Assembly: GCA_964535385.1 (NCBI GenBank)
Contig: CAZHSY010000003.1
Coordinates: 18,529-82,528 of the forward strand
Source of the DNA: an uncultured Candidatus Saccharibacteria bacterium
GTDB taxonomy: Bacteria; Patescibacteriota; Saccharimonadia; CAILAD01; GCA-016700035
Length of the DNA: 64,000 bases
Direction of reading: 5' to 3'
The notes below the pieces were generated by a model. It had not been told where the DNA came from. It did not search any database and saw only the letters and a list, made by a program, of their open reading frames with translations. Positions within the stretch are counted from its first letter, which is position 1; the number at the start of each line of letters is the position of its first letter. A program made the position numbers and the translations under genes. Below are positions 1 through 64,000 of the stretch, one piece after another.

Positions 1-149
1 CCAGCCAAGCTTGAGAGCAAGACTCGTCGCATAGAGTTTCCGATGGTCATACCGTAGCCAGGGTGAAGTGGTTCTGCCACGAACCGGCTGGTATAATCGG
101 CAACCTTTTCCTCTTTCATTTCCGGAAGGTTAATATCGTATAACGCCAT
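1..149 (-). CDS. rpoA: DNA-directed RNA polymerase alpha subunit, N-terminal 50 codons (gene continues off-window)
   Basis: The reverse strand from 149 translates as [50 protein letters not shown], a typical RpoA N-terminus. An AAGGAG ribosome-binding site lies 4 nt upstream, and the gene follows rpsD as in the alpha operon. Confidence 0.8.
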
Positions 150-179
150 GATGACTCCTTTTTTACTTATCCGCTTCGA

Positions 180-797
180 CTAGCGCGAGTAATATTCAAT
201 GATTAATTGTTCTTCAATATGCTGATCACTATCAGCCCGCAACGGTAACCCAGTGACGGTCCCGATCAACTTCTTATGATCGGCCTTGAGCCAGCTCGGC
301 TGTTCAACCGGAGTGTCTTTAAGGCTTTCGGTTAGACTGGTGAAATAAACGTTCTTCTGACTACCGGTCTTCACAGTAATAACATCGCCAGGCCTAACTT
401 GATAAGAAGGCACATCAACCTTCTTGTCATTTACTCGCAAGTGGGCATGGCTTACAATCTGGCGGGCCGCCTGTCGCGAAGGTGCAAACCCAAGTCGATA
501 GGCAACGTTGTCGAGGCGACGCTCGAGAATTCCGAGCAGATTCTCACCGGCTACCCCATCACGGCGAATAGCTTCGTTAACATAGCGACGAAACTGCTTT
601 TCCATAACACCATACAAACGCTTAACTTTCTGTTTCTCGCGCAATTGTACAGCGTAGTCAGATGGTTTTGGACGTCGCGCCTGGCCGTGCTGACCCGGGG
701 CATAGGCTCGTCGAGTCAAGGCTTTTGCAGCCTTTGGGTGGAGCTGTACGCCTTCGCGACGAGATAATTTTGCAATGGGGGTAAGATTTCGTGCCAT
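180..797 (-). CDS. rpsD: 30S ribosomal protein S4
   Basis: 205-aa ORF with an S4 N-terminus (MARNLTPIAKLSRREG…) and an S4 RNA-binding domain. It sits in the alpha-operon position. Confidence 0.95.
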   Translation of the reverse strand: MARNLTPIAKLSRREGVQLHPKAAKALTRRAYAPGQHGQARRPKPSDYAVQLREKQKVKRLYGVMEKQFRRYVNEAIRRDGVAGENLLGILERRLDNVAYRLGFAPSRQAARQIVSHAHLRVNDKKVDVPSYQVRPGDVITVKTGSQKNVYFTSLTESLKDTPVEQPSWLKADHKKLIGTVTGLPLRADSDQHIEEQLIIEYYSR

Positions 798-800
798 GAT

Positions 801-1190
801 TTAGTTCCGTTTTGCCTTTCGTGGTCGACAGCCGTTATGCGGTACGCCGGTAATGTCGCGAATACTTGATACGGCTACACCAGTTGATTGTAAAGCTCGG
901 ACAGCACTCTCGCGCCCAGAGCCGATACCCTGAACGACTACTTCAACCTTCTTTAAGCCAAAATCCTTGGCCTTCTCTAGGGCTTTCTCGGTAGCAATCT
1001 GGGCAGCGTATGGGGTACTCTTGCGTGATCCCTTAAAACCAGCCGAACCAGCCGAAGCCCAAGCCACAACGTTACCGGCTTCGTCGGTCACACTAATGAT
1101 GGTGTTATTAAAGGTAGCCTGAACGTGCACCACTCCCTTAGGGAGGTTACGTTTGACCTTGCGGCGTCGAGTTTTAGTAGCTTGTGCCAT
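801..1190 (-). CDS. rpsK: 30S ribosomal protein S11
   Basis: 129-aa ORF with conserved S11 motifs (…[21 protein letters not shown]…). Confidence 0.95.
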
Positions 1191-1223
1191 ATTCCGTTTC
1201 CTTACTTGCTTTCTTAAACAGCC

Positions 1224-1610
1224 TTACGTCTTCGACGCAGCCTTTTTACGGCCAGAGCCCATGGTCATCTTACGGCCACGCTTGGTGCGAGCATTCGTCT
1301 TGGTGCGCTGCCCACGTGATGGCAGGCCAGCACTGTGACGCAAACCACGATAAGCCTTGATTTCTTTCAGGCGCTTGATATTCAGACTTACCTTACGCAT
1401 CAAGTCAGCTTCAACTTCATAGTTTTGATCAATCTCAACACGTAGATCAGACAGGTCTTTTTCGCTTAGATCCTTCACGCGAATATCTGGGTTAATCTTA
1501 AGTTTAGCCAAGATATTATGCGAAGAAGTTAGACCAATACCGTGCACATAGGTAAGTGCGATTTCGATCCGCTTATCATTGGGGATATTTGTACCAGCAA
1601 TACGAGCCAT
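1224..1610 (-). CDS. rpsM: 30S ribosomal protein S13
   Basis: Start taken at internal Met29 ([10 protein letters not shown]…). The ORF-track start at 1694 would overlap rpmJ. Confidence 0.93.
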
Positions 1611-1611
1611 A

Positions 1612-1725
1612 CTAACCTTGTCTCTGCTTATGTTTAGGGTTTTCACAAATGACGCGTACGACGCCGCGGCGACGGACGACCTTACACTTATCACAGATGG
1701 GTTTTACACCGGCACGAACTTTCAC
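1612..1725 (-). CDS. rpmJ: 50S ribosomal protein L36
   Basis: 38-codon ORF absent from the ORF track because it is shorter than 60 aa. It starts at GTG and translates as [37 protein letters not shown] (CxxC…C…H zinc ribbon). An AAGGAA ribosome-binding site lies upstream and the gene abuts the rpsM start. Confidence 0.9.
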
Positions 1726-1760
1726 TTGTAATTCCTTGATTGATTAATACGAACTATTGC

Positions 1761-1982
1761 CTAGCGATGACGATAGGTAATGCGGCCCTTTTCAAGATCA
1801 TAGGGGGTCATCTCAAGAGTGACTTTATCCCCTGGTAGGATCTTGATGTAGTGCATACGCATCTTGCCCGAAACATGGGCCAAAACAACATGACCGTTTT
1901 CGAGCTCTACTTTAAACTTAACGTTTGGCAGGGCTTCGATCACAGTGCCTTCTACTTCGATTACTTCCTTTGTATTGGCCAT
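1761..1982 (-). CDS. infA: Translation initiation factor IF-1
   Basis: 73-aa ORF with an S1-like OB fold (…[25 protein letters not shown]…). Confidence 0.95.
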
Positions 1983-2054
1983 AAGATTCGTTACAGTTTT
2001 CCAGTTTACCCTATTCCAACAGATATGTAAAGGGTTCTACAGGTGGAATATGCA

Positions 2055-3371
2055 TTAATAGCGTTCATAGGTTGCCATGAGGACCTTTGATTCCATCTCG
2101 CGCTTGGTTTCAATCGCAACTGAGACCAAGATAAAGACAGCTGTGCCACCAAGAGCTACGGCTTGGTTGCTATTGAGGGCACGATCTATAAGGAGCGGCG
2201 AAATTGCCACTACGCCTAGGGCCAGGGCGCCAAAAAGATTTAAGCGACGAATCACTGAGCCGAGATACTTGGAGGTTTCTTTCCCGGGACGTATACCTGG
2301 TATAAATCCACCTTGCTTTTGAAGATTCTCAGCAATTTCATTTGGCTTAAAGACAATTGAAGTATAGAAGAACGTAAAAGCAAAGATTAATACAAAGTAG
2401 GTCACAATATACACCATGTTGGTAGACGTAAACCAAACCGTGAGGTTTTGGGCCAGCTTCGCCACCCAGGCGGTCTGAGCACCCTTTAAGAGGTTGCCAA
2501 TCGCCGTAGGGACCGACAGTAGAGTCAGAGCGAAGATTACCGGAATAACTCCTGCCGAGATCAGGCGCAAAGGCAGGTGCGTATCGACGCTCTTGTATCG
2601 ATCAAGAGCGGCTCGCCGACGGGCGTAGGATATGGGAATGTTACGTTGGGCCTCGTTAACGACCACTACGAAATAAATAGTAGCAAGCGTTACAAAGAGT
2701 ACCAGCCCAACCTTCAATATCTGACTACTGTCTCCCTGTAAGAGTGTCGTTTGTTGAGCTAAGGTACCTGGCAAGCTAGCGCAAATACCGGCTGCAATAA
2801 GGATCGAAATACCATTCCCAAAACCTCGCTCGGTAATAAGTTCCCCAAGCCACATCAAGAACATACTACCAGCCGTCAGAGATAATATTAAGAATGCATA
2901 CTGCGCAATTGACGGGTTACCAACCAAGTCACTGCCAGCCGTTTGCCGGGAGATCTGACGGATCAAAGCAATTACTGCAAAAGACTGAACGAAAGCCATC
3001 GGTACCGCTAGAATACGCATGTACTGGTTGAGCTTGTTCCGACCACGCTCACCTTCTTTCGAGAGGGCCTCCCAACTTGGTATCACCTGCTGCAAGAGCT
3101 GTACGATAATCGAGGCGGTAATATATGGCCCAATTCCAAGTGAAATAATTGAGAAGTTTGCCAGGGCTCCACCAGTAAAAAGATTAGCTAGCCCTAGGAG
3201 TGGCGTACGGCTAAAAAAAGATACTAGATAAGTTTGCAACTCCTTGGTATTGGCAATCGGTGCCGGGACATGAGTCAACAGACTGTAGGTAGCAAGAATA
3301 ATCAAGATGACAAACAAGCGCTTGCGCAGATCGCGATTCTTCCAGACCAACGGTAATGTCTTGAGATTCAT
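2055..3371 (-). CDS. secY: Preprotein translocase subunit SecY
   Basis: 438-aa polytopic membrane protein with SecY signature segments. It follows rplO as expected. Confidence 0.95.
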   Translation of the reverse strand: MNLKTLPLVWKNRDLRKRLFVILIILATYSLLTHVPAPIANTKELQTYLVSFFSRTPLLGLANLFTGGALANFSIISLGIGPYITASIIVQLLQQVIPSWEALSKEGERGRNKLNQYMRILAVPMAFVQSFAVIALIRQISRQTAGSDLVGNPSIAQYAFLILSLTAGSMFLMWLGELITERGFGNGISILIAAGICASLPGTLAQQTTLLQGDSSQILKVGLVLFVTLATIYFVVVVNEAQRNIPISYARRRAALDRYKSVDTHLPLRLISAGVIPVIFALTLLSVPTAIGNLLKGAQTAWVAKLAQNLTVWFTSTNMVYIVTYFVLIFAFTFFYTSIVFKPNEIAENLQKQGGFIPGIRPGKETSKYLGSVIRRLNLFGALALGVVAISPLLIDRALNSNQAVALGGTAVFILVSVAIETKREMESKVLMATYERY

Positions 3372-3403
3372 GTCCCTCCTTACTTTGAGGCGTTTTGCGC
3401 CAA

Positions 3404-3889
3404 CTACTTATCGGATTTTTTGGTGTCAGCAGTAGCTTTGGTGGTTTTTGGCAATGCAGCAATTGTAACACTGCCGCCAACTTTCTCCACCGCATTAATA
3501 GCCTGCGTCGTAGCTGCTTGTACAGTTAGCTTGAAGGCCGTGCTGACTTCACCATCACCAAGTAGTTTAACTGGTCGATCAGCATACTTGGCAATGCCGG
3601 CTTGAGCCAAGCTCTGAGCTGTCACAGTTGTAGCCTTATGGCGAGCTAGATCTTGGAGGTTAATCGTCTGGTAGCTAACGTTTGGAGCGTGCTTGAAACC
3701 ACGGGCCTTCGGCAGACGCATAGCCAATTTTGTCTGACCACCCTCAAAGCCAGGTTTAAGTTTCTTGCCGGTACGAGCTTTTTGACCTTTGGTACCACGA
3801 CCAGCTGTTTTGCCACCGCCGGCAGAGATGCCACGACCAACTCGTTTACGGGCAGTCTTGGTAGCAATGTCTAGTTCATGAATTCTCAT
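3404..3889 (-). CDS. rplO: 50S ribosomal protein L15
   Basis: Gly/Lys/Arg-rich N-terminus (…[23 protein letters not shown]…). It lies directly after rpsE, with no L30 gene between them. Confidence 0.9.
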
Positions 3890-4404
3890 ACTGTTACTTC
3901 CTCGGTCTTTTGATTCTTATCAGCAGATACTGGACTAATTTCGTCAGTTTTGAGGCTTTTGAGTGCTTCAATGGTGGCTGAAGCATTATTGATCTTATTC
4001 GTACTACCAAGAGATTTGGTAAACACATCGCGTACTCCGGCTATTTCAAGTACAGATCGGACTGCGCCGCCAGCAATCACGCCAGTACCAGCTGGAGCTG
4101 GTTTCATAAAGACTTTGGCGCCACCAAACTTGACGGTGATTTCGTGGTTGATAGTAGTCCCGTTGAGCTGCACATGGATCATCTGTTTGCGTGCAATGGC
4201 AGTTGCCTTCTGGATAGCACTAGCTACATCCCGACCTTTACCGACACCAAAACCTACGCTACCCTTACCATCGCCTACTACAACTGTTGCACGGAAGCGA
4301 AAACGACGCCCACCTTTAACTACTCGAGCTACACGATCGAGAGCAATCATGCGCTCAGTAAGATCTGACTCGCGATTCTCAGGGAAATTTGTACGAGGGG
4401 CCAT
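3886..4404 (-). CDS. rpsE: 30S ribosomal protein S5
   Basis: Start chosen at the internal Met (MAPRTNF…) because the longer ORF overlaps rplR. S5 dsRBD and C-terminal domain motifs are present. Confidence 0.9.
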
Positions 4405-4405
4405 A

Positions 4406-4771
4406 TTAGAACTCCAATCCTTTTTGGCGGGCCGCATCAGCCAAGGCGGCGACCCGACCATGGTATTGCTTTGCGCCGCGATCAAACACAACCTGCGTAA
4501 CTTCGGCTTGAGCGGCGACTTCAGCGATTTTTTCACCAACAAACGTTGCCTTCTCGGTCAAGCTAGTTTTAGCTAAGCTCTTCTCGCCTAAGCTAGAAGC
4601 AGCAGCCAATGTGCGGCCAGTTGTATCGTCGATAATCTGAGCAGAAACTTGCTGCAGGGAGACTTGCACACTCAAACGTGGACGCTGGCTCGTGCCACGA
4701 ACCTGTGAACGTGTGCGTAAAGCTCGACGAGTAGTGTGCTGTAGTTTATTGCGTAATTCTTTGGTTTGCAT
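4406..4771 (-). CDS. rplR: 50S ribosomal protein L18
   Basis: 121-aa ORF resembling L18, in the spc-operon position. Confidence 0.9.
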
Positions 4772-4784
4772 AATCTTAGATCCT

Positions 4785-5327
4785 CTAAGCGCCCTTCACC
4801 GCGGTCTTACCGGCCTTACGGCGGATGCGCTCATCGACATATTTAATACCCTTACCTTTATATGGCTCTGGCTTACGCAGCGCACGGATCTGCGCCGCAA
4901 CCTGGCCAACTTGCTGTTTATCAATGCCCTTAACAGTAATAATATTACCTTCAATGACCAGCTCGATACCCTCGGGGGCAGCAAAATCAATCTTGTGTGA
5001 GTAACCGAGTGAAAAGCTTAAGTCTGAACCTTTCTTCTCAACTCGAAAACCAACACCATTCATCTCGAGCTTCTTTTCAAAGCCCTGCGTAACACCTTGA
5101 ACGGCGTTATTGATCAATGTGCGCAAGAGGCCAAAAAGAGCAGCTGTCTCGCGATTCTCGAGTTGCTTCTGAACAGTCAACGTTCCCTCAGATTGCTCAA
5201 TAGCAAAGCCTTCTGGCAAGGCTACGGTCAGCTCGCCCTTTGGGCCTTTTACTAACACTTCACTGTCGGCTGCAGTTACTTCAGTACCGGTTGGAATTGT
5301 AATGGGGTTACGACCAATTCGACTCAT
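4785..5327 (-). CDS. rplF: 50S ribosomal protein L6
   Basis: 180-aa ORF with the duplicated L6 domain. Confidence 0.93.
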   Translation of the reverse strand: MSRIGRNPITIPTGTEVTAADSEVLVKGPKGELTVALPEGFAIEQSEGTLTVQKQLENRETAALFGLLRTLINNAVQGVTQGFEKKLEMNGVGFRVEKKGSDLSFSLGYSHKIDFAAPEGIELVIEGNIITVKGIDKQQVGQVAAQIRALRKPEPYKGKGIKYVDERIRRKAGKTAVKGA

Positions 5328-5328
5328 C

Positions 5329-5724
5329 TCACCATACCTTGCAAATTAATTCACCACCCAGACCACGGGCGCGGGCTTCGTAGCCAGTCATAACGCCGGC
5401 TGAAGTAGAGACGATCATAATACCACGCCCACCGAGCACGCGTGGAATATCATCGCGCTTAGCGTACATTCGACGGCCTGGCTTGGAAACGCGCTCCAAG
5501 GTAGTAATCGACTTAGTTGTTTGAGTTGGGTCGATATTCAAAACCAAGCTTGAGAAGACGCCCGCTTCGGTTTTCTTTACACCAGCTACGTAGCCATTCT
5601 TCTTGAGAATATCGGCTAGAGTGTGCTTGAGCTTTGAATAAGGGATCACCACCTCCGACTTGCCAACCTGGGCGGCATTCCGGATGCGAGTCAACATATC
5701 TGCAATGGGATCTGTAGTTATCAT
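5329..5724 (-). CDS. rpsH: 30S ribosomal protein S8
   Basis: 131-aa ORF beginning MITTDPIADMLTRIRNA, a typical S8 N-terminus. Confidence 0.95.
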   Translation of the reverse strand: MITTDPIADMLTRIRNAAQVGKSEVVIPYSKLKHTLADILKKNGYVAGVKKTEAGVFSSLVLNIDPTQTTKSITTLERVSKPGRRMYAKRDDIPRVLGGRGIMIVSTSAGVMTGYEARARGLGGELICKVW

Positions 5725-5734
5725 AATGTATTCC

Positions 5735-6004
5735 TTACCAACTAGCCTTTCTCACGCCTGGGATCTGGCCTTTGGAGGCGTTCTCCCGGAATGTAATCCG
5801 ACTTAAACCGTAGCGGCGAATATAGCCTCGACTTCGACCAGTGATAGCGCACCGATTACGTTGTCGAATTGGATTCGAGTTGCGCGGTAAACTGGCTAGG
5901 CCTTCATAGTCACCGGCAGCCTTCATCTCGGCTCGCTTGGCAGCATACTTATCAGCCAGCTCAGCTCGTTTTTTTTCACGTTCGAATAATGCTTTGCGAG
6001 CCAT
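5735..6004 (-). CDS. rpsN: 30S ribosomal protein S14 (89 aa, non-zinc type)
   Basis: C-terminal …[26 protein letters not shown]… identifies S14. The Cys pattern does not match the short zinc type. Confidence 0.9.
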
Positions 6005-6555
6005 TACTTTTTCTCCTTTCTTTCCAATGGAACACCAAGCGCTCGTAAGAGAGCCTCGCCCTGTTTGGGGTTTTGAGCGGTAGTTACCAGGGTAATTTGC
6101 ACGCCGTGGGTCAAACTAGCATCTTCGTAATTGATCTCTGGAAAAACAGTCTGTTCTGCTAAACCAATACTATAGTTACCCTGCGGGTCAAAAGCCTTAA
6201 CTGACAAGCCGTGGAAGTCACGCAAGCGTGGCAAGACAATTGCGTCAAGGCGATCTAAGAAGTCATACATGTGCACCCCCCGCAAGGTAACTTTAGCGCC
6301 GATCGACTGACCTTCGCGCAGCTTAAAACCAGCAATACTGTTCTTGGCTTTGGTAATAATTGGCGCCTGACCAGTGATCTTACGCAGAGTAGCAACAGCG
6401 TTATCAAGATATTTTTGATCTTGCACGGCTCGTCCGACACCAACTGATACGACAATTTTCGTCAGTTTTGGTGTTTGGTGGACGTTTGCTAACTTAAGAT
6501 CAGTCTTGAGCTGGGCGGCCGACTTAGTTCGATATTGTTCGAGTACGCGATTCAT
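6004..6555 (-). CDS. rplE: 50S ribosomal protein L5
   Basis: 183-aa ORF resembling L5, in the spc-operon position. Confidence 0.93.
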
Positions 6556-6923
6556 GAGGCAGCCTCCGCCTTCTTAGGAGCTTTAGATTTTGCAGGAGTC
6601 TTCTTGGTAGCTTTTTTATTACTAAAAGCCGACACTTTGAAAACGCGTTCCTTCACACCCGAGGCATTTAGCTTGTAGCTGACACGAGCTGGTTTATTGG
6701 TCTTAGGATCTAAAACCTGGACCTTCGATACATCAAGTGGTCGTGATACTTCGACAATGCCACCACGAGGATTGCTCTGAGTTGGCTTCATGTGGCGCTT
6801 GGCAATATTAATATTATCGACCACGATCTTATTGGCCTTAGGAAGAATAGCGATAATCTCACCAGTCTTGCCTTTGTCGCGACCAGCCGTCACCATAACT
6901 TTATCTTTAAGTTTAAGCTTCAT
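6552..6923 (-). CDS. rplX: 50S ribosomal protein L24
   Basis: KOW motif and a Lys-rich C-terminal tail. Confidence 0.9.
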   Translation of the reverse strand: MKLKLKDKVMVTAGRDKGKTGEIIAILPKANKIVVDNINIAKRHMKPTQSNPRGGIVEVSRPLDVSKVQVLDPKTNKPARVSYKLNASGVKERVFKVSAFSNKKATKKTPAKSKAPKKAEAAS

Positions 6924-7291
6924 TAGAGAACCTCCGGCGCGAGTGAAACAATTTTCATATAGCCACGGTCACGCAGTTCGCGTGCGACTGGCCCAAAGAT
7001 ACGGGTGCCTCGTGGCTGACCCTGCTTATCAATGATGACAGCCGCATTCTCATCGAATCGAATTGAACTACCGTCAGCTCGCTGGGTTGGCTTAACGCTA
7101 CGCACCACGACTGCCTGAACGACTTCTTTTTTCTTGACAGTTCCGTTTGGAGTAGCCTGCTTAACTGAAGCGGTAATAATATCACCGACTGCAGCATAGC
7201 GACGTTTACTGCCGCCAAGCACCTTGATGCACATGATTTTCTTAGCACCAGTGTTGTCGGCCAAACGCAAAACTGTCTGTGGCTGAATCAT
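6923..7291 (-). CDS. rplN: 50S ribosomal protein L14
   Basis: 122-aa ORF beginning [18 protein letters not shown], a typical L14 N-terminus. Confidence 0.95.
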
Positions 7292-7539
7292 TTGGCGCCT
7301 CCAGCAGCTTTTAATATCTGACTGACCGTAAAGCGCTTGTGAGCACTCATCGGCCGAGTCTCTGTGACTTCGACAACATCACCTAGCTGGCAGGTGTTGT
7401 CAGCATCGTGAGCCTTAAACCGAGTTGTCACCTTGTACTGCTTCTTGTATACCGGATGATTCTTAATGCGCTCAACACTAATCACGACGGTTTTATCCAT
7501 CTTGTTTGAAACAACAGTACCAGTCATTTTTCTACTCAT
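7288..7539 (-). CDS. rpsQ: 30S ribosomal protein S17
   Basis: 83-aa OB-fold protein, in the expected position. Confidence 0.9.
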
Positions 7540-7753
7540 GGGCGGCCTCCAGGGCGGCTAGTTCGCGTTCGGACTGAACAGTGAGGGCTCGAGCGATAGA
7601 ACGCTTGAGTTCGCGAATCTGCTTTACTTGTTTAACTTCTTTCGTCTTCATATCAATTACCGTCTGCGCCAGAATTTGACGTTGCTCAGTAATAAAAGCG
7701 GTCAATTCCTGGTCATTCTTGGTAGTTAAATCTTTCATAATCTTGTGACTCAT
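7532..7753 (-). CDS. rpmC: 50S ribosomal protein L29
   Basis: 73-aa helical protein, in the expected position. Confidence 0.88.
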
Positions 7754-8175
7754 GAGGCTTCTCCTACTGTTTCACGAATAACGAAGCGAGTCTTCATGGG
7801 TAGCTTACGGCCAGCTAAGCGCATAGCTTCCTTGGCAACTTCTTCGGTCACCCCATCAAGCTCAAATACGATCTTGCCGGCTTGAATCTTGGCCACGTAG
7901 TGATCGACAGCACCCTTACCAGAACCCATCCGCACTTCGTTTGGCTTCTGAGTAACAGGCGTATGCGGGAAAACACGGATCCAAACCTTACCACCGCGCT
8001 TGATGTAACGAGTCATAGCTCGACGAGCAGCTTCGATCTGACGTGAAGTCAGGCGCTCGTTCTCGAGAGCTTTCAAGCCATACTTACCGAAGCTAATCTC
8101 GGTACCGCGAGTAGCAACACCGCGATTCTTGCCCTTAAAGGCTTTGCGAAATTTAGTTTTACGTGGAAGCAACAT
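7750..8175 (-). CDS. rplP: 50S ribosomal protein L16
   Basis: 141-aa ORF beginning [11 protein letters not shown], a typical L16 N-terminus. Confidence 0.95.
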
Positions 8176-8177
8176 GA

Positions 8178-8804
8178 CTACTCACCTTCTCCTGTGTAAA
8201 CCCAAGCCTTTACGCCGATGATGCCATAGGTGGTATTGGCTTCGGCGGTAGCGTAGCTAATCTTGGCCCGAATGGTATGCAGCGGAATGCTACCGAGAGC
8301 GACTTGTTCACGACGAGCCATATCAGCTCCGTTCAGGCGTCCAGAAACAGCTACTTTCACGCCCAGGGCGCCAGCTTTCATGCTGTTTTCGGCGGTGTTT
8401 TTCAGAACTCGACGAAACGGCATACGACGCTCAAGCTGGCTCGCGATATTATTAGCAACTAGTTGAGCCTCCAGGTCCGGCTGGCGAATTTCTTCAATAT
8501 TAACACGCATCTTGCCGCTAACGATTTTTGACAATGACTTCTTGAGAGCTTCAGCGCCAGAGCCACCTCGACCAATCACCACACCTGGTTTGGCAGTAAA
8601 GATAGAGATGATGGTTTCACCAGTATTGCGCTCAATCTCTACCTGGGCCACGCTAGCCCGAAAACCAAGCTGCTCGCCAATAGTCTTTCTGATCAGAAGG
8701 TCTTCTTTAAGAAGATCTTTAAAGCCACGCTTGGCGAACCAGCGACTCCGCCACTGACGATCAGCCTGCAAACGCATTGAGATTGGATTGATTTTTTGTC
8801 CCAT
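8178..8804 (-). CDS. rpsC: 30S ribosomal protein S3
   Basis: 208-aa ORF beginning [12 protein letters not shown] with KH and S3-C domains. Confidence 0.95.
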
Positions 8805-9214
8805 TACTTGGTTTCCTTCTTTTCAACCGGCTTCTTGTCGGTAGCTTTAGCAGCCTTAGTGGCTGGCTTAACTGGCTCTACTACTTCATCGGTGACCACC
8901 AGGGTCAGGTGGGCCATAGGGTGCAAAATCGGGGCGGCCATACCACGTGACCGAGGTCGCCAACGCTTCAGTTTTGGCCCTTGATCGACTTTAATCTCGG
9001 CAATACTGAGGGTGCTCTTGCGGGCATTATGATTATTCTCGGCGTTAGCAACTGCACTCTTGAGGGCTTCAGCAACTAACTCTGCACCTTTCTGAGGCAT
9101 GGCGGCCAAGCGCCGCTCGGCTTCACCCACGCGGGCACCGCGAACAGCATCTGCACTAAGACGCAGCTTGCGTGGAGAGATCTTCAGATATTTAGCTTTT
9201 GCGTGAGTTTTCAT
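8804..9214 (-). CDS. rplV: 50S ribosomal protein L22
   Basis: 136-aa ORF with the L22 fold and a basic C-terminal extension. Confidence 0.9.
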   Translation of the reverse strand: MKTHAKAKYLKISPRKLRLSADAVRGARVGEAERRLAAMPQKGAELVAEALKSAVANAENNHNARKSTLSIAEIKVDQGPKLKRWRPRSRGMAAPILHPMAHLTLVVTDEVVEPVKPATKAAKATDKKPVEKKETK

Positions 9215-9219
9215 GAGTA

Positions 9220-9495
9220 TTATCCTTGAGACTTCGCTAACTTACCACCGTGGCCCTTAAACTTACGAGTTGGTGCAAATTCACCAAGCTTGTGTCCGAC
9301 CATATTTTCAGTAATGAAAACTGGCAAATGAGTTTTGCCGTTATGTACAGCAATTGTCCGGCCAACCATTTCTGGCGTAATAGAACTAGCTCGCGCCCAA
9401 GTTTTAATGATGGTCTTATCGTTAGGACCTAAAGCGCTAACTTTCTTCATAAGCTTAAAGTCTACGTAAGGACCTTTTTTCAGTGAACGACTCAT
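9220..9495 (-). CDS. rpsS: 30S ribosomal protein S19
   Basis: 91-aa ORF beginning [12 protein letters not shown], a typical S19 N-terminus. Confidence 0.95.
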
Positions 9496-9498
9496 AGC

Positions 9499-10329
9499 CT
9501 ACTTCCCTTTCCTTCGGCGAATAATATAGCGATCAGTGGCCTTATTCCGGCGCGTCTTCGCACCCAGAGCTGGCTTACCCCATGGAGTTACTGGTCGTTT
9601 CAGACCAATCGGGCTGCCACCCTCACCACCACCGTGGCGGTGATCATTCGGGTTCATGGCCTTACCACGAACAGTTGGACGAAAGCCAAGTCGACGTTTG
9701 CGGCCAGCTGAGCCAATGCGCACAAGACTATGACTAACGTTACCGACTACACCAATCGTAGCGGCGCACTCGAGACGGACCTGACGCATTTCGCCAGATG
9801 GCAGCTTAATAGTCGCAAAGTCACCTTCCTTAGCGGCCAGCTGCGCCTTCATGCCAGCGCTACGGACCAATTGGCCACCCCTACCAGCCGAGAGTTCAAT
9901 GTTATAGATCGTACTACCTACTGGAATACCACTCAGCGGCATGCGGTTATGGTCTCGGATTTCTACATCATCCTTACCGGCTTGAACGGTGTCACCTGGC
10001 TTAAGACCGCTACCAGCCAAGATATAGGCACGCTTACCATTGACGTCGCGTATAAGAGCAATATTAGCTGAGCGACCTGGGTCATATTCGATACCAACTA
10101 CTTCAGCTTGAGTCATGCCAGTCTGCTTAAAGTCGACAATACGCAGAGCACGTTTAGCTCCGCCACCGCGATGACGAACAGTGATCTTACCTTGGTTGTT
10201 GCGGCCAGCATTCTGCTTGCGCTTCAGGATTAGTGACTTCTCTGGCTTAGCCTTGGTGATTTCAGCAAAATCGCTGACACTCATTGCGCGGCGAGCAGCG
10301 GTATTGGCTTTGTAAACTCGAACGGCCAT
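9499..10329 (-). CDS. rplB: 50S ribosomal protein L2
   Basis: 276-aa ORF with L2 signatures. Confidence 0.95.
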
Positions 10330-10331
10330 GG

Positions 10332-10688
10332 TTATTTCGCCCCAACTTTCTTAGTCTTTTTCTTGGCTTTCTTAGCAGCAGCGTCTTCCTGAGCTTGAGC
10401 TTCGGTGTCTTCTTGACCAAGATCAAAGGCCTCAATCTTCTGGCCTTTTACGAGCTGCACGTAGGCTTTTTTGCGATTAGATCGACGACCTTTAATCTGA
10501 CGATAGGTCTTAACTTTGCCCTTCATAATAGCCATGCGCACATCGGTGGTCTCTACCTTGAAGAGATCCTCAACGGCTTGAGCCACGGTCAGCTTATTGG
10601 CTTCCATTGGGACGATGAATGTATACACACCGTGAGCTGCTTGGTGCAGGCTTTTTTCAGTAATAACCGGCTTGATGACGAGACTCAT
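10332..10688 (-). CDS. rplW: 50S ribosomal protein L23
   Basis: 118-aa ORF with an L23 core and a Lys/Ala-rich C-terminal tail. Confidence 0.9.
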
Positions 10689-11335
10689 TTGGCAGTTCCT
10701 TTGATGGTGGGTGCTAACCAGGTGCTCAGTGTTTCAAGAGAATCCTTACTGAGCAACACAACATCAGCATTCATGATGGCATAGACGGTTAGACTCTGAG
10801 TAGGGATTACAGCTACGGTTTGTATATTACTCACAGCCTGTCGGGTCTTCATAGAAACGGTATTACCCACTACCAAGACTTTGCCAGTCAATTTTAGCTT
10901 ATCGATAAAAGCTACAGCGTCCTTGGTCTTGCCAGAAGTAATTTCAAAATCTTCAATCACCTGAATACCACTGTGCTCGACCTTAAGCGACAGAGCCTGA
11001 GCAATACTGGTACGAATCGCTTTCTTCGGCAATGTAATAGAGTAGTTTTCTTCGCCAGTTGGACCAAAGATCGTACCGCCACCGCGCCAGAGTGGGTTAC
11101 GAGTACTGCCACTACGAGCTCGGCCGGTGCCTTTTTGGCGAAATGGCTTCTTGCCACCACCACTAATGAGGCCACGAGTTTTGGTCTGGGCATTAGATTG
11201 GCGCTGGTTAGCCAAAGTACGGTTGTAAGCAGTCTTGATGAGTTCTGGCGTTACTTCACGACCGAATACAGCCTTATCAAGCGTAGCTTCAGTGGTGGCC
11301 TTGGTGCCACTTTTAGTAAAAGTTGGAACCTTCAT
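10685..11335 (-). CDS. rplD: 50S ribosomal protein L4
   Basis: 216-aa ORF resembling L4, in the S10-operon position. Confidence 0.93.
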   Translation of the reverse strand: MKVPTFTKSGTKATTEATLDKAVFGREVTPELIKTAYNRTLANQRQSNAQTKTRGLISGGGKKPFRQKGTGRARSGSTRNPLWRGGGTIFGPTGEENYSITLPKKAIRTSIAQALSLKVEHSGIQVIEDFEITSGKTKDAVAFIDKLKLTGKVLVVGNTVSMKTRQAVSNIQTVAVIPTQSLTVYAIMNADVVLLSKDSLETLSTWLAPTIKGTAK

Positions 11336-11952
11336 CGGGTACTTCCTTGAATAAGAATTAAGCCTTTACGAGGACCAGGTACGGCACCCTTAATCGCAAT
11401 GAGGTTTTTGGCTGGATCAATCTGTATAACACGAAGGTTCTGAACGGTAACATTGTCATGACCCATACGACCGGCCATTTTCATACCCTTCATGACGTGC
11501 TGTGGATAACCAGCACCGATCGAGCCAGGCGCTCGGTAATTGTGAGAGCCATGAGTCTTCGGGCCACGATGGAAATTATGACGCTTAATCGTACCAGCAA
11601 AGCCTTTACCTTTACTGATACCGCTAACGACTACCTTATCGCCAATTTCAAAATTCTCAACCGTGATGGTGTCGCCGACCTTAAGGGCTCCGTCTGGCTC
11701 AACTTCAGTGGTTCTAACTTCTCGAATAGTCTTGGAGTGAGCACCACTGGTTTTGAGGTGACCAGCCTTGGACTTGCCAATCTTCTTATCTTCACCATAG
11801 CCAATTTGAGTCGCGCTGTAGCCATCGGTCTCGATAGTTTTAATCTGCGTAACCACACATGGACCAGCCTGCAACACAGTAACTGGCTGCAAGCGACCTT
11901 GGTCGTTATAGAGTTGGGTCATGCCCACTTTTTTAGCAAGAATAGCTTTCAT
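11332..11952 (-). CDS. rplC: 50S ribosomal protein L3
   Basis: 206-aa ORF beginning MKAILAKKVGMTQ, a typical L3 N-terminus. Confidence 0.95.
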   Translation of the reverse strand: MKAILAKKVGMTQLYNDQGRLQPVTVLQAGPCVVTQIKTIETDGYSATQIGYGEDKKIGKSKAGHLKTSGAHSKTIREVRTTEVEPDGALKVGDTITVENFEIGDKVVVSGISKGKGFAGTIKRHNFHRGPKTHGSHNYRAPGSIGAGYPQHVMKGMKMAGRMGHDNVTVQNLRVIQIDPAKNLIAIKGAVPGPRKGLILIQGSTR

Positions 11953-12065
11953 AGAGTTTTTGATTATGCGCTTCTCAAAAGAAACGCTGGCAAGCGCGGG
12001 ACCGGTTTCCCACCTTCTGGAGGGACCTGGGCGCTTCCCAGAACTTTCATAAAGTCAACTTAAAT

Positions 12066-12094
12066 AGTCTACAGGTTATTACCAGGAGTGTCAA
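12066..12094 (-). promoter_or_regulatory. Candidate sigma-70-type promoter for rplC (TTGACA-N17-TAGACT in the minus sense), followed by a structured 5' UTR of about 110 nt
   Basis: Found by reading the reverse complement of 12062–12094. The UTR contains nested GC-rich inverted repeats (GAAGCGC…GCGCTTGCC). Confidence 0.4.
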
Positions 12095-12202
12095 CCCAGA
12101 ATATAAACTTCTGATCCATCTATTACTAATTATTGACTCGTACTAAAATTAATGTTTGAATAGTATGGTTATACGTCATTGCTCAATCATAAAGGAGCCC
12201 CC

Positions 12203-12589
12203 TTGAGCACCCAGACAGAGCACCTCGCCATCGATTTCGCTCATCCCCTCATCGTGCGTTGCGAAAACGGCGTGCCGGTACACATCGTCATGACCGTTTG
12301 CGATGGAACTGACTCGCGCATCAAGTACCCAGTCTACCTGAAGGACGAACATCCGGCCATCGAAAGCATCGTCAACAAACTGACGCTCGATCGCCTCGGC
12401 CGCAATATCCATCTCATGGGCCCGATCACGGTCAATGCCGACAACCCCCAGGATCTCCTTCGGCGACTGCGCAACCAGGTGCAGGACAACTTCAAGACCG
12501 TCAACCAACTCCCTCAGACCGATGCTCGCATCAACCGCATCATCGACTATGTCAGGTTGGCCCTGGAGCGCTTCTTCCCCGAGGCTTGA
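12203..12589 (+). CDS. Hypothetical protein (128 aa) in a higher-GC insertion between rpsJ and rplC
   Basis: TTG start preceded by AAGGAG with 5-nt spacing. The ORF-track start is 12179. GC is about 56% by eye, against about 50% in the flanking genes. An intrinsic terminator follows. No family was recognised. Confidence 0.55.
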   Translation: MSTQTEHLAIDFAHPLIVRCENGVPVHIVMTVCDGTDSRIKYPVYLKDEHPAIESIVNKLTLDRLGRNIHLMGPITVNADNPQDLLRRLRNQVQDNFKTVNQLPQTDARINRIIDYVRLALERFFPEA

Positions 12590-12605
12590 GCAAGCCTCAT
12601 TCCCT

Positions 12606-12643
12606 GCCACCTCCACCCCGTGTGAAGGTGGCGCATTTTTTTT
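12606..12643 (+). terminator. Intrinsic terminator (stem GCCACCT/AGGTGGC followed by T8)
   Basis: Hairpin plus a T-run directly after the plus-strand ORF. Confidence 0.6.
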
Positions 12644-12660
12644 ACTAAAAAACTCTCGCT

Positions 12661-12872
12661 CGCGTACATTCTGGTACGGTGTCGATCCTACCTGGCGGTA
12701 AAGGGTTCTTCTGAGTGATGCTAGGTAATAAACCTCCTAAACTGGAAAAGGCCTGTTTAGGAGAATGCTGCAATAGACAAACAGAAAAGCAGATCGTAAG
12801 GCGTACATGGTGGTACGGTGTCGATCTGCTTTTCTAGTTTAACGACTTACAGCGCCTGATATAACAGGCCGA
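12661..12872. repeat. Structured intergenic repeat, copy C1, lying between the rpsJ stop and the insertion
   Basis: Contains two GCGTAC-N6-GGTACGGTGTCGATC cores, at 12661–12686 and 12799–12824. Block GGGTTCTTCTGAGTGATGCTAGGT lies at 12702–12725. A perfect 12-bp inverted repeat (GAAAAGCAGATC/GATCTGCTTTTC) flanks the second core. An outer inverted repeat is GGCCTGTT/AACAGGCC. Aligns block-for-block with C2. Confidence 0.7.
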
Positions 12873-12875
12873 AAG

Positions 12876-13196
12876 TTACATTTTGATTTCAATATCCACG
12901 CCGGCTGGCAGCGACAAATTCATAAGGTTATCAATGGTCTTCGGAGTCGGTTCGGTGATATCAATCAACCGCTTGTGGGTTCGCATCTCAAAGGTCTCTT
13001 GGCTGTCTTTGAAAATGTGCGGGCTACGCACCACGGTAGTGGTGTTGCGATCAGTTGGTAGCGGTACGGGGCCAGCGACTTGAGCGCCGGTCCGTACGGC
13101 TGTATCAATGATCTGCTTAGCTGACTGATCAATGACCTTGTTGTCATAGGCCTTGAGTCGGATGCGAATGCGTTGAGCGGTTTTTTCGTTCGGCAT
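12876..13196 (-). CDS. rpsJ: 30S ribosomal protein S10
   Basis: 106-aa ORF resembling S10. It starts 5 nt after the tuf stop. Confidence 0.95.
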
Positions 13197-13201
13197 AGTG
13201 T

Positions 13202-14383
13202 TTACTTGGTGATCTTGGTCACGACACCAGCACCAACGGTGCGGCCGCCTTCACGAATCGCGAAGTTCAGACCATCATCCATGGCGATTGGAGCCAAGAG
13301 CTTGATTGAAGCGTTAATGTTATCACCTGGCATAACCATCTTAGTACCTTCTGGAAGCTTAACTTCACCAGTTACATCGGTGGTACGGAAGTAGAACTGT
13401 GGCTTGTAACCGTCTACGAAAGGAGTGTGGCGTCCGCCTTCTTCCTTAGTCAAGACGTAGATTTCAGCCTCAAACTCGGTGTGAGGAGTAATCGAGCCTG
13501 GCTTAACGATAACCTGACCACGCTCAATCTGTGAACGCTCAATACCACGGAGGAGGAGACCAACGTTATCACCGGCTTGACCCTCGTCAAGCAACTTACG
13601 GAACATCTCAACACCAGTTACGGTAGTCTTCTGTGTGTCCTTGATGCCGACAATTTCTACTTCTTCGTTGACCTTCACGATACCAGTCTCGATCTTACCG
13701 GTCGCAACAGTACCACGGCCTTTGATCGAGAAGACGTCTTCGATTGGCATCAAGAATGGCTTATCGAGATCACGCTTTGGCTCTTCGAAGAAGTCATCCA
13801 TAGCCTTCACGAGTTCCATAATTGAGTCCTCAGCAGCTTCATCGCCTTCGAGAGCCTTCAAGGCAGAACCCTTAACGATAGGGGCATTCTCGTCGAAGCC
13901 GTTCTTCTCGAGCAATTCACGAATTTCCATCTCTACGAGTTCAGCCAATTCTGGATCAGCCATGTCCATCTTGTTCATGTAGACCATGATGGCTGGTACG
14001 CCAACTTGGCGAGCCAAGAGAACGTGCTCACGAGTCTGAGGCATAGGGCCATCAGCAGCTGATACCACGAGGATAGCACCATCAACCTGAGCTGCACCGG
14101 TGATCATGTTCTTCACATAGTCGGCGTGACCTGGCATATCAACGTGAGCGTAGTGACGCTTGTCTGATTCGTATTCCTGGTGAGAAGTAGCGATGGTAAT
14201 ACCGCGCTCGCGCTCTTCTGGAGCCTTGTCGATCTCGTCGTAATTAATTGGTTTGTTTACGTCTGATGGCAACCGCTTAGCCAAAACGTGGGTAATGGCA
14301 GCAGTTAAGGTAGTCTTACCATGGTCAACATGCCCCATAGTACCGACGTTTACGTGTGGTTTGCTGCGATCAAAATTTGCCAC
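13202..14383 (-). CDS. tuf: Elongation factor Tu
   Basis: 393-aa ORF with [17 protein letters not shown] and NKMD motifs. Confidence 0.97.
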
Positions 14384-14503
14384 GAATGTTTCTCCTTAAC
14401 TCTCAATATATTTTCTTATGATTTGCTTAAAGCCTGGTGGTCACCGAAAAATGACCTGCAAGGCAAGCAGGACTGGTCTAGTATATCGAGAAAACTATGA
14501 CTT

Positions 14504-14537
14504 GTAAAGGGCAAAATGTCGCCGGATTTAACTCGGG
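14504..14537. terminator. Bidirectional hairpin (AAATGTCGCC…GGCGACATTT flanked by A and T runs) between fusA and tuf; possible attenuator
   Basis: Perfect 10-bp stem with a 13-nt loop, flanked by AAAA on one side and TTTTT on the other. Confidence 0.4.
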
Positions 14538-14579
14538 CGACATTTTTCAGCACGACAGACACGCTACGGTGCATCTCGT

Positions 14580-16688
14580 CTATTCAGAGACGGCTGACTT
14601 ACCACTCTTGCCGATGAGTTCTTCGGCAATATTACGTGGAACTTCTGCGTAGTGATCAAATTCCATCGAGTAGTTGGCTCGCCCCTGAGTCATCGAACGC
14701 AAGGTCGTCGCATAGCCAAACATCTGCGAAAGTGGCACGAAGGCATCGATAATCTTAGCGCCCTGGCGATCAGACATCTGCTCGATACGGCCACGCTTGG
14801 AGTTAACATCACCAACCACGTCACCCATGAATTCTTCTGGGGTTGTTACCTCAACCTTCATAACTGGCTCGAGAATGACTGGGTCAGCCTTACGTACACC
14901 AGCTTGAAGTGCTAATGAACCAGCAATCTTAAAGGCCATTTCTGATGAGTCAACTTCGTGATACGAACCGTCATAAAGCTTGGCCTTGACGTCAACGACT
15001 GGGTATCCAGCCAAGACACCATTACCCATGGCTTCCTTAATGCCCTCATCGACTGGCTTAATGTATTCACGCGGCACAGCTCCACCAACGATAGCGTTTT
15101 CAAATTCATAGGTTGGCTTATCACCTTCAACGTCATCAGCATGTACGAGTGGGCAAATTTCGAGCCAGACATGACCATACTGACCACGGCCACCAGACTG
15201 ACGAACAAATTTACCTTCGGCTTCAACGGTCTTACGGATGGTTTCGCGATAAGCCACTTGCGGAGTACCGATATTAGCTTCAACCTTGAACTCACGCTTC
15301 ATCCGGTCAACCAGTACGTCGAGGTGCAGCTCGCCCATACCGGCGATCAAGGTTTGGCCGGCTTCGTTATCAGAGCTAACTCGGAAGGTTGGGTCTTCTT
15401 CAGCCAAACGAGATAGAGCCAGCGACATTTTCTCTTGGTCAGCCTTGGTCTTTGGCTCAACAGCAATCTGAATAACTGGCTCTGGGAAGGTAATTTGCTC
15501 GAGAATAACTGGGTGGCCCTCAGCACTTAAGGTGTGTCCAGTCATGGTGTTTTTGAGACCAACAGCGGCAGCAATTTCACCGGCGTAGACTTCTTGGACT
15601 TCTTCGCGATTATTGGCGTGCATACGCAAGATACGGCCAATTCGCTCCTTCTGCCCGGTAGAGCTATTGAGTACATATGAGCCGGACTTTAACGTCCCAG
15701 CGTATACCCGGAAGAAACAGAGCTTACCAACAAATGGGTCGGTAGCAATCTTGAAGGCCAGACCAGCAAATGGAGCATCATCGGCTACTTTAAGTACTTC
15801 TTGTTCGCCGGTCTTCTCGTTCTCAGCCAAGGGCGGCGTGATATCCAGCGGGTTTGGCAGATAGTCAACCACGATGTCGAGTAACTTCTCAACGATCACG
15901 CCACGTCCATCACCACCAGAAACGATGAAAAATTCACCAGTCAAAACGCTCTTGCGAATGACTGATTTGATTTCTTCTAAGGTTAATTCACCACCTTCAA
16001 GGTATTTTTCGAGGAGGCTGTCATCGATCTCAACAGCAGCTTCAATCAAATGATTACGGTAGCGCTCGACCTTTTCTTTCATGTCTTCAGGGATGTCGAT
16101 CTCAACCAGTTCTTTATCGGTGTAGTCTTTATAGCTATAGGCTTTTTGCTCAATGACATCGATGATGCCGTTGATTTCTTGCTCAAAACCGATTGGCAAG
16201 TGGATTGGGTAAGCCCGCTTGGTCAAACGTGCATGAATCGAGTCCAGACTCTTGTAGAAGTCGCCACCGGTCTGGTTAATCTTATTGATGAAGCAGATAC
16301 GTGGCACGCCATACTTATCAGCCTGACGCCAAACGGTCTCGGATTGTGGCTCAACACCCATCTTGCCGTCGAAGACGGTCACTGCACCGTCCAGGACACG
16401 CAGGGAACGCTCGACTTCAACAGTAAAGTCGATGTGGCCAGGAGTATCAATGATATTGATGCGCTTGCCGTTCCAGAAACAAGTCGTGGCTGCAGAAGTG
16501 ATCGTAATACCCCGTTCTTGTTCTTGTTCCATCCAGTCCATAGTTGCCTCACCCTGGTGCACTTCGCCAATCTTGTGGGTTTTTCCAGTGCGATACAAGA
16601 CGCCTTCCGTAACGGTAGTTTTACCGGCATCAATGTGAGCAATAATTCCAATATTTCGGGTATCTTCGAGAGAATATTCGCGGGCCAT
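14580..16688 (-). CDS. fusA: Elongation factor G
   Basis: 702-aa ORF with a GTPase domain (AHIDAGKTT) and EF-G domains II to V. Confidence 0.97.
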
Positions 16689-16913
16689 AGTGTTCCTACT
16701 TATGCTTTAAAAATGATAGTCAAATTGACGAAAAAATAAGCGCGAACAAGCGCTTGTTACGTGTATTTTACCAGGTTGACCACTTCCACGCAATGCTACT
16801 CATGAAAAGGCTATTGACAGATATACGCTAGGAAAGTATGATCTGGTTCCCAGAAGACAACAGGGTTAACTGGTGTGCTCCGTACATCGGAATATTGAAC
16901 GAGGAGTAACCTC

Positions 16914-17267
16914 ATGCGTACCAAGACAAGTAAGCAATTTCGACTCCTCGCCGTCGCCATCATGGCGACGCTCGGCGGACTGACCTTCGGGGTCAGCAAC
17001 GCTGGTGCGGCGAGCAGCTTCCTCAGGAATGACAAGTGGCTGGCGGTCTACTCGCCTGCCTGTGGTGCCATCGGCTGCCCCTATGGTCCGGGCTATATGG
17101 TCAAGGACAATACGGGATTCACGATGGTGTGCTGGGCAGATGGCCCCTGGGTGAACGGCAACTACAACACCAACCGCTGGTTCCGTGGCCGTGTCAACGG
17201 CATCAGTGGTCAGGTCTGGGTCCCGGCATCCTACGTCTTCAATCAGACGCGAGTCGGCCACTGCTGA
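16914..17267 (+). CDS. Small secreted Cys-containing protein (117 aa), possibly SH3b-like
   Basis: N-terminal signal peptide (MRTKTSKQFRLLAVAIMATLGGLTFGVSNAGAASS). The mature part has Cys and Gly/Trp-rich segments ending …GQVWVPASYV, reminiscent of bacterial SH3 domains. A GAGGAG ribosome-binding site precedes it. GC is about 58% by eye. Confidence 0.6.
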   Translation: MRTKTSKQFRLLAVAIMATLGGLTFGVSNAGAASSFLRNDKWLAVYSPACGAIGCPYGPGYMVKDNTGFTMVCWADGPWVNGNYNTNRWFRGRVNGISGQVWVPASYVFNQTRVGHC

Positions 17268-17275
17268 TCAACACG

Positions 17276-17322
17276 AGGCTTCTTGTGTGTTCTTTCTCGG
17301 ACACACAAGAAGCCTTTTCTAA
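17276..17322 (+). terminator. Strong intrinsic terminator (14-bp perfect stem AGGCTTCTTGTGTG/CACACAAGAAGCCT followed by TTTCT)
   Basis: Lies directly after the plus-strand ORF and abuts the 3' end of the AAA+ gene. Confidence 0.7.
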
Positions 17323-17323
17323 T

Positions 17324-19774
17324 CTACGAGGCATCGACTTGCACGAGATCTTCTTTCGAAATTGTAATTAGTTGTCCTGACTTGATCTGACCGGCCAGCA
17401 TCCGCTGCGCAATTACATCTTCCACAAACCGCTGAAGAGCTCGTCGCATCGGTCGAGCACCCATACGTGGATCATTTCCCTTTTCGACCATGAAAGCTAG
17501 CGCCTCAGGAGTCATGGCGACTGTGATGTGTCGACTAGCAAGTTGTTTATTAAGGTTCTGCAGCTGAATACCAACTACCTGCTGAAGTTCCTCCGGTTTA
17601 AGTGGGCGGAACATCGTAATGTCATCAAAACGGTTTAAGAGTTCTGGGCGGAACAGCTTCTGGGATATAACCAAGTCGATCAAAGCATCATGTTTGGTCT
17701 CGAGCTCAACCCCATCGCTCACCCACTGCCGGATCTGCTCTGCACCGGCATTGGAGGTGGCAATAATGATAGCTTCTTTAAAGCTAACAACCTTGCCAGC
17801 AGTGTCAGTTAAGCGACCTTCATCGAGCATTTGAAGTAAGAGATTAAGGAAGTCAGGATGGGCCTTCTCAATCTCATCCAGCAGCACGACGCTGGCGGGT
17901 TTCATTCGAACCTGTTCGAGGAAGGCTGACCCAGCTGAGGTCTCGGCGGCGGCATTCAGTAAGCGATTGATATCACTCGGGTTCTGATACTCTGACATAT
18001 CTAGGCGGATCATGTTTTGCTCATCACTAAAGTACACAGCCGCCAGTGATCGAGCCAACTCGGTCTTACCAACACCAGTCGGGCCAAGAAAAAGAAAACT
18101 ACCAACCGGTCGCTTGGGGTCGCGCACTCCAGTCCGAGCTCGCCGCAAGGAAGACGCCACAGCTTTGACAGCCGTATTTTGGTTGATCATACGCTCATGA
18201 ATTAAATCCTCGAGCTTAAGTAGGGTCTGAGCCTCATTACTGCCCTGCTCAACAACTCCAGTCTTAACACCCGTACGGCTCTCGACGGCCTGATTGACTG
18301 ATTGTTCAGTAACTCTGCCTTCGACAGCATAATTTAAACTACTCATGAGCAAGTCAATCGCTCGACCCGGTTGAGCTTTTTCACCCAAGAAGCGATTCGA
18401 CAGCTCAATAGCTTGCTTGAGCGCCCGATAGGTGATGACTAGGCGGTGTTGGTTCTCAAAATCAAAGGCCACGTCCTGAAGGATCTGAAAACAAAGCTCG
18501 TCGGTCACTTCTGGCAACTGCAATTTATTAAGCATTCCGACCAGCTGGCCGTTGATCTGGGCGAATCGAGTCCATTCTTCATCGGTAAAACCAAAGATCA
18601 TTGGCAAGTGCGTTTTTTCTACGATTGGCTGCAAAATCCGAGTTGCATCAATGGCTCCAGGTTTATTTTCGAAGAACAAACTGGCATCTTCAAAGTACAG
18701 GATGACATTCTTAGCTCGCACAGCGTCATTCATCATTTTTGTGAAGATCGCTTCGACAGATTCATTCTTACCAGCACTGGTAATGGCCGTGGCTGAAACC
18801 GACATCATCTTGCGATAGGTCAACTTACCCGCCGGCATACCGGTGAGGATCTTCTCGGCAAACCGATACACCAACGTCGTCTTACCGCTGCCAGTGGCGC
18901 CGATCAGAGCCACATTGGTGCGGGCTGGCTGATTGAGTAATTGCACAAACTGATCAAGCATCTCCTCGCGACCATAAGCCGAGAAGCTCCGATGGCCAGC
19001 TTCAATCTCGTCGGATAGATTTGCTGCGAACTGGTCAAGATAATTAGTATAGCCAGCTGCGAAGTCGCGACCAATTCCACCAAAGCTCTCTCGAGCCCGA
19101 CGCTCTAAGCGATCGCGCTCGATATGCTCAAGCCAGTTCAAACCAAATACCAGATCTTGTTCGGAGATCTCAAAAGTCCCCAGCCAACCGGGCTGTTCAC
19201 GCTCTACTTCTAAGAGGCCGGCTACAAGAATCGTGCCACCATTAATGAACTGACTACCCACCCGCTGCATCAGCGAGCCACTCAAGCTGTAGAGCTGATC
19301 AGGGGTAAGCTTAGTAATGACAGCCGCGGCCGCTTGTAACGTCTGATCTGTTAGCTCCAAGTGCGATATAACATAGTGCGCCTGCCATGTGCCTTGAGCA
19401 GCCTGCCAGATGGCATTTACATCACTGTGTCGTGACAGGCGCACGGTGAGCTCAGGTGATAATACATCGGGAATATTGGTCATATTGCGCCGCGCTAGCC
19501 AGTCTGGCCCGAACTGATCGAGGCCCCAGCTGGAATAAAGTCCCAACATCGCGATCGGAGCACCAGGTACAAGCAATAAGATCGCGATCTTCTGGCCAAG
19601 TAGATACCCCATGACAGCCGTCAGCCATAGTAGTCCACCAATCACCAGTAGAGCCGTATGTAAAACCGGCGACATGAGTGAATGCATAGCCTTTAGCCGC
19701 CGGCGTCTAGCCGAGCTCTGCCAGCTGAGCTGCGGGGTGGCTTGATTCGGGGTCGCATTGACTGTTTGATCCAT
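17324..19774 (-). CDS. Membrane-anchored two-domain Hsp100/Clp-like AAA+ ATPase (about 816 aa)
   Basis: Two N-terminal transmembrane helices. D1 has Walker A GATGSGKT and an altered Walker B (ILYFED). D2 has Walker A GPTGVGKT, Walker [14 protein letters not shown], sensor-1 IIIATSN and the GARPMRRA arginine-finger region. By eye there is no IGF/LGF ClpP-docking loop and no GYVGY pore loop. The start is chosen at the Met whose ATG overlaps the upstream gene's TAA (TAATG). The ORF-track start is 19834. Confidence 0.8.
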   Translation of the reverse strand: MDQTVNATPNQATPQLSWQSSARRRRLKAMHSLMSPVLHTALLVIGGLLWLTAVMGYLLGQKIAILLLVPGAPIAMLGLYSSWGLDQFGPDWLARRNMTNIPDVLSPELTVRLSRHSDVNAIWQAAQGTWQAHYVISHLELTDQTLQAAAAVITKLTPDQLYSLSGSLMQRVGSQFINGGTILVAGLLEVEREQPGWLGTFEISEQDLVFGLNWLEHIERDRLERRARESFGGIGRDFAAGYTNYLDQFAANLSDEIEAGHRSFSAYGREEMLDQFVQLLNQPARTNVALIGATGSGKTTLVYRFAEKILTGMPAGKLTYRKMMSVSATAITSAGKNESVEAIFTKMMNDAVRAKNVILYFEDASLFFENKPGAIDATRILQPIVEKTHLPMIFGFTDEEWTRFAQINGQLVGMLNKLQLPEVTDELCFQILQDVAFDFENQHRLVITYRALKQAIELSNRFLGEKAQPGRAIDLLMSSLNYAVEGRVTEQSVNQAVESRTGVKTGVVEQGSNEAQTLLKLEDLIHERMINQNTAVKAVASSLRRARTGVRDPKRPVGSFLFLGPTGVGKTELARSLAAVYFSDEQNMIRLDMSEYQNPSDINRLLNAAAETSAGSAFLEQVRMKPASVVLLDEIEKAHPDFLNLLLQMLDEGRLTDTAGKVVSFKEAIIIATSNAGAEQIRQWVSDGVELETKHDALIDLVISQKLFRPELLNRFDDITMFRPLKPEELQQVVGIQLQNLNKQLASRHITVAMTPEALAFMVEKGNDPRMGARPMRRALQRFVEDVIAQRMLAGQIKSGQLITISKEDLVQVDAS

Positions 19775-20139
19775 TACAAACCTGCAATCCCTAGTGCAAT
19801 GGCAATAAAAGGTATAATTGGAAAGACTAGCCAAAGCACAAACAGCACACTAGCCGCCAGAAACAGTAGCGCTGTGCCCATAAGCCAAGCGACAATAAAG
19901 ATCATTCGGATAATAAATCCGATCAAGCGGGCTACTAGATTCATAACCATGGCTTGCATCATCTGATCTATGCCCTGACCGCCTTCGACCCGGTCTTCTT
20001 TCCATGGCGCGAAGAGTGTACGTAGCATCTGCTTCACACTTAAGCTGTAGTACAGTTTTCGGGTACTATCTTTGGCAGACTGCAAGACATGCAGCCAGCC
20101 CGGTCCGTACCACCAGGTAAGCATATCCGTTATCAGCAT
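19774..20139 (-). CDS. Small membrane protein (121 aa) with two C-terminal transmembrane helices, translationally coupled to the AAA+ ATPase
   Basis: Soluble N-terminal region of about 70 aa followed by two hydrophobic helices. Its stop overlaps the AAA+ start by 1 nt. Confidence 0.6.
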   Translation of the reverse strand: MLITDMLTWWYGPGWLHVLQSAKDSTRKLYYSLSVKQMLRTLFAPWKEDRVEGGQGIDQMMQAMVMNLVARLIGFIIRMIFIVAWLMGTALLFLAASVLFVLWLVFPIIPFIAIALGIAGL

Positions 20140-20184
20140 GATTCTATTTTACACGAGCTCGAGTTTTAGTACAGATAGCACTAC

Positions 20185-20212
20185 AAAAAGAAAACCCCCT
20201 ATTGCTAGGGGG
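20185..20212 (-). terminator. Intrinsic terminator in the minus sense (stem CCCCCTA/TAGGGGG followed by a U-run)
   Basis: Overlaps the stop codon of the small Cys-rich protein gene. In the minus sense the stem is followed by TTTTCTTTTT. Confidence 0.6.
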
Positions 20213-20525
20213 TGATAGATCGAGCTAGTTCGGTCGCAACAATACGACGAGGCAGCTTGTTGCCACGTGGCAGTCGCCACGGCTGAGTGCTGAGGTAATC
20301 ACCGTGAGGCTTTCCCAGTGCTTCGTAGCACTCCTCGTGATAGTGTTCAACTCGGTCCCAACGTGGTTGGTCGTTTGAGTCACGAACGTAGATGTTGCAA
20401 ATGGCTTGGCGCCGTTTGACCTTGGCCCTGAATTTCACACGCTCACCACAGTGAGCACAGTTGACAGTGCTGCCAGCTTCGATCATGCGTAGGACGGCTC
20501 GCGTCCTGGGCTGTGTTGCCGTCAT
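20205..20525 (-). CDS. Small Cys-rich (CxxC-containing) protein, 106 aa
   Basis: Cys/His pattern (CAHCGERV…C…HYHEEC). It lies immediately downstream of rpsG. GC is about 55% by eye. Confidence 0.55.
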   Translation of the reverse strand: MTATQPRTRAVLRMIEAGSTVNCAHCGERVKFRAKVKRRQAICNIYVRDSNDQPRWDRVEHYHEECYEALGKPHGDYLSTQPWRLPRGNKLPRRIVATELARSITP

Positions 20526-20630
20526 GGACGTGAGTTCCTTTCGCTTATTCCTGATGTTCAGGTTTTGCTATATTACAACTTTTATTAAATTAATGCAATA
20601 GATGAACGCTGAGCAGAGACTTTCTAGATC

Positions 20631-20850
20631 ATAAAAGGCCCGTTTAGCAGGATGTTGTAGTAGGCAAAACAAAAACCGGATCTAAGACATGCTCTAAACA
20701 AATAAGTCTGATTATCCTCGCGGCCAAGACCAGTTTAGCGAAATGCTCCGCTAGGCTTAACCAAAAACTCCTCGTAAGGCGTACTTTAACGTACGGTGTC
20801 GAGGAGTTTTTGGTGTAAACGACGCTGAGCGTTCGATATAACTGGTCGCT
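20631..20850. repeat. Structured intergenic repeat, copy C2, directly after the rpsG stop
   Basis: 5' block AAAAGGCCCGTTTAGCAGGATGTTGTAGTAGGCAAAACAAAAACCGGATC aligns with C1. A 14-bp perfect inverted repeat (CCAAAAACTCCTCG/CGAGGAGTTTTTGG, 20761–20814) encloses the core GTAAGGCGTACtttaacGTACGGTGTCGA. The 3' block TAAACGAC…GATATAACTGGTCG aligns with C1. Confidence 0.7.
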
Positions 20851-20852
20851 GT

Positions 20853-21329
20853 CTAGTAACGGGCGAAGTGGGCGAAGGCGCGATTAGCCTCAGCCATCTG
20901 GTGCGTATCTTGTTTCTTCTTAATAGCATCGCCCTGATTGTTGTAAGCATCGAGAAGCTCATTAGCTAGCAAGATATCAAAGCTCTTGCCTTCCTTACGA
21001 CGAGCCGAGTCGAGCATCCAGATCATAGCGTAGTGAATCTTGCGATCTGGTTTCACTTCCATTGGAACTTGGTAATTTGCACCACCAACACGGCGAGAAC
21101 GAACTTGTACATTTGGGCTAGCATTCTTAACTGCACCTTCAAAGACTTCCATAGGATCCTTCTTAGCCTTCGTGGCGGCCTGATCGAGAGCTGCATATAC
21201 CAAGCGCTCAGCCGTACGCTTCTTGCCTTCTTTCATAACTTTATTAATCATACGAGTAACCAGTACTGAGTTGTACTGCAAGTCTGGCTTGAGTTGACGC
21301 TTGAGAGAAGCGGTTTTCTTACGTGGCAT
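20853..21329 (-). CDS. rpsG: 30S ribosomal protein S7
   Basis: 158-aa ORF resembling S7. Confidence 0.95.
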   Translation of the reverse strand: MPRKKTASLKRQLKPDLQYNSVLVTRMINKVMKEGKKRTAERLVYAALDQAATKAKKDPMEVFEGAVKNASPNVQVRSRRVGGANYQVPMEVKPDRKIHYAMIWMLDSARRKEGKSFDILLANELLDAYNNQGDAIKKKQDTHQMAEANRAFAHFARY

Positions 21330-21332
21330 AGT

Positions 21333-21755
21333 TTAGTCCTTCTTGCCCTTTTCGAGCTTAGCGCCGTACTTACTGCGACCCTGTTTACGCTGAGCTACAC
21401 CAGCAGTGTCAAGGCTACCACGTACTACGTGATAACGAACACCAGGAAGGTCCTTAACACGACCACCACGCACCAAGACCACACTGTGCTCCTGGAGGTT
21501 GTGACCGATACCGCCGATATAGGCAGTAACTTCCATACCATTTACCAAACGGACACGAGCAACTTTACGAAGCGCTGAGTTAGGCTTCTTTGGGGTCTGG
21601 GTGAAAACCTTCGTACACACACCGCGCTTAAATGGGTTAGCAGTTGTCGTAGCCTTACCTTTCAGGGCGTTGGTGGTCCGCATCAAAGCTGGGGCCTTAC
21701 TCTTAGAAGTGGCCTGCTTACGGGGTTTGCGAATGAGTTGATTGATTGTTGGCAT
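21333..21755 (-). CDS. rpsL: 30S ribosomal protein S12
   Basis: 140-aa ORF with conserved …KRGVCTKV…[16 protein letters not shown]… It carries an N-terminal insertion of about 10 aa relative to E. coli S12. Confidence 0.95.
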
Positions 21756-21814
21756 AAAATTTAGGATTTAGTTTTTTAGAAACTAGGAATTAGCTCTAAA
21801 AAAGCAACTAGGTT

Positions 21815-21843
21815 AGTTTAACAGGTTCAGACGTGTTGGTCAA
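21815..21843 (-). promoter_or_regulatory. Candidate promoter for rpsL (TTGACC-N17-TAAACT in the minus sense)
   Basis: Found by reading the reverse complement of 21811–21846. Confidence 0.4.
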
Positions 21844-21864
21844 CAGACGCGACAGACATGTACC

Positions 21865-21980
21865 GGGTCTTTTTGAGTGATGCTGGGTGCCGGCGTAGTT
21901 CTGAATGATTCTGAGGCGTACATGATAGTACGGTGAGGGATCATTCAGAACGCACAACGGTGCCCAGCGCGCTCAAAATG
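21865..21980. repeat. Structured intergenic repeat, copy C3: a nested hairpin of about 115 nt between rpoC and rpsL
   Basis: Outer stem GGGTCTTTTTGAGTGATGCTGGGTGCCG pairs with CGGTGCCCAGCGCGCTCAAAA, using G·U pairs. Inner perfect 12-bp stem GTTCTGAATGAT/ATCATTCAGAAC. The loop carries the core GAGGCGTACatgataGTACGGTGAGGG. No U-tract follows on either strand. Confidence 0.7.
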
Positions 21981-21986
21981 GGCCGC

Positions 21987-24900
21987 TTACTTATCCTCCT
22001 CGGACCTAAAGCCGGTTCCGACTGGAATAAGACGTCCAATAATGACGTTCTCCTTCAGACCACGAAGGTGGTCAGTCCGGCCACGTAATCCAGCGCCGAT
22101 CAAGACTTTCATAGTTTCCTGGAAGGATGCGGCTGAGAGCCAACTGTCAGAGCTGATGGAAATCTTAGAAATCGGCATCAGGAGCTGCTCATAGGTAGCT
22201 GGCTTTTTCTTAGCCTCAAGCGCATCGGCGTTAGCTTCGCTCAATGACGTCTTCGAGATAATATCGCCAGCGATAAACTCGGTGTCATTTGGCTCTTCGA
22301 TGCGCACGCGGCTAAACATCTGGCGAATAATCACCTCGATGTGCTTAGATGCAATCGTCTGGCCCTGACTCGAGTAGATAGCTTGCACTTCGTCAACGAT
22401 ATAACGCTGTACAGCTTCCTCGCCAAGCAAACGGTGCATGTCCTGCAAGTTGACAGAACCCTGGGTAAGTCGTTGACCGACGGTCACTAGGTCACCATTC
22501 TTGATGTGTAATGTAACGTAATCCGGAATAGTGTACTCCTTGACGTTACCACCTTCATGACTGAGCTCTATAACGGTCTTTCCAACGCTAATGCGACCGT
22601 CGGCACCAGCTTTAATAGTCCGCTTACCGGTCTCGCTTACAGCCAGGACATCACCCTTCTTGACTATGGCGCCGGTCTTGACGCTTATCTTCATGCCGGC
22701 CTTGATGTCGTACTTGGTAATCTTCAGATCAGCTGGAGCGATGCGCAGAACTTGCTTGCCATCAATGGTCTTCAGGGTAGCTATGCCATCGACTTCAGCC
22801 AACAAAGCCTCACCACGAGGGTTACGAACTTCGAAGATTTCTTCAACACGAGGCAAACCTTGGGTGATATCAGCAGCCGAAGCAACACCACCGGCGTGGA
22901 ACGTACGCATCGTCAGTTGAGTGCCTGGTTCACCAATTGACTGAGCAGCCATAATACCAACTGCTTCGCCCATCTCAACTTCAGCCCCATGGGCCAGATC
23001 AACACCGTAACAGTGCTTACAAATACCCCAGCTCAGGGTGCATTTCATGATGCTCCGGATAACCACTTCGTCGATACCGGCATCGACGATTGCCTGAGCA
23101 ATTTCATCGGTGATTGGCGCATTGGCTTTTACGAGTGTCCTGTCGTCGTCTTTAACAGCCTTTGCGCTATATCGACCGACAATCCACGGGATGAACGAGT
23201 CGAGTCCAGCAGCCCGGGCTTCGGAGCCAGTTACTTTATAACCAGTCTTGTCACCACAGTCATCGGCTGAAATCAGAACATCCTGAGCGACATCAACCAA
23301 ACGACGAGTCAGGTAACCTGATTCAGCAGTCTTGAGAGCTGTATCGGTAAGACCCTTACGAGCACCGTGTGAGGAGATGAAGTATTCGAGAATATTCAAA
23401 CCTTCTTTATAGTTGCTCTTCACCGGCAGCTCAATAGTGCCTCCAGTTGAGTTGAGCACCAAGCCCTTCATACCGGCCATCTGGTTAGCCTGGCCAACCG
23501 TTGCACGAGCACCAGACTCGATGTCCATAGCTAGGGTTGAGCTGTTTGGATCGAGCTCCTCGGCCAGCTCAGCTTCGATCTTTTCACCGACTTCTTTCCA
23601 TATTTCGATAGTGCGCTCTTTGCGCTCATCGTTGGTGATCAAGCCTTGCTGATACTGAGTTGTGACGGCCTGGGCCTTAGTCTCGCCTTCTTCGAGAATC
23701 TTGACCTTGCCGGCTGGTGCATGGAGGTCGTCCATACCCAGTGAGAAACCAGACTCAGTGGCGTACTGATAGCCAATCTCCTTGATGGCATCGGCAGTTA
23801 GAGCGGTCTGCTCGCCGCCAAATAGTACGAAGATTTCGGCTAAAACAGCCTTGAGGCGAGATTTGGTCATCGCATCATTTTGGAAGGTTAGACCTTCTGG
23901 AAGATGTTCGTTGAAGATCAAGCGACCAACTGAGGTCTCAATGACTTCGCCATCCAAACGAACCTTAACACCGGCCCGCAAGTGAACAATATCCTGCTGA
24001 TAGGCCATCATTGCCTCATCGCGGGAACTGAAGCTCTTGCCTTCACCCTGTGCGCCGTCTTGAATGTTGGTCATGTAGAAACAACCGAGTACAATCTCGT
24101 GACTTGGGTTAATGATTGGCTCACCGCTAGCTGGCTTGAGCAAGTTGTTCGAGGCCAGCATAATCTCGCGAGCTTCTTTCTGAGCTGCGTCTGACAGCGG
24201 CACATGGACAGCCATCTGATCACCATCGAAGTCAGCGTTGAAGGCTGCACAGACCAATGGATGAAGCTGAATTGCCTTACCTTCGATGAGAACCGGGCGA
24301 AAAGCCTGAATCGACAGACGGTGCAAGGTAGGAGCACGGTTGAGAAGTACGTACTTATCGGTAATGACTTCTTCGAGAGTATCCCAAACTTCAGTCCGAG
24401 CTCGTTCGATCATTCGAGCCGCACTCTTGACGTTGTGAGCGTATTCTCTCTCGATAAGCTTTGAGATAACAAACGGCTTGAAGAGTTCTAGGGCCATCAT
24501 CTTCGGAATACCACACTCGTCGAGCTTGAGGTGAGGACCAACTACGATCACCGAACGACCTGAGTAGTCGACGCGCTTACCAAGCAAGTTCTGACGGAAG
24601 CGGCCCTGCTTACCCTTAAGAAGGTCGGTCAAGCTCTTGAGCTTCTTACGTGAACCACCAACCGCGGTGACAGCCCGCTCACGGCGTGAGTTGTTGTCCA
24701 TCAAAGCATCGACAGCTTCCTGAAGCATGCGCTTTTCATTGCGGCAAATGACTTCTGGAGCTTCGAGTGAGTAGAGCTTCTTCAAGCGATTGTTACGGTT
24801 AATAACCCGACGATAGAGGTCATTCAAGTCTGAAGCGGCAAAGCGACCACCATCGAGCTGAACCATTGGACGCAAATCTGGCGGAATGACTGGTAGTTCC

Positions 24901-25805
24901 TGCATGACCATTGAGTCTGGCTTAATCTTGGCTTGCTGCATGCCTTCAACGATCTTGAGACGCTTGAGAGCTTTGCGCATACGCTGGCCACTGGTTGAAG
25001 TTGATTCCTCGCGCAGCTCTTCGGCCAACCTATCGAGATCGATTTCGACGAGAAGATCACGAATAGCCTCGGCACCGATACCAGCCTTGAAAACATTACC
25101 GTATTTAATATTAAGATCACGATAAGCACCTTCGGGCAACAATTGATATTTAGCTAGGCCTTCGAGCTCATTTTTAGCACCCAAGTAGTTAACCTCTAGG
25201 TCGGCTAGTTCCTTCTGGCCAACTTCATCAAGTCCTGATTCATCCTTGGCTTCATACTTGGTCAGGATTTCTTTGCGACGGCTCTGATAATCTTGGGATA
25301 GCTCTTCGAGAGAATTGGTACGGGCATCCTCATCGACATCTTTGACGACGAAGTTAGCGAAATAGGTGACTCGTTCGAGATCGCGCACGCTCATATTCAG
25401 AAGTGTACCAATTGAACTTGGCGTCCCACGAAGGAACCAAATGTGCGTTACAGGAACTGCCAAATGAATGTGCCCCATACGCTCACGGCGAACGATAGCC
25501 CGCGTGACGAGCACACCGCACTTATCACAAGTAATACCCTTGTAGCGGATCCCCTTGTACTTACCGCAATAACATTGCCAGTCTTTGGTTGGACCAAAAA
25601 TCTTTTCGCAGAAGAGGCCGTCTTTTTCTGGCTTCTGAGTCCGGTAGTTAATTGTCTCAGGCTTAGTGATTTCACCATGGCTCCAATCAAGAATTTGTTC
25701 GGAACTAGCGACCGTTAAACGGATGGCCGAAAAATCAATTGACGGGAGTGCCTGCGCATCGTGCTGTATATCTGATCGGGTTTCTGTTTGAGTTCCAGCT
25801 TCCAT
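21987..25805 (-). CDS. rpoC: DNA-directed RNA polymerase beta' subunit
   Basis: 1272-aa ORF with the NADFDGD catalytic motif and the N-terminal zinc-binding Cys cluster. Confidence 0.97.
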
Positions 25806-25806
25806 C

Positions 25807-28800
25807 TTAGACCTCCTCTCCTTCTACTTTAGCTTCTTCTACAGCGATAGTCTCAAAATCATCGGCCATGACACCAGCGTCGGATAGATCCACAACGGCG
25901 ACATCAGGAGCGGTACCTTCCAAAAGTTCATCATCAGCCAACTCAATGGCTTCCTCTTGTGTCACCTTATCGAGCAAGGTATCGGCGTCGATTTCGGCGT
26001 TCGCACTATCAAGTTCGACGGCAAACCCGAGTGACTGCAGCTCTTTCACGAGCACGTTGAAGCTCTCAGGTACACGCGGCCCTTTGATCTGCTCGTTCTT
26101 AATGATGGCCTCATAGGCCTTGGAGCGACCAATGACGTCGTCGGACTTGATGGTGAGGATTTCTTGCAAACTATGAGCAGCGCCATAGGCCTCGAGCGCC
26201 CAAACTTCCATCTCTCCGAATCGCTGACCACCCATCATAGCCTTACCACCAAGCGGCTGCTGCGTAACCATGGCGTATGGTCCGGTTGAACGAGCGTGAA
26301 TCTTGTCATCAACCATGTGATGAAGCTTCAGCATGTACTTGTAGCCAATGGTTGTCTTCTGGTCGAATGGCTCACCGGTGTAGCCGTGATAGAGCTGTGC
26401 CTTACCATCTTCTGGCAATCCAGCTTTCTTGAGCTCTCCTTTGATCTGATCGATTGTCACGCCATCGAGAACTGGGCTGGCGACTTTGTAGCCAAGTGCC
26501 TGAGCCGCCCAACCAAGGTGGGTTTCGAGGATCTGACCGATATTCATACGAGCACCAATACCGAGTGGGTTTAAGACGATATCGACTGGTGTGCCGTCTT
26601 CGAGATACGGCATATCTTCGATTGGCATAACCTTTGAAATCACACCCTTATTACCGTGTCGACCAGCCATCTTGTCGCCAACCTGGATCTTGCGCAGTTG
26701 GGCAACAGCAATGTAGATCTGCTGTAAGACACCACTTGGAAGATCGTCGCCGTTCTCGCCAGAGAGAATCTTAATGCCAACAATCTTACCCTGCGAGCCG
26801 TTTGGCATGCGCAAGCTAGAGTCCTTAACCTCGCGAGCTTTCTCACCGAAGATCGCTCGGAGCAAGCGCTCTTCAGAGCTGAGTTCGGTCTCACCCTTGG
26901 GGCTAATCTTACCGATAAGAATGTCGCCAGCAGTAACTTCAGCACCGACGCGGATGATGCCGCTCTCGTCGAGATCTTTGAGCGCTTCGTCACCGACATT
27001 TGGAATGTCGCGGGTGACTACTTCTGGACCAAGCTTGGTATCACGAACGTCGATTTGGTGAGTCTCGATATGAACCGAGCTATAACGATCATCCTGAACA
27101 ATGCGCTCTGAAATGATGATGGCGTCTTCGAAGTTGTATCCGTCGAAGGCCATGAAAGCGACCAGGACGTTCTGACCGAGAGCCAGTTCACCGTCGACCG
27201 TCGACATACCATCAGCCAGCACGTCACCTTTCTTGATCTTTTCGCCACCAGTCACAACACAACGCTGGGTCATACCGGCTCCTTGGTTGGAGCGAATGAA
27301 ATTAAGCAGCTCATAGCTACGCTCTCCAAGCTTCTTGTACTTGACGACAATCTCCTGAGCGCTGGCGCGAATCACTTCGCCCTCATCCTCGGCCAAGATA
27401 ATTTGACCCGAGTCAGCTGCGACTTTGTGCTCGATACCAGTACCAACGATTGGAGCCTGTGGCTTCACGAGAGCAACAGCTTGCTTCTGCATGTTCGCAC
27501 CCATCAAAGCCCGTCGAGCGTCGTCGTGTTCCATAAATGGAATCAATGCGGCTGAGATACCAACCGTCTGAATTGAGGAAATATCCATGTATTGGACGTC
27601 ATCGGCTGAGAGTTCAGCAGCTTCACCACCAACCCCACGAGCTGAGACGACGGGATTTACAAATGAGCCATCTTCGTTAATTTTAATATTAGCTGGAGCA
27701 ATTACGGCATTTTCTTCGTCAAAAGCATCGAGGTAGACGACCTCCTTAGTTACATGTGCTTTCACTTGGACCTTGTCGAAACCAGCCTTCTCGATAGCCT
27801 TAGCAGTCACAGCAGTGATCTTCTCACCAGCTTTAACGATTACCTTGCCAGACTTGTCTTTAACCTGAAAACGAGCTGTCTCACCGGTTGCCTTAGCTGT
27901 CTCAACCTGGCTAACTACCCGCAGGTAAGGCGTTTCGATAAAGCCATACTCATTGACCCGAGCGTAACTGGCCATAGTCGAAACCAAACCGATGTTCGGT
28001 CCTTCTGGAGTCTCGATCGGACAAATACGACCATAGTGGGTGCGGTGGACGTCACGGACTTCAAAGCCGGCACGTTCGCGGTTCAAACCACCTGGTCCAA
28101 GCGCATTCAAACGACGCTTGTGGACGATTTCATCAAGTGGGTTAGTCTGCTGGAGGAACTGTGAGAGTTGGTGGGAAGCGTAGAATTCCTTCACGCTAGC
28201 AACAATCGGCCGAACATTAACCAAGAGAGCTGGAGTAACGGCATCTGGATCAGCTACAGACATACGATCCTTGACGATACGCTCCATACGAGCAATGCCG
28301 ACCCGGAAGCGTTGCTGGATTAATTCACCGACCATCTTCAGACGACGATTACCGAGGTGATCAATGTCTTCACTGGCGTGATTTTCGTTGGTCATGCGGA
28401 TGACTTCTTTGATAATACCTACAAAGTCCTCAACCCGAAGAATACGATTCTCGCGAGTGTTCTTGATATCAAAACCAAGTCGCTTATTGAGCTTGTAGCG
28501 ACCAACCTTCGAGAGATCATAGCGCTTGAAATCAAAGAACATAGAGTCGATGAGAGTTTTAGAGTTTTCAACGGTAGCTAGATCACCAGGGCGAATGCGT
28601 TTGTAGACTTCCATGAGAGCTTCGGCAGTTGAGCTTGAGGCATCCTTAGCGATAGTTTCTGCAATAAATCGAGTCTCACCAGTATCAACGTCGCTGAAAA
28701 GCTCGAGCAGTTCATTATCAGTACCAAAACCAAAAGCCCGCATAAGGGTTGTAACAGGAAGCTTGCGCTTGCGGTCGATCTTAACACTCATCACACCATT

Positions 28801-29301
28801 AGCACTGGTCTCGATCTCGAGCCAAGCACCGCGTGAAGGAATAATTTTAGCGCCGAAATTGCCACCTGGGCTATCATTTGTAAAGAAAACACCAGCACTA
28901 CGGACGAGCTGCGAAACTACCACGCGCTCAACACCATTGATGATGAAAGTTCCACGCTTGGTCATAACCGGGTAGTCGCCGAGGAAGATTTCCTGAGTGC
29001 GTACTTCACCAGTTTCCTTAATAAGGAGCTCCATATTGGCTCGCAAGCTAGCCTCGTAGGTTGCATTCTTTTCCTTAGCTACCATCTCGCTGAGCTTTGG
29101 CTCTTCGTAGTAGTAGTCTTTAAACGACAAGGCATACAACTTGCCAGTAAAGTCCTCTATTGGGCTAATTTCTTCAAAAAGTTCGGTCAAACCTTCTCGA
29201 ACAAACCAGTTGTAACTGGCTTGCTGGATTTCTACTAGGTTTGGCAGCGGCAAAATATCACTGTGTGGCTTTAAGTGCTTACGGTCGGCTGTTTTAGGCA
29301 T
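25807..29301 (-). CDS. rpoB: DNA-directed RNA polymerase beta subunit
   Basis: 1164-aa ORF with conserved beta-subunit blocks. It lies directly upstream of rpoC. Confidence 0.97.
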
Positions 29302-29349
29302 ACGCTTAACTTACTCTCCTTCGAATCAAGTGACACTCCTTCGCCTATC

Positions 29350-29405
29350 CGTGAACCCTCAGTGTGATGCAAGGAAGGTACTCGGAGATAATCTACCGAG
29401 TACGT
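29350..29405. repeat. Related structured element in the rpoB leader (copy C5, partial)
   Basis: GAACCCTCAGTGTGATGCAAGG resembles the GGGTTC…GAGTGATGCTAGG block. A hairpin GTACTCGG-N10-CCGAGTAC lies at 29378–29403. A CTAGGAAC motif lies at 29693–29706. Confidence 0.4.
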
Positions 29406-29742
29406 CCCCTGCCACTTTCGTCAAACAGCTAGGTGAAACAATGGATCTAATTAATGTAGTGAATAAAAACGTTTGTTTTGTAAAAACGAACTAATGGATG
29501 AGATGGCGACTCTCTGAAACTATCGAGGCAGGGTATCTAGACTTACGCGACAAACATTTTGCTCTAGGACGCAAAAAAACTCGCTCACAAAAAAGCGGTC
29601 TTGTATGGCGTTTTACGTAAGTCTAAGCATCCTCTTGTACCCTATTGTGATGGTTTGTGCGGCTCCTGTCAACAGTATTTGTGTAGTAAATAGGAACTAG
29701 GAATTCACTTCTATCGATTGGCTACAGTTCCTGGCTCCTAAC

Positions 29743-30990
29743 TTACGCGTAAGCGTGTGATATACGCTTAAAGCTCAGGAGAAATACTACACCAATCCCA
29801 GCTAGAGCCGCCCCCATACCAGCCAGAACTGTGAGTGGTGAAAAGACGTCCGCCAGCAAACCAGCAATGAAGACTGGTGCGAGGGCCGCAATATTAATCA
29901 TCATATTAAGTGTGCCGAAAATCTGACCACGCAGTCGGTCGGTCGAAGCCAGCTGAAGTAATGTCTGCGCCGCCACCAGCATCAAGGCGTTAAGAAACCC
30001 GAGCGCAAAAGTGGAAGCCGCCACCCAAGGCTGAACATTCGTCAGATGGCTGATCGTAGGTAAAACGGCCAACCAAACCAGCATGGCGCTAGCACTGAAA
30101 AGAGCTATATAAACTAAGCGTACTTTACTCATGTGCTGCAAGAGCCGCCCCGCTACTACTGATCCGGCTACTAACCCGATACCGGCCGGCACCACCAACC
30201 AGTGTCCGGTGTGAGCTAGATCGGTTCCAAAAAGTTTCTGTGACAAAGCTGGAGCTAGCGCAGCCACGATACCAACCATGGTCTGAGCAATGGAGATTAG
30301 CAGAATTGGGAAAAGTAACGTACGAGTGCCAATAATATGACTAAAGTGCTCCTTAAGGTCGGTACGAATCGCTCGCACTGTACTGCGCACATCAAACTTC
30401 TCTTTGACCGGAGGCCGCATACTCGGTAAGGCTATTGATAATAAGAAAGCGATTATAAAGGCTATCATTACCACCGCATAAACCGTGTGTATCCCCGATT
30501 GGCCAATTATTGGAGCTGCTAGTGAGTAGCCAATGATAAAGCTGGCATTGAGTGTAAAAATAAATAGTGAGTTAGCGACTGAAAGATTACGTTTATGCAC
30601 GAGCTTGGGCAGGGCGGCACCTTCGGCTGGCACAAAGAACTGTGTAAAGATTGAGATCAAGAAAGCCACCACATAGACCGCCAAGACTTGGCTATCGAAT
30701 ACAATAAATAGCGGTATAAGCAGGGCTCGGATCAGGTTCGTCCAGGCTAGGACGCGCTTGCGATCTCGCTGGTCCACATAAGCTCCGGCCGGTACCGCCA
30801 CCAAAATTGCGGGTAAACCAATCGCCACGATCAGCAAAGATACTGAGCTGTTGGCAAAACGTGTGCCTTGCGCAATGTCGTATATGCGAATAAGAAGCGC
30901 GTAGTTTAAGAGCTGTGCGGCGACTTGACTGGCGATTTGAGCGCCCCAAAGCTTGAGGAACTGACGGTTTCTCAGAACCTCAGCGTACAT
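29743..30990 (-). CDS. MFS-type transporter (415 aa, about 12 transmembrane helices)
   Basis: Hydrophobicity pattern and MFS-like loop motifs. Confidence 0.7.
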   Translation of the reverse strand: MYAEVLRNRQFLKLWGAQIASQVAAQLLNYALLIRIYDIAQGTRFANSSVSLLIVAIGLPAILVAVPAGAYVDQRDRKRVLAWTNLIRALLIPLFIVFDSQVLAVYVVAFLISIFTQFFVPAEGAALPKLVHKRNLSVANSLFIFTLNASFIIGYSLAAPIIGQSGIHTVYAVVMIAFIIAFLLSIALPSMRPPVKEKFDVRSTVRAIRTDLKEHFSHIIGTRTLLFPILLISIAQTMVGIVAALAPALSQKLFGTDLAHTGHWLVVPAGIGLVAGSVVAGRLLQHMSKVRLVYIALFSASAMLVWLAVLPTISHLTNVQPWVAASTFALGFLNALMLVAAQTLLQLASTDRLRGQIFGTLNMMINIAALAPVFIAGLLADVFSPLTVLAGMGAALAGIGVVFLLSFKRISHAYA

Positions 30991-31113
30991 GTGAAGACAT
31001 CTCCATTACCTTTATTGTACAGGGTTTTGAATCCCCAAGCACGAGATGTTATATCCATATATTGTCAGCACCGACCAAAGCATAGGGTATAGGCCTCAGT
31101 TGAGTGGTGCCGC

Positions 31114-31722
31114 TTATTTACGAGAGATCACCTTGTCGACAATACCATACTCAGCCGCTTCCTTAGCACTCATCCAGAAATCACGATCTGAATCAGTGGC
31201 TACGCGCTCTATTGTCTGGCCAGTTCGCTCAGCGATTATTTGATTAATCTCCTCGCGAGTCTTGATGATTTCCTTAGCGGTGATTTCAATATCAGCGGCC
31301 GTTCCTTCAAAGCCGCCAGATGGCTGGTGCACCATGATTCGACTATGTGGCAAGGCAAATCGCTTACCTTTTTGCCCCATTGTAAGCAGGAAGGCGCCCA
31401 TCGAAGCTGCCATACCGACCACAATCGTTGAGACATCCGGCTTAATGTGCTCCATAGTATCGAAGATGCCCATACCAGCAGTCACACTACCGCCTGGTGA
31501 ATTAATATAGAGCGTAATATCGGCATTCTTGTCCTCGCTCTCGAGGAAGAGCAGCTGGGCAATTATGAGGTTAGCCACCGTGTCATCAACCGCCGTTCCA
31601 AGGAAAATAATCCGCTCCTTTAACAGCCGCGAGTAAATGTCATAGGCCCGCTCCCCCATGCTGGTCTTCTCGATTACAGTTGGGACGAGAATTGAATTGT
31701 ATTGTGTCTTGTCCATGCCCAC
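31114..31722 (-). CDS. clpP: ATP-dependent Clp protease proteolytic subunit
   Basis: 202-aa ORF with …[18 protein letters not shown]… and the Ser-His-Asp catalytic triad context. Confidence 0.95.
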
Positions 31723-31750
31723 TCCTCCTTCTTGCTACTTGCTTCGATCC

Positions 31751-33025
31751 TTACTTGGCCTGTTCACAGAGCCAGTCAACCGCCCGCTGGGTGATCATGC
31801 GGTTAGCCACATCCTGCTTAAAGTGATCATGATCAAGATGCTCTAAGACTTCTGGGTCAGAATAGGTCGTACGCATATTCTCGATCTGAGCATCGACTTC
31901 TTCTGGCTTAGCAACAATCTTCTGCTTATCGATAACATCACGGATGATAAGGCCAATCTGAATGCGCTTCTGGGCCTCAGCTTTGAGCTCAGCTTCAAAG
32001 TCCTTTTCAGTTTTCTTCTGAATCTTCAACCAGTCTTTGAGCTCAATACCCTGTGAACGTACCTGTTTGTCAACTTCAGCCTGGAGTTCCTCAAGCTGTT
32101 CAGCCTCGAGAATCGGGCTAACTTCGAGCTTGGCATGCTTGACGGCTTCAGCCAGTACTTGACTCTCGTATTCTCGCTTTAGCTCCGTCTCTTTACCTTC
32201 AAGAAGATGCTTACGAATATCATCCTTTAGATCGTCAAGGGTTGGGAAATTGGCAATTTCTTTGGCTAGTTTGTCATCGAGGTCAGGAAGCTTAATCTCG
32301 CGGACTTCATGGATCTGAACGCTGAACTCCACGTCTTGACCGGCTAGCTCGGTAGCGTGGTAGTCCTTGGGAAAAGTAATCGTAAAAGTTTTCTTATCAG
32401 CCTTCTTCAGGCCAACCAATTCATCCTCGAAACCAGGGATGAATTGGTTGCTACCGACCACAATCATGGTGTTCATACCCTTCGCCCCGTCAACAGGCTT
32501 ACCATCCATCACGCCGTCAAAGTCCATACGAACCTCGTCGCCTTCTTGAACAGCTCGTTCAACTGTATTACGTTCGGCAGCCTGGCTGCGGACATTTTCA
32601 AGAGCTATCTCAATCTCAGCTTTCTCAACCTTAGGCTCGGCGTACTTGACCTTGAGCTTAGTGTAGTCGTAATCGATCTCTGGAAGGACGGCGACCGTAG
32701 CATCGTATTCAAGCTCATCAAATGGCACAAACTTCTTAACGTCAACCTTAGGATGGGCCAAGGTCCGCAAATCATGACCATTCACAGCTTCAGTAAAAGT
32801 AGCAGCCAGAACCTTCTCGACTACGCCTACTTGTAACTTAGCCGGATCAAGTGATCGCTCTACCATCGCGTCAGGAGCCTGGCCGGGTCGAAAGCCTGAG
32901 ACCTTAACATCTTTGCGGGCCGCATCGAGCACAGCTGCTTTGGCGCTCTGTAGTTCATCTTTTGTGACGATAATATGCAGACTCACCTCTGCTGGGGTTT
33001 GCTTGGTAATAGTAGCTTTTGTCAT
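31751..33025 (-). CDS. tig: Trigger factor
   Basis: 424-aa ORF with an FKBP-like central domain and N-terminal and C-terminal trigger-factor domains. Confidence 0.9.
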   Translation of the reverse strand: MTKATITKQTPAEVSLHIIVTKDELQSAKAAVLDAARKDVKVSGFRPGQAPDAMVERSLDPAKLQVGVVEKVLAATFTEAVNGHDLRTLAHPKVDVKKFVPFDELEYDATVAVLPEIDYDYTKLKVKYAEPKVEKAEIEIALENVRSQAAERNTVERAVQEGDEVRMDFDGVMDGKPVDGAKGMNTMIVVGSNQFIPGFEDELVGLKKADKKTFTITFPKDYHATELAGQDVEFSVQIHEVREIKLPDLDDKLAKEIANFPTLDDLKDDIRKHLLEGKETELKREYESQVLAEAVKHAKLEVSPILEAEQLEELQAEVDKQVRSQGIELKDWLKIQKKTEKDFEAELKAEAQKRIQIGLIIRDVIDKQKIVAKPEEVDAQIENMRTTYSDPEVLEHLDHDHFKQDVANRMITQRAVDWLCEQAK

Positions 33026-33107
33026 AAAGCCATGATACTACACGACTGAGAAGAAAACTAGCACTCAGCATGACCGAGTGCTAGTTTGCGCACCTTAAGA
33101 AGGTTTC

Positions 33108-33410
33108 TTAGGCAGCTCTTCGACTGATGTCGTGAGCCAGTTGGTCCAGAAAAGCCGCATGCAAGCCGGCCTGAGTTGTGTAATCCCCCTCTGGACAACG
33201 ATCGAGGAAGTGCTGACGCATCAGGCGAATAGCTTCGCCTACATGCCAATTATCTTGTGCAATACAGAGCACATTCAGAATCCTCAAGAAATGATCCTTA
33301 CCTCCATGCTGACAAATCTCTTCGATGCGAGCTACATCGCCGTCAGAACTCACCAGCCGACGAACTTCATAGCGTTGGAATACCCCCAAGCAATGGCGCT
33401 TCATATCCAA
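33108..33410 (-). CDS. Hypothetical protein (100 aa); possibly an HD-domain-like fragment
   Basis: The only ORF in this region. It has His/Asp motifs (…HGGKDH…). A perfect TATAAT lies upstream in the minus sense. Confidence 0.35.
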   Translation of the reverse strand: MDMKRHCLGVFQRYEVRRLVSSDGDVARIEEICQHGGKDHFLRILNVLCIAQDNWHVGEAIRLMRQHFLDRCPEGDYTTQAGLHAAFLDQLAHDISRRAA

Positions 33411-33510
33411 ACCCCCGTATGGACAATTCTGAATAGGTACGAGAATACTTGATCGACATTATATTCTTTCTGTTTCAATTATTAAATAGTTCTTAAATTT
33501 CACCTGGTTT

Positions 33511-33531
33511 GCAAGGCCAGGCCTTGCAAAA
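33511..33531. promoter_or_regulatory. Perfect 10-bp inverted repeat TTGCAAGGCC-a-GGCCTTGCAA (possible operator)
   Basis: Palindrome between the tRNA terminator and the 33108..33410 gene. Confidence 0.3.
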
Positions 33532-33543
33532 GTATTTGTAAAT

Positions 33544-33577
33544 AAAAAAGGGTCCGGAATTAACGTATCCGGCCTTT
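33544..33577 (-). terminator. Intrinsic terminator in the minus sense after tRNA-Leu (stem GGCCGGA…TCCGGACC followed by a U-run)
   Basis: Hairpin CCGGA-N9-TCCGG. In the minus sense it is followed by CTTTTTTATTT. Confidence 0.55.
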
Positions 33578-33780
33578 GAAGCAAGTGCTTCACGTCCTCG
33601 TGGGAGAGTAACTCAGAGGGAGGTACTACGAGGGTCGTCGCTCATGTCCTCATCCCAAACTTCGTCGTTGAGGGAATGGCGCCAGAACCCGCCGCTGAAG
33701 TCTCCAATAAGTACTTCCACCAAGTCATCCAACCTGGAATTATGTTCATTATTATAACATAATTGTAGGCTTTTTGTCAA

Positions 33781-33865
33781 TATCAATATCTGGTGCGGAT
33801 GAAAGGACTTGAACCTTCACGCCTTGCGGCACCAGCTCCTAAGGCTGGCGTGTCTACCAATTCCA
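33781..33865 (-). tRNA. tRNA-Leu (anticodon TAG), type II with a long variable arm and an encoded CCA
   Basis: Reverse complement is GCGGATGTGGTGGAATTGGTAGACACGCCAGCCTTAGGAGCTGGTGCCGCAAGGCGTGAAGGTTCAAGTCCTTTCATCCGCACCA. Cloverleaf stems were identified by eye. The anticodon loop is CTTAGGA. Confidence 0.85.
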
Positions 33866-33875
33866 CCACATCCGC

Positions 33876-34400
33876 TTACGAAACTTTCTTATAATACCCT
33901 ATTCTGGTGTCACCATACACCTTTTGCTTCACAAGCAGTATCTGATGAACTGTTTCAGGCAACTCCGAGGCCTTTCCGCAAGAAACGACCGTTGTCCCTC
34001 GGGAATCGAGATGTAATGTACTCCTCCCGAGTATATCTGGACTAAAATCCGCATACGGTGGGTCAAGAAAGATAATATCAAATAAGTCTTCAGTGTCACC
34101 CAGGTACTTATCGACATCACTCTGTAAAATCTGAGCCCTCGCTTTAACTCCAAGTTCTCGAGCATTCTCCTGAATAACTCTGCAAACGCCAGCTGATTTC
34201 TCAACAAACATCACCCTACTCGCCCCGCGACTCAGTGCTTCAAGCCCAAGTGCGCCCGACCCGGCGAATAGATCAAGCGCCGATAGTCCGGCCAGATCAT
34301 CACCGAGTACATTGAAAATTGCTTCACGCGTCCGCTGCGATACTGGTCGTGTCCCCTCGCCTGGCTGCTTAATTACCCGATAGCGCAAGGACCCGGCAGT
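33876..34400 (-). CDS. rsmD: 16S rRNA (guanine966-N2)-methyltransferase RsmD
   Basis: Class I methyltransferase motifs (LDLFAGSGALGLEA…DPPY). The start is chosen at the internal Met; the ORF track extends to 34487. Confidence 0.8.
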   Translation of the reverse strand, partial: TAGSLRYRVIKQPGEGTRPVSQRTREAIFNVLGDDLAGLSALDLFAGSGALGLEALSRGASRVMFVEKSAGVCRVIQENARELGVKARAQILQSDVDKYLGDTEDLFDIIFLDPPYADFSPDILGRSTLHLDSRGTTVVSCGKASELPETVHQILLVKQKVYGDTRIGYYKKVS

Positions 34401-34434
34401 CACCCGGGTGGTGTGTTGTTTTCCGGCCATGAGA

Positions 34435-35214
34435 CTATGAGTGAACCGGCGCCAGTTTCTTAACTGGCTCTTCACTCCAGGCTTCACGATAAGCTGACAG
34501 CCAAGCGGCGGCGATCAGCTGCGGAATTCGTGGCACGACGGTAGCCTTAACGGCCTTAGCCAGCTTAGCTGTCCAACCGTGCTTCAAAAACTCTTCATAC
34601 AAACCAAGCTTGGCGATCTTGAGCGACTCATCCTTAATCACCTGCTTAATACCATCCCGCTCGATGGCCTGAGCCAGCGTCATGTCAAATTTCACACGCA
34701 GTGGCGAGAAAAGTGTGGCCGTCGAGATACCAGATTCGAAAGCGATATGAGCGCTCTTCCAACCCTTCGTACCCCAGGTCTTCCAGCGCCGCATCATCTT
34801 AGAAGCTTCGGCGTACTCCTCGGCAATTAGTTTATAGCTCAAATGATGAGCTGGAGTCAGCGAATCAGTAACGTAGTGCGCCATATAACCAGCGTGAAAG
34901 GCGGCTTCAACATAATCTTGCTTCTTCAAGGCGGCTACAAGATTCTCGTGATGAATAGCAATCCAATCTGGCAGATGGCCAATTTCATTCACCGGATCCC
35001 ATAAGTGATCAGTCGAGTACTTACCAGCACCCTTTACCTTCATGCCGTCAGGTCCACCGTAACCTTCGAAATTCAGAATGTCCTTGCGTCGGGGGAAGTG
35101 GCCGGTGTTAATCATCGGGCTAAGCATACGAAAAGCCTCCCGATCAAGTTTTTGATGGGTTCCTGCGATGGTGATCTTGCCACGAGTGGCGAATGATGCA
35201 ATACCTGAATTCAT
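34435..35214 (-). CDS. Hypothetical His-rich protein (259 aa); possibly a Zn-dependent phospholipase C-like or S1/P1 nuclease-like fold
   Basis: Multiple conserved His and Asp residues (THQK…HLWDP…HHENL…HAGYMAHY…AHH). Low-confidence fold guess. Confidence 0.35.
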   Translation of the reverse strand: MNSGIASFATRGKITIAGTHQKLDREAFRMLSPMINTGHFPRRKDILNFEGYGGPDGMKVKGAGKYSTDHLWDPVNEIGHLPDWIAIHHENLVAALKKQDYVEAAFHAGYMAHYVTDSLTPAHHLSYKLIAEEYAEASKMMRRWKTWGTKGWKSAHIAFESGISTATLFSPLRVKFDMTLAQAIERDGIKQVIKDESLKIAKLGLYEEFLKHGWTAKLAKAVKATVVPRIPQLIAAAWLSAYREAWSEEPVKKLAPVHS

Positions 35215-35223
35215 AGTTTGATG

Positions 35224-37278
35224 TTAATCGAGTGAGGTGACGGCTTTTAATCGGTTGATTCGCTCGATCGTATGTGGGTATTTTACAATATTATCGCTGG
35301 CAAGGAAAGCCAGAGCGGCTTCGCTAGCCTCAGTAATCAGTCGACTATCGCTCAGGCTTGCAAATCGCAAGTCTAACTTGCCCGCTTGGCGCTCTCCATA
35401 AATCTGACCGGGACCACGGTTCTCCAGATCAACTTGAGCCAAGCGAAAGCCGTCGTGAGTCCTCTCCAGAGCCCTCACACGAGCCACACTAGCCCCGTCA
35501 GCAGTGTTGAGGAAAAGATAACAATATGACGGGGCCGAGCCTCGACCGACCCGACCACGCAATTGATGCAAGGTGGCCAGACCAAACCGTTCAGCTCCCT
35601 CTACTACCATTACCGAAGCATTTGCCACGTGTACGCCGACCTCAATAACCGTCGTAGCCACCAAGATATCAATCAGGCCGGCTGCAAATCGCTCCATCAC
35701 TCGGACCTTGTCCTCAGGCTTGAGTTTGCCATGCAAGAGGCCAACCCGACGATGTGCAAAGACTGTCCGCTGCAAGCGCCGGAACTCGGTCGTGACCGCC
35801 TTCATACCACCAGTGTCAGTCTCATCGATAGCTGGACAGACAATGTATATTTGCTGGCCCTGCTCGATCAAAGCATCAATATCATGCTCAATGCGGGCTC
35901 GATCACGCTCAAAAACCACCTGAGTCCGCACCGGTTTACGGCCAGGTGGGAGCTGTTTGATCGTCGAGATACTCAAATCTCCGTACATCACCAGCGCGAG
36001 TGTCCGAGGAATTGGTGTGGCGGTCATCGTCAGAACATGTGGCAAACGGCCAGCCTTGTCCTTCAGCGTCAGTCGCTGCTTGACCCCAAAACGGTGCTGC
36101 TCGTCGATAATCACTAGCCCAAGACGATCAAAAGCAGCCTGCTTGGTGATGAGGGCTTGCGTGCCCACCACTAACTCAACACTGCCATCGGCTAGGCCAT
36201 CACGAACCGCCCGACGCTCAGCGGCTGGTAATTTACTGGTCAAGAGAGCTGGCTGTAACTCCCAAGGAGCGAGCAGTTCCGTTAATGTGGCCTGGTGTTG
36301 GCGAGCTAGTATATCAGTTGGCACCATGATGGCTACCTGGTGGCCAGCCCGTATTGCCATGAGGGCCACGAATGCAGCCACAACAGTCTTACCTGAACCA
36401 ACGTCACCCTCAAGCAAACGATTCATGGGCTGCGTTTGGGCTAGATCATCAAAAATCCGCATAGCCACCCGGCGCTGATCATCAGTTAACTTATATGGCA
36501 GCTGCTCCGTAAACTGCTTGGCCAAAACAGTGTCTAGTGGAATCGAAATACCAGCTTCAGTTAAGAGCTCCTCTTTAATACTCAAACCAGCCGCCAGGTG
36601 CAGAAAGAGCTCAGTAAAAGCCATCCGTGCCCGAGCCGCCTCCAGCTGCTCTGTCGAATTGGGCTTGTGCAATTGTTGATACGCCTCGGCTCGAGTCATA
36701 AGCCTCTGCTTGTCTCGAATATCCTCTGGCAATTCGTCGAGTAATTGATCGGCCACCGGCAAAACTTGATCGATGAGTTTACGTAGCAATGTCGAAGTTA
36801 CTTTAGCGGACTCACTATAAATAGGCACAATCGAACCAGCTTTCTTACCCTGACTATTGGCCTCCGGGGCTGGTTCAAAGCTAGCCTGAGTGATGCCATA
36901 TTGATTACTAGCAAACTTCAAATCCCCTAAAAAGAAATACCACTCGTCTTTCTTAAGCTGCTGCACAATCCAGGGCGACTGAAACCACGTCAGCTTGAGC
37001 GAGCCAGTCGCATCACTGACAACTGCTTCGGTGATCGTCATACCCTTGCGCTTGTAGCTCGAACGCACACCGAGATGCTCAACCTTAGCTCTGACCGTTA
37101 CCAGGCCGGGTCGCAGCTGAGCAATCGTCTGAACCTTCGAAAAATCATCATAACGGCGAGGAAAATAATCTAAGAGATCAGCCACTGTCTCCAGGCCCAG
37201 AGCAGCTAATTGTGTATCAACGACTTCGCCGACACCCTTTAAGCGTGATAGCGGCGTGGTAAGAGACAAATACGTCAT
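35224..37278 (-). CDS. recG: ATP-dependent DNA helicase RecG
   Basis: 684-aa ORF with an N-terminal wedge region and SF2 helicase motifs (GDVGSGKT, DEQHRFG). Confidence 0.92.
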   Translation of the reverse strand: MTYLSLTTPLSRLKGVGEVVDTQLAALGLETVADLLDYFPRRYDDFSKVQTIAQLRPGLVTVRAKVEHLGVRSSYKRKGMTITEAVVSDATGSLKLTWFQSPWIVQQLKKDEWYFFLGDLKFASNQYGITQASFEPAPEANSQGKKAGSIVPIYSESAKVTSTLLRKLIDQVLPVADQLLDELPEDIRDKQRLMTRAEAYQQLHKPNSTEQLEAARARMAFTELFLHLAAGLSIKEELLTEAGISIPLDTVLAKQFTEQLPYKLTDDQRRVAMRIFDDLAQTQPMNRLLEGDVGSGKTVVAAFVALMAIRAGHQVAIMVPTDILARQHQATLTELLAPWELQPALLTSKLPAAERRAVRDGLADGSVELVVGTQALITKQAAFDRLGLVIIDEQHRFGVKQRLTLKDKAGRLPHVLTMTATPIPRTLALVMYGDLSISTIKQLPPGRKPVRTQVVFERDRARIEHDIDALIEQGQQIYIVCPAIDETDTGGMKAVTTEFRRLQRTVFAHRRVGLLHGKLKPEDKVRVMERFAAGLIDILVATTVIEVGVHVANASVMVVEGAERFGLATLHQLRGRVGRGSAPSYCYLFLNTADGASVARVRALERTHDGFRLAQVDLENRGPGQIYGERQAGKLDLRFASLSDSRLITEASEAALAFLASDNIVKYPHTIERINRLKAVTSLD

Positions 37279-38462
37279 ACAACGATGCGTTTGTAGCGAC
37301 GCTTGCCGAGCTGCGCTACGACACCAGGCTTCACCCGCACGCCATCGAGCGACTCAACGACTTCGCTATCAAACTTCACACCCCCCTGCCCAACCAAGCG
37401 GCGAATCTCCGACTTAGTAACTGTAAATGCATTGGCGAGCAGACCAACTGGGTCAGCCAACTCCTTATCATCAGCCATATACTCTTCGATCTCATCAGGA
37501 TCCTCACCACTTCGAAACTGTTTCTCCCAAGCGATCTCAGCTTCGATTGCCTTATTCGCGCCATGATAGCGAGCCACAATCTCCCGAGCCAATGAGGCCT
37601 TGGCATCACGTGGATTGTCGCCAGCCGCAGCATCTTGCTCCATCTGTTTTATCTGATTCATCGGCACATCGGTAGCTAATCGGAAATAGTGGAATATCAC
37701 ATCATCACTAATGGTCATCACCTTGCCATACATCTCGAGTGGAGCGTCGGTAATAAAAATACAATTAGGGGCCGTCTTGCTCATTTTCTTTCCATCCGCA
37801 CCAACCAAAAGCTCTGTCACTAGAATGGATTGAGGTATCTGATCGAGTCGCTTCTGCAAGGTCCGGCCGGCCATGAGATTAAAGAGCTGATCATTCCCGC
37901 CCAACTCAACGTCAGCGTGCAAGGCGACAGAGTCATATCCCTGCATTACGGGGTACAGAAACTCTTGCAAGCCAATTGGCTTATTATTGTCATAGCGTTG
38001 CCTAAAATTATCTCGCTCCAGCATCTGTGCGACTTTAAACTCACTTGCCAAGTCAAGAACCTCTCGAAACTCCAGCTTCTTCAGCCACTCGGAGTTATGT
38101 CGAATCTCAGCCCGTTCTAGGTCGACAATTTTACCAATCTGCTTCAAGTAACTCTTCATATTGGCTCGGACTTCATCGGAAGTCAGTGGTTGGCGCTCGG
38201 CCTCCTTATCGGACGTATCGCCTATTTGGGCTGTATAGTCGCCTATCAGGATAATCACCTGGTGACCAAGTTCCTGGAAGGCACGTAACTTCCAATACAC
38301 AACGGCGTGACCGATATGAATCTTGTCTCCGGTTGGATCGATACCGAATTTGATACGCAAAGGCTTACGACCACGCAATTTCGTCTCGAGATCAGTCCGC
38401 ACAATTACGTCCTCAACACCACGAGTCAGGAGCTCTTGAATATCTGGTTTACGATTTGTCAT
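37275..38462 (-). CDS. tyrS: Tyrosine--tRNA ligase
   Basis: HIGH motif (KIHIGHAV), KMSKT motif (KKMSKT) and a C-terminal S4 domain. Confidence 0.93.
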   Translation of the reverse strand: MTNRKPDIQELLTRGVEDVIVRTDLETKLRGRKPLRIKFGIDPTGDKIHIGHAVVYWKLRAFQELGHQVIILIGDYTAQIGDTSDKEAERQPLTSDEVRANMKSYLKQIGKIVDLERAEIRHNSEWLKKLEFREVLDLASEFKVAQMLERDNFRQRYDNNKPIGLQEFLYPVMQGYDSVALHADVELGGNDQLFNLMAGRTLQKRLDQIPQSILVTELLVGADGKKMSKTAPNCIFITDAPLEMYGKVMTISDDVIFHYFRLATDVPMNQIKQMEQDAAAGDNPRDAKASLAREIVARYHGANKAIEAEIAWEKQFRSGEDPDEIEEYMADDKELADPVGLLANAFTVTKSEIRRLVGQGGVKFDSEVVESLDGVRVKPGVVAQLGKRRYKRIVV

Positions 38463-38750
38463 AGCAATATAATACCAGATCAGGGTTCAGTAATTGGAAT
38501 CGCAGGAAACTCGAGATTAAAACTTGGCTTTGGCCGCACATTACAATCATTGCCCGACTACCCCACCCAGTACCGGGCTACTTTCTGACAATACTAACCA
38601 TGGCGCTAGCCCCGCATGAAATTGAGGCGGACATGAAGTACGGTGAAATTTCATAGGAGCGTGACTTTGTCGGACAGTGCATCGAAAATAAGTCGCATTG
38701 TGATCAGTAAAATCTCAGCTACTTTAGTGGTATAATGTAGGCACTTAATC

Positions 38751-41357
38751 ATGGCTCGACGAACTCGTCATTCTAAACCACGCCAGGTCACGCATAGCGC
38801 ACCAAATGTGCATCCTGAGGCAGCTAAGCTCAACCGATCCCGGAAGAAAGTTCAGGGCTGGGCGCGCTTCTCCCCGAAGAACATTTGGGCCTGGATGATC
38901 TCGCAAAAGGGCCGCCGTATTATTGGAATTGCGGCAGCTTCTTTTCTCTTACTGATTGTCGGCCTCTTCCTGTGGATCGCTAAGGATCTGCCAAGTCCAA
39001 ATAAAATCAACTCTAAAATCTCAGCTCAAACCACCAAACTGTATGACCGGACCGGCCAGACGGTACTCATCGAGATCTATGGCGATAAAAACCGATCAGT
39101 CGTCCAGCTGGATCAGGTTCCAAAAGAATGCCGAGAAGCTACCATTGCTTTGGAGGATAAAAACTTCTACACCCAAGGTGCTTTCTCGGTAACCGGTATT
39201 GGTCGCGCGCTGACTGGTATCGTCTTTCGTGATCCTAGTAAGGGCGGTGGTTCAACAATTACTCAACAGTATGTCAAAAATGCTTTTCTTACCGGTGAGC
39301 GCACCCCGACCCGTAAACTTAAGGAGCTTATCCTGGCTATGCAGATTGAGCTTCTGTATAAGAAGGATGACATCATGCAACTGTACCTGAATGAAATCCC
39401 ATATGGTGGTACTGCCTATGGTATCCAAGCTGCTGCCAAGACCTACTTTGGTAAGAACGTTCAAGAGCTAAACCTGGCCGAGTGCTCAACGCTGGCTGCT
39501 CTCCCGCAGAGCCCGAGCTACTATAACACTCACCGAGAAGCCCTAGCTGGCCGACAAGAGATAGCCCTTCACAACATGGTGGAGCAGGGCTACATCAATC
39601 AGGGCCAAGCTGACGCTGCGCTCAAAGAAAACGTTGTCGCTACAATGAAGGTAAAGAACTATGGCGCCAATGTCATCGCACCACACTTCGTACAGTACGT
39701 CCGCGAACAACTCGAAGAAAAATATGGTGAGAAAACAGTCGATGAAGGTGGTCTCAAGGTCATTACGACCCTTGACCTAAATAAGCAGAAAATCGCTGAA
39801 GACTCAGTCAAAAACAATATCGCCAGCGTTCGTAAGTTTGGTGGTAGTAATGCCGCCCTGGTGTCAGAGGATGTTGATACTGGTGAAATGTTGGCTATGG
39901 TGGGCAGCTACGACTATGGCGATGAAAAGGTTGGTAACTTCAACGTAGCCGCCGCCGAACGCCAACCAGGCTCGAGCTTTAAGCCAATCGTATATGCCAC
40001 GCTCTTCAAGGGCAATTGGGGGCCTGGCTCGACCATGTATGACGTCACGACCGACTTCGGCGGTGGCTACAAGCCGAAGAACTACACAGGCCGCACTTAT
40101 GGCGTGCAGTCGGTTCGAACGGCTCTGGCTAGCTCACTCAACATTCCTGCCGTCAAAGCCCTCTATATTGCCGGCATTCCAAACGTAATCCAAACCGCCA
40201 ACGACCTCGGAATCACCACCCTCAAGAAAGAAGATGCCTCACGCATGGGTCTGTCTATGGCGCTGGGTGCGGGTGAAGTCAAGCTCACTGAGATGGTTAA
40301 CGCCTTCACGGCCTTCCCGAACGGTGGCGAGATACGTAACCAAGTTACCGTATTATCTGTTACTGACCCCAGTGGTAAGACGCTTGAGAAGAACACTGAC
40401 TCTGATAATCGCCCCAAGCAAGTACTTGATCCGCAGGTAGCTTACGAGATTAATTCAGTCCTGTCTGATAACCAGGCACGCTGTTCACTCGGAGTATTCA
40501 CCTGTAACAATCCACTCGTACTCAAGGGCAAAACCGCTGCTGCTAAAACTGGTACGACTGAGGACTATAAAGACGCCTGGACGATGGGTTATACCCGCCG
40601 AACCATGACCGGTGTCTGGGCTGGCAATAACGACAACACCCCCATGACTCAGTCGGCCTCAATCGTGTCGGCCCCAATCTGGCAGAGCTACATGTCTCAG
40701 GTGACTGCCGATGAAGAGAATGAAGCCTTCACACGACCATCGGGCCTCAAGAATGTTACGCTTGACGCCGACACCGGTAAGCTCCCGAACGACGGAACAA
40801 AGCACCAACGCACTGACTTTTTCGCAGCTTGGTACAAGCCTGTGACAGCACCAACAAGCTCAAGTGGCAAAGTTAATAAACTCGACGGCAAGCTAGCAAC
40901 CGAATGTACGCCCGAGGACGCCATCCAGAGCGTGACAGCTAACAGCCTGACAGCAGAGATCCCTTCGACGGATATCTCCTACCCACGTTGGCAAGCACCG
41001 ATTAACGTCTTGGCGGCCAGCCTGGGTTTTACCGGCGGTGCGAGCATTCCGACCGAGAAGTCGACGATGCACAATTGCAGCGACGTAAAACCAACCGTTT
41101 CGATTTTAGTAACCCCTTCGAGCGGGAATAGCTTCATCGTCGGCGCTGCCGTCATTAGCGGTACCAACCCGGCTAATAAGTTGACGTACTATGTAAATGA
41201 TCAGGAGCTTACATCTCAACAGATAAACGGGAGTGGCGCCTACCCACTCACGATTACTCCAGGCATTGAGGGTCCGATTAAGATTCAGGTCAAGGTAACT
41301 GACGCGGCACTCTACACCGGCACTTCTAATACTATTAATGTCACGGGTACTCCATAA
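38751..41357 (+). CDS. Class A penicillin-binding protein (glycosyltransferase plus transpeptidase) with a Ser/Thr-rich C-terminal β-domain extension of about 170 aa
   Basis: N-terminal transmembrane helix, GT51 motifs (EDKNFYTQGA…, RKLKE) and transpeptidase motifs (SSFKP, SxN, KTGT). Confidence 0.92.
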   Translation: MARRTRHSKPRQVTHSAPNVHPEAAKLNRSRKKVQGWARFSPKNIWAWMISQKGRRIIGIAAASFLLLIVGLFLWIAKDLPSPNKINSKISAQTTKLYDRTGQTVLIEIYGDKNRSVVQLDQVPKECREATIALEDKNFYTQGAFSVTGIGRALTGIVFRDPSKGGGSTITQQYVKNAFLTGERTPTRKLKELILAMQIELLYKKDDIMQLYLNEIPYGGTAYGIQAAAKTYFGKNVQELNLAECSTLAALPQSPSYYNTHREALAGRQEIALHNMVEQGYINQGQADAALKENVVATMKVKNYGANVIAPHFVQYVREQLEEKYGEKTVDEGGLKVITTLDLNKQKIAEDSVKNNIASVRKFGGSNAALVSEDVDTGEMLAMVGSYDYGDEKVGNFNVAAAERQPGSSFKPIVYATLFKGNWGPGSTMYDVTTDFGGGYKPKNYTGRTYGVQSVRTALASSLNIPAVKALYIAGIPNVIQTANDLGITTLKKEDASRMGLSMALGAGEVKLTEMVNAFTAFPNGGEIRNQVTVLSVTDPSGKTLEKNTDSDNRPKQVLDPQVAYEINSVLSDNQARCSLGVFTCNNPLVLKGKTAAAKTGTTEDYKDAWTMGYTRRTMTGVWAGNNDNTPMTQSASIVSAPIWQSYMSQVTADEENEAFTRPSGLKNVTLDADTGKLPNDGTKHQRTDFFAAWYKPVTAPTSSSGKVNKLDGKLATECTPEDAIQSVTANSLTAEIPSTDISYPRWQAPINVLAASLGFTGGASIPTEKSTMHNCSDVKPTVSILVTPSSGNSFIVGAAVISGTNPANKLTYYVNDQELTSQQINGSGAYPLTITPGIEGPIKIQVKVTDAALYTGTSNTINVTGTP

Positions 41358-41591
41358 AGTAGTCGGCGAGTCATGTACCCCACCCGTCTTAGAGCGCGCT
41401 GGCCGACATTTCCTCCGCGGTAATCATTCACCGTAATTTATATATACGGCTGACTACGTTCCTAGATGATAAATACCAGCCAGCGCCACTCAAGACAACC
41501 GGGTGCTGAGCAAGGAGTACGAGGGTAATGAGAGAAAGTATTTAATCATTTTTATAGTATTCATGAGCAAGCAAAAACTCTCGAGGAGCTC

Positions 41592-41822
41592 ATGGCGGGC
41601 TGGGAACCTTTTGAGCAGCCCAAGGCCGGACGAGTGTTTAAGCACTACAAAAGTGATCTCTACGATATTCTTGAGACTGGCTTCATAGAAGCCACTGAAG
41701 AACCCTGCATCACATATCGATCACAAAATAAGGGCTTTGTGGGGGTTCGAACAGCTAGAGATTTCTTTGCTACAATCAAACACGACAGCAAGACACTTCC
41801 CCGTTTCCGCCCGATAGATTAA
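41592..41822 (+). CDS. Small hypothetical protein (76 aa)
   Basis: ORF with GAGGAG 3 nt upstream of the ATG. Codon usage looks coding. No homology recognised. Confidence 0.35.
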   Translation: MAGWEPFEQPKAGRVFKHYKSDLYDILETGFIEATEEPCITYRSQNKGFVGVRTARDFFATIKHDSKTLPRFRPID

Positions 41823-42773
41823 CTACTTAGTTTTTGACTTAGCCTTATTGCCGTTAGTGCGTGGGGTAGCAAAAATCATCTTACCAGCCACAGTTTGAAA
41901 GATGCGCGTTACTTCGGTGGAGACTTCTTGATTAATAAGCTTATCACCACCCTCAATCACAATCATGGTGCCATCATCTAGGTAGCCGACTCCCTGATTC
42001 TTTTCTTTACCAGCCTGCACAACTTTCACCACCATCTCTTCACCTGGCAGAACAACGGCCCGTATAGCTTGGGACAGTTCATTAATATTAAGCACTCGCA
42101 CTGTTTCAATTGTTGCAACCCGATTAAGGTTATAGTCAGTAGTCAAGATATCAGTCTTATATTTCTTTGCAAGATATACGAGCTTAGCATCGACTTCCTT
42201 GACCTTCTCCGGATCATCTTCGATGATATCGATCTCGACTTCTTTATTCTTACGCAAGCTATTCAACATCTCCAGACCACGCCGTCCTCGGCTACGACGC
42301 AGTGGGTCCTCGCTATCGGCAATATTCTGCAGCTCAGCTAAGACAAAGCGTGGTACGAGTAGCTTGCCCGGCACAAAGCCTGTCTTAGCAATATCGGCGA
42401 TTCGACCATCGATAATAGCTGAAGTATCAACCAGAATTTGATTCTTATGAGCAGCTGGAGTAATGACTTTGCCGTCTTTTTTGACAGTAACAAGCTTAGG
42501 GAACAGACGATTAATAAATGGATACTGCTGATAAAAGACTTCGGCCAATGCTAAAGCACTCATAAATGTCACGGTAATTGGCAGAATAATACTATAAGGA
42601 CTTGGCAGGCCACGAAGTGGAATCGACACCAGAAGCCCAGCTCCAGCACCAGCGATAAAACCAACTGTGATTAATATCAGCCGCTGGAAGTCCAGGCGAC
42701 GCAAACGAATGCCAATGTAGGCAACAATCAGAGCCGCCATAGCAATGACCGGAATTACTAATAAAAAATTCAA
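41823..42773 (-). CDS. yacL: PIN and TRAM domain-containing membrane protein (YacL-like)
   Basis: N-terminal transmembrane helices, a PIN domain (VDTSAIIDGR…) and a C-terminal TRAM-like β-barrel. It is adjacent to radA, as in Firmicutes. Confidence 0.8.
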   Translation of the reverse strand: MNFLLVIPVIAMAALIVAYIGIRLRRLDFQRLILITVGFIAGAGAGLLVSIPLRGLPSPYSIILPITVTFMSALALAEVFYQQYPFINRLFPKLVTVKKDGKVITPAAHKNQILVDTSAIIDGRIADIAKTGFVPGKLLVPRFVLAELQNIADSEDPLRRSRGRRGLEMLNSLRKNKEVEIDIIEDDPEKVKEVDAKLVYLAKKYKTDILTTDYNLNRVATIETVRVLNINELSQAIRAVVLPGEEMVVKVVQAGKEKNQGVGYLDDGTMIVIEGGDKLINQEVSTEVTRIFQTVAGKMIFATPRTNGNKAKSKTK

Positions 42774-42775
42774 AT

Positions 42776-44113
42776 CTACCCTTTCCGTCCTGAAGCCGTT
42801 TTCAAACGAGTTAACGCATCCTTAATATCAGTTAAGCCCACCACACCAGTTGCCTTAAGAGCCGAAGGAGCGAGGATATGCTTAAACCCAAGCTTACGAG
42901 CCTCTCGGGCTCGGGCTTCCATTAAACTTACTGACCGAATCTCTCCGGCCAGTCCCACCTCTCCGAAACTCACCAACGAGCTGGGAATGGTTGTGCCGTA
43001 GTAGGCGCTGGCGATTGCCAAAATAAGTGCCAGATCAAGGGCTGGCTCTGTCAGCCTGAGACCTCCTACGATGCTAACATAGATGTCCTGGTCGGACAAC
43101 GGAAGACCAGCCCGTTTGGTGAGGACTGCTGCCAGGACATTAAGGCGGTTTTGGTCAATCCCCACCGCCGCCCGCTTGGGATAACTTAAGACCGATGGCG
43201 ACACCAGTGCCTGCACCTCGACCATCAGTGGCCGGGTACCTTCCAGGGCTACGAAAACCGCACTGCCGGGCAAATCACGGCGTTCTTTAAGGAGGATCTC
43301 GGAAGGATTCTCAACTTCTGCAAAACCCTGCTCGCCCATTTCGAGTAAGGCGACATCGCTGGTGGCGCCAAACCGATTTTTGCTCGCCTTTAGGACTCGC
43401 AGAGCCCCATATTGATCACCCTCCATAGACAGCACCACATCAACGAGATGCTCGAGTAGTCTCGGACCAGCCAGATTACCCTCCTTCGTCACGTGACCAA
43501 TGATAATCACCGCTGTGTGCGAAACCTTCGCCGCCTGCATGAGTTGATTGGCAATAGTGGTGATCTGACTCGGACTACCGGGAGCCGCCGGCAAGCTACT
43601 GCTGGCCAGTGTCTGGATTGAATCAACAATCACCAACTGGTAGGTACCAGCCGCAATATAGCTGACGGCATCATCGGCCACAGTCGTAGCTAAGAGCTCC
43701 AAATTATCCGGCTGACTCCCGAGTCGATCAGCCCGCATCTTAATCTGTCGAGCGCTCTCCTCGCCCGATACATAGAGGACCTTGCTACCTGCCGCCACAC
43801 TGCTGGCGGTTTGCAAAACAAGCGTCGACTTCCCTACACCCGGATCACCCGAAAGCAAGGCTAATGACCCCGGTACGATGCCGCCGCCAAAAACCAAATC
43901 AACTTCACGTAAGCCAGTTGAGAAACGTTCGATCTGTTGCTGTTCGACCGAGCTTAAGGCTACTGGCCGGCTGCCACTAGTCTTACCACCAGACATACTG
44001 CTGGCATTAGACTCTATCAGGCTATCCCAGCTACCACACTGCAAGCAGCGACCAGCCCACTTACTGTGGGTTACCCCGCAGACTTGGCAGACAAACTGTG
44101 TTCGCGAGCTCAT
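42776..44113 (-). CDS. radA: DNA repair protein RadA/Sms
   Basis: N-terminal Cys4 zinc finger, RecA-like Walker A (GDPGVGKST), a KNRFG motif and a C-terminal Lon-like domain. Confidence 0.95.
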   Translation of the reverse strand: MSSRTQFVCQVCGVTHSKWAGRCLQCGSWDSLIESNASSMSGGKTSGSRPVALSSVEQQQIERFSTGLREVDLVFGGGIVPGSLALLSGDPGVGKSTLVLQTASSVAAGSKVLYVSGEESARQIKMRADRLGSQPDNLELLATTVADDAVSYIAAGTYQLVIVDSIQTLASSSLPAAPGSPSQITTIANQLMQAAKVSHTAVIIIGHVTKEGNLAGPRLLEHLVDVVLSMEGDQYGALRVLKASKNRFGATSDVALLEMGEQGFAEVENPSEILLKERRDLPGSAVFVALEGTRPLMVEVQALVSPSVLSYPKRAAVGIDQNRLNVLAAVLTKRAGLPLSDQDIYVSIVGGLRLTEPALDLALILAIASAYYGTTIPSSLVSFGEVGLAGEIRSVSLMEARAREARKLGFKHILAPSALKATGVVGLTDIKDALTRLKTASGRKG

Positions 44114-44149
44114 ACCCCTCTATTGTACCCCGTCAATCTGTGATCGACC

Positions 44150-46630
44150 TTAAACGACGCCCGAAAGTTGATTGGTTATATCAAGCTCAACCACACCGCG
44201 AGACGCCTTAACGGTGACGGTATCACCTTCGGTGATAGTGCCGTCAAGTAAAGCCTCAGCTAGTCGGTCCTCAACTAGGTTCTGAATCGCCCGCCGCATC
44301 GGCCGGGCGCCATTATTGACGTCGTAACCCTTATCCACCAGTAGCTGCTTCAAGCCTGGAGTAAATTTGAGCGCTACATCCTTCGCAAACAGCCGCATAG
44401 CTAGGTCTTTAAGCTGGAGGTCAACAATCTTACGAACATCAAGCTTGGACAAGGCCTTGAAGATAATCGTGTGATCGACACGGTTTAAGAACTCTGGTCG
44501 AAACGTCCGACGTAGCTCCTGCTCAATAGTACCCTTCATGGTCTCATGCAGGCGATCAAGCTCGCGCTGATCATCTGGCGAGTCAGTTGTAAATCCAATC
44601 TTCGCTTCTTGATAGAGAGACTTGGCACCAACATTGCTGGTCATAATGATAATAGTATTGCGGAAATCCACCGCCCGACCCTTGGCATCAGACAATTGAC
44701 CATCTTCGAGGATTTGCAAAAGCATATTGAAGATATCCGGATGAGCCTTCTCGATCTCGTCAAATAGAATAATGCTGTATGGCTTACGTCGAACCTGTTC
44801 AGTTAGCTGACCAGCATCCTCATACCCGACATAGCCAGCTGGAGCGCCGACGAGCCGTGAGACATTGTGTCGCTCCATAAATTCAGACATATCAACTTTG
44901 ATTAGAGCATCTTTATCATGGAAGATCTCGCTAGCCAAGACTCGTGCCAGCTCTGTCTTCCCGACTCCAGTGGGCCCGAGGAAGATAAAGCTCCCAATTG
45001 GCCGATCAGCATGAGCAATACCGGTTCGACTGCGTCTGATCGACTGCGCCACGGCTTCGACAGCTTCACCCTGCCCAATAATATGCTTCTTCATGGTGTC
45101 AGCTAATTTGCGCAGCTGCTCAGTCTCAACCTTGACTAAACGAGTTACCGGAATGCCAGTCGCCAAGCTGATAACTGCTGCGATGTCTTCCTCGCCAATC
45201 GTTAGATTCTGCTTAGTAGCGTCTTTCTTCTCTTGAGTTTCAATCTTGGCTTCGAGGACACTAGCCTCAGCCTTAAGACGAGCCGCAAATTCAAAGTCCT
45301 GGTTATAAACAGCTTCTTCAATCTGCTCATTGATCTCGCTTAGACGCTGCTGCAGCTTCTTGAGCGGCTTTGAACTTCCACCTCGCTCAATCCGCGCCAG
45401 ACTGGCGGCTTCGTCAATTAAATCAATGGCCTTGTCAGGCAAGAAACGATCAGCGATGTAGCGCTTCGATAACTTTGCAGCGGCTTCGACGGCTTCGTCG
45501 GTTATGCGAACGCCATGGTGCTCTTCATACTTCGAACGCAAGCCTTGCAAGACTTCGATCGTCTCGTCGACCGTCGCCTCGGGCACAATCACCGGCTGGA
45601 ACCGGCGTTCTAAAGCCGCATCCTTCTCGATATGCTTACGGTATTCATCAAGTGTGGTTGCTCCAATCACCTGCACCATGCCACGACTCAGAGCCGGCTT
45701 CAATATATTGGCGGCATCAATCGCACCCTCAGCCGAACCAGCACCAACCACGGTATGAATCTCATCAATGAAGAGAATGATATCTTTATTTTCGGTCACC
45801 TCTTCAATCAGCTTCTTGAGGCGCTCTTCGAATTCTCCACGGTATTTCGTACCAGCAATCACTGTCGCCATATCCAGCATGACAATGCGCTTGCCGAGCA
45901 ATACATCTGGTACATTCTCCTGCACAATCCGACTGGCTAGGCCCTCGACAATAGCTGTCTTACCTACTCCTGGCTCACCGATCAGGACAGGATTATTCTT
46001 CTGGCGACGGTTGAGAATAGCAACCATCCGGTCAACTTGTGGCTTACGCCCAACCATCGGATCAAGCTCATCCTTAGTAGCCTTTTCAGTAAGATCAATG
46101 CCAAAATGATCGAGAGCCGGTGTGTCACTATCACCTCCGCGCTGTCGACGAGCCGCCTTAGCTCCATCGCTGTAGGACGGCGTCTGAGCCTGTAAATACT
46201 GTTCGAGCTCGGTGCGGATATCATTTGGATTAATCGAAATTTCTTTCAGCAATACATTAGCTCGGGCGTTGCGTTGCGACAGGATAGCGTACAGCAAATG
46301 TTCAGTCCCGGCATAGGGCTGCCCGAACTCTTGAGCTACCCTGAGAGCCAACGCGATGGTTTTCTTGGCTGTCTCTGATAGTGCCTGCAGCGTATGGGTA
46401 GATACCTGGGCATTTGAAACCAGTGTCAGCTCTAATTTATCTAACGTCACACCCGACTGGGTAAGGATCTTCGCTCCGATTGAGCTCTGCGTTTTCATCA
46501 CGCCTAAGAGAAGATGCTCCGTACCGATATAGGCTGAGCCGAGCGAGGCAGCAATCATGCCAGCATGCTCGAGGCTATGCTTGGCATTTTCGGTAAAACG
46601 GTCAAACTGTGGTGGTAAGTTAGGATACAT
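44150..46630 (-). CDS. clpC: ATP-dependent Clp protease ATP-binding subunit ClpC
   Basis: Clp-N repeats, two AAA+ domains, a GYVGY pore loop and a KIGF ClpP-docking loop. Confidence 0.95.
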
Positions 46631-46674
46631 AGAACCTCCTTTATAAACAATTACAAAAGGGAGGGCAACAGGCG

Positions 46675-47898
46675 CTAGTCAGTTTCAGTCGGAGCTGGTT
46701 CACCCTCAGCCGCATCGTCAGGAACAGGATTTTCGTCAGCAGTCTCAACAACTTCTGACTCTGGAGTATCATCGCCAGCGGCGGCGATAAGTTCGTCTTC
46801 TAGATTTACTTTCTTCTTCGTCGCTGTGTCTTTTTCGACGACTGCAGCAGTCTCTTCAACACCAGCTTCATCAGCTCCATCAATATCGATGTTCCAGTCA
46901 GTTAGCTTGGCGGCCAAGCGAACATTCTGACCACTACGGCCAATTGCCAGCGAGAGCTGGTCTTCGGGTACCTTCACCGAAGCCCGTCGTTCATCCTTAT
47001 TAGCATTGACGCTGATAATATTTTTGGCTGGACTCAAGGCATTGGCGATGTATTTGGCAATGTCATCGTCATATGGAATGATATCGATCTTCTCCTCACC
47101 AATATTGGCCATCACAGCCTGGACACGAGTACCGCGGCCACCCACGAAGGTACCAACTGGATCAACGCCATCGACGTTTGACTTTACTGCCAGCTTGGTA
47201 CGGCCACCGGCCTCACGAGCGATATTAACGATCTCCACAGTATTATTAGCGATCTCCGGGACTTCCATTTCAAAAAGTTTTGTAATCAGATGAGGATGCG
47301 AACGCGATACCACAATCTGTGGGCCACGTAGGGTGTTCTCAACCCGAACTACGTAGACGCGCAAACGCTGTCCAGGATAGTAACGCTCCCCATGGATCTG
47401 CTCAGAAGCAAACATAATACCAGTGGTGCGACCGAGATCAACATAGACATTGCCATGTTCGACTCGCTGTACAGAACCATTCATAATGGTATCTTCTTTG
47501 TCTTGGTACTCGTTATAGATCACTTCACGTTCAGCTTCACGGATGCGCTGGATGATGACCTGCTTAGCGGTCTGAGCAGCTACGCGGCCAAAGTCCTTAT
47601 TGTGGTCTTCGATCTCGACTTGCCCGCCGATAGCTACCTCAGCGTTAATTTTCTGAGCATCCTCAAGGGTGATCTCGAGAAAGTCATTCTCCGGCTGCTC
47701 GACGACTTCCTTAGTAATAAAAATCCGTGGCTCGCCATTATCTGGGTTTACTTCAATCCGGACTTCTTGGTCTTTGTCGCCAAAGTCTTTCTTGTAAGCC
47801 GCAATCATGGCCATCTCGATGGTCTCCATAACGGTGTCCTTCGAGATACCTTTCTCTTCGCAAATCTGTTCTATGGCTGATAAAAATTGGTTATTCAT
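46675..47898 (-). CDS. nusA: Transcription termination/antitermination factor NusA
   Basis: N-terminal domain, S1 domain, two KH domains and an acidic C-terminal tail. Confidence 0.93.
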   Translation of the reverse strand: MNNQFLSAIEQICEEKGISKDTVMETIEMAMIAAYKKDFGDKDQEVRIEVNPDNGEPRIFITKEVVEQPENDFLEITLEDAQKINAEVAIGGQVEIEDHNKDFGRVAAQTAKQVIIQRIREAEREVIYNEYQDKEDTIMNGSVQRVEHGNVYVDLGRTTGIMFASEQIHGERYYPGQRLRVYVVRVENTLRGPQIVVSRSHPHLITKLFEMEVPEIANNTVEIVNIAREAGGRTKLAVKSNVDGVDPVGTFVGGRGTRVQAVMANIGEEKIDIIPYDDDIAKYIANALSPAKNIISVNANKDERRASVKVPEDQLSLAIGRSGQNVRLAAKLTDWNIDIDGADEAGVEETAAVVEKDTATKKKVNLEDELIAAAGDDTPESEVVETADENPVPDDAAEGEPAPTETD

Positions 47899-48094
47899 AG
47901 TAGTTTCCTTGATCTCTTCAATTGTACTGGATTTAGGCCGTCATAATCATGAATTCTTGACAAAACTCATGGTTTTTTAGTCAAAAAATGCCGCTCGCTG
48001 CTATTCTTGGTGGTTCCAAGAAGCGACCGACTCTGACAACAGCCTTTTTATGTATGATTACCAGTATATGGGTTGATATTGGCACTGTCAAGCC

Positions 48095-48246
48095 GTGAGT
48101 GCTAGAAGCGGCTACCGACCCCTGAATGCGGCTCCTCTCCAGCACACTGGTCGTCGTCATAAGCTCCTATAGCATTTCACCGTATTCATATACGGCGCAG
48201 TGTTAAGCTGGGCTATTCCTTGACCAGCATCACTGGGAAGAACCGG
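48095..48246. repeat. Structured intergenic repeat, copy C4 (diverged, opposite orientation), in the 500-bp noncoding region upstream of nusA
   Basis: The reverse complement of 48225–48246 is CCCGGTTCTTCCCAGTGATGCTGG, matching the GGGTTCTTCTGAGTGATGCTGG block. Mini-hairpin CACCGTATTCATATACGGCGC lies at 48178–48198. A possible second end GTGAGTGCTAG lies at 48095–48105. Confidence 0.5.
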
Positions 48247-48399
48247 GTACTAGGCGTGAGTGGCTGGGCATTGGATGTAACTAATTCTCGTATATCCTGG
48301 ACGACAGAAAGCAAAAAAGATGTGCTTGATACAATTCAGTAACTTGCGCGCCTTTTATGGCCGCATAGTATCACTGGCATTAGAGGATCTCAATATCCT

Positions 48400-48777
48400 T
48401 TAATAACTATCAACGGCAAAACAATCTTCGTGATGAATAATCTTCATCTCTGGTCCTGTACCAATCACCTCAATGACATCAAAGCGCACCGGACGCTCCC
48501 ACAGCCCTTGCTCTGTCAGCCAACATAAGGCCCCGACACTTAAGCGACGCCGTTTATCAGCCGTAATCGCTCCGATACCGCCGCCGTAAAATGAATTTAG
48601 TCGATATTTTACTTCAACGAAGACCAGTACCTCACCGTCTTCCATCACTAGGTCCAATTCAAAGAATCTTGTCCGCACATTGCGCTCTCTCGGAGCTAGC
48701 CCCTTACTGACAAGCCAGGCCTCCGCCAAACGTTCAGCTCGTTGGCCGACTCGCGTCGTATTCTTTACCTGCTTCAT
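48400..48777 (-). CDS. yraN: YraN-family (UPF0102) predicted endonuclease
   Basis: Restriction-endonuclease-like motif (…FELDLVMEDGEVLVFVEVKYR…). Start taken at the internal Met (MKQVKNTT) to avoid overlapping rnhB. Typical rnhB-yraN pairing. Confidence 0.75.
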   Translation of the reverse strand: MKQVKNTTRVGQRAERLAEAWLVSKGLAPRERNVRTRFFELDLVMEDGEVLVFVEVKYRLNSFYGGGIGAITADKRRRLSVGALCWLTEQGLWERPVRFDVIEVIGTGPEMKIIHHEDCFAVDSY

Positions 48778-48799
48778 TGGCTGCCCCCTCTCGCTAACC

Positions 48800-49411
48800 T
48801 TATATAATCTTTGTAATGAACGTCCGTCGATGTATGACACTTGGGCCATGACGTTTGAGCGCCATACGGTGTCTCTCTGTACCATAGCCAACGTGCATAC
48901 CAAAACCATATTCGGGATACATATCGTCCATCTCGCGCATTAGTGTGTCCCGAGCATGCTTGGCCACGATTGAAGCCGCCGCAATAGAAGCACTCACCTG
49001 ATCGCCACGAACGATCATCTCGACCGGTACGTCGCACTTAAGATAGTTATGTCGACCGTCAAGCAGGATTATTTCTGGCAATGGATCCAGACTCTCTAGC
49101 AACAAGCGCCCAGCTTCAGCTTGGGCCGCCGTGATGCCATGCCCATCAATATAATCAGGTTCAACGTGCATAACCTTGCAGATCAGTGCGTACTCTTGGA
49201 TGATAGCCGCCTTATCGGCCCGTTGTTGACTCGAGAGTAATTTTGAGTCCACAACTGGTTCAGTAAAATCCGGTGGCAAAACTACCAGTCCAACAGTGAC
49301 CGGGCCGGCTAGAGCGCCACGACCGACTTCATCAATGCCAGCAATCCGTTCAAGCCCACGTGATCGCGCTCGCCCTTCAATCTCAAATGTTGCCCATGAT
49401 TTCATTACCAA
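48800..49411 (-). CDS. rnhB: Ribonuclease HII
   Basis: GIDEVGRGALAGPV motif and conserved catalytic Asp/Glu residues. Confidence 0.93.
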   Translation of the reverse strand: MVMKSWATFEIEGRARSRGLERIAGIDEVGRGALAGPVTVGLVVLPPDFTEPVVDSKLLSSQQRADKAAIIQEYALICKVMHVEPDYIDGHGITAAQAEAGRLLLESLDPLPEIILLDGRHNYLKCDVPVEMIVRGDQVSASIAAASIVAKHARDTLMREMDDMYPEYGFGMHVGYGTERHRMALKRHGPSVIHRRTFITKII

Positions 49412-49502
49412 TATGATACTACGAACAAAATACGAATAGCAAGTTAGTTAGAGTAAAATAAACGCCACCCCAGGAAAATACCCGAGGCGGCGGCGAATCT
49501 CG

Positions 49503-50444
49503 CTAGACAAGCTTGGCGAGAATTCGCTCAATGATCTTGGGACCACTCAGACGATAGGCACTCCCAACCTGGACAAAACTGGCGCCATACTGCTGGTAGT
49601 CTCTCACGTCATTACCAGTAGTGATACCGCCGACGCCGATTACCGGAATATCGGTACCATGGAGGCACTCAGCCCACTGCGCCACCTGCCCCAATGCGAT
49701 TGGTTTGAAGGCCGGCCCAGACAAGCCGATGTAGCGGAGTCTATAGTATGCTTCGTGAGGCCTTTCGTGAGCAGAAAAGGCGTCACGATTCACAATCAGC
49801 GCATTCGGAAAGGTATTGGCAGTAACAACACTCAAGCGCTGATTGTGCCGTCGAGCTTCAATTACCACGCCAGCCACCTCGCCCAAGAGTGTCGGGTCGG
49901 AATAGGGACTGAACTTGACATCAAGCGGACCCTGCCAGACTTCTGATACCATAGCGATCTGCTCGTCGACATTGACCGGATCAAAACAGGCGATCTGCTT
50001 CTGCAAGCCATACGTCCAGATGTTCGGGCAACCGAGATTGAGCTCCAGGCGATCTACTTGCCACTCACTGGCGAGCTGCAACAGGGCCTCCAGGCTCTCA
50101 CGATAGTCTCCCATCGGAGCAATGGAGAGCGTAATCACCTTGCCGGAAATACGGGCTTCGTCAAGCAAACTCTGCCACTCTTCAATAATCCCTGGCCGCC
50201 AATAGTACTGAAGCGGCGGCTCAGGGAGACCCTTGGAATTGGCGTAGAGGTGAATCGAAGACAGGACGGTCTCATTGGGTTCGGGGTTGCCCGTCCGCCC
50301 CTCGATTGACCCCGTCAATGTGCCGATTATGACATTTGCCGAGGGTGAGCGCACCATCACACGCAGTTCATCAAGTGTCTTGGCAAAACCGGCGGCAATG
50401 CCAACCGGGTGTTCGAAGGTCGTATCGTACAGCTGAACTGCCAT
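49503..50444 (-). CDS. Dihydroorotate dehydrogenase-family flavoprotein (class 1 PyrD-like TIM barrel)
   Basis: NLGCPN active-site motif and C-terminal GGITTGNDV FMN-binding motif. Start chosen at Met32; the ORF track extends to 50537. Confidence 0.75.
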   Translation of the reverse strand: MAVQLYDTTFEHPVGIAAGFAKTLDELRVMVRSPSANVIIGTLTGSIEGRTGNPEPNETVLSSIHLYANSKGLPEPPLQYYWRPGIIEEWQSLLDEARISGKVITLSIAPMGDYRESLEALLQLASEWQVDRLELNLGCPNIWTYGLQKQIACFDPVNVDEQIAMVSEVWQGPLDVKFSPYSDPTLLGEVAGVVIEARRHNQRLSVVTANTFPNALIVNRDAFSAHERPHEAYYRLRYIGLSGPAFKPIALGQVAQWAECLHGTDIPVIGVGGITTGNDVRDYQQYGASFVQVGSAYRLSGPKIIERILAKLV

Positions 50445-50567
50445 GGTCACTTCTTTCTTGGTAGAAGGTACGAACTGTCTGATTATTCCATCACCACAGT
50501 AGCTCGACAAGCATAAAAAGAAAAACCGGCACCACATGAAAGTGGTGCCGGTGGGAGGACAAAATCC

Positions 50568-51047
50568 TTAGCCTACACGGCTGGGCAAGCCCCAGAAGTT
50601 CAGAGCCGTACCGATCGAGGGCTCTCGCAGTTGAGTCAAGAGTTCATCTCGATCTTTCCAAGTCACCACGTAGTCAGCTCGAACGCCAAGCTCGCCGTCG
50701 CTGTAACAGCCTGAGCGATGCAATACCACCACTGGCTTACCAAGTGCTTGGAACTGACGAGCCAGCAAGCCAATGTAGTCTGGTGCTAGACCAGCATTGA
50801 GCAGGCACACCAACACCGTGCAATCTTTGGGGTCGATCTTCGACCAATCGATGACTTGCTCAGACGTGATGCCGCCAGTTGAGAGCGTCTCCTGATCATG
50901 CATCCTAGAAAATACCTGCCATCCCTGGCGACGCAATTCTTGCAGTACCAAGCTGGCACTGTGTTCGGCGTCAATTGGCGAAGTCGCCACGACGTAAGCG
51001 GTCATTGCTCCTTGGGTCATTGCTTCTCCTGTAGGTGCGGGAAGCAT
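50568..51047 (-). CDS. Hypothetical protein (about 150 aa); Rossmann-like, possibly nucleoside 2-deoxyribosyltransferase or YtoQ-like
   Basis: βαβ pattern (AYVVATSP…). The family call is a guess. Confidence 0.35.
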   Translation of the reverse strand: MLPAPTGEAMTQGAMTAYVVATSPIDAEHSASLVLQELRRQGWQVFSRMHDQETLSTGGITSEQVIDWSKIDPKDCTVLVCLLNAGLAPDYIGLLARQFQALGKPVVVLHRSGCYSDGELGVRADYVVTWKDRDELLTQLREPSIGTALNFWGLPSRVG

Positions 51048-51119
51048 AATTATATAATATTACTACAAATAAGTCAAAAGCCCCTTTGGGGCTTTTAATG
51101 ATTTAACCAATTATTAAGA

Positions 51120-51782
51120 CTATTTTTTGTCTTGATTGCTATCGTCTTGCTTGTCGGCTTTATCAAGGCCTTCTTTGATTTCTTCTTCCGGGAGCAAGGC
51201 TTCGTCATCACCATCAGCTGGATCATTTTCTACACCAGCTGGCTCAGCATCTGACTTTGGATCATCGCTAGTAGCTGCCTTGTCTTCTTCCTTAGCAAGC
51301 TCTTCGGTAGATTCTACGACTGCGTCTTCGGTGTCTGCAATAATTTCTTCATTAGCCTCTACCTCAGCCTCAAGCTCTTTGATTTCATCGACCGTACGAT
51401 TATCAGCTTCATTGGCAGCCGTCTTATCAAAATCAAGCTCGGCCAAGCGAGCTGACTTCCCTTGACGCTCACGCATGTAGCTCAAGAAAGCTCGGCGGAC
51501 CTTGCTGCGACGCACAACTTCAACCTTCTCAACGTTTGGGGAGTGCAAGAACCAACTCTTCTCAACCCCGATGCCCGAAGCGATCTTGCGCGCTGTCAGA
51601 TGGGCGTTGCCATCATTTGGCTTACGTAAACGAATAACTAGACCTTCGAACACCTGTGTGCGGGTCTTACTACCCTCACGAATAACCTGATGGACACGTA
51701 CGGTGTCCCCAGGTTGAATCTGAGGTAGCTTGGTCTTCAACTGTGGTTTTTGCAATATATTTGCAAGTCCGAGTGCTGGCAT
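51120..51782 (-). CDS. rplS: 50S ribosomal protein L19 with an acidic C-terminal extension of about 100 aa
   Basis: The N-terminal 115 aa resemble L19 (…GDTVRVHQVIREGSKTRTQVFEGLVIRL…). The C-terminal 100 aa are about 40% Asp/Glu. Confidence 0.88.
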   Translation of the reverse strand: MPALGLANILQKPQLKTKLPQIQPGDTVRVHQVIREGSKTRTQVFEGLVIRLRKPNDGNAHLTARKIASGIGVEKSWFLHSPNVEKVEVVRRSKVRRAFLSYMRERQGKSARLAELDFDKTAANEADNRTVDEIKELEAEVEANEEIIADTEDAVVESTEELAKEEDKAATSDDPKSDAEPAGVENDPADGDDEALLPEEEIKEGLDKADKQDDSNQDKK

Positions 51783-51857
51783 AACTAGACTATGCTAACA
51801 GATTCATCAGGAGGAATCAAGACCCGAGACTTAGTAATGTCTAATCACCCATAAGTC

Positions 51858-51886
51858 TTGACCTATAAATGATTTCGCTATATAGT
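51858..51886 (+). promoter_or_regulatory. Candidate promoter TTGACC-N17-TATAGT for the 51957 gene
   Basis: Sequence pattern matching a -35/-10 pair. Confidence 0.4.
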
Positions 51887-51956
51887 AGCTTGTTCGATAC
51901 ATTTTTGTGTTCGACGCAAGACCAAAAACGCACCTTTTATACGGAAAAGAGTTGAT

Positions 51957-52313
51957 ATGCCCTCAGACATCATGGCGCTCGCAATTGCCAAGTTCGAATA
52001 CAGGCAAACCGGCTTCAAGGTCAATCAAGAAAATGCCGTCATCACTGGCGTACTGAACAGCGACAGAAGAATCCAGATACTTAAGGCCTGGCCGGTGAAT
52101 GGCCAAGTCGATCTCAACCGCACTATCGGGCATTTGCTTGAGGATATGAAAGCCATGAGCAGCGACTACACCCTGTGCGCAACTGGCGCCCGAGGATATC
52201 GCTTCCAAGGCGAAACCATCGAAGGCGTTGCCATCATCGCTTGTCTCGAGGGCGGCGATTGGCATGAGCTTGATGATGAAATAATTCGCCAGGCTGGCCT
52301 ACTACTAGTCTGA
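51957..52313 (+). CDS. Small cytoplasmic protein (118 aa), possibly Roadblock/LC7 (MglB-like) fold
   Basis: Length and the βαββα pattern. No partner small-GTPase gene is nearby. Low-confidence family call. Confidence 0.4.
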   Translation: MPSDIMALAIAKFEYRQTGFKVNQENAVITGVLNSDRRIQILKAWPVNGQVDLNRTIGHLLEDMKAMSSDYTLCATGARGYRFQGETIEGVAIIACLEGGDWHELDDEIIRQAGLLLV

Positions 52314-52387
52314 CAGCAACCCAAAAAAATACACCCGCTACCTTACGGTGGCGGGTGTTTGCTTGAGAATGTGATAAGACTTGGACT

Positions 52388-53122
52388 TTACTCAGCTGAA
52401 TAGGCCTGGAAGCGACTTTCGGGCTGATACTCGGCGTATTCATCGAAGGTCTGATCAACAATAACTGATAGATCACTCACGGCTTGATTCAGGTCATCGT
52501 TCAAGATACAGGTCGGCCAGACCTGCAGGATCTCGGGGATCTCCCAAGTGGCACGAGCCAGCTTTTGGGCGATAACAGCTGGATCGTCCCCGCGGCCGAG
52601 CAAACGTTCCTCCAGTGAAGTCAGCATGAGACCATTAGCCAAGGTCAGATCATCAAGCGATGGTAGTTGAGTATCTACCCGACGACCATACGTACGTACA
52701 CGCCTGAGCGCTCGGCCGATCGGTGCCTTGCCACTCGATGGCAGAATACCCACCAAAATCACCCTGGGGAAACCCTGCACGAGTTCTGACTTGGCGTAGA
52801 GCTGTTGAGCTCCGTTTACATCAAGATCTCGAATCTCAACGCCCGGCTGGCCTCTATCGACATATGAGCCATACAGGGCACCAGTGGCATTGGGTGAATG
52901 CTCGACGATCAGACCAGCCGCTCGCTGCTCCATGAACTCTGCAGTTTCCAAGTAAATGTACTTGGGTTCACCGGTTGGCGTGTTGCAGTCATCGGGTCGC
53001 GGCGAACGCGTGGTAGCCTTACGACCAAGCTGTAGTTTTGGGTATTCTTCCAAAATCCGGTTGATCAACGTGTCCTTCCCCACGCCCTCCGGTCCGGAAA
53101 TAGCGATAATATGTGAAGGCAT
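52388..53122 (-). CDS. gmk: Guanylate kinase-like P-loop kinase with a C-terminal extension (244 aa)
   Basis: Walker A GPEGVGKDTL at the N-terminus and a Gmk-like core. The extra C-terminal region of about 60 aa is unassigned. Confidence 0.65.
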   Translation of the reverse strand: MPSHIIAISGPEGVGKDTLINRILEEYPKLQLGRKATTRSPRPDDCNTPTGEPKYIYLETAEFMEQRAAGLIVEHSPNATGALYGSYVDRGQPGVEIRDLDVNGAQQLYAKSELVQGFPRVILVGILPSSGKAPIGRALRRVRTYGRRVDTQLPSLDDLTLANGLMLTSLEERLLGRGDDPAVIAQKLARATWEIPEILQVWPTCILNDDLNQAVSDLSVIVDQTFDEYAEYQPESRFQAYSAE

Positions 53123-53160
53123 GAGCCCTCCCTCTCGAGTTCGTAGGTGCGTTGGAGAGA

Positions 53161-53190
53161 ATTATATAAACAAAATCATTTTCAAATCAA
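53161..53190 (-). promoter_or_regulatory. Candidate promoter TTGATT-N18-TATAAT in the minus sense, upstream of the gmk-like gene
   Basis: Perfect -10 hexamer. Confidence 0.4.
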
Positions 53191-53370
53191 ATTTCACTCA
53201 ACTAATTACCCAGCCATTCTCACTTAGTAGCTGGTTAGGTTTCTCGTGAGTCATAGTTGATATTTCTGGTAGGAACGCGAGTAGGCCGGCCATATAGTTA
53301 CGGTGTCTGATTACCGCTAGTCGCCAAGGTCAGCTGTGACCACTCTAAAATGAGCAACCATCACGTAAGC

Positions 53371-56300
53371 TCACTCTACTAAAACAGCATCTTCGTTCAC
53401 AACAACTGCTAACTGCTTAGTCAATTTCTGAGACACCGCCACCCTGAACGGCAAGCGAATTTTCTGACCAGTGCTCGAGAGTTGCAGGATAGTCTCAGTG
53501 TCGCCAGGAGCGGCTTGCAAGATGCCCTTGAGACGAATTAAGGATACCTGATCCTTCAGGTCTACCAGCGTCACGATCAAACGGTCAGCTGCCTGTACAG
53601 CGTCGGGTGCAATCTCAACTGTCTGACCTTCACCAGTCGCAATGTAGTGCTTGAGGACGTTCGGATCAAGCGGCTTAGCCTTATCAACCGCAATCTTCAC
53701 TTCTTCGACCAGATTATTGTCGCGATCCCGGGCATTCACCTTGCCATGTACGGCCACCAACCTATCCTCTACCCACAGATCTGGCGTAGCCTCATAGGCC
53801 TTCGGGAAGACAAGTAACTCGATATCCCCTCGGACTGTCTCCAGCCCAACAAAAGCCATGGAGTCGCCTTTTTTTGTCAGGATTTTGCGCACTGTCGTAA
53901 TCACACCGCCCACAGTCACCTTCTGACCATCCATACCAGACTTAATATCATCAGCTGGCATAGTTTTTTCACTCAACCAGGCCTGGATATCACGTAAAGG
54001 ATGGCTGGTGAGATACATGCCAAGCAGCTCCTTCTCCCATAATGCGAGCTCTTTGTCCTCTAATGGTGTAGTCGGTGGTTCGAGTGGTAAGGGTGGCATC
54101 TCCTCGGCGATCCCCATACTACCGAAGATATCAATCTGACCAGACAGGGCGTTCTTCTGAGCCTTCGACATATAGGCCACAATGCGCTCTAGATTATTAA
54201 GTAGCGTGCCGCGATCGCCAACTGCATCGAAAGCTCCGACCTTGGTCAAAGCTTCGAGCGTCTTGCGGTTGAGCTCGCGGGCATCAACTCGCAAGACGAA
54301 GTCCTCGATTGTCTTAAACGGCCCGTCTTCTCGAGCGCTCAAGATGGCGTTAATTGGACCAAGCCCAACATTCTTCACTGCCGCCAGACCAAAGCGAATC
54401 TGATCCTTGCCGGCTTCATCTTTGACAACAGCAAATTCCGAGTACGACTCGTTAATATCAGGTGGGAGGATGGCGATATCCATCTTGCGACACTCCGCAA
54501 TCTCAATCGCCACCCGATCAAGGTTGCCATGATCACTGGTGAGGAGCGCGGCCATGAAGGCGGCTGGATAATGTGCCTTAAGATAAGCTGTTTGCACGGC
54601 AATCAGGGCGTAACAAGCGGCGTGGGATTTATTAAAACAATACGCTGCAAAATCTTCGATCGACGACCACAAGCTCTCGACCCATGCTCGGTCGGCATCG
54701 GAGTGCTTAATAGCCCCTTCGATGAAATCAGCCTTCATCTTAGCAATCACTTCTGGAATCTTCTTACCAATACCCTTACGCAAGGTGTCAGCCTGACCGC
54801 CAGTGAAACCACACAGGTCTTTTGAGATCTGCATGACTTGCTCCTGGTAGACGATAATGCCGTAGGTTTCAGCCAAGGCGTCTTTCATCTTCTCATGCTC
54901 GTAGGTAATACGGTCAGGGTTATGTTTACGCTTAATGAAGTCATCGATCCACTGCATCGGTCCCGGGCGATAGAGTGCTACCATGGCGATAATATCCTCG
55001 AAGCGATCGGGCTTGAGATCGCGGATGTAGCGCTTCATGCCGGCTGATTCAAGCTGGAAGACGCCCGTCGTTTCGGCTCGCGCAAGCAGCTCATAGGTAG
55101 CTTTGTCGTCGATCGGAATCTCCGATACATCGATATCTCGTCCGTAGACACGTTTAATAATTCGCAAGGCATTTTTAATGACCGTGAGGTTAGACAGACC
55201 CAAAAAGTCGAATTTCAGAAGTCCTAGATCTTCAACGGTTGTCCCGACGAACTGAGTCGAAACACCACCCTTCGAAGCTCGTGTCAGCGGCAGATATTCC
55301 ACTAGAGGATCTGGTGCAATCACTACGCCAGCCGCGTGAGTGCCAGCGTTTCCGATAGTACCTTCAAGCTGAACTGCGATATCGATGAGGCGCTTAGCGC
55401 GCGGATTGCTCTCATATTCATGCTTGAGCTCAGGCACTTCCTTGATCGATTTCTCGAGCGGGATATGCCGACCCTGAACTGGAGCTGGCACCATCTTGGC
55501 CAGGACATCGACCTCGCCGTAAGGCATGGCCAGCACTCGACCAGTGTTGCGCACGGCGTTACGGGCGGCCATGGTGCCGAAAGTGATGATTTGGGCCACA
55601 TGATCCTGGCCGTACTTCTCGGTAGCATACGCAATAACTTCATCGCGGCGGTCGTCGGCGTAATCCATATCAATATCAGGCATTGAAATGCGATCTGGGT
55701 TCAGGAAACGCTCGAAGAGCAAGTCGTACTTGAGAGGATCAAGATCAGTAATATTTGTGACAAATGCCACGATCGAACCAGCTGCCGAACCGCGACCAGG
55801 CCCGCAGATAATACCTTGATTCTTCGACCAGTTAATGAGATCGGCCACGATCAAGAAATAACCGTCATAGCCCATGCGCGCGATGACCTCGAGCTCGTAC
55901 TCGATGCGCTCTAAGACATTGGTCGGGAGTTTTGCCTTGGCTTTTGCCTCATCGTAGTGAGAGATGTCCTCCTTCGGGATATCTCCATAGCGCCACATCG
56001 CCCCTTGATACACCAGGCGCCGCAAGTAATCACGCTCATTGTCTCCTTCTGGAACTTCGAAGGTCGGAATGAGAATCTTGCCAAGCTCGATTTCTAGGTT
56101 ACAGCGCTCGGCAATTTTCACCGTATTCGCCAAGGCCTCGGGGTCATTTGGAAAGCGCTCGGCAATAGTAGAACCGTCGTGAATCGACAGATCCTGGTCG
56201 AGCTTGAAGCGCTTAGGATCTTCGATGGTCGAGCCCGTCTGCACGCACAGCAAAATATCATGGGCATAGTGCTGGGACTCCTTTGAGTAGTGAGCATCAC

Positions 56301-56967
56301 CGGTCACAACCAAACCAAGGTCGAGTTCTTTGGATAGCTGACGCAGGCCGGCATTGACCTTGTCTTGTGGCTCCCAACCGATATGCGGCTGCATTTCGAG
56401 GAAGTAATTATCCTTGCCGAAGACTGAACTATACCACTCGGCCGTTTCCTTAGCTGAGGCGTAGTTGTCAGCCAAGATACTTGAGCCAACCTCGCCACCG
56501 ATACAGCCCGTCAGAGCAATCAAGCCCTCATGGTATTTCTCGAGCAACTCACGATCTACCCGCGGCTTGTAGTAGAAACCTTCAAGGCAAGCAATGGTCG
56601 AGAGTTTGATTAAATTTTTATAGCCAGTTTCGTTCTGAGCTAAGAGCGTCAAGTGATACGGCGTGCGGTCTTCGCGCGTTGACTTATCGGTGTGTTTGCG
56701 GGCGGCTACATAGGCCTCCATGCCAATAATGGGCTTAATACCCCGCTTCTGGCATTCCTTGTAGAACTCAATCACTCCCGATAGAGTGCCGTGGTCAGTG
56801 ATAGCCACCGCAGTTTGGCCGAGCTTTTGCACCCAATCAAGCATCTGCGGAACCTTCTGAAGACCATCAAGCAGTGAATAGTGGGTGTGATTATGGAGGT
56901 GCACAAAATCAACAGTCGGTGCTGCCGTTTTAGACTCCTTGACTACCATATCGCCCTCCTTCGCCAT
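53371..56967 (-). CDS. dnaE: DNA polymerase III alpha subunit
   Basis: 1198-aa ORF with an N-terminal PHP domain (HLHNHTHYSLLDG), a polymerase core and an OB fold. Confidence 0.97.
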   Translation of the reverse strand: MAKEGDMVVKESKTAAPTVDFVHLHNHTHYSLLDGLQKVPQMLDWVQKLGQTAVAITDHGTLSGVIEFYKECQKRGIKPIIGMEAYVAARKHTDKSTREDRTPYHLTLLAQNETGYKNLIKLSTIACLEGFYYKPRVDRELLEKYHEGLIALTGCIGGEVGSSILADNYASAKETAEWYSSVFGKDNYFLEMQPHIGWEPQDKVNAGLRQLSKELDLGLVVTGDAHYSKESQHYAHDILLCVQTGSTIEDPKRFKLDQDLSIHDGSTIAERFPNDPEALANTVKIAERCNLEIELGKILIPTFEVPEGDNERDYLRRLVYQGAMWRYGDIPKEDISHYDEAKAKAKLPTNVLERIEYELEVIARMGYDGYFLIVADLINWSKNQGIICGPGRGSAAGSIVAFVTNITDLDPLKYDLLFERFLNPDRISMPDIDMDYADDRRDEVIAYATEKYGQDHVAQIITFGTMAARNAVRNTGRVLAMPYGEVDVLAKMVPAPVQGRHIPLEKSIKEVPELKHEYESNPRAKRLIDIAVQLEGTIGNAGTHAAGVVIAPDPLVEYLPLTRASKGGVSTQFVGTTVEDLGLLKFDFLGLSNLTVIKNALRIIKRVYGRDIDVSEIPIDDKATYELLARAETTGVFQLESAGMKRYIRDLKPDRFEDIIAMVALYRPGPMQWIDDFIKRKHNPDRITYEHEKMKDALAETYGIIVYQEQVMQISKDLCGFTGGQADTLRKGIGKKIPEVIAKMKADFIEGAIKHSDADRAWVESLWSSIEDFAAYCFNKSHAACYALIAVQTAYLKAHYPAAFMAALLTSDHGNLDRVAIEIAECRKMDIAILPPDINESYSEFAVVKDEAGKDQIRFGLAAVKNVGLGPINAILSAREDGPFKTIEDFVLRVDARELNRKTLEALTKVGAFDAVGDRGTLLNNLERIVAYMSKAQKNALSGQIDIFGSMGIAEEMPPLPLEPPTTPLEDKELALWEKELLGMYLTSHPLRDIQAWLSEKTMPADDIKSGMDGQKVTVGGVITTVRKILTKKGDSMAFVGLETVRGDIELLVFPKAYEATPDLWVEDRLVAVHGKVNARDRDNNLVEEVKIAVDKAKPLDPNVLKHYIATGEGQTVEIAPDAVQAADRLIVTLVDLKDQVSLIRLKGILQAAPGDTETILQLSSTGQKIRLPFRVAVSQKLTKQLAVVVNEDAVLVE

Positions 56968-57007
56968 TACTTACTATTGTACGCGTTATCCCCAAGCATT
57001 TTAAGGC

Positions 57008-57037
57008 TTGTCAAAGGAAGTTTAGAGCGCGTATAGT
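57008..57037 (+). promoter_or_regulatory. Candidate promoter TTGTCA-N18-TATAGT driving the plus-strand island
   Basis: Good -35 and -10 match. Divergent from dnaE. Confidence 0.5.
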
Positions 57038-57077
57038 GCAAAATACCACTCGCACCTATCAGGAAGAGGTACCCGCC

Positions 57078-57449
57078 ATGTCTCATAAGGTGACAGAAAT
57101 TCCTAAGCACACGGTTGTCGAGTACTGCTTCGCTACCCCGGATCGTCGAATCTTGATGATTCCTATCGTCGCCGGAGCCATGGCCATAACTGGCTGCGGC
57201 TTTTTCATAGGCGTCTTTGGGGCTGAGGGTTCGCAGCTCGGTTGGCTGACGACCTTCCTGGCGAGCTGCTTGTCGGCTTGCAGTCTTTATCTCTTGCTGA
57301 CCTGGGATACAATCATGCAGGGGCGTCGTAGCGGTGACCGTAAATCAAGCCCCCTGCTCCGACCCTTGCTGGCGACATACCTGTACTTCTCCATCCTCAC
57401 GGCGGGCCTCAGCCTCTACTGGCTGGCTGAACTCACGCCTGCGCAATAA
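57078..57449 (+). CDS. Hypothetical membrane protein (123 aa)
   Basis: Start at MSHKVTEIP with ribosome-binding site GGAAGAGG. Two to three hydrophobic helices. High GC. Confidence 0.55.
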   Translation: MSHKVTEIPKHTVVEYCFATPDRRILMIPIVAGAMAITGCGFFIGVFGAEGSQLGWLTTFLASCLSACSLYLLLTWDTIMQGRRSGDRKSSPLLRPLLATYLYFSILTAGLSLYWLAELTPAQ

Positions 57450-57550
57450 TCCCTATTACTTGCTGTCCCTGATTCGTCAGGGACATTTACATAAGTAAAT
57501 TGATATTATATAATAATTACTTCGCACCTAGACGTAAGGAGAAGTCTATC

Positions 57551-58195
57551 ATGACACCGACAGTTTTGCCGCCCCGACTTGATCGATCAACTGCCCTAGC
57601 TGGCTTCGAAGCCACTCGGCGTTGGCTGAACGCTCGTGGGCTCAACTGGCTGGCTCACTCAATCGCGGTCTTTATCGACACAAGTGAGAACATCGTGTTC
57701 GAGCACAGAGGCACCAAGGCTTCGGACCGCATCGACGACGTTCGGACCGATGCACAGCTGGTGCTCGCCAATAGAGCGATGAATGTTCCGATCGTTCGTC
57801 CGGTCACCGACTTGAACGGCCGCTTCATTGGCATGGTCGCCTGCTCGCTGGCTTCGAACAACCAGACCCAGCCGCTGGCGTCACTGCTAGCTGAATTCAC
57901 GCGAGACCCCAATGAGAACTCCCCATTCATGGATCTCCTCATCGAGGAGGTTTTCCTGGAGAACGACTGGGATCTACCGAGTGATTGGCCCCACCGTCCA
58001 CTGCCAGCAACCGACACTGCCTCTTCCCAAGCTGGCTTGCAAGCCCTGATCACAGGTGCAGCCCAAGCTGGGCTACTACACTCTCAGAGCTATGGCGTGC
58101 CTCCCCTGGAAACCGCACCAGCCACACCAGGGCAAGCTGGTCTCCCTTCTGAGATCGTAGATATTCCCGGCTTCGGCGGCGGAATCCTCTCATAG
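57551..58195 (+). CDS. Hypothetical protein (214 aa) with a Pro/Gly-rich C-terminal tail; N-terminal part possibly GAF-like
   Basis: Start at MTPTVLPP with ribosome-binding site TAAGGAG. High GC, about 58% by eye. Confidence 0.5.
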   Translation: MTPTVLPPRLDRSTALAGFEATRRWLNARGLNWLAHSIAVFIDTSENIVFEHRGTKASDRIDDVRTDAQLVLANRAMNVPIVRPVTDLNGRFIGMVACSLASNNQTQPLASLLAEFTRDPNENSPFMDLLIEEVFLENDWDLPSDWPHRPLPATDTASSQAGLQALITGAAQAGLLHSQSYGVPPLETAPATPGQAGLPSEIVDIPGFGGGILS

Positions 58196-58347
58196 ATCTT
58201 ATTGATTAGATGGAGCGACAAGAGCTCCATTCAAGTGGGTACCCCTGTGGTACCCACTTTTTCATAAGTGACCACTCCATCTACTCGTAATCGACCTATC
58301 GATCCGATACCATGACCTGCTAGCAGTCTCACCTTACGGAAGGAAGC

Positions 58348-58816
58348 ATGAATGACTCAGGAGTATTCCCGCTATTCGACACCACCCCACCATTACCTAC
58401 CGATCAGCACTGGCTGGCTTGCGTCAGCTGGAGACCTGCCTCGGCATACTTGGGCTTGACTGGCTCGATCGCGCCTACATTGCCTGGGTGGATGATTCAA
58501 TCCAACTGGTTTTGGCAATTTCTGGACAACGCACCTTCGAACTCGGTAACGCTCTAGCTAGTCAATTAGCTCGGGACACATGCGGCAAGTCGAGCCAGCG
58601 CCTGGTGTCGAGTACCTACTCGATAATAATGGCGCTATAGTTGGTACTGTTTGCGTGCTGTGTCACGACTCGGCCATTGAGAGAGCCCTATCCATCCTCG
58701 CGACAGAGTGTACAATCAATCCGCATCATTCAATCGAGATGATCCCCAACGACACCCGTCAAGCCTTAGCTGAACGCTTGACTGAACTACCCGACGGCTG
58801 GCGATTCAAGCACTAG
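58348..58816 (+). pseudogene. Probable frameshifted gene: three overlapping ORFs in three frames (58348..58557, 58419..58640, 58580..58816)
   Basis: A strong ribosome-binding site (GGAAGGAAG) precedes only the first ATG. Successive ORFs overlap end-to-start in different frames, consistent with two frameshifts in a single ancestral ORF of about 155 aa. Confidence 0.45.
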
Positions 58817-58858
58817 AATAGACATTTTAGTCTACAGGAGATCGATTCAGATTCGTTA

Positions 58859-58889
58859 CCACCCCTTGGTTGAGAGGGGTGGTTTTTTA
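58859..58889 (+). terminator. Intrinsic terminator (CCACCCCT-N8-AGGGGTGG followed by T6) ending the plus-strand island
   Basis: Perfect 8-bp GC-rich stem plus a T-run. Confidence 0.7.
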
Positions 58890-59195
58890 TGGCTGTGGTT
58901 GCACGGTTGGCTTTGGCACGTTGTCATTTAGATCGTTCACGAAATTACCCACCCAGGGTACGCCGCCAAAAATAACTACGAGGTAGCCGATCAACACGAC
59001 AGCCAAGGCCACGCCGACCACACCACCAATTCCCCGATACACCCCAGCCCTAAAATTAAGCCAAGCAAATTTTCGTCTATTTTCAAGCAGCTCAATAAAT
59101 TCAGCTGACGCAAATATATTAGCTACTCTTGTAGCTTCTGAAAGGTCAGTTGCTGAGGATGCTTTCTTCGAGGATGGTTTCGAGCGCGTAGCCAT
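58887..59195 (-). CDS. Hypothetical membrane protein (102 aa)
   Basis: One or two transmembrane helices (GIGGVVGVALAVVLIGYLVVIFGG). Confidence 0.5.
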   Translation of the reverse strand: MATRSKPSSKKASSATDLSEATRVANIFASAEFIELLENRRKFAWLNFRAGVYRGIGGVVGVALAVVLIGYLVVIFGGVPWVGNFVNDLNDNVPKPTVQPQP

Positions 59196-59216
59196 TGTGG
59201 TCTAGTGAGGAAATAA

Positions 59217-59801
59217 CTATCGTTTCTTAGTTGTAGCCTTCTTGGCCGTTGCAGTTGTCTTCTTAGCGGCCTTCGCGGCAGTATTCTTGGCTGTATTGGC
59301 GGCTTTCCTGACGGCTTGAGTAGCTTTCTTGGTAGTCACTTCAGCTTCTTCGGCTACAGAATCAGTCGACTTCTTAACTGCTGTGGCGGCTTTCTTAACT
59401 TCACGACTCGTACTCGTGCCGAGCTGCTTGGCTAAGACGTCGAGCTCTTCAATCAGGCCACGGCCTTCTTCCACCAGGCGTCCAGCCTCGCCTACCACGT
59501 CTTCTTGAGAATCTTGAGCAACACTGCTCATTTTGAGAGCCGTCGCATTCAGCTGCTCTTTCATACGCTCAGCCCGCTTAATTAAGGCCTTGGTTTCTTT
59601 AACTGAGTCGTCTTTGACACGTACACTAGAGACTTTAATCTGATCAAGTGTGGTGCCGAGACGATCTTTGACTTCATCAAAATTCTTCTGCAGGTCATCA
59701 CGAGTTTCTTTGCCGCTCTTCGGAGCAAATAGTAATGCTGCCAGGCCAGCCGCAGCCGCACCGATGATTGTTCCCTTGATAAATCCGCCTTTTTTGCTCA
59801 T
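59217..59801 (-). CDS. YtxH-like stress protein: N-terminal transmembrane or amphipathic segment plus Ala/Lys-rich coiled-coil repeats
   Basis: GG-rich hydrophobic N-terminus followed by a long helical region with repetitive KKAAT(A)V tracts. The ORF-track start is 59831. Confidence 0.55.
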   Translation of the reverse strand: MSKKGGFIKGTIIGAAAAGLAALLFAPKSGKETRDDLQKNFDEVKDRLGTTLDQIKVSSVRVKDDSVKETKALIKRAERMKEQLNATALKMSSVAQDSQEDVVGEAGRLVEEGRGLIEELDVLAKQLGTSTSREVKKAATAVKKSTDSVAEEAEVTTKKATQAVRKAANTAKNTAAKAAKKTTATAKKATTKKR

Positions 59802-59805
59802 GACA

Positions 59806-60072
59806 CTACCTCCGTTTACGCCCCCGACCACCGGCTGTTGCCTTCAAGATCTGAGCGAAAATAGCACTCATGGTCATGGGGTTAATGATCTTTTCTTTGA
59901 CTTCGTGAATAATATCGGCCGCCGTCTTGGTGCCATCCTGAGCAATCTCGGCTATACGCTGAATCGTCTGGATAAGCTTGCGAGCCGCGAAGAACACCAC
60001 GATCATGATCGTGATAAGTATCAGTACAGCTACTGATAGGACGAGTAGCAAGAAAAATAATACGGTATCCAT
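59806..60072 (-). CDS. DUF948-like small membrane protein (88 aa)
   Basis: Single N-terminal transmembrane helix, then a helical region. Adjacent to the YtxH-like gene, as in Firmicutes. Confidence 0.5.
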   Translation of the reverse strand: MDTVLFFLLLVLSVAVLILITIMIVVFFAARKLIQTIQRIAEIAQDGTKTAADIIHEVKEKIINPMTMSAIFAQILKATAGGRGRKRR

Positions 60073-60075
60073 GAA

Positions 60076-60741
60076 TTACTTATTCCCCTTAGTCATTACT
60101 GTGGGTATTGTAACAGCTTTCGAGCTACGGGTGCGAATCACCGCCCGTTGTCTGACTCGACGTTCTCGATCTTGCCCAGCACGCTCGACTAGTTCAAATG
60201 CATTTTTATCAATCAAGCTGTTTGGCACCACAAAAATCGTGCCATTTTTATCCTTGAGACGGCTTTTGCGCATATCCATATCAATAATAATGCCCTCTGT
60301 CTTTTGATCATTTGGCCCGACCTTAACCCGATCACCAATCCGGAAATGCCGATCTCGGGCTAAATTAAAACCCGAAATCATATCGCTGACCGTACCAGCC
60401 AAAGCCTGTGACAAACCGAGGGCAAAGACTGCAAAGCCACCCGACAAGGCCAGAGCTACGTTACTTAAGCCCAAACTCTGCAGAATAGCAATACTCAGCA
60501 GGAAGTATAGTCCCGCATCAAGCAGTCGAATGGCCACCTTGATCAAGCCCTTAGGCAATCGTGTAAGACCCAGCAAACGAACTAATATGACCGAAGCCAC
60601 GCGAACCACAAAAAAGCCTATGACGATATAAAAAATAGCGTTCACAAGCATTGGCCAGCCACCGGTAAAGAGTCCCGTAAGTTCACTCACAACCGCCTGT
60701 GGGGCTGGTGAGGCGACGGGAATAATTGCTAAAACACTCAT
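60076..60741 (-). CDS. Small-conductance mechanosensitive channel (MscS family), 221 aa
   Basis: Three transmembrane helices followed by the MscS β-domain (…FRIGDRVKVGPNDQKTEGIIIDMDMRKSRLKDKNGTIFVVPNSL…). Confidence 0.8.
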   Translation of the reverse strand: MSVLAIIPVASPAPQAVVSELTGLFTGGWPMLVNAIFYIVIGFFVVRVASVILVRLLGLTRLPKGLIKVAIRLLDAGLYFLLSIAILQSLGLSNVALALSGGFAVFALGLSQALAGTVSDMISGFNLARDRHFRIGDRVKVGPNDQKTEGIIIDMDMRKSRLKDKNGTIFVVPNSLIDKNAFELVERAGQDRERRVRQRAVIRTRSSKAVTIPTVMTKGNK

Positions 60742-60911
60742 GCTTAATAGGTATTATAGATTAGAATCTAGGAACTAGAAACTAGGTGTTCAGAATGACT
60801 CACCCGGACAGAGCCTGCTCTACTCATCTCCCACCGTCCCACCGGGTTTCACGATCGGTGCAGAGTTCTTATTTTATGACGTGGTAGTCCTTCAAGCCTA
60901 TAATCTGGCGC

Positions 60912-62345
60912 TTACAGGTTATTCTTAATAATGTCGTTAACGAGCTGGGGATTAGCTTGGCCGCGTGTTTCTTTCATTACTTGACCAACGAAGAAGCCGA
61001 GTGCTTTGGCATTACCTGCCCGGAAATCTTCCACCGCCTGCGGGTTGGCAGTAATGACTTTCTGTACAATGTCAGCTAATTCGGCTTCGTTAGAGTTCTG
61101 TTTCAGACCCAGCTCTTCAATGAGTACTACGGGGGTCTTACCCGTCTCATACATAGCCGCAAAAACTTGCTTGGCCATCTTACTTGAAAGCTCGCCAGCT
61201 AATTCGCGCTCGACTAGGTCACGCAGATCATTACCGGTGAATCGAACTTCAGCGACTTCTGCTTCACTGGTAGCCGCTCGATAGTCACCAATCAACCATC
61301 CAAGTACCTTGCGCACACCGTTATCGGACAAGCCGACTCGAGCCTCAGAAAAGAGTTTTAGGGCGACAGGATCTTCGATCAAGATGTCTTGCTCATCTAC
61401 CTTAAGTCCCAATTCGACCAGCTCGTGGCGGATAGCTAGAGGCAGGGGCTGAGCATCGAGAGAGACCTGCTGAGCCACCTTCATAGCTTCAGTGATAACC
61501 AGTGGCGGAATATCCGGCTCTGGGAAATAGCGATAATCATGAGCCTCTTCTTTGCTGCGCTGTGAGAATGTCTTACCCTTGCCGTCATCCCAGCCGCGAG
61601 TTTCCTGGTCGATTACGCCGCCATTTTCGAGGACCTCAATCTGTCGAGCAATCTCATAGGTTAGAGCCCGCTCGCCATTGCGAAATGAGTTAAGATTCTT
61701 AAGCTCAGTGCGGGTACCGAGGCGTGCTTGATCATCTGATACCGAGACATTGAGGTCAAACTTAAAATTGCCATGCTGAAGCTGGCCATGCGTCACACCA
61801 AGCGTGGTAGCAATCGCGTAAATCTCCTGCAGATACCGTCTAGCTTCTAGTGGCGTATGCATATCCGGCCGAGACACGATCTCAACCAAGGGCGTTCCAG
61901 CCCGATTGAGATCCACCAGCGAGTAGTCCTTGCCGGCTGGGTGCGACAACTTACCAGCATCCTCTTCCATGTGAGCCCGCTCGATACCAATGCGCTTAAA
62001 TTCGCCATCAACCAAAATCTCAATCCAGCCATCTTCGACGATCGGCTTATCAAACTGCGTAATCTGATAGCCCTTAGGATTATCTGGATAGAAGTAGTTC
62101 TTACGATCGAACTTGGTGTCATGTCGAATTGTCGCGTTCAAACCAAGGCCCAAGCGGATAGCCAACTCCACAGCGTGCTTATTTGGTAATGGTAGCGTCC
62201 CTGGATAACCAAAACAAACTGGACAGACGTGCGTATTTGGCTTGGCGTCTATCGAGTTATTATCGCAAGCACAAAACATCTTTGAGTTTGTTGCCAGCTG
62301 AACATGAATCTCGATGCCAATGGTAGGTGTGTATTTTGAGCTCAT
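60912..62345 (-). CDS. gatB: Asp/Glu-tRNA(Asn/Gln) amidotransferase subunit B
   Basis: 477-aa ORF with the GatB N-terminal domain (…IGIEIHVQL…) and a C-terminal YqeY-like domain. Confidence 0.95.
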   Translation of the reverse strand: MSSKYTPTIGIEIHVQLATNSKMFCACDNNSIDAKPNTHVCPVCFGYPGTLPLPNKHAVELAIRLGLGLNATIRHDTKFDRKNYFYPDNPKGYQITQFDKPIVEDGWIEILVDGEFKRIGIERAHMEEDAGKLSHPAGKDYSLVDLNRAGTPLVEIVSRPDMHTPLEARRYLQEIYAIATTLGVTHGQLQHGNFKFDLNVSVSDDQARLGTRTELKNLNSFRNGERALTYEIARQIEVLENGGVIDQETRGWDDGKGKTFSQRSKEEAHDYRYFPEPDIPPLVITEAMKVAQQVSLDAQPLPLAIRHELVELGLKVDEQDILIEDPVALKLFSEARVGLSDNGVRKVLGWLIGDYRAATSEAEVAEVRFTGNDLRDLVERELAGELSSKMAKQVFAAMYETGKTPVVLIEELGLKQNSNEAELADIVQKVITANPQAVEDFRAGNAKALGFFVGQVMKETRGQANPQLVNDIIKNNL

Positions 62346-62797
62346 ACTGAGACCCCGAGATCTCTAAGGCCCTGACCGAGCTTGGCCACGGCTTGCTCCA
62401 CCTCGCGCGGCACGACGTCGATGTGAACTTCGTGGGCATATTGATTGCGCAGCTTATGAGCCGCCCATATGCCGTTTAGGTCGGAGAATTTCGAGCCACC
62501 GGACTTTAAACGCTCTCCCATCGTATCACCGTGAAAGCCCTTGGCTTGCATGACATGATCAAGCAACTTATCAGCTTCGATAAGAGCGTTCTTCAGGCCC
62601 GACCCGCCTGATTTCATCATCTGCTGAATCTCGGTCCAATGACGAGTTACAAATTCCGTATCCAGCGTCGGCTGCGGGCTATCAGGTGAGTCATCGAAGG
62701 TTGCCTTATCGCGAGACCGGCCTCCGGAAGCATTGCTCATGTAGGCCAAGAGACCACCAATCACGACTACTGCCAAAATCATTGATAGAAACGTCAT
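62342..62797 (-). CDS. Membrane-anchored hypothetical protein (151 aa) inserted between gatA and gatB; has an Rx4H (HEPN-like) motif
   Basis: N-terminal transmembrane helix and an HKLRNQYAHEVH motif near the C-terminus. 4-nt overlaps with both gatA and gatB. Confidence 0.55.
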   Translation of the reverse strand: MTFLSMILAVVVIGGLLAYMSNASGGRSRDKATFDDSPDSPQPTLDTEFVTRHWTEIQQMMKSGGSGLKNALIEADKLLDHVMQAKGFHGDTMGERLKSGGSKFSDLNGIWAAHKLRNQYAHEVHIDVVPREVEQAVAKLGQGLRDLGVSV

Positions 62798-64000
62798 ACC
62801 GCCCGATCCTCCAATACCACGGCAAGTTCAGTCTGAGCTGCGGTAGCTGCCTGCAAAAGTAGCTTATCCTGCTGACGAGCCGCCATAAATTGCAAACCAA
62901 GTGGCAAGTTGTCCGAACCGGCTAAAGGTATAGAGATCGCTGGTATACCAGCTAAGTTCGCACCGACTGTCATAATGTCGGCCAGATACATCGCGATTGG
63001 ATCAGTCGTATTGTCGCCCAGCTTGAAAGCAGCCGTCGGCGTAGTGGGGCCAAGCAGTACGTCATACTGACGAAATGCATCATCAAAATCTTGCCGGATC
63101 AGCGTCCGAACTTGCATGGCCTTCTTGTAACAAGCATCGTAGTAGCCGGCTGAGAGAGCATAGGTACCAGTTAAGATACGTCGCTGCACCTCAGGTCCGA
63201 GCTTCTCTCCCCGTGTGCGATTATAACCAGTCGTGACATCGCTAGCCGTCAGGGATGCTCCATAGCGAATACCATCATAGCGCTCTAAATTAGACGAAAT
63301 CTCAGCTGGTGCCACGACATAATAGCACGGCAAAGCCTTTGTCAGCTGTGGCAAACTGATTTCATCAATCGTCCAGCCAGACGCCTGAAGCGTAGCGAAT
63401 ACCTTTTCATAAACCGCCGAGACATCAGGCGCGATTCCATCAAGATATTCTTTAACAATTGCAGCCCGTTGCGGTATGGCCGCCCCACCAAAGTCGATTG
63501 TCTCGAGGCCTATCGTCGTAGCATCATTCTCATCTCGACCAGCCATAATACCGAGCAAGAGAGCCGCATCCTCGACACTATTTGCAAAAGGACCAACCAC
63601 ATCGAGCGAGCTCGCCATCGCTACCACGCCATAGCGTGAAATCACGCCATAGGTCGGCTTTAAGCCCACCACACCACAGAAAGCGGCTGGCTGGCGAATA
63701 CTACCGCCGGTATCTGTACCGATTGAGAATAACCCTACCCCAGCCGCCAGAATAGCTGCCGAACCACCAGAACTACCACCAGGTACACGGCCTAGATCAT
63801 GGGGATTGCGGGTCGGACCGTAGCTGGAGTATTCGGTGGAGCCACCGTGGGCAAATTCATCCTGGTTGACCTTGGCGATACAGATCGCACCAGCTACTTC
63901 GAGCTGACGAACTGCTGTACCGGTATAAGGAGCTGTAAACTCATCGAGTATCCGACTAGCAGCCGTAGTACGTACTCCTTCGATGAGGAACATGTCTTTG
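62794..64000 (-). CDS. gatA: Glutamyl-tRNA(Gln) amidotransferase subunit A (C-terminal ~400 aa; 5' end off-window)
   Basis: Amidase signature GGSSGGSAA with Ser-cisSer-Lys context. The ORF reaches the window edge. Confidence 0.9.
   Translation of the reverse strand, partial: KDMFLIEGVRTTAASRILDEFTAPYTGTAVRQLEVAGAICIAKVNQDEFAHGGSTEYSSYGPTRNPHDLGRVPGGSSGGSAAILAAGVGLFSIGTDTGGSIRQPAAFCGVVGLKPTYGVISRYGVVAMASSLDVVGPFANSVEDAALLLGIMAGRDENDATTIGLETIDFGGAAIPQRAAIVKEYLDGIAPDVSAVYEKVFATLQASGWTIDEISLPQLTKALPCYYVVAPAEISSNLERYDGIRYGASLTASDVTTGYNRTRGEKLGPEVQRRILTGTYALSAGYYDACYKKAMQVRTLIRQDFDDAFRQYDVLLGPTTPTAAFKLGDNTTDPIAMYLADIMTVGANLAGIPAISIPLAGSDNLPLGLQFMAARQQDKLLLQAATAAQTELAVVLEDRAV

Follow-up and report, generated by a model that had tools for sequence, protein, structure and literature searches.

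Separation of rpsJ from rplC in Saccharibacteria, with a variable gene slot and a conserved candidate attenuator RNA upstream of rplC

Results

Gene order and the proposed tuf-rpsJ transcription unit

The window analysed here is a stretch of 64,000 nt (GCA_964535385.1, contig CAZHSY010000003.1, forward strand 18,529-82,528) from an uncultured Candidatus Saccharibacteria bacterium (GTDB Patescibacteriota; Saccharimonadia; CAILAD01; GCA-016700035). According to the list of open reading frames (ORFs), all ribosomal genes at the locus lie on the minus strand. The first gene of the unit is tuf, encoding EF-Tu (13202-14383, minus strand; ORF list), which shows 98% amino acid identity to tuf of the related locus L083 and is preceded by a promoter-like site, TTTACA-N17-TATACT (14508-14480, minus strand), found by the promoter scan. 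Direct reading of the sequence places rpsJ, encoding the 106-aa ribosomal protein S10 (12876-13196, minus strand; Pfam Ribosomal_S10 on the identical Logan contig), after a junction of only 5 nt, ACACT (13197-13201, minus strand). The next ribosomal gene, rplC for L3 (11332-11952, minus strand; ORF list), is separated from rpsJ by a spacer of 923 bp (11953-12875). An earlier note on this DNA, made from the sequence alone, had given both distances, which are exact by coordinates, and its view that S10 is joined to tuf and detached from L3 agrees with them.

A junction of 5 nt is too short for either a promoter or a terminator, and from this layout tuf and rpsJ are predicted to be co-transcribed, and their translation is probably coupled. 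In relatives with L3 identity of at least 61%, the tuf-rpsJ distance is likewise below about 40 nt, and in more distant Saccharibacteria rpsJ is detached from tuf as well. The earlier note had placed S10 in a str/tuf unit; the joining to tuf stands, but the extension to str does not. The gene fusA, followed by a terminator-like hairpin, lies upstream of the tuf promoter-like site, and about 4 kb lie between rpsG and fusA, the str cluster being fragmented in the order rpsG, about 4 kb, fusA and tuf-rpsJ. Since tuf has its own promoter-like site, a hairpin follows fusA and rpsG is distant, the unit is best read as tuf-rpsJ.

This first unit would end at a very stable hairpin located just after rpsJ (12778-12841, minus strand; dG -28.7 kcal/mol, z -10.5; repeat family D2), which consists of an outer stem of 13-14 bp and a conserved apical core, ACACCGUAC-N6-GUACGCCUUA, followed by a U-rich tail. 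Because an A-run and a U-run flank the stem, this putative terminator may act in both directions. A canonical terminator was present directly 3′ of rpsJ in 12 of the 15 relatives read. The repeat, GCGTAC-N6-GTACGGTGTCGA, occurs in the window at 12662, 12801, 20779 and 21916, that is, four matches compared with 0.01 expected by chance, and the repeat that the earlier note had marked in the gap is therefore real. The second copy of the core in the gap, GCGTACATTCTGGTACGGTGTCGATC (12662-12687, plus strand), has no clear outer stem and lies between both terminators of the gap. A search for an Rfam identity of the repeat hairpin returned none.

The rpsJ-rplC split across Saccharibacteria

The gap between rpsJ and rplC was 207-3034 bp in all 36 metagenome loci carrying both genes, and at several related loci rpsJ was absent within 4 kb of rplC. 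The two genes are also split in L083, L166-168 and the NCBI-named Saccharibacteria MAGs L170 and L171, and the gap persists in relatives down to 52% L3 identity; none of the relatives examined has an empty site with the two genes adjacent. In contrast, the gap was approximately 16-64 nt (median 28) in 79 control genomes, mostly Actinomycetota, in line with the normal adjacency assumed in the earlier note. These controls came from an S10-based genome scan in which 79 of 80 loci belonged to other phyla, S10 being too conserved, and which was reused as a negative set. Comparison of the gap of at least 207 bp in every related contig, and of the rpsJ terminators, with the short control gaps indicates that the split is lineage-wide in Saccharibacteria and is a standing operon boundary, not a recent insertion. 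The 0.9-kb insertion rewiring this particular genome, as proposed in the earlier note, is contradicted by the same gaps.

The genes found in the gap vary among relatives and lie on either strand; their products include lipoproteins, membrane proteins, a protein with a Nudix box and further orphans. The space between the two units would thus be a slot that tolerates small accessory genes, which differ from lineage to lineage.

Promoter and leader RNA of rplC

Upstream of rplC, a candidate sigma-70 promoter, TTGACA-N17-TAGACT (12094-12066, minus strand), matches the consensus at 10 of 12 positions, and TTGACA with a TAnAnT box is conserved at this place across the relatives printed. Judged from the position of the -10 box, transcription would start so as to give a 5′ leader of about 107 nt (11953-12059, minus strand), whose predicted fold has a dG of -38 kcal/mol (z -2.8). 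Most of it is occupied by a conserved motif, a long irregular hairpin (11970-12043, minus strand; 61-66 bits with covariance models, E 2e-11 to 3e-13). Its helix P1 is CUGG-G-AAGCGC / GCGCUU-G-CCAG, and its core consists of AGGUC, a variable stem-loop and GAAACC, and includes a bulged AA; a U-rich tract, UUUCUUUU, comes next. The minimum free energy fold of the window leader recovers the consensus structure. A second, small hairpin, CGUUUCUU/GAGAAGCG, overlaps the U tract in the window, and the U tract of L083 can also fold in this way. The earlier note had proposed both the promoter and a structured leader, and each is supported by these data and by conservation of the structure in relatives. 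Since rplC has its own promoter and structured leader, any feedback of the L4 type has to act at rplC, as that note had also reasoned.

The positional specificity of the motif is high. Covariance model R1, made of 12 sequences, gave 15 further matches, all just upstream of rplC on the rplC strand. Model R2 matched 67 of 83 sources, with a median distance of 42 nt to the downstream L3 start and no match elsewhere in the 506 kb, and it also matched five contigs outside the training set (L166-168, L170 and L171), again upstream of rplC and on its strand. In the metagenome relatives, the motif was found upstream of rplC in 65 of 80. It is single-copy in the window according to the model search with filters off, and no significant match was obtained in the 80 control loci (618 kb).

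Compensatory double changes were observed in 15 of the 17 base pairs, with 92-93% of cells paired, in alignments that were fitted to the model, by which pairing is somewhat inflated. The covariation score was reached by none of 500 shuffles, and structures whose 3′ partners had been shifted out of register were only 21-47% paired. The unpaired and bulged nucleotides of the core (AGGUC, the AA bulge and ACC) are almost invariant, whereas the flanking stems covary freely. As a conserved and covarying structure in the predicted 5′ UTR of a ribosomal protein operon, the leader has the general properties of ribosomal protein leaders (r-leaders). It was previously uncatalogued. With the gathering threshold, and also with E values up to 10 admitted, a cmscan of 11900-12900 yielded nothing relevant within the scope of the Rfam 15 models, which may or may not include the E. 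coli L4 leader, and in the literature searched we found none on r-leaders in Saccharibacteria or the Candidate Phyla Radiation (CPR).

Nearly all members have a U-rich tract 3′ of the hairpin. The base of the hairpin is rich in AU and GU pairs and 2-3 nt lie between the hairpin and the U run; with a stem base that is not GC-rich and such a spacer, the leader is not a textbook intrinsic terminator, and the generic terminator scan found only a local 5-bp variant (11997-11984) in it. Folding of the U tract into the small downstream hairpin may point to a different mechanism, either translational or using alternative folds.

It is known that mRNAs can be protected by stable hairpins at the 5′ end, and the leader might accordingly be a constitutive element, namely an mRNA stabiliser, a processing site or an insulator from upstream transcription. 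The weakness of the stem base for a terminator agrees with this explanation, as does the lack of detectable mimicry of E. coli rRNA. A comparison of R2 with the rrnB operon of E. coli, in which all filters were off, gave only insignificant matches (best E 1.9-6.8). The best local match in 23S rRNA was nt 1003-1030 (6.8 bits, E 6.8). A partly matching E. coli segment, which is not known to be conserved in B. subtilis, was dropped for this reason. However, a near-invariant unpaired core within freely covarying stems is what characterises a specific binding site and not a generic stabiliser, the U tract is conserved, and the position before an operon encoding L4 matches that of described r-leaders (PMC3616713, PMC7247131). 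We therefore consider a constitutive element unlikely, and the leader is probably an attenuator for autoregulation by a ribosomal protein.

An orphan gene between the two units

The gap of this genome contains a gene for 128 amino acids on the plus strand (12203-12589), with a TTG start and an ortholog, P0001, at the same place (E 1e-37). A Shine-Dalgarno sequence, AAGGAG (12192-12197, plus strand), can be read directly 5 nt before the start codon. A candidate promoter, TTGACT-N17-TTGAAT (12133-12161, plus strand), scores below the generic scan threshold; its equivalent in L083 is TTGACT-N17-TTTAAT. It is divergent from the rplC promoter, with the two -35 boxes 38 bp apart. Downstream of the gene, a predicted intrinsic terminator consists of a hairpin (12605-12633, plus strand; dG -16.2 kcal/mol, z -4.2) and eight U residues (12636-12643), and an equivalent with the same stem, CCACCUC/GAGGUGG, follows the L083 ortholog (dG -17.3, z -5.5).

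Public gene callers chose the antisense ORF of 146 or 154 aa instead, on NCBI, Logan and ENA contigs. Their choice favors the view that the plus-strand ORF is no gene, and that this region either is non-coding or has its real gene in the 146-aa frame of the ribosomal strand, but the other evidence contradicts it. The antisense frame is broken in L083 into pieces of 63, 41 and 45 aa, and its substitutions relative to the 93%-identical strain L169 look neutral (5 synonymous and 14 non-synonymous). In the plus frame, the same comparison gave 11 synonymous and 8 non-synonymous changes, with an approximate dN/dS of 0.24. The GC content by codon position (0.61/0.34/0.77) fits the plus frame, and the ribosome-binding site, promoter and terminator all serve the plus strand. 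We give this view almost no credence. Comparison with the L083 ortholog leads to the same result, since pN (0.25) is lower than pS (0.78), the identity being 61% for amino acids and 62.5% for nucleotides and synonymous sites being saturated. By these patterns, the plus-strand ORF is a genuine, fast-evolving orphan gene. The ORF with its AAGGAG, TTG start and own terminator is thus present as the earlier note had described it. That note had named two observations that would count against its reading. One was an ORF with no coding signal, and here the ortholog is conserved and synonymous bias is found in the plus frame only. The other was the same spacing with a conserved, annotated gene in relatives. 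In L083/L084 (L3 92% identical) the spacing is indeed similar, 916 bp, and the orthologous gene is there; it is, however, without a Pfam match or a source name, and is therefore conserved but not annotated.

The gene had also been called a high-GC gene, and its GC content of 0.57 confirms this, but the excess is concentrated at the third positions of this copy. Its GC3 is 0.77 compared with a mean of 0.50 (sd 0.06) for 46 genes of the window, that is, more than 4 sd above, and GC3 of the L083 ortholog is 0.57. Such a value is more easily explained if this copy is of recent foreign origin than if it has long been resident.

This composition is one reason to ask whether a recent mobile or horizontally acquired insertion carrying a high-GC gene split a contiguous rpsJ-rplC pair and forced a new rplC promoter. 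The repeat copies adjoining the gene, the variable gap content among relatives and the segment between the ORF terminator and rpsJ, which gives no alignment between the window and the 93%-identical strain, are in line with it. On the other hand, the gap is present in every relative down to 52% L3 identity, and the rplC promoter and leader are conserved across this whole range, and hence are older than the 128-aa gene. Moreover, the ortholog occupies the same place in a species with saturated synonymous sites, the gap contains no transposase or integrase gene, no target-site duplication flanks the 128-aa gene, and the two repeat copies are on the same side of it. Taken together, an insertion that created the split is very unlikely. 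A weaker version, in which the gene or an allele of it entered the pre-existing slot by horizontal transfer or recombination, is a reasonable possibility, although we lean against it. The preferred reading is an old boundary, whose slot in this genome and its nearest relatives would hold a divergently transcribed, fast-evolving 128-aa orphan.

The product is predicted to be cytoplasmic with a pI of 6.5, and its AF2 model (pLDDT 76) has a beta sheet of four strands at the N terminus and three main helices after it. Searches of the protein gave no match in Pfam or PADLOC, a best E of 0.07 in PHROG, of 0.016 in NCBIfam, which is far below the curated cut-off, and of 0.08 against PDB sequences. 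Foldseek searches with the model gave a best E of 0.4 (TM at most 0.26) in PDB and of 0.014 (TM 0.25) in BFVD. A word-indexed protein search returned nothing, and exhaustive phmmer found one true homolog and one spurious repeat protein, to which the family profile added no member; the profile also found no relative in JGI metagenome contigs and IMG/VR. Other ORFs of the gap were considered as relatives. A single family of all opposite-strand gap ORFs, suggested by a shared "beta-turn-beta, G-x-P" appearance in L086-L089, was rejected, as BLASTP and hhalign gave no link to the 128-aa family. L086_140, L087_130 and L168_129 form at most a separate weak family (E 1e-4 to 3e-4). With hhalign, L168_122 matched the 128-aa family end to end but weakly (E 0.005, 22% identity), which is a lead only because BLASTP of it against P0001 gave nothing. 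The 151-aa gene after rpsJ in L001 is unrelated.

Small proteins divergently transcribed from an operon are often its regulators, and the 128-aa protein could in principle regulate the rplC operon by binding the 38-bp region between the back-to-back promoters, a layout that is conserved in L083. We consider this highly improbable. No DNA-binding domain was found in the Pfam, NCBIfam, PDB sequence or fold searches, and the protein evolves fast. Furthermore, it is limited to the closest relatives while the promoter and leader are far more widely conserved, and unrelated genes (lipoproteins, membrane proteins) occupy that place in other relatives. Most likely, the product is an accessory protein that is specific to the lineage and has no part in ribosome regulation. 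It resembles ORFan small proteins of reduced genomes in its fast evolution, in having no homolog beyond the closest relatives and no recognisable domain, and in having its own candidate promoter and terminator. Unlike ORFans, it lies in a fixed syntenic slot within the most conserved gene block of the genome, and its third-position GC is strikingly atypical.

Discussion

To our knowledge, almost nothing is known about gene regulation in this phylum. The explanation that we consider quite probable combines a boundary between two transcription units, a variable slot at this boundary and an rplC leader acting as an autoregulatory attenuator. The second unit would be the rplC-led ribosomal protein operon, starting at the strongly conserved sigma-70 promoter. 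An excess of a ribosomal protein encoded downstream would lead to its binding to the conserved core and stabilise the leader hairpin, by which transcription would terminate before rplC or initiation would be blocked. L4 is the most likely candidate for the ligand, because of the E. coli precedent, and L3 is the second. A more specific proposal is that the leader is an undescribed class of r-leader, widespread in Saccharibacteria, that it is the counterpart of the S10 leader relocated to rplC, and that it senses excess L4 (or L3) through AGGUC, the AA bulge and ACC and attenuates the operon; we regard this as evenly balanced. Within this proposal, the relocation would follow from the membership of S10 in the tuf unit in this lineage.

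In E. coli, L4 controls the S10 operon through its leader by both transcription termination and translational repression (PMC3616713). The two leaders are alike in heading an operon that encodes L3, L4, L23, L2, S19, L22, S3 and the following proteins, in having a structured RNA with a long hairpin and then a U tract, and in the expected logic, in which excess of a ribosomal protein causes termination or repression. They differ in that the E. coli leader is located directly upstream of rpsJ, has five hairpins, the last of which overlaps the rpsJ start, and is limited to Gammaproteobacteria, whereas the Saccharibacteria leader is located upstream of rplC and consists of one irregular hairpin, whose conserved core is a different one. 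In the present locus, rpsJ follows tuf so closely that no leader lies directly upstream of it. The rplC leader would therefore replace the gammaproteobacterial S10 leader in function, and homology between the two is not supported. A closer match in position is the L4 Archaeoglobi motif, an r-leader candidate upstream of rplC-rplD-rplW-rplB (Eckert & Weinberg 2020, PMC7247131). It is also a covarying structure upstream of an rplC-led operon, for which L4 was proposed by precedent, but it differs in structure and in lineage (Archaeoglobi versus Saccharibacteria), and that report makes no mention of Saccharibacteria or TM7.

If the leader binds L4, feedback control of this operon would have arisen anew, with another RNA and at another gene, and the leader would be among the first cis-regulatory RNAs defined for the CPR. 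It is in any case a concrete RNA element supported by covariation and is directly testable; cultivated and transformable Saccharibacteria exist (PMC10633639). The results also bear on the use of the "S10 operon" as a syntenic block of phylogenetic markers, which is not one unit in Saccharibacteria, S10 being found with tuf or alone. The split matters for CPR binning, marker concatenation and operon prediction, and the rpsJ/rplC junction appears as a hot spot for accessory genes. In addition, a fast-evolving orphan family is added to the CPR-specific proteins, and a systematic mis-annotation is exposed, in which an antisense ORF was called in place of the real orphan gene.

The location of S10 itself has counterparts elsewhere. 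Cyanobacteria and plastids have the order tufA-rps10. In Archaea, uS10 is always independent of the uL3-uL4-uL23 cluster, and the archaeal str/L30e cluster ends with S12-S7-(fusA)-EF1a-S10 (PMC10833476). In the window as well, S10 lies directly 3′ of the EF-Tu gene and is not adjacent to L3, so that, judged by gene order, the arrangement parallels the archaeal linkage of EF-1a and S10, with the differences that the present organism is a bacterium and that the rest of its str cluster is itself fragmented.

Gene order around tuf, rpsJ and rplC

According to the sequence and the ORF list, the ribosomal genes of the window lie on the minus strand, with tuf at 13202-14383, rpsJ at 12876-13196 and rplC at 11332-11952, followed by rplD, rplW, rplB and the rest. 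The spacing is 5 nt between tuf and rpsJ and 923 bp between rpsJ and rplC (11953-12875), and every element reported there by the earlier note (the spacings, the plus-strand ORF with its signals, the high GC and the repeat) was confirmed. The best genome match of S10 was an uncultured Candidatus Saccharibacteria MAG (82% identity), L3 homologs of 63-75% identity are named Candidatus Saccharibacteria at NCBI, and an identical L3 is also present on an NCBI contig and on Logan assemblies.

The gap had been taken for an insertion that rewires the operon. When tuf, rpsJ, rplC and rplD were mapped in 80 metagenome loci retrieved via L3 (52-76% identity), the rpsJ-rplC gap was 207-3034 bp in all 36 loci having both genes; several loci had no rpsJ despite 4 kb of sequence upstream of rplC. 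The same layout was found in closer relatives obtained via the protein index, namely L083/L084 (L3 92% identical, gap 916 bp), L166/L167 (84%), L168 (85%) and the NCBI-named MAG L170 (74%); the NCBI-named MAG L171 (65%) has no rpsJ within 4 kb. In 79 control genomes retrieved via S10, mostly Actinomycetota, the rpsJ-rplC gap was approximately 16-64 nt (median 28) and the tuf-rpsJ gap 45-3864 nt (median 307). Because the gap occurs in all relatives with both genes and is at least 207 bp, against 16-64 nt in the controls, the operon boundary has shifted by one gene in the Saccharibacteria lineage, and rewiring by an insertion was not borne out. The split is old and shared across the lineage, a boundary whose accessory slot varies, and did not arise recently in the window genome. 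The resulting order matches that of Archaea, where uS10 follows EF-1a and is always apart from uL3-uL4-uL23 (PMC10833476).

In loci L109-L164 (L3 identity 52-59%), rpsJ stands alone, detached from the preceding tuf by approximately 60-800 nt and from the following rplC by 228-2686 nt; this agrees with the separate employment of the tuf and rpsJ promoters of N. lyticus TM7x (PMC10633639). The sole Saccharibacteria genome from the S10 scan (L001, 4310-6519) has tuf-rpsJ and then an unrelated opposite-strand ORF of 151 aa, and the remaining 2.2 kb of its contig is without rplC.

The gene content of the gap differs among relatives. It comprises small, differing opposite-strand orphans (L086-L089, L168, L170), a lipoprotein pair (L166_149 and L168_147, 72% identical), small membrane proteins (L092, L093, L153), a Nudix-box protein (L109) and a 658-aa repeat protein (L092), and the shortest gaps (L097, L101 and L155; 207-271 bp) hold no gene. 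Genes of at least three unrelated orphan families have been found in the slot, in combinations differing by relative: the 128-aa family (the window, L083, the 93%-identical strain L169 and perhaps L168_122), a weak family (L086_140, L087_130 and L168_129; E 1e-4 to 3e-4) and the lipoproteins (L166, 3268-3717). All three lie in tandem on the opposite strand in L168 (2319-3733).

The tuf-rpsJ unit

A canonical intrinsic terminator directly 3′ of rpsJ was found in 12 of the 15 relatives read; that of the window is a 64-nt hairpin (-28.7 kcal/mol, z -10.5). At the other end, tuf has a promoter-like site of its own (TTTACA-N17-TATACT, 14508-14480) 3′ of a terminator-like hairpin trailing fusA, and approximately 4 kb of other genes lie between rpsG and fusA. 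Therefore, the unit is tuf-rpsJ, and the assignment of S10 to a str transcription unit did not hold.

The str operon is also broken (16689-20852). Its rpsL-rpsG part (20853-21755) is closed by a terminator, fusA lies at 14580-16688, and the stretch between them contains ORFs of 106, 121, 836 and 131 aa, of which the 836-aa ORF encodes a ClpB/ClpA-like AAA+ protein and the other three had no Pfam match. In L083, an 865-aa ORF (no Pfam match) and a ClpB-like gene lie upstream of fusA. The fusA-tuf spacer (14384-14579, minus strand) contains, in order, the terminator-like hairpin after fusA (AAAAUGUCGCC...GGCGACAUUUU), the tuf promoter-like site and, in the tuf leader, a hairpin with a U run (CCUGCUUGCCUUGCAGG UCAUUUUU, 14471-14455), which from its sequence could be another candidate attenuator. 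The strings GCUUGCC and CAGGUC are common to this hairpin and the rplC leader.

A conserved leader RNA upstream of rplC

A promoter of its own and a structured leader had been proposed for rplC, and both predictions were supported. The promoter scan gave TTGACA-N17-TAGACT (12094-12066, minus strand; 10 of 12 consensus matches), and a TTGACA box followed by TAnAnT lies upstream of rplC in relatives over the whole identity range. The RNAalifold consensus of 12 leader sequences is one long irregular hairpin. Its basal helix is CUG/CAG and its second AAGC/GCUU; a further helix is variable, as is the apical stem-loop. In the near-invariant core, AGGUC faces GAAACC through GG-CC and UC-GA pairs that leave AA bulged, and a U-rich tract lies on the 3′ side of the hairpin. 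Minimum-free-energy folding of the window and L083 leaders gave the same structure.

A covariance model built from the 12 sequences (R1) found 15 further instances, all on the rplC strand and within approximately 100 nt of the L3 start. The second-iteration model (R2) matched 67 of 83 sources, at a median of 42 nt before rplC, and nothing elsewhere in 506 kb. Among the 15 metagenome loci without an R2 match, six have less than 100 nt of upstream sequence, and L096, L098 and L100 carry a visibly related variant. R2 also matched contigs outside the training set (L166-168, L170, L171; E 1e-5 to 1e-11). In alignments fitted to the model, 92-93% of cells were paired, changes on both sides occurred in 15 of 17 pairs, and none of 500 shuffles reached the observed covariation score; when the 3′ partners were shifted out of register, only 21-47% were paired. 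With filters off, the window has the motif at this one place only, and 618 kb of tuf-rpsJ-rplC loci from the controls contain none. A GUUGACU string at approximately +5 to +12 of the predicted transcript, 5′ of the hairpin (window 12040-12059, minus strand), is conserved in the equivalents of L083 and L086-L089; it resembles a second -35 box and has no matching -10.

These features suggest that transcription from the tuf promoter would stop at the rpsJ hairpin and that a strong promoter of its own would drive the rplC operon. As it is transcribed, the leader would fold into the hairpin, whose invariant core an operon-encoded ribosomal protein may bind when in excess of free rRNA; the stabilised hairpin beside the U tract would then cause premature termination or block initiation. 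By the E. coli precedent (PMC3616713), L4 is the leading candidate ligand, and L3, as the product of the nearest gene, is the alternative. The simple attenuator picture is weakened by the weak stem base, by the 2-3 nt between stem and U run and by the ability of the U tract to pair into a small downstream hairpin (window, L083). Against the rrnB operon, which represents E. coli and not Saccharibacteria rRNA, the leader model gave insignificant matches only.

The proposed logic resembles that of the E. coli S10 leader and of r-leader candidates from comparative genomics (PMC7247131). Described leader families differ in downstream gene and architecture and gave no covariance-model match (no match in Rfam 15), so the rplC leader lies outside any described family; our literature search found no paper linking ribosomal leaders with Saccharibacteria or CPR. 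We consider it a well-supported, apparently uncatalogued candidate ribosomal leader across Saccharibacteria. It is the valuable part of the region, useful and testable for specialists in RNA regulation and CPR, and no surprise in kind.

The 128-aa orphan gene

The plus-strand ORF (12203-12589) has a TTG start with AAGGAG 5 nt upstream, a terminator (12605-12643; hairpin and U8 run, -16.2 kcal/mol, z -4.2) and a candidate promoter (TTGACT-N17-TTGAAT, 12133-12161) divergent from that of rplC, with TTGACT-N17-TTTAAT as its L083 counterpart. Among 1.8 billion cluster representatives searched exhaustively with phmmer, P0001 (120 aa, E 1e-37) was the one true homolog; its gene has the same position and orientation in both L083 and L084. 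The window and L083 genes share 61% amino acid and 62.5% nucleotide identity (pN 0.25; pS 0.78, saturated); dN/dS of L3, L4, S10 and EF-Tu over that distance is 0.015-0.04. In the plus frame, the 19 differences from L169 comprise 11 synonymous and 8 non-synonymous changes (approximate dN/dS 0.24), versus 5 and 14 in the antisense frame, and in L083 the 146-aa antisense ORF is split into three. This substitution pattern and the break indicate that the plus-strand ORF is the gene, and a fast-evolving one, as the ortholog in place also supports; the antisense ORF was rejected as a gene.

The antisense ORF (window 12176-12616, minus strand; L081 1508-1948; L169 559-1023) is the one annotated by NCBI, Logan and ENA gene calls, as 146 or 154 aa, so that protein collections lack the 128-aa protein and contain a separate cluster for the spurious one. 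The antisense ORF owes its length to the high GC3 of the true frame. GC of the gene is 0.57 (0.61/0.34/0.77 by codon position), and GC3 is more than 4 sd over the mean of 46 window genes (0.50 ± 0.06). The L083 copy has a GC3 of 0.57; in the window, the allele may have been replaced by one from a relative richer in GC.

An AlphaFold2 model from two sequences only was moderately confident (pLDDT 76, pTM 0.68) and predicts an N-terminal part of four beta strands, then three main helices. There was no significant match in profile libraries, PDB sequences or Foldseek (PDB, BFVD). With hhalign, an end-to-end alignment of L168_122, from the L168 slot, to the family was obtained (E 0.005, 22% identity); since BLASTP against P0001 found nothing, this possible remote homology is treated as a lead only. 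A role for the protein in regulating rplC is unlikely, as it is distributed far more narrowly than the promoter and leader to be regulated. The gene is a real but functionally opaque orphan; as a best guess, it encodes a cytoplasmic accessory protein specific to the lineage.

A repeated terminator module

The repeat GCGTAC-N6-GTACGGTGTCGA has two copies in the gap (12662, 12801) and two outside (20779, 21916), four matches against 0.01 expected. Copies span 12662-12687, 12778-12841, 20762-20822 and 21900-21960 in the window and 8560-8610 in L083, and one lies downstream of rpsJ in L169; no Rfam match was found. The long hairpins closing the rpsJ, rpsG and rpoC units share the apical core ACAC-CGUAC-N6-GUACG-CCUUA (RNA strand), and their outer stems are wholly different yet still complementary. 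The stretches of approximately 100 nt that follow the stop codons of rpsJ and rpsG are paralogs of each other (GUUAUAUC..GCGCU..GUCGUU..hairpin). In the L169 terminator, the inner stem shows a compensatory change (C-G to U-A), and the rpsJ outer stem is similar to the window rpsG copy, which suggests exchange between copies. The module might serve as a terminator loop that binds protein, as a cassette that recombines or, in a naturally competent lineage, as a signal of the uptake type. After rpsJ and rpsG (12844-12872 and 20824-20850, plus strand) it includes TTTAAC/GTAAAC-N16-TATAAC, with TG before it in the rpsJ copy. This is a weak promoter-like site below the generic promoter-scan threshold, and transcripts from it would enter the ribosomal gene at its 3′ end in the antisense direction.

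Follow-up and report, generated by a model that had tools for sequence, protein, structure and literature searches.

Hairpin-forming repeats in the window

A previously undescribed family of hairpin-forming repeats, each of about 130 bases, lies at the ends of core genes in a small uncultured Saccharibacteria (TM7) bacterium. The window, i.e. the whole 64-kb stretch of DNA analysed, contains one imperfect palindrome of ~125-135 nt in six full copies and several fragments. All six full copies are intergenic, four on the plus and two on the minus strand. Copies lie at gene 3' ends, with the base of their outer helix (P1) 1-5 nt from the stop codon in C1 (rpsJ), C2 (rpsG), C3 (rpoC) and the copy in relative L119; others were found upstream of nusA, on both sides of the PBP1a gene and, in a relative, at a clpP/MFS gene junction. 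An earlier sequence-only reading had confined the family to ribosomal and RNA-polymerase operon junctions, which does not hold given the nusA, PBP1a and clpP-MFS sites. Covariance models of the full length (R3) and of the apical part (R1) were used for detection; a further model, R2, also scored E8. The features are as follows.

12605-12648, plus strand: plain intrinsic-terminator-like hairpin followed by U8 (by folding), preceding the C1a/C1 cluster
12656-12685, plus strand: C1a, truncated copy; exact pattern match, R1 local 17 bits (model positions 12-42), R3 local 10.6 bits
12698-12730, plus strand: isolated extra copy of the 5' arm (the 24-nt block); direct-repeat family D14, 79% identity to 21860-21888
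12744-12873, plus strand: C1, full copy; R3 86.2 bits (E = 3e-21), R1 78.8 bits
20631-20700, plus strand: possible 5'-arm-like remnant (AAAAGGCCCGTTTAGCAGGATG...) upstream of C2; weak similarity to the C1 5' arm by eye, R3 just 6.6 bits (E = 7.9)
20722-20850, plus strand: C2, full copy; R3 97.8 bits, R1 77.5 bits
21815-21843, minus strand: rpsL promoter-like site TTGACC-17-TAAACT with TG (promoter scan), kept in relative L086; downstream of C3 in the mRNA sense
21860-21988, plus strand: C3, full copy between the rpoC stop and the rpsL promoter; R3 111.9 bits
38570-38698, plus strand: E8, full but more degenerate copy; R3 95.9 bits, R2 54.9 bits
41378-41506, minus strand: E5, full copy; R3 77 bits
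48126-48250, minus strand: E4, full copy; R3 89 bits
53265-53325, plus strand: possible decayed relic (TAGGAACG..., TTACGGTGTCTGATTACCGC), flanked by the dnaE stop and a guanylate-kinase-like gene; 20-nt match with 90% identity to E5, undetected by R1 and R3, family membership uncertain

Across the window R3 recovered exactly the six full copies, at 77-112 bits; the next-best matches were the reverse strands of the same six, and everything else scored at most 10.6 bits. The core pattern GCGTAC-N6-GTACGGTG occurred exactly four times in the window, all on the plus strand (12662, 12801, 20779 and 21916), as compared with a mean of 0.16 in shuffled sequences, none of 100 of which reached four. 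This confirms the four plus-strand sites proposed earlier, although the first of them reads CGCGTAC and not GGCGTAC. A single one-mismatch chance match to CGTAC-N6-GTACG was present elsewhere in the window, and the site itself never occurred outside the hairpin context.

The reverse-orientation copies previously recognized are real, at ~48172-48194 and 41429-41448, and the full plus-strand copy at 38570-38698 had been overlooked. The 24-nt block recurs as described at 12698-12726 versus 21860-21888 (79% identity) and on the minus strand at ~48225, whereas its supposed degenerate occurrence at 29353 is unsupported by R3 and falls within a separate rpoB-leader hairpin. A partial copy at 53300, assigned to the reverse orientation, reads TACGGTG on the plus strand, oriented as C1-C3, and was not detected by R3. 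The CTAGGAAC motif, taken as a module of the family, is part of a separate motif, CCTAGTTYCTA-like, that precedes rpsL, rpoB and a gene for a 221-aa protein; only the occurrence near 41459 falls inside an element.

The base of P1 is 4 nt from the opposite-strand rpsJ stop codon in C1 and 5 nt from the opposite-strand rpsG stop codon in C2, while the 3' end of E5 is ~15-20 nt from the opposite-strand PBP1a stop codon. According to Pfam, E8 lies between a divergent class-I (Trp/Tyr-type) tRNA synthetase gene and that for PBP1a, and E4 between a UPF0102 gene and nusA, in the orientation of both. In the rpsJ spacer, C1a consists of the tip hairpin CGTAC-ATTCTG-GTACG-GTGT with just 3 bp of P2, directly after the plus-strand terminator that follows an orphan ORF (12179-12589, plus strand), and the isolated arm at 12698-12730 resembles the C3 5' arm more closely than the C1 one; the spacer is thus a cluster of partial copies. 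Genes following rpsJ and rpsG had been viewed as inserted cargo. After rpsG the gene block proved to be synteny conserved across Saccharibacteria with or without the element, and after rpsJ there is an orphan ORF for which no homologues were found in either frame.

Architecture and covariation

Each element comprises three stacked helices, namely the arms (P1, ~35 bp, the 5' arm of which is the 24-nt block), a middle stem (P2) and the tip. P2 spans 12-15 bp, differs in sequence in every copy and is almost always perfectly paired; nine copies have different yet perfectly paired stems. The tip is nearly invariant, consisting of CGTAC, a variable 6-nt loop and GTACG-GTG, and forms a conserved structured module of 24-25 nt in place of a loop. 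Within the tip, C3, E8, L118, L120a and L120b have a tandem 5'-GA/5'-GA without a bulge, and in C1, C2, L110 and L126 there is a UAA bulge, after which comes GG or AA instead of GA. By reading, ~7/12 copies have the tetranucleotide GTAC or GTAG ahead of the 5' arm.

C1 has P1 GGCCTGTT.../...AACAGGCC, P2 AGAAAAGCAGATCG/CGATCTGCTTTTCT with A and T tracts, and the tip TAAGG-CGTAC-ATGGTG-GTACG-GTGT, with folding energies of -52.6 (plus) and -53.3 (minus) kcal/mol. The corresponding parts of C2 are GACCAGTT.../...AACTGGTC, ACCAAAAACTCCTCG/CGAGGAGTTTTTGGT and TAAGG-CGTAC-TTTAAC-GTACG-GTGT (-62.2 and -60.0 kcal/mol). C3 has P2 GTTCTGAATGATTCT/GGGATCATTCAGAAC without a U tract, the tip GAGG-CGTAC-ATGATA-GTACG-GTGA and 8-9 G.U pairs on the plus strand only, where it folds at -74.4 kcal/mol as compared with -49.2 on the minus strand. 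The tip of E8 reads GAGG-CGGAC-ATGAA-GTACG-GTGA above a P2 of 8 bp, that of E5 CCGTA-TATATAAAT-TACGG-TGAA with 12 G.U pairs in the element (-61.4 vs -40.7 kcal/mol), and that of E4 CCGTAT-ATGA-ATACGG-TGAA (-49.1 vs -37.3 kcal/mol).

In an alignment of 10 sequences, 84.9% of cells pair, compared with 64.4% in shuffled alignments (0/500 reached the observed value) and 33-44% in slid controls, and both sides have changed in 24/30 pairs. Covariation was also computed on a 6-sequence version, and P1 (helix 1) covaries strongly in both. Elements fold with z-scores of -5 to -9. The structural part of the sequence-only reading stands: covariance model and alignment bear out a genuine structured intergenic family with compensatory variation around a conserved tip. 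The perfect stems noted outside the core hairpin measure 14 bp in C1, 15 bp in C2 and 15 bp in C3. C1 and C2 align over ~125 nt, as claimed, each folding into one long hairpin, and C3 is indeed a nested hairpin, ~120 nt in length (-74 to -78 kcal/mol, z = -8.4).

Occurrence in related genomes

The sites in the window are copies of one family of ~125-135-nt extended hairpins (imperfect palindromes) restricted to a lineage within the Saccharibacteria. Copies with the same tip and different stems occupy the same sites (the rpsG stop and the rpoC-rpsL spacer) in four or five other Saccharibacteria; other relatives lack the element, and presence and absence are patchy among close relatives. At the rpsG site, L119, L120 and L126 have orthologues directly after the stop codon, with a convergent gene on the far side, and L110 has one in the syntenic position. 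The orthologue of C3 occupies the rpoC-rpsL spacer of L118 (2344-2473) and does not have the strong G.U bias of C3. Orthologues have arm motifs in common that are missing from paralogues. At the same site, one relative (L122/L123) keeps this stem, CAAAAATACCCC/GGGGTATTTT, under a plain loop of 7 nt, i.e. an ordinary terminator, and others have plain terminators at these junctions; spacers in the relatives are too diverged for an empty-site comparison.

Paralogous copies are ~52-66% identical per alignment column. Given this divergence and the inheritance at orthologous sites, the copies are old and unlikely to be recent MITE insertions. One unit may have dispersed long ago to many intergenic sites, as in REP or ERIC, with subsequent vertical inheritance during which pairing would have been preserved by compensatory change. 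Several public contigs end at or just after an element, and the element accounts for assembly breaks adjoining rpsG in several public metagenome assemblies.

Proposed function and alternative explanations

The reading we prefer, and hold with about even confidence, is that of a REP/ERIC-like dispersed palindrome family acting in RNA, the copies with A and U tracts being bidirectional terminators and the tip a factor-binding site. The elements would exert their main action as RNA, at the 3' ends of genes. Where an A tract and a U tract border its 12-15 bp, P2 would serve as a bidirectional intrinsic terminator after rpsJ and rpsG here and after clpP in a relative, separating tandem or convergent transcription units. 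An A-tract/stem ... stem/T-tract arrangement, the tracts lying within the stem or beside it, is present in C1, C2, L119, L120a, L120b and L126, and plain terminators of the A/T-tract type are common in the window; a simple terminator scan misses every copy of the element because the loop exceeds 8 nt. C3, E4, E5, E8 and L118 have no U tract and thus are not canonical terminators. The long hairpin of the copies of this kind (rpoC-rpsL, upstream of nusA, beside PBP1a) could instead act as a 3'-end barrier, processing site or insulator. The near-invariant tip, with its tandem G.A pair or UAA bulge, G.U pair, CGUAC/GUACG helix and free-sequence 6-nt loop, would dock a putative trans-acting factor. 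At rpsJ, rpsG and rpoC, where P1 begins 1-5 nt past the stop codon, ribosomes terminating translation would have to open it, and the fate of the 3' end could in this way be tied to translation.

Several observations run counter to termination as the function. The outer helix and the invariant tip are needless for it, and efficient termination at P2 would leave the distal P1 arm untranscribed, yet P1 covaries strongly. At the rpsG, rpoC and PBP1a sites, the better-folding GTACGGTG strand is antisense to the abutted gene, so the mRNA would carry the weaker complement (for C3, -49 vs -74 kcal/mol). A more specific proposal, which we regard as speculative and rather unlikely, is that the tip serves a Saccharibacteria- or CPR-specific system, one that marks or controls gene 3' ends, as its dedicated module for RNA-protein recognition, grafted onto terminator stems and long 3' hairpins. 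Such a system might, for example, assist termination or antitermination through a factor, or target the 3' processing of core transcripts, those for ribosomal proteins and RNA polymerase included; the strand bias would on this view stem from regulated transcription, antisense or convergent, in genomes that are very compact.

The RNA reading preferred here also leaves unaccounted for the spread of homologous 130-nt units to at least 7-8 unrelated loci, a pattern that, together with the partial or tandem copies in the rpsJ spacer and the patchy distribution among close relatives, would be expected of a selfish single-stranded DNA element of the REPIN/RAYT or IS200/IS605-derived (PATE) type. On that explanation, which we hold to be rather unlikely, the GTACGGTG strand must fold, the tip hairpin and 3' GTG are the recognition and cleavage site of an HUH (Y1) nuclease encoded elsewhere, and terminator activity is incidental. 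One strand is favored in folding, whichever chromosome strand it lies on and however the flanks are transcribed (C3 -74/-49, E5 -61/-41, E4 -49/-37 kcal/mol), and G.U outnumber A.C pairs in the consensus by 26 to 9 (p = 0.006), although the orthologue of C3 has no such strong G.U bias. An invariant tip stem with a free loop is typical of nuclease recognition hairpins, the GTAC/GTAG before the 5' arm recalls the GTAG of REPs, and the contig ends at elements point the same way. However, neither a transposase nor a Y1 domain was found in the window ORFs scanned, the paralogues are far more diverged than the near-identical copies of active REPIN or MITE populations, and orthologous persistence with compensatory change suggests constraint at the level of the host. 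The folding strand is the plus strand in 6/8 copies and, by GC skew, not the lagging-strand template favored by IS200/IS605, and ~130 nt with a single apical hairpin is unlike REP doublets and PATE ends.

It is improbable, to a somewhat greater degree, that the GTACGGTG strand yields independent or cis-antisense small RNAs of ~130 nt with a protein-binding tip, in which case copies abutting rpsJ, rpsG, rpoC and PBP1a would regulate in antisense or serve as a fail-safe that terminates convergent transcription entering essential operons. This strand folds better in 9/10 copies and contains RNA-like motifs, namely a sheared 5'-GA/5'-GA tandem and G.U pairs that are conserved in 9/10 (tip) and 7/10 (arm). 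A same-strand gene lies upstream in C1, L119, L120 and L126, where read-through would transcribe the element and stop at the U tract of P2, but C3, L118 and C2 have no upstream gene on that strand. Promoter scans and inspection found no conserved promoter at a fixed upstream distance for any copy, and copies of the terminator type are energetically symmetric. Least probable is that CGTAC-N6-GTACG is a double-stranded operator for a dimeric regulator, nucleoid or partition protein with the palindrome secondary: its invariant half-sites flank a fixed spacer of 6 with free sequence in 10 copies from 5-6 genomes, with centers 11 bp apart, and C3, E4 and E8 lie ~70-100 bp upstream of promoter-like sites, but it is confined to the hairpin context in the window, is placed in terminator loops and at the 3' ends of genes without a constant distance to promoters, and varies in spacer in E4 (N4) and E5 (N9) between longer half-sites; the strong covariation of P1 and P2 and the G.U pairs also point to a folded single strand.

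Detailed knowledge of dispersed palindromic repeats such as REP, ERIC and Correia comes from a few cultivated lineages, and literature searches found no paper describing such repeats in Saccharibacteria or the wider CPR/Patescibacteria. Saccharibacteria have genomes of ~1 Mb with few regulators and, to our knowledge, an almost unexplored RNA biology. The family gives concrete access to the ways in which these organisms terminate, insulate or process their transcripts; its invariant tip predicts a binding partner that could be fished out, and the covariance model built here is usable for annotating the element.

Comparison with known families

A gathering-threshold scan of the whole window against Rfam 15 returned only a tRNA-Leu (33794-33875), the sole tRNA that ARAGORN found in the window, and searches by E-value across C1, C2/C3 and 38400-48400 produced nothing beyond chance matches far below gathering scores; a known Rfam family or a tRNA or rRNA fragment is thereby excluded. 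C2 had no match in 5,426 complete E. coli genomes by distant-mode blastn, nor did the element match a plasmid collection, a phage collection or viral contigs. No IS or transposase domain (including Y1_Tnp) was found in the ORFs scanned over 64 kb plus ~7 kb of genome, and no flanking direct repeat indicative of target-site duplication was evident by eye. Two further identities were rejected. In the element the tip is conserved, the base lacks the R''/R' core sites (RYYYAAC ... GTTRRRY) of an integron attC site and the neighbors are in conserved synteny; for an L7Ae-type kink-turn, copies with the GA tandem lack the bulge and copies with the UAA bulge lack GA.

Correia elements of Neisseria and MITEs (RUP, BOX, RPE) are likewise short non-coding dispersed repeats with inverted-repeat arms, are co-transcribed with their neighbors, form hairpins of the RNase III type and can function as terminators or promoters. 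In the present family, however, the arms are old and diverged and the conserved part is the tip rather than the termini; the MITE-like origin suggested earlier is not upheld, as the copies are old and neither a target-site duplication nor a parent IS or transposase was found. The P2 of C1, C2, L119, L120 and L126 resembles a bidirectional intrinsic terminator (A tract, G+C stem, loop, stem, U tract), these copies lie between tandem or convergent genes, and in one relative the stem recurs under a plain loop. Unlike such terminators, the element has a 24-25-nt structured module as its loop, an outer helix of ~35 bp that covaries, several copies without U tracts, and homology across loci.

The suggestion that the element is REP-like in kind holds in the sense of REP/ERIC-like. 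With REP, BIME and REPIN, which RAYT (Y1 HUH) transposases mobilize, it shares an extragenic palindrome at gene 3' ends, clusters of partial copies, long persistence at orthologous sites, frequent GTAC/GTAG at the 5' edge and, putatively, a capacity to act as terminator or 3' stabilizer; REPs within ~15 nt of a stop codon reportedly affect translation. REPs are 20-40 nt, and REPINs of ~70-110 nt are two inverted REPs, with conserved stems, whereas here one unit of 125-135 nt has a single conserved tip, variable stems and far greater divergence, with no RAYT seen in 64 kb. By form, assignment to REP/REPIN was rejected on the length, the one apical hairpin and a GTAC/GTAG in just ~7/12 copies. 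ERIC (IRU), of Enterobacteriaceae and Vibrio, is also an imperfect palindrome, of ~127 bp, foldable into one long hairpin, strictly intergenic, often right after stop codons, in either orientation and in diverged copies, and orientation-dependent effects of ERIC on mRNA stability are reported in Yersinia. The two have no sequence similarity and differ in host phylum, which is Patescibacteria for the present family, and in design, the elements described here having an invariant apical module on a sequence-variable, perfectly paired and often terminator-like middle stem.

Genomic setting

The window has a G+C content of 49.8% and matches two Logan contigs (SRR10761721, SRR10761723) at 99.6-99.8% identity. 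Its S10 protein is nearest to that of a Candidatus Saccharibacteria MAG (82%), and relatives with 84-88% identity to its S7 protein are found on Saccharibacteria-type contigs. Nearly all genes are carried on the minus strand, and the GC skew of the plus strand is negative across the entire window. The relevant genes are, in order:

25807-29301, minus strand, rpoB
21987-25805, minus strand, rpoC
21333-21755, minus strand, rpsL
20853-21329, minus strand, rpsG
17324-19834, ClpB-like ATPase, together with a block of small ORFs
fusA, then tuf
12876-13196, rpsJ
an orphan ORF, then rplC and the remaining S10/spc cluster

Copies of the element in the window

A full-length covariance model, run across the window with filters off, detected exactly six full copies of the element, an imperfect palindrome of ~125-135 nt, with scores of 77-112 bits.

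Full copies of the element detected by the full-length covariance model
C1: 12744-12873, plus strand
C2: 20722-20850, plus strand
C3: 21860-21988, plus strand
E8: 38570-38698, plus strand
E5: 41378-41506, minus strand
E4: 48126-48250, minus strand

The model also recovered a truncated copy, C1a; beyond the reverse strands of the six copies, no other match in the window exceeded 10.6 bits. The rpsJ spacer is a three-piece cluster comprised of the truncated tip C1a, an isolated 5' arm resembling that of C3, and the complete C1. A further ~7 kb of the source genome, reached by exact-protein look-ups, contained no additional copy.

Much of the sequence-only reading held. The core GCGTAC-N6-GTACGGTG occurs exactly four times, always on the plus strand, against a chance expectation of 0.16; the sites proposed in inverted orientation at ~48.18 kb and 41.43 kb were confirmed; and the outer stems of C1, C2 and C3 are perfect over 14, 15 and 15 bp. 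E8 had been missed. The 24-nt block does recur, not as the separate module proposed but as the 5' arm of a long hairpin upon folding. The partial copy suggested at 53.3 kb has 20 nt in common with the 41.4-kb copy and was detected by no model. The supposed degenerate site at 29353 was rejected by the covariance model and belongs to a separate rpoB-leader hairpin, while CTAGGAAC, put forward as a further family module, is mostly part of a separate CCTAGTTYCTA-like motif.

Searches of Rfam (gathering and permissive thresholds) and ARAGORN returned only a tRNA-Leu (anticodon TAG; 33791-33875, minus strand) in the window, and the readings of the element as a known RNA family or as a tRNA or rRNA fragment were rejected. 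No similarity to it was found in viral, plasmid, phage or E. coli collections; 12 viral-contig matches to a 15-base core lacked stems and were attributed to chance. Likenesses to a T-box, group II intron domain V, the guanidine-III riboswitch, a K-turn and attC were unsupported by sequence comparison and Rfam. A DNA uptake sequence was also rejected: of 16 TACGGTG occurrences in the window, about half fall within elements or their fragments, and the motif is accordingly not considered enriched genome-wide. Upon inspection, a small conserved peptide was discounted, as an ATG is present in the loop of some copies only and no frame is conserved. A literature search on intergenic repeats, MITEs, REPs and non-coding RNAs in Saccharibacteria and CPR returned no relevant paper.

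Structure and covariation

Folding yielded a single hairpin of 115-135 nt for each of C3, E5 and E4, and likewise single long hairpins for C1 (base GGCCTGTT.../...AACAGGCC) and C2 (base GACCAGTT.../...AACTGGTC). The 24-nt block forms the 5' arm and a conserved ...CCAGCGCGCTCAAAATGGGCC or ...CAGCGCCTGATATAACAGGCC the 3' arm on the opposite side. The element thus has three parts: an outer helix formed by the arms (P1), a sequence-variable middle stem (P2) and a conserved apical tip. On the side adjacent to P2, the tip begins with a tandem 5'-GA/5'-GA or a UAA bulge followed by a G.U pair; the next position varies by copy (G.G, A.A, A.G or C-G), and the tip ends in a 5-bp helix, CGUAC/GUACG, closing a 6-nt loop of free sequence.

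The proposed compensatory variation was borne out. In the alignment of six window copies, 83.9% of cells pair, compared with 68.4% in column shuffles and 32-46% in slid controls, and 21 of 31 pairs change on both sides. Adding orthologues (10 sequences) gave 84.9% against 64.4% and 33-44%, with both-side changes in 24 of 30 pairs; none of 500 shuffles attained the observed pairing in either alignment. Five of 13 P2 positions distinguish C1 from C2, and each is matched by a compensating change; the sequence of the tip helix, unlike that of P2, is invariant.

Position relative to genes

The base of P1 lies 4, 5 and 2 nt from the stop codons of rpsJ, rpsG and rpoC, respectively, 1 nt from the rpsG stop at a related locus (L119), and, for E5, ~15-20 nt from the PBP1a stop; at all five sites the strand that folds better runs antisense to the abutted gene. 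E4, between UPF0102 and nusA, and a copy after clpP in another relative (L120) are oriented in sense, and E8 lies between divergent genes. C3 is located between the rpoC stop and a putative conserved rpsL promoter. In three relatives (L119, L120, L126) the element occupies a convergent junction, where the ribosomal gene faces a gene encoded on the same strand as the element, and this is probably true at C1 as well.

The idea that the copies adjoin inserted cargo was not sustained. The genes following rpsG represent lineage-wide synteny, with or without the element, and what follows rpsJ is an orphan ORF (12176-12616, between rpsJ and rplC) of uncertain coding strand. This ORF encodes 136 aa on the plus strand or 146 aa on the minus strand with ambiguous codon scores; a plus-strand terminator follows it, yet public gene calls picked the minus strand. 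In neither frame were homologues found among 5.8 billion proteins, except in the same organism, and the ORF has no relationship to the family of convergent ORFs adjoining rpsG copies.

Copies in related genomes

Three loci with S7 proteins 84-88% identical to that of the window (L083, L086, L089) contained no element over 20 kb of syntenic region, with plain terminators 3' of rpsG and rpsJ. An S10-based scan of reference genomes yielded one distant Saccharibacteria locus, which has a plain terminator 3' of rpsJ, and 79 others, mostly actinobacterial. Of eight metagenome matches to an 18-base core pattern, only L110 (42% G+C) was genuine. A tblastx comparison identified L110 as the syntenic locus, its copy flanking the NUDIX/small-ORF/membrane-ORF/ClpB block on the side of rpsG and combining an identical tip with a new stem (GAATCGGACCG). 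Copies were also present directly 3' of the rpsG stop in L119, L120 and L126, and within the rpoC-rpsL spacer of L118, which at 231 nt equals that of the window in length. The clpP copy of L120, located between clpP and an MFS gene, is the second at that locus.

The copies appear to have been inherited with the species, because arm motifs such as GATGCTCAGCAAGGCTTAC ... GTAAACG.CGCTGAGCG are common to orthologues and absent from paralogues. Since L122 and L123 carry the same P2 stem at the rpsG site (CAAAAATACCCC/GGGGTATTTT) under a plain 7-nt loop, TTGATGA, P2 would be a local terminator there, with the tip either lost or gained. Spacers were too diverged to align for analysis of empty sites and target-site duplications. 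The L110 contig ends inside the element and four others (L120-L123) end ~90-360 nt past rpsG, as would be expected if assembly had broken at a repeat present in several copies in those genomes.

Neighbouring features

The CTAG-rich motif (minus-strand CCTAGTTYCTA, doubled in places) was observed at three sites:

21775-21800, upstream/5'-UTR of rpsL
29685-29705, rpoB leader region
60760-60790, upstream/5'-UTR of a 221-aa gene (60076-60741)

The motif is distinct from the hairpin elements and could act as a promoter-proximal or leader signal. The rpoB 5' leader (29340-29420, minus strand) contains a stable hairpin (-30 kcal/mol; stem GTACTCGG/CCGAGTAC), a non-member by the covariance model that may be a leader regulatory structure. 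Upstream of nusA (47965-48095, minus strand), a promoter-like TTGACA-17-TATACT precedes a ~70-nt hairpin with a terminal U run, possibly a leader, attenuator or small RNA, whose tail GCATTTTTTGACTAAAAAAC shares 94% identity over 17 nt with a plus-strand terminator tail at 12637-12653.

The str operon is split between rpsG and fusA by a conserved, rearranging gene block (16866-20525 in the window). In this Saccharibacteria clade (the window and L083, L086, L089, L117, L119, L124 and L126), the genes of the block include two ATPases, one ABC-F-like and one ClpB/ClpC-like (AAA+), besides a convergent ORF of 166-192 aa (function unassigned), a NUDIX gene, a small ORF and a membrane ORF; the ABC-F gene, NUDIX gene and convergent ORF are missing from the window. 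The window encodes two Clp-family AAA+ ATPases (17324-19834 and 44150-46630) with a common 46-nt stretch of 74% identity, one a canonical ClpC/ClpB with a Clp_N domain and the other, inside the split operon, a divergent paralogue without a Clp_N match.

Strand preference and interpretation

Both strands of each copy were folded independently, and the strand bearing GTACGGTG was the better folder in nine of ten copies.

Folding energies of the favoured strand and its complement
C3: -74.4 versus -49.2 kcal/mol
E5: -61.4 versus -40.7 kcal/mol
E4: -49.1 versus -37.3 kcal/mol
Orthologues in other genomes: favoured strand more stable by 2-7 kcal/mol
C1 and C2 (terminator type): both strands about equal

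C3 and E5 contain 9 and 12 G.U pairs, with a single A.C mismatch apiece. Consensus pairs comprised 26 G.U versus 9 A.C (p = 0.006), counts that are not fully independent because two wobble columns are common to most copies. The fold bias tracks the orientation of the element, not the chromosome strand (C3 on plus, E5 and E4 on minus). Mutation bias was rejected by reasoning as the cause of the G.U excess, because the excess follows element orientation and not chromosome strand or flanking transcription. Such strand dependence favours single-stranded folding, as RNA or ssDNA, over a duplex site or cruciform.

All of these observations would be most simply accounted for by an ancient REP/ERIC-like family of dispersed palindromes that is now kept at gene 3' ends. 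Copies with A/U tracts are built like bidirectional intrinsic terminators, the same A-tract/T-tract design being found in the plain terminators of the window, and other copies could serve as hairpin barriers at 3' ends, as processing sites or as insulators. The invariance of the tip, and the confinement of CGTAC-N6-GTACG to elements within the window, suggest that the tip may be recognised by some factor.

The REP/ERIC-type model does not explain the strong covariation of P1, the better folding of the antisense strand at several sites, or how the unit spread, and on these grounds two alternatives stay live. A REPIN/HUH-type ssDNA mobile element is a minority possibility, and a strand-specific small or antisense RNA is less probable still. 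A duplex operator is very improbable.

A dispersed REP/ERIC-type family remains the preferred reading, and the element is of the same kind as those intergenic repetitive palindromes, though unusual in bearing a conserved structured tip on variable, terminator-like stems.

Follow-up and report, generated by a model that had tools for sequence, protein, structure and literature searches.

A membrane-anchored, atypical Hsp100/Clp-like ATPase and its small membrane partner form a native two-gene module of Saccharibacteria

The window analyzed here, a 64,000-nucleotide stretch of DNA from an uncultured Saccharibacteria bacterium, carries between rpsG and fusA a pair of genes encoding an 816-residue ATPase and a 121-residue membrane protein. 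This pair is a native, ancient core module of Saccharibacteria (TM7), and its larger product is an atypical, membrane-anchored Hsp100/Clp-like protein, as an earlier note on this DNA had proposed and as alignments, hydropathy and a structural model agree. The best explanation, to which we give about an even chance, is that the ATPase and its partner form a ClpP-independent membrane remodelling complex rather than a threading unfoldase.

Along the minus strand, rpsG is followed by a 15-bp hairpin, a 106-aa Cys/His gene with its terminator, the 121-aa gene, the 816-aa ATPase gene, a convergent 117-aa gene and, finally, fusA. The features of the locus and of the ATPase are:

21987-25805, minus strand: rpoC
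21333-21755, minus strand: rpsL
20853-21329, minus strand: rpsG
20760-20774 / 20800-20814, minus strand: perfect hairpin (15-bp stem, 25-nt loop) just 3' of rpsG (inverted-repeat search)
20205..20525, minus strand: Cys/His protein gene, 106 aa
20140..20204, minus strand: spacer with the Cys gene terminator and a promoter-like site before the 121-aa gene
19774..20139, minus strand: 121-aa partner gene, its stop overlapping the ATPase start
17324..19774, minus strand: ATPase gene, 816 aa, stop codon included (ORF and TAATG start overlap)
19517..19669, minus strand: two-helix membrane hairpin of the ATPase, residues ~36-86 (hydropathy and AlphaFold)
19085..19507, minus strand: divergent Clp_N-like helical N-domain, residues ~90-230 (model and hhalign)
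18341..19048, minus strand: D1 AAA+ module, residues ~243-478 (alignments)
17327..18232, minus strand: D2 AAA+ module and small domain, residues ~515-816 (alignments)
16914..17267, plus strand: secreted-protein gene, 117 aa, convergent with the ATPase gene
14580-16688, minus strand: fusA
13202-14383, minus strand: tuf

The ORF coordinates agree with the claimed separation of rpsG and fusA by genes in this order; the terminator ascribed to the Cys gene was found at 20213-20194, and the overlap of the 121-aa gene's TAA with the ATPase ATG, as TAATG, is seen in the sequence. Because the pair has a promoter-like site of its own and a hairpin follows rpsG, its description as embedded in the str operon holds as synteny rather than as demonstrated co-transcription. 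That site comprises the hexamers TTGTAG-N17-TAAAAT directly before the 121-aa gene, read by eye from the letters; an automated promoter scan did not call it, and it may serve as a promoter. The hairpin, a putative terminator or attenuator, had been listed as a repeat ("C2"), but it is single-copy: no second copy was found within the 64-kb window.

The exact ATPase sequence is already on record in NCBI assemblies. Its Pfam matches are AAA_2, ClpB_D2-small and AAA_lid_9, with no Clp_N match found in Pfam, and every NCBIfam Clp model scores far under its cut-off, at about one third of the equivalog cut-offs. Pfam, NCBIfam, PDB and BLASTP alignments give a concordant domain set, from which the middle domain is missing (some 70 residues fewer between D1 and D2), a loss not listed in the earlier note. 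The protein is 32% identical (BLASTP) to the window's own ClpC; since this ClpC is canonical, with an IGF loop, and ClpP is encoded in the window as well, the standard Clp machinery is separately present.

The membrane topology of the ATPase and its partner was read from hydropathy. In the ATPase, an Arg-rich tail is followed by one hydrophobic block at residues ~36-86 (peaks 2.0-2.15), within which the AlphaFold model places helices at 37-60 and 62-87, in accord with the two N-terminal transmembrane helices originally claimed. The tail holds 5 K/R against 1 D/E, which by the positive-inside rule puts it in the cytoplasm, and at least one hydrophobic segment occurs within the first 140 residues in all 91 family members. 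The N-domain beyond the hairpin is modelled with a pLDDT of 85 (68 for the full-length model, with D2 below 50 in places) and matches Clp_N with 46% probability in hhalign. A conserved GGxGRD...G.T linker comes after it, and W214, R236, D237 and G241 are kept in 97-100% of the family.

We aligned the ATPase motifs by HMMER and BLASTP and scored conservation over 91 diverse family members. D2 is canonical, as had been claimed: Walker A (GPTGVGKT), Walker B (LLDEIE), sensor-1 (TSN), the arginine finger (LNR) and sensor-2 (GARPMRR) are all found, and Walker A/B, TSN, LNR and GARPMRR are at least 90% conserved. D1 retains an intact Walker A; its Walker B reads ILYFED (family consensus hhhhD[D/E/N]), and SAGKNES stands where ClpC has the KYR pore loop (AGTKYRGE), both as first described. 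The D1 arginine fingers, whose loss had gone unlisted, are also gone: ALERRFQ is replaced by QLVGMLN, and across the family N-A takes the place of RR. In the D2 pore loop, NAAA----ETSAGSAF aligns with a stretch of 14 residues (not shown) in the window's ClpC, so that the reported replacement of GYVGY by AETSAGSAF stands, and QWVSDGV occupies the position of the ClpP-docking IGF loop (KIGFTTD in ClpC). Proper alignment thus reveals neither an intact Tyr pore loop nor an IGF loop. Both pore-1 tyrosines, with which Clp/Hsp100 machines pull on proteins, are deleted family-wide, and the D2 pore-loop columns are 20-70% conserved, small or acidic, with zero aromatic residues.

These motifs suggest that D1 can probably bind nucleotide and would act as a structural or assembly ring, and that D2 would be the motor within an oligomeric ring. 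Because the ClpP-docking loop, the middle domain and an aromatic pore-1 loop are all absent, the ATPase is predicted to be neither a ClpP partner nor a DnaK- or MecA-controlled disaggregase. It is probably not a processive polypeptide-threading unfoldase either, the sole ground being the absence of aromatic pore-1 residues in both rings; other loops could still hold on to a substrate.

The pore loops bear directly on the two functions first proposed, membrane-protein extraction or quality control and a regulatory role: extraction by threading is disfavoured, and a role that is regulatory or needs no threading would be the better fit. A membrane-protein extraction or quality-control unfoldase would thread its clients by non-aromatic pore loops, with the partner as adaptor or receptor, much like FtsH, Msp1 or Cdc48 with no built-in protease. 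The succession of hairpin, N-domain and D1 would turn the N-terminal face of the ring toward the membrane, and the D2 motor is fully conserved; both points speak for such a machine. The deleted tyrosines, the poorly conserved loops, the loss of the D1 fingers and the absence of both a ClpP loop and a protease domain nevertheless make this reading unlikely. A distant branch, represented by P0037, also lacks the pore tyrosines, which argues that their absence is a stable state and not recent decay.

Likewise, it is scarcely credible that the gene encodes a regular, soluble paralogue of ClpC/ClpB or a pseudo-enzyme in decay that serves no specific role, even though it is dispensable in co-culture. 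Every equivalog cut-off is missed by a wide margin; M-domain, IGF loop and pore tyrosines are all missing, and the hydrophobic hairpin is conserved. The D2 catalytic motifs are near-invariant down to 35% identity, the ORF is intact and the partner is strictly co-inherited, which together indicate purifying selection, not decay. We regard this explanation as refuted on sequence grounds.

The 121-aa partner has no match in Pfam, NCBIfam, PADLOC or PHROGs. Its N-terminal ~70 residues are cytoplasmic and carry WWYG.GW and TLF.P motifs, and a hydrophobic hairpin forms its C-terminus (the last 50 residues by hydropathy); its family profile comprises 1374 cluster representatives, nearly all of 115-135 aa. 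In each of the 82 related loci having upstream DNA, the partner gene lies directly upstream of the ATPase gene on the same strand, and in about 68 of 78 loci its stop codon overlaps the ATPase start codon, 38 of these overlaps being of the 4-nt type. This adjacency and overlap bear out the proposed translational coupling to a small membrane partner. P0037 and P0295, in which a partner-like N-terminus is joined to a related ATPase, likewise without either pore tyrosine, look like natural fusions. In hhalign, the partner matches their N-terminus with 76% probability (P 2.3e-5), against 1.3% for a control using the ATPase's own hairpin; in a plain HMM search, P0037 scored no better than shuffled sequences.

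A genome scan yielded 596 confirmed relatives, of which the best 80 (35-57% identity) are nearly all labelled Saccharibacteria. The pair is thus hardly a foreign island, that is, a mobile element or anti-phage cargo recently inserted into the str operon, although relatives differ in what the rpsG/fusA interval contains (NUDIX, ABC-F, small ORFs), the 117-aa gene has a high GC content and is specific to the strain, and PADLOC reports a DolB match on the ATPase. As a core module the pair occurs in hundreds of species genomes, its GC equals that of its flanks, neither an integrase or transposase nor flanking direct repeats turned up, and a search of 2.9 million viral contigs returned 1 true family member. 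The DolB match, at 103 bits against 421 bits for the ClpB model, reflects generic ClpB-D2 similarity. On this evidence the foreign-island reading is largely refuted and very improbable.

Nor is the interval a single 4.1-kb insertion of four genes, as had been suggested: the genes that travel together (82/82 loci) are the 121-aa gene and the ATPase gene alone. The 106-aa protein is basic and Cys/His-rich, shows a CxxC...ICN...W.RVE[HY][YF]H..CY pattern in loci L001, L003, L007 and L089, and probably binds zinc. It has no family or PDB match, its gene has a terminator of its own, and it is absent from L087; a relative that lacks it has an ATPase of 73% identity. It is a clade neighbour rather than an obligatory component of the module. 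The 117-aa gene (GC 0.56, its neighbours ~0.46-0.54) has a sigma-70-like promoter (11/12) at 16814-16842 and a perfect 15-bp inverted repeat 3' (17276-17290 / 17301-17315), and its Cys-containing product begins with a hydrophobic, signal-like segment. Its high GC and signal-like N-terminus agree with the earlier description, but an SH3b-like nature has no support: the protein has no match in Pfam, NCBIfam, PDB or PHROGs. Even a relative with an ATPase of 91% identity has no homologue of this gene, which is strain-specific cargo unrelated to the module.

The position between rpsG and fusA, called unusual in the earlier note, is found in the near clade only; elsewhere the pair usually lies beside murT-gatD. 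Upstream of the pair, 30 loci have a divergent murT and 24 have gatD; within ~6 kb, murB and a MurA-like gene are found in 12 loci each, mostly downstream. The pair was relocated from beside murT-gatD into the variable rpsG/fusA interval in one clade. In Southlakia epibionticum, rpsG and fusA are directly adjacent, with zero genes between, and the pair lies outside the str region, its partner gene 46 nt from murT. There, SEML1_0701/0700 stand beside MurT/GatD (Wang et al. 2023, PMC10633639 Table S1). SEML1_0700, listed as an "AAA family ATPase", matches AAA_2 (544-706) and D2-small (713-792) but not Clp_N; it overlaps a 384-bp hypothetical gene, and the two are divergent from MurT/GatD (PMC10633639). 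This layout agrees with 30 of the loci fetched. As judged by Pfam coordinates, gene sizes, overlap and murT-gatD synteny, they are probable orthologues of our pair. In Wang et al., the Southlakia gene is marked as belonging to a core family, a further point against a foreign origin; the pair has entries in the supplementary tables only, and no discussion of it was found in the main text (PMC10633639). By Tn-seq, these likely orthologues are dispensable with a common late growth defect: calls are alike for both (NE, NE, GD), and normalised reads drop in step (4124 -> 2517 -> 1638 and 258 -> 157 -> 51) (PMC10633639).

This neighbourhood raises the possibility that the module serves cell-envelope precursor synthesis, helping to assemble or regulate peptidoglycan enzymes at the membrane face, for example MurT/GatD (lipid II amidation), whose divergent promoter region it shares in most Saccharibacteria. 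The recurrent mur genes and the short Southlakia spacing speak for it; we nonetheless consider it doubtful. In the window's clade the pair is separated from murT-gatD, neither of which is present within the 64 kb, so the link is not obligatory. Moreover, gene order in Saccharibacteria is highly conserved, which would weaken neighbourhood evidence, and the murT-gatD, murB and pilin surroundings may only reflect general synteny. MurT and GatD are also essential in the same Tn-seq table in which the pair is dispensable (PMC10633639).

Like ClpC, ClpA and ClpB, the ATPase carries its AAA+ modules as a tandem pair in the same order, has a ClpB_D2-small domain and a complete set of D2 catalytic motifs, and retains a Clp_N-like N-domain fold and the conserved TPxLDxFGxDLT-type junction before D1. 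It differs in its added N-terminal membrane hairpin and obligate, translationally coupled small membrane partner, and in lacking the M-domain, UVR motif, IGF/VGF ClpP loop, D1 KYR and D2 GYVG pore loops, and D1 arginine fingers. ClpV (TssH) likewise is a specialised remodeller without a ClpP loop, but it is soluble and keeps its pore-loop tyrosines, and the TssH model scores 291 bits on the ATPase against a cut-off of 885. FtsH, Msp1 and Bcs1 resemble it in that an N-terminal anchor puts the ring entrance by the bilayer, and Bcs1 works without classical aromatic pore loops; however, all three are single-ring proteins of other AAA+ clades, none with a Clp_N or D2-small domain, and FtsH has a protease domain that the ATPase lacks. 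Torsins are Clp/Hsp100-related, membrane-associated AAA+ proteins with no aromatic pore-loop residues and with membrane-spanning partners (PMC5425593). The likeness to Torsin with LAP1/LULL1 concerns the mode of working, homology being claimed solely as a shared AAA+ clade: Torsins have one AAA+ module, reside in the ER lumen and receive an arginine finger from the partner, whereas the ATPase has two modules, is cytoplasmic and possesses its own D2 finger.

We propose how a membrane remodelling complex might operate. The hairpin would hold the ATPase on the cytoplasmic face of the membrane, with the divergent Clp_N-type N-domain kept, and ATPase and partner would form a stoichiometric membrane complex. 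The N-domain, together with the conserved N-terminal part that the partner exposes to the cytoplasm, would engage a membrane-associated client, and ATP hydrolysis by D2 would drive the client's conformational remodelling, assembly or disassembly, in a mode of action nearer that of Torsin-LAP1 or Bcs1 than that of ClpB or FtsH. The ATPase and its partner are an uncharacterised variant of the well-known Clp/Hsp100 machine.

Re-reading of the ORFs and the sequence bore out the gene order and coordinates that the earlier note had given for the interval between rpsG and fusA, which is laid out as follows:

20853-21329, minus strand: rpsG, preceded by rpoC and rpsL
20760-20774 / 20800-20814, minus strand: 15-bp perfect hairpin 3' of rpsG
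20205-20525, minus strand: gene for a 106-aa Cys/His protein
20213-20194, minus strand: clear intrinsic terminator ending the 106-aa gene
19774-20139, minus strand: gene for the 121-aa hydrophobic partner
17324-19774, minus strand: gene for the 816-aa ATPase; one base is common to its ATG and the TAA before it (TAATG)
16914-17267, plus strand: gene for a 117-aa protein, on the convergent side of the interval
14580-16688, minus strand: fusA, followed by tuf

The exact 816-, 121-, 106- and 117-aa products are all recorded on one 94-kb contig in NCBI. The hairpin after rpsG, the terminator of the Cys-protein gene and a promoter-like TTGTAG-N17-TAAAAT, read directly from the sequence 5' of the partner gene, together suggest that the partner and ATPase genes (the pair) are transcribed apart from rpsG. 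The hairpin had earlier been named "repeat C2"; a search of the window for a multi-copy repeat found this one hairpin and no further copies; Rfam at the gathering threshold returned a tRNA at 33794-33875 as the only RNA element in the window. A GC-rich hairpin, AAGCGCGAACAAGCGCTT (16735-16758), has T-runs on both strands; it precedes the fusA start by about 50 nt and could be either a terminator working in both directions or an element of the fusA leader.

By its domains the ATPase belongs to the Clp/Hsp100 superfamily, and as judged from its sequence it fits no named Clp. Pfam detects AAA_2 (E 4e-46), ClpB_D2-small (7e-24) and AAA_lid_9 (1e-9), with no match to Clp_N (PF02861) or UVR; phmmer against the PDB matches ClpC and ClpB at E 1e-105, and the top Foldseek matches are again ClpC and ClpB. 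The tandem AAA+ modules D1 and D2, the AAA_2-type D2 and ClpB_D2-small are shared with class I Clp/Hsp100 proteins, whereas their threading aromatic pore-1 loops (D1 KYR, D2 GYVG) are missing. Unlike ClpC, ClpA and ClpE, the ATPase has no (I/L/V)GF ClpP-docking loop, and unlike ClpB/Hsp104 it has no coiled-coil middle domain (M-domain) in D1 for coupling to DnaK/Hsp70. The nearest NCBIfam models are ClpB, ClpA, ClpK, ClpG and ClpV, and the scores reach about a third of each curated cut-off, below the equivalog cut-offs of ClpC/ClpA/ClpE, ClpB and ClpV/TssH: 421 bits versus 1232 for ClpB TIGR03346, 351 versus 993 for ClpA TIGR02639, 270 versus 1350 for PRK11034 and 291 versus 885 for TssH TIGR03345. 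The canonical ClpC encoded in the window, which is 32% identical to the ATPase by BLASTP, provides a direct comparison.

Motifs of the ATPase and of the window's canonical ClpC (sources: HMMER alignments with solved ClpC and ClpB, and BLASTP against the ClpC of the window; true residue numbers)
D2 Walker A: GPTGVGKT, 564-571; the same in ClpC
D2 Walker B: DE, 633-634; the same in ClpC
D2 sensor-1: TSN, 673-675; the same in ClpC
D2 arginine finger: R715; also present in ClpC
D2 sensor-2: GARPMRR; the same in ClpC
D2 pore loop: NAAA----ETSAGSAF; GYVGY loop in ClpC
ClpP loop: QWVSDGV(ELE); KIGFTTD in ClpC, KYVGFNVQ in B. subtilis ClpC
D1 pore loop: SAGKNES; AGTKYRGE in ClpC
D1 Walker B: ILYFED; ILFIDE in ClpC
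D1 arginine fingers: QLVGMLN; ALERRFQ in ClpC
M-domain: absent (about 70 residues missing, BLASTP gap); present in ClpC

These alignments agree with the earlier by-eye reading of an intact D2 motor, altered pore loops, loss of the IGF loop and ILYFED, and the degeneration goes beyond what was listed there, since the M-domain and the D1 arginine fingers are gone too. At the M-domain position HMMER aligns ATPase residues 479-488 (here numbered one higher than the true residues) across ClpB 387-517 and ClpC 397-470.

Membrane anchoring of the ATPase, also proposed earlier, is supported by hydropathy and by modelled helices: residues 36-86 (approximately) form an unbroken hydrophobic block after a tail with five K/R and one D/E, and AlphaFold places helices at 37-60 and 62-87. 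Under the positive-inside rule the K/R-rich tail would make this an N-in/C-in hairpin, which would leave the AAA+ body in the cytoplasm. Residues ~90-230, modelled alone, reach pLDDT 85, and hhalign against Clp_N repeats is weakly positive for this N-domain (46% probability). The predicted architecture from N to C terminus is hairpin, Clp_N-like domain, D1, D2; the full-length model, at pLDDT 68, is too weak for pore geometry.

A protein search returned 14 full-length relatives of ~805 aa with 44-91% identity, below which scores fall sharply to ordinary ClpC at ~31%. A scan of one genome per species confirmed at least 596 ATPase-like stretches; the best 80 of these are 35-57% identical over residues ~40-811 and are labelled almost all Candidatus Saccharibacteria, Saccharimonadales, Nanosynbacter or Minimicrobia. 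Actinobacterial "AAA ATPases" of 713-738 aa (P0038, P0059) were set aside as ordinary ClpB without the N-domain, with GYIGY and (K/M)YRG intact. In a multiple alignment of the family, the aromatic pore-1 loops are deleted or replaced in the ATPase and in all 91 members. Across these sequences the D2 catalytic motifs show conservation of 90% or more; for the D2 pore-loop columns the figure is 20-70%, and the loop is often shorter by a further two residues and carries no aromatic residue in any member. In D1, Walker A is retained, Walker B takes the form hhhhD[D/E/N], and the RR fingers and the aromatic pore loop are lost. Near-invariant and specific to the family are R23 in the N-tail, W80 at the end of the second transmembrane helix, F134 and W214 in the N-domain, and R236, D237 and G241 in a Gly-rich linker. 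This pattern indicates purifying selection on a changed function and not decay; that the protein is an ordinary or decaying Clp paralogue, despite the modules it shares with ClpC and ClpB, we consider highly improbable.

The 121-aa partner has no match in Pfam, NCBIfam, PADLOC or PHROGs. A profile built from 24 of its relatives retrieved 1374 cluster representatives (829 at E ≤ 1e-10), nearly all of 115-135 aa. The invariant positions (W9, W10, Y11, G14, S34, T41-L42-F43, P45, R71, G74, F75, R78, W103 and P107) outline an N-terminal part, predicted to be cytoplasmic, that carries aromatic motifs, and behind it a tight hydrophobic hairpin. HMM searches of six-frame translations place the partner directly upstream of the ATPase and on the same strand in 82 of the 82 loci with upstream DNA, three further loci without a partner match being contig edges. 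Of 78 loci, 38 have a 4-nt overlap between the partner stop and the ATPase start, 8 have a 1-nt overlap, and in about 22 more the overlap is 7-18 nt long. Such strict co-inheritance and translational coupling argue strongly that the two proteins would form a stoichiometric complex.

A possible natural fusion may point the same way. P0037 (L086, 2753-5374) is an 873-aa, more distant ATPase with 34% identity to that of the window. It and its relative P0295 are membrane-anchored and Clp-like, both lack the two pore tyrosines, and their N-termini resemble the partner (FWYxEG, LFFVPLF and a W..P hairpin). With hhalign, an alignment of 166 partner sequences matched the P0037 N-terminus at 76% probability (P 2.3e-5), and the ATPase's own hairpin, used as a control, gave 1.3%. 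Earlier tests were negative or weak, with 17% for a small-profile hhalign and an HMM score equal to that of shuffled sequences, and a word-indexed search with the P0037 N-terminus found two relatives only. P0037 and P0295 may therefore be partner-ATPase fusions of the Rosetta-stone kind, which we treat as a moderate lead.

The earlier note described the contents of the interval as a 4.1-kb insertion. Comparison of loci and of GC content does not support this: the pair alone is a native module, relocated in one clade into an interval that is itself variable there, and the Cys-protein and 117-aa genes are separate passengers. The conclusion follows from the placement of the pair elsewhere in other loci and from its GC content, which equals that of the flanks. 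Among the fetched loci, placement between rpsG and fusA is restricted to relatives at 49% identity or more, in the following arrangements:

L001 and L002: rpsG, Cys protein, partner, ATPase, fusA
L003 and L004 (interval 1138-9049): NUDIX, Cys protein, ABC-F ATPase and other ORFs interposed
L087 (interval 3258-10182): NUDIX before the pair, ABC-F after it, Cys protein missing
L089: order as in the window, without the 117-aa gene

Besides the pair, the slot in this clade contains several small ORFs, a NUDIX hydrolase and a double-ABC ATPase of the ABC-F type (548-551 aa). Content also differs between fusA and tuf, where L001 and L003 carry additional ORFs of 151-163 aa. In Southlakia epibionticum no gene interrupts the run rpsL, rpsG, fusA, and the gap measures only 466 nt. 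A second GC-rich patch (0.578) lies at window 12200-12599, flanked by rpsJ (12876-13196) on one side and the following ribosomal genes on the other; its overlapping ORFs (12179-12589 plus, 12176-12616 minus) have no Pfam match, and L001 carries a DUF3467 gene at this place. The str position is of lesser interest.

Homologues of the 106-aa protein recur just 3' of rpsG in the clade (L001 7257-7523, L003 2621-2974, L007 ~3118-3483, L089 3388-3672). The protein is basic, keeps the pattern CxxC...ICN...W.RVE[HY][YF]H..CY and probably binds zinc. We rejected it as a third subunit, as it has its own terminator, lies apart from the pair in L003 and is missing in L087. The 117-aa gene has an 11/12 sigma-70-like promoter (16814-16842), a GC content of 0.56 versus ~0.46-0.54 around it, and a 15-bp hairpin terminator (17276-17315). 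Of its earlier description as "secreted, probably SH3b-like", the signal-like N-terminus stands, followed by four Cys in the mature part, and the SH3b assignment does not: no homologue was found in Pfam, NCBIfam, PDB or PHROGs, nor in the relative with the 91%-identical ATPase. The gene has the look of strain-specific cargo gained recently, possibly from a source of high GC and perhaps from an actinobacterial host.

The pair itself could be read as a foreign or defence island, a reading to which we attach almost no weight. PADLOC offers a generic DolB of the Dodola type, but at 103 bits this covers only the generic D2 region 492-680, the partner matches no PADLOC model, and the ATPase is core in Saccharibacteria. 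GC equals that of the flanks, PHROGs gives no match and long flanking repeats are absent. Moreover, a scan of viral contigs yielded a single true family member among 145 Clp-like matches. This member, L093 (IMG/VR IMGVR_UViG_3300033402_000781, 3001-5277), is 39% identical over ATPase residues 43-811, and is probably a Saccharibacteria fragment or a prophage-bearing contig filed under viral.

In about 75 other loci the pair sits elsewhere. Its most frequent setting, and the one in most Saccharibacteria (L006-L085), is divergent transcription from murT (in 30 loci) and gatD (in 24), which together encode lipid II isoglutaminyl synthase; examples upstream of the pair are gatD at 3520-4242 in L050 and murT at 2351-3619 in L038. 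Read by eye, the recurrent neighbour families comprise cell-wall genes, pilins, an acyltransferase and a glycosyltransferase, and a T6SS neighbourhood of the kind expected for ClpV/TssH was not seen among them. Often close to the pair, and mostly downstream, are murB, an HTH-fused MurA-like gene and type IV pilin-like genes. The murT-gatD synteny suggests that the pair could serve lipid II or peptidoglycan-precursor enzymes. We think such a role improbable, and it concerns the client and is compatible with the remodeller model set out below.

The standard machinery is encoded separately from the pair: ClpP at window 31114-31722 (minus strand, Pfam E 4e-85) and the canonical ClpC at 44150-46630 (minus strand), with KYR, GYVGY and IGF loops. 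The genes beside ClpC (42776-44113 and 46675-47898, both minus strand), read by eye as radA and nusA, are ordered as in SEML1_0510-0513 of Southlakia. In Tables S1 and S2 of Wang et al. 2023 (PMC10633639), on Southlakia, SEML1_0700 is an "AAA family ATPase" of 2583 bp with AAA_2 at 544-706 and D2-small at 713-792, without Clp_N, flagged as a core family; SEML1_0701 is an overlapping 384-bp hypothetical gene, and both are divergent from MurT (0702) and GatD (0703). This layout matches the fetched loci, so the two are very probably orthologues of the pair. Both were called NE, NE and GD over three Tn-seq passages, their normalised reads dropping together (from 4124 through 2517 to 1638, and from 258 through 157 to 51), and the canonical ClpC (SEML1_0512) and ClpP are likewise listed as non-essential (PMC10633639). 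A keyword search of the main text of PMC10633639 found no discussion of SEML1_0700/0701.

Clp/Hsp100 machines hold and thread polypeptides by pore-loop tyrosines. The most economical model for the pair, one in which our confidence is evenly balanced, is a remodeller that would use ATP to reshape either a client associated with the membrane or the partner's own assembly. The ATPase would form a ring on the cytoplasmic membrane face with its N-domains beside the bilayer, in which D1 would be a scaffold stabilised by nucleotide and D2 would supply the motor. Such a ring would be unable to feed ClpP or to be driven by DnaK or MecA, and processive polypeptide threading would be unlikely; the client would be engaged via the Clp_N-like domain and the conserved cytoplasmic motifs of the partner, and in mechanism the whole would resemble Torsin-LAP1 or Bcs1 more than ClpB or FtsH. 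A threading extractase with unconventional loops, which would suit the conserved D2 motor and contend with pore loops that are never aromatic, seems unlikely to us.

We propose an unnamed family defined by the hairpin, the absence of M-domain, IGF loop and pore tyrosines, and a WWYG/TLF.P partner gene directly upstream with stop/start overlap; the window pair shows every one of these features. What appears new is a putative double-ring Clp that is anchored in the membrane, lacks the pore tyrosines and the M-domain, and has a small membrane subunit dedicated to it, and a full-text literature search found no published description of a membrane-anchored, tyrosine-less Clp in Saccharibacteria. Public annotations read merely "AAA family ATPase" or "Clp ATP-binding subunit"; hundreds of genomes label the gene a Clp protease subunit or a generic AAA ATPase, and these labels should not be equated with ClpC or ClpB function.

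On a bolder reading, which we think unlikely, the pair could represent an AAA+ machine of a new kind, embedded in the membrane and confined to Saccharibacteria and perhaps other Patescibacteria. In it an Hsp100-derived double ring without tyrosine threading would combine with about six copies of the 120-aa hairpin protein into a membrane device powered by ATP. If so, the device could remodel in the manner of Bcs1 or Torsin, or could gate components of the envelope or the host interface, and would matter to an ultrasmall epibiotic cell; P0037-like probable fusions would mark a wider, unrecognised family. Saccharibacteria are now genetically manipulable (PMC10633639), and the Tn-seq data suggest that both genes can be deleted, which makes the role of the pair directly testable there. 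A whole lineage keeps an Hsp100 paralogue with a conserved D2 motor, a membrane anchor and an obligate small partner, its pore tyrosines gone. To our knowledge, the question of how an Hsp100 ring functions without threading has so far been posed mainly by the eukaryotic Torsins; if functional, this ATPase would show what such a ring can do without it.
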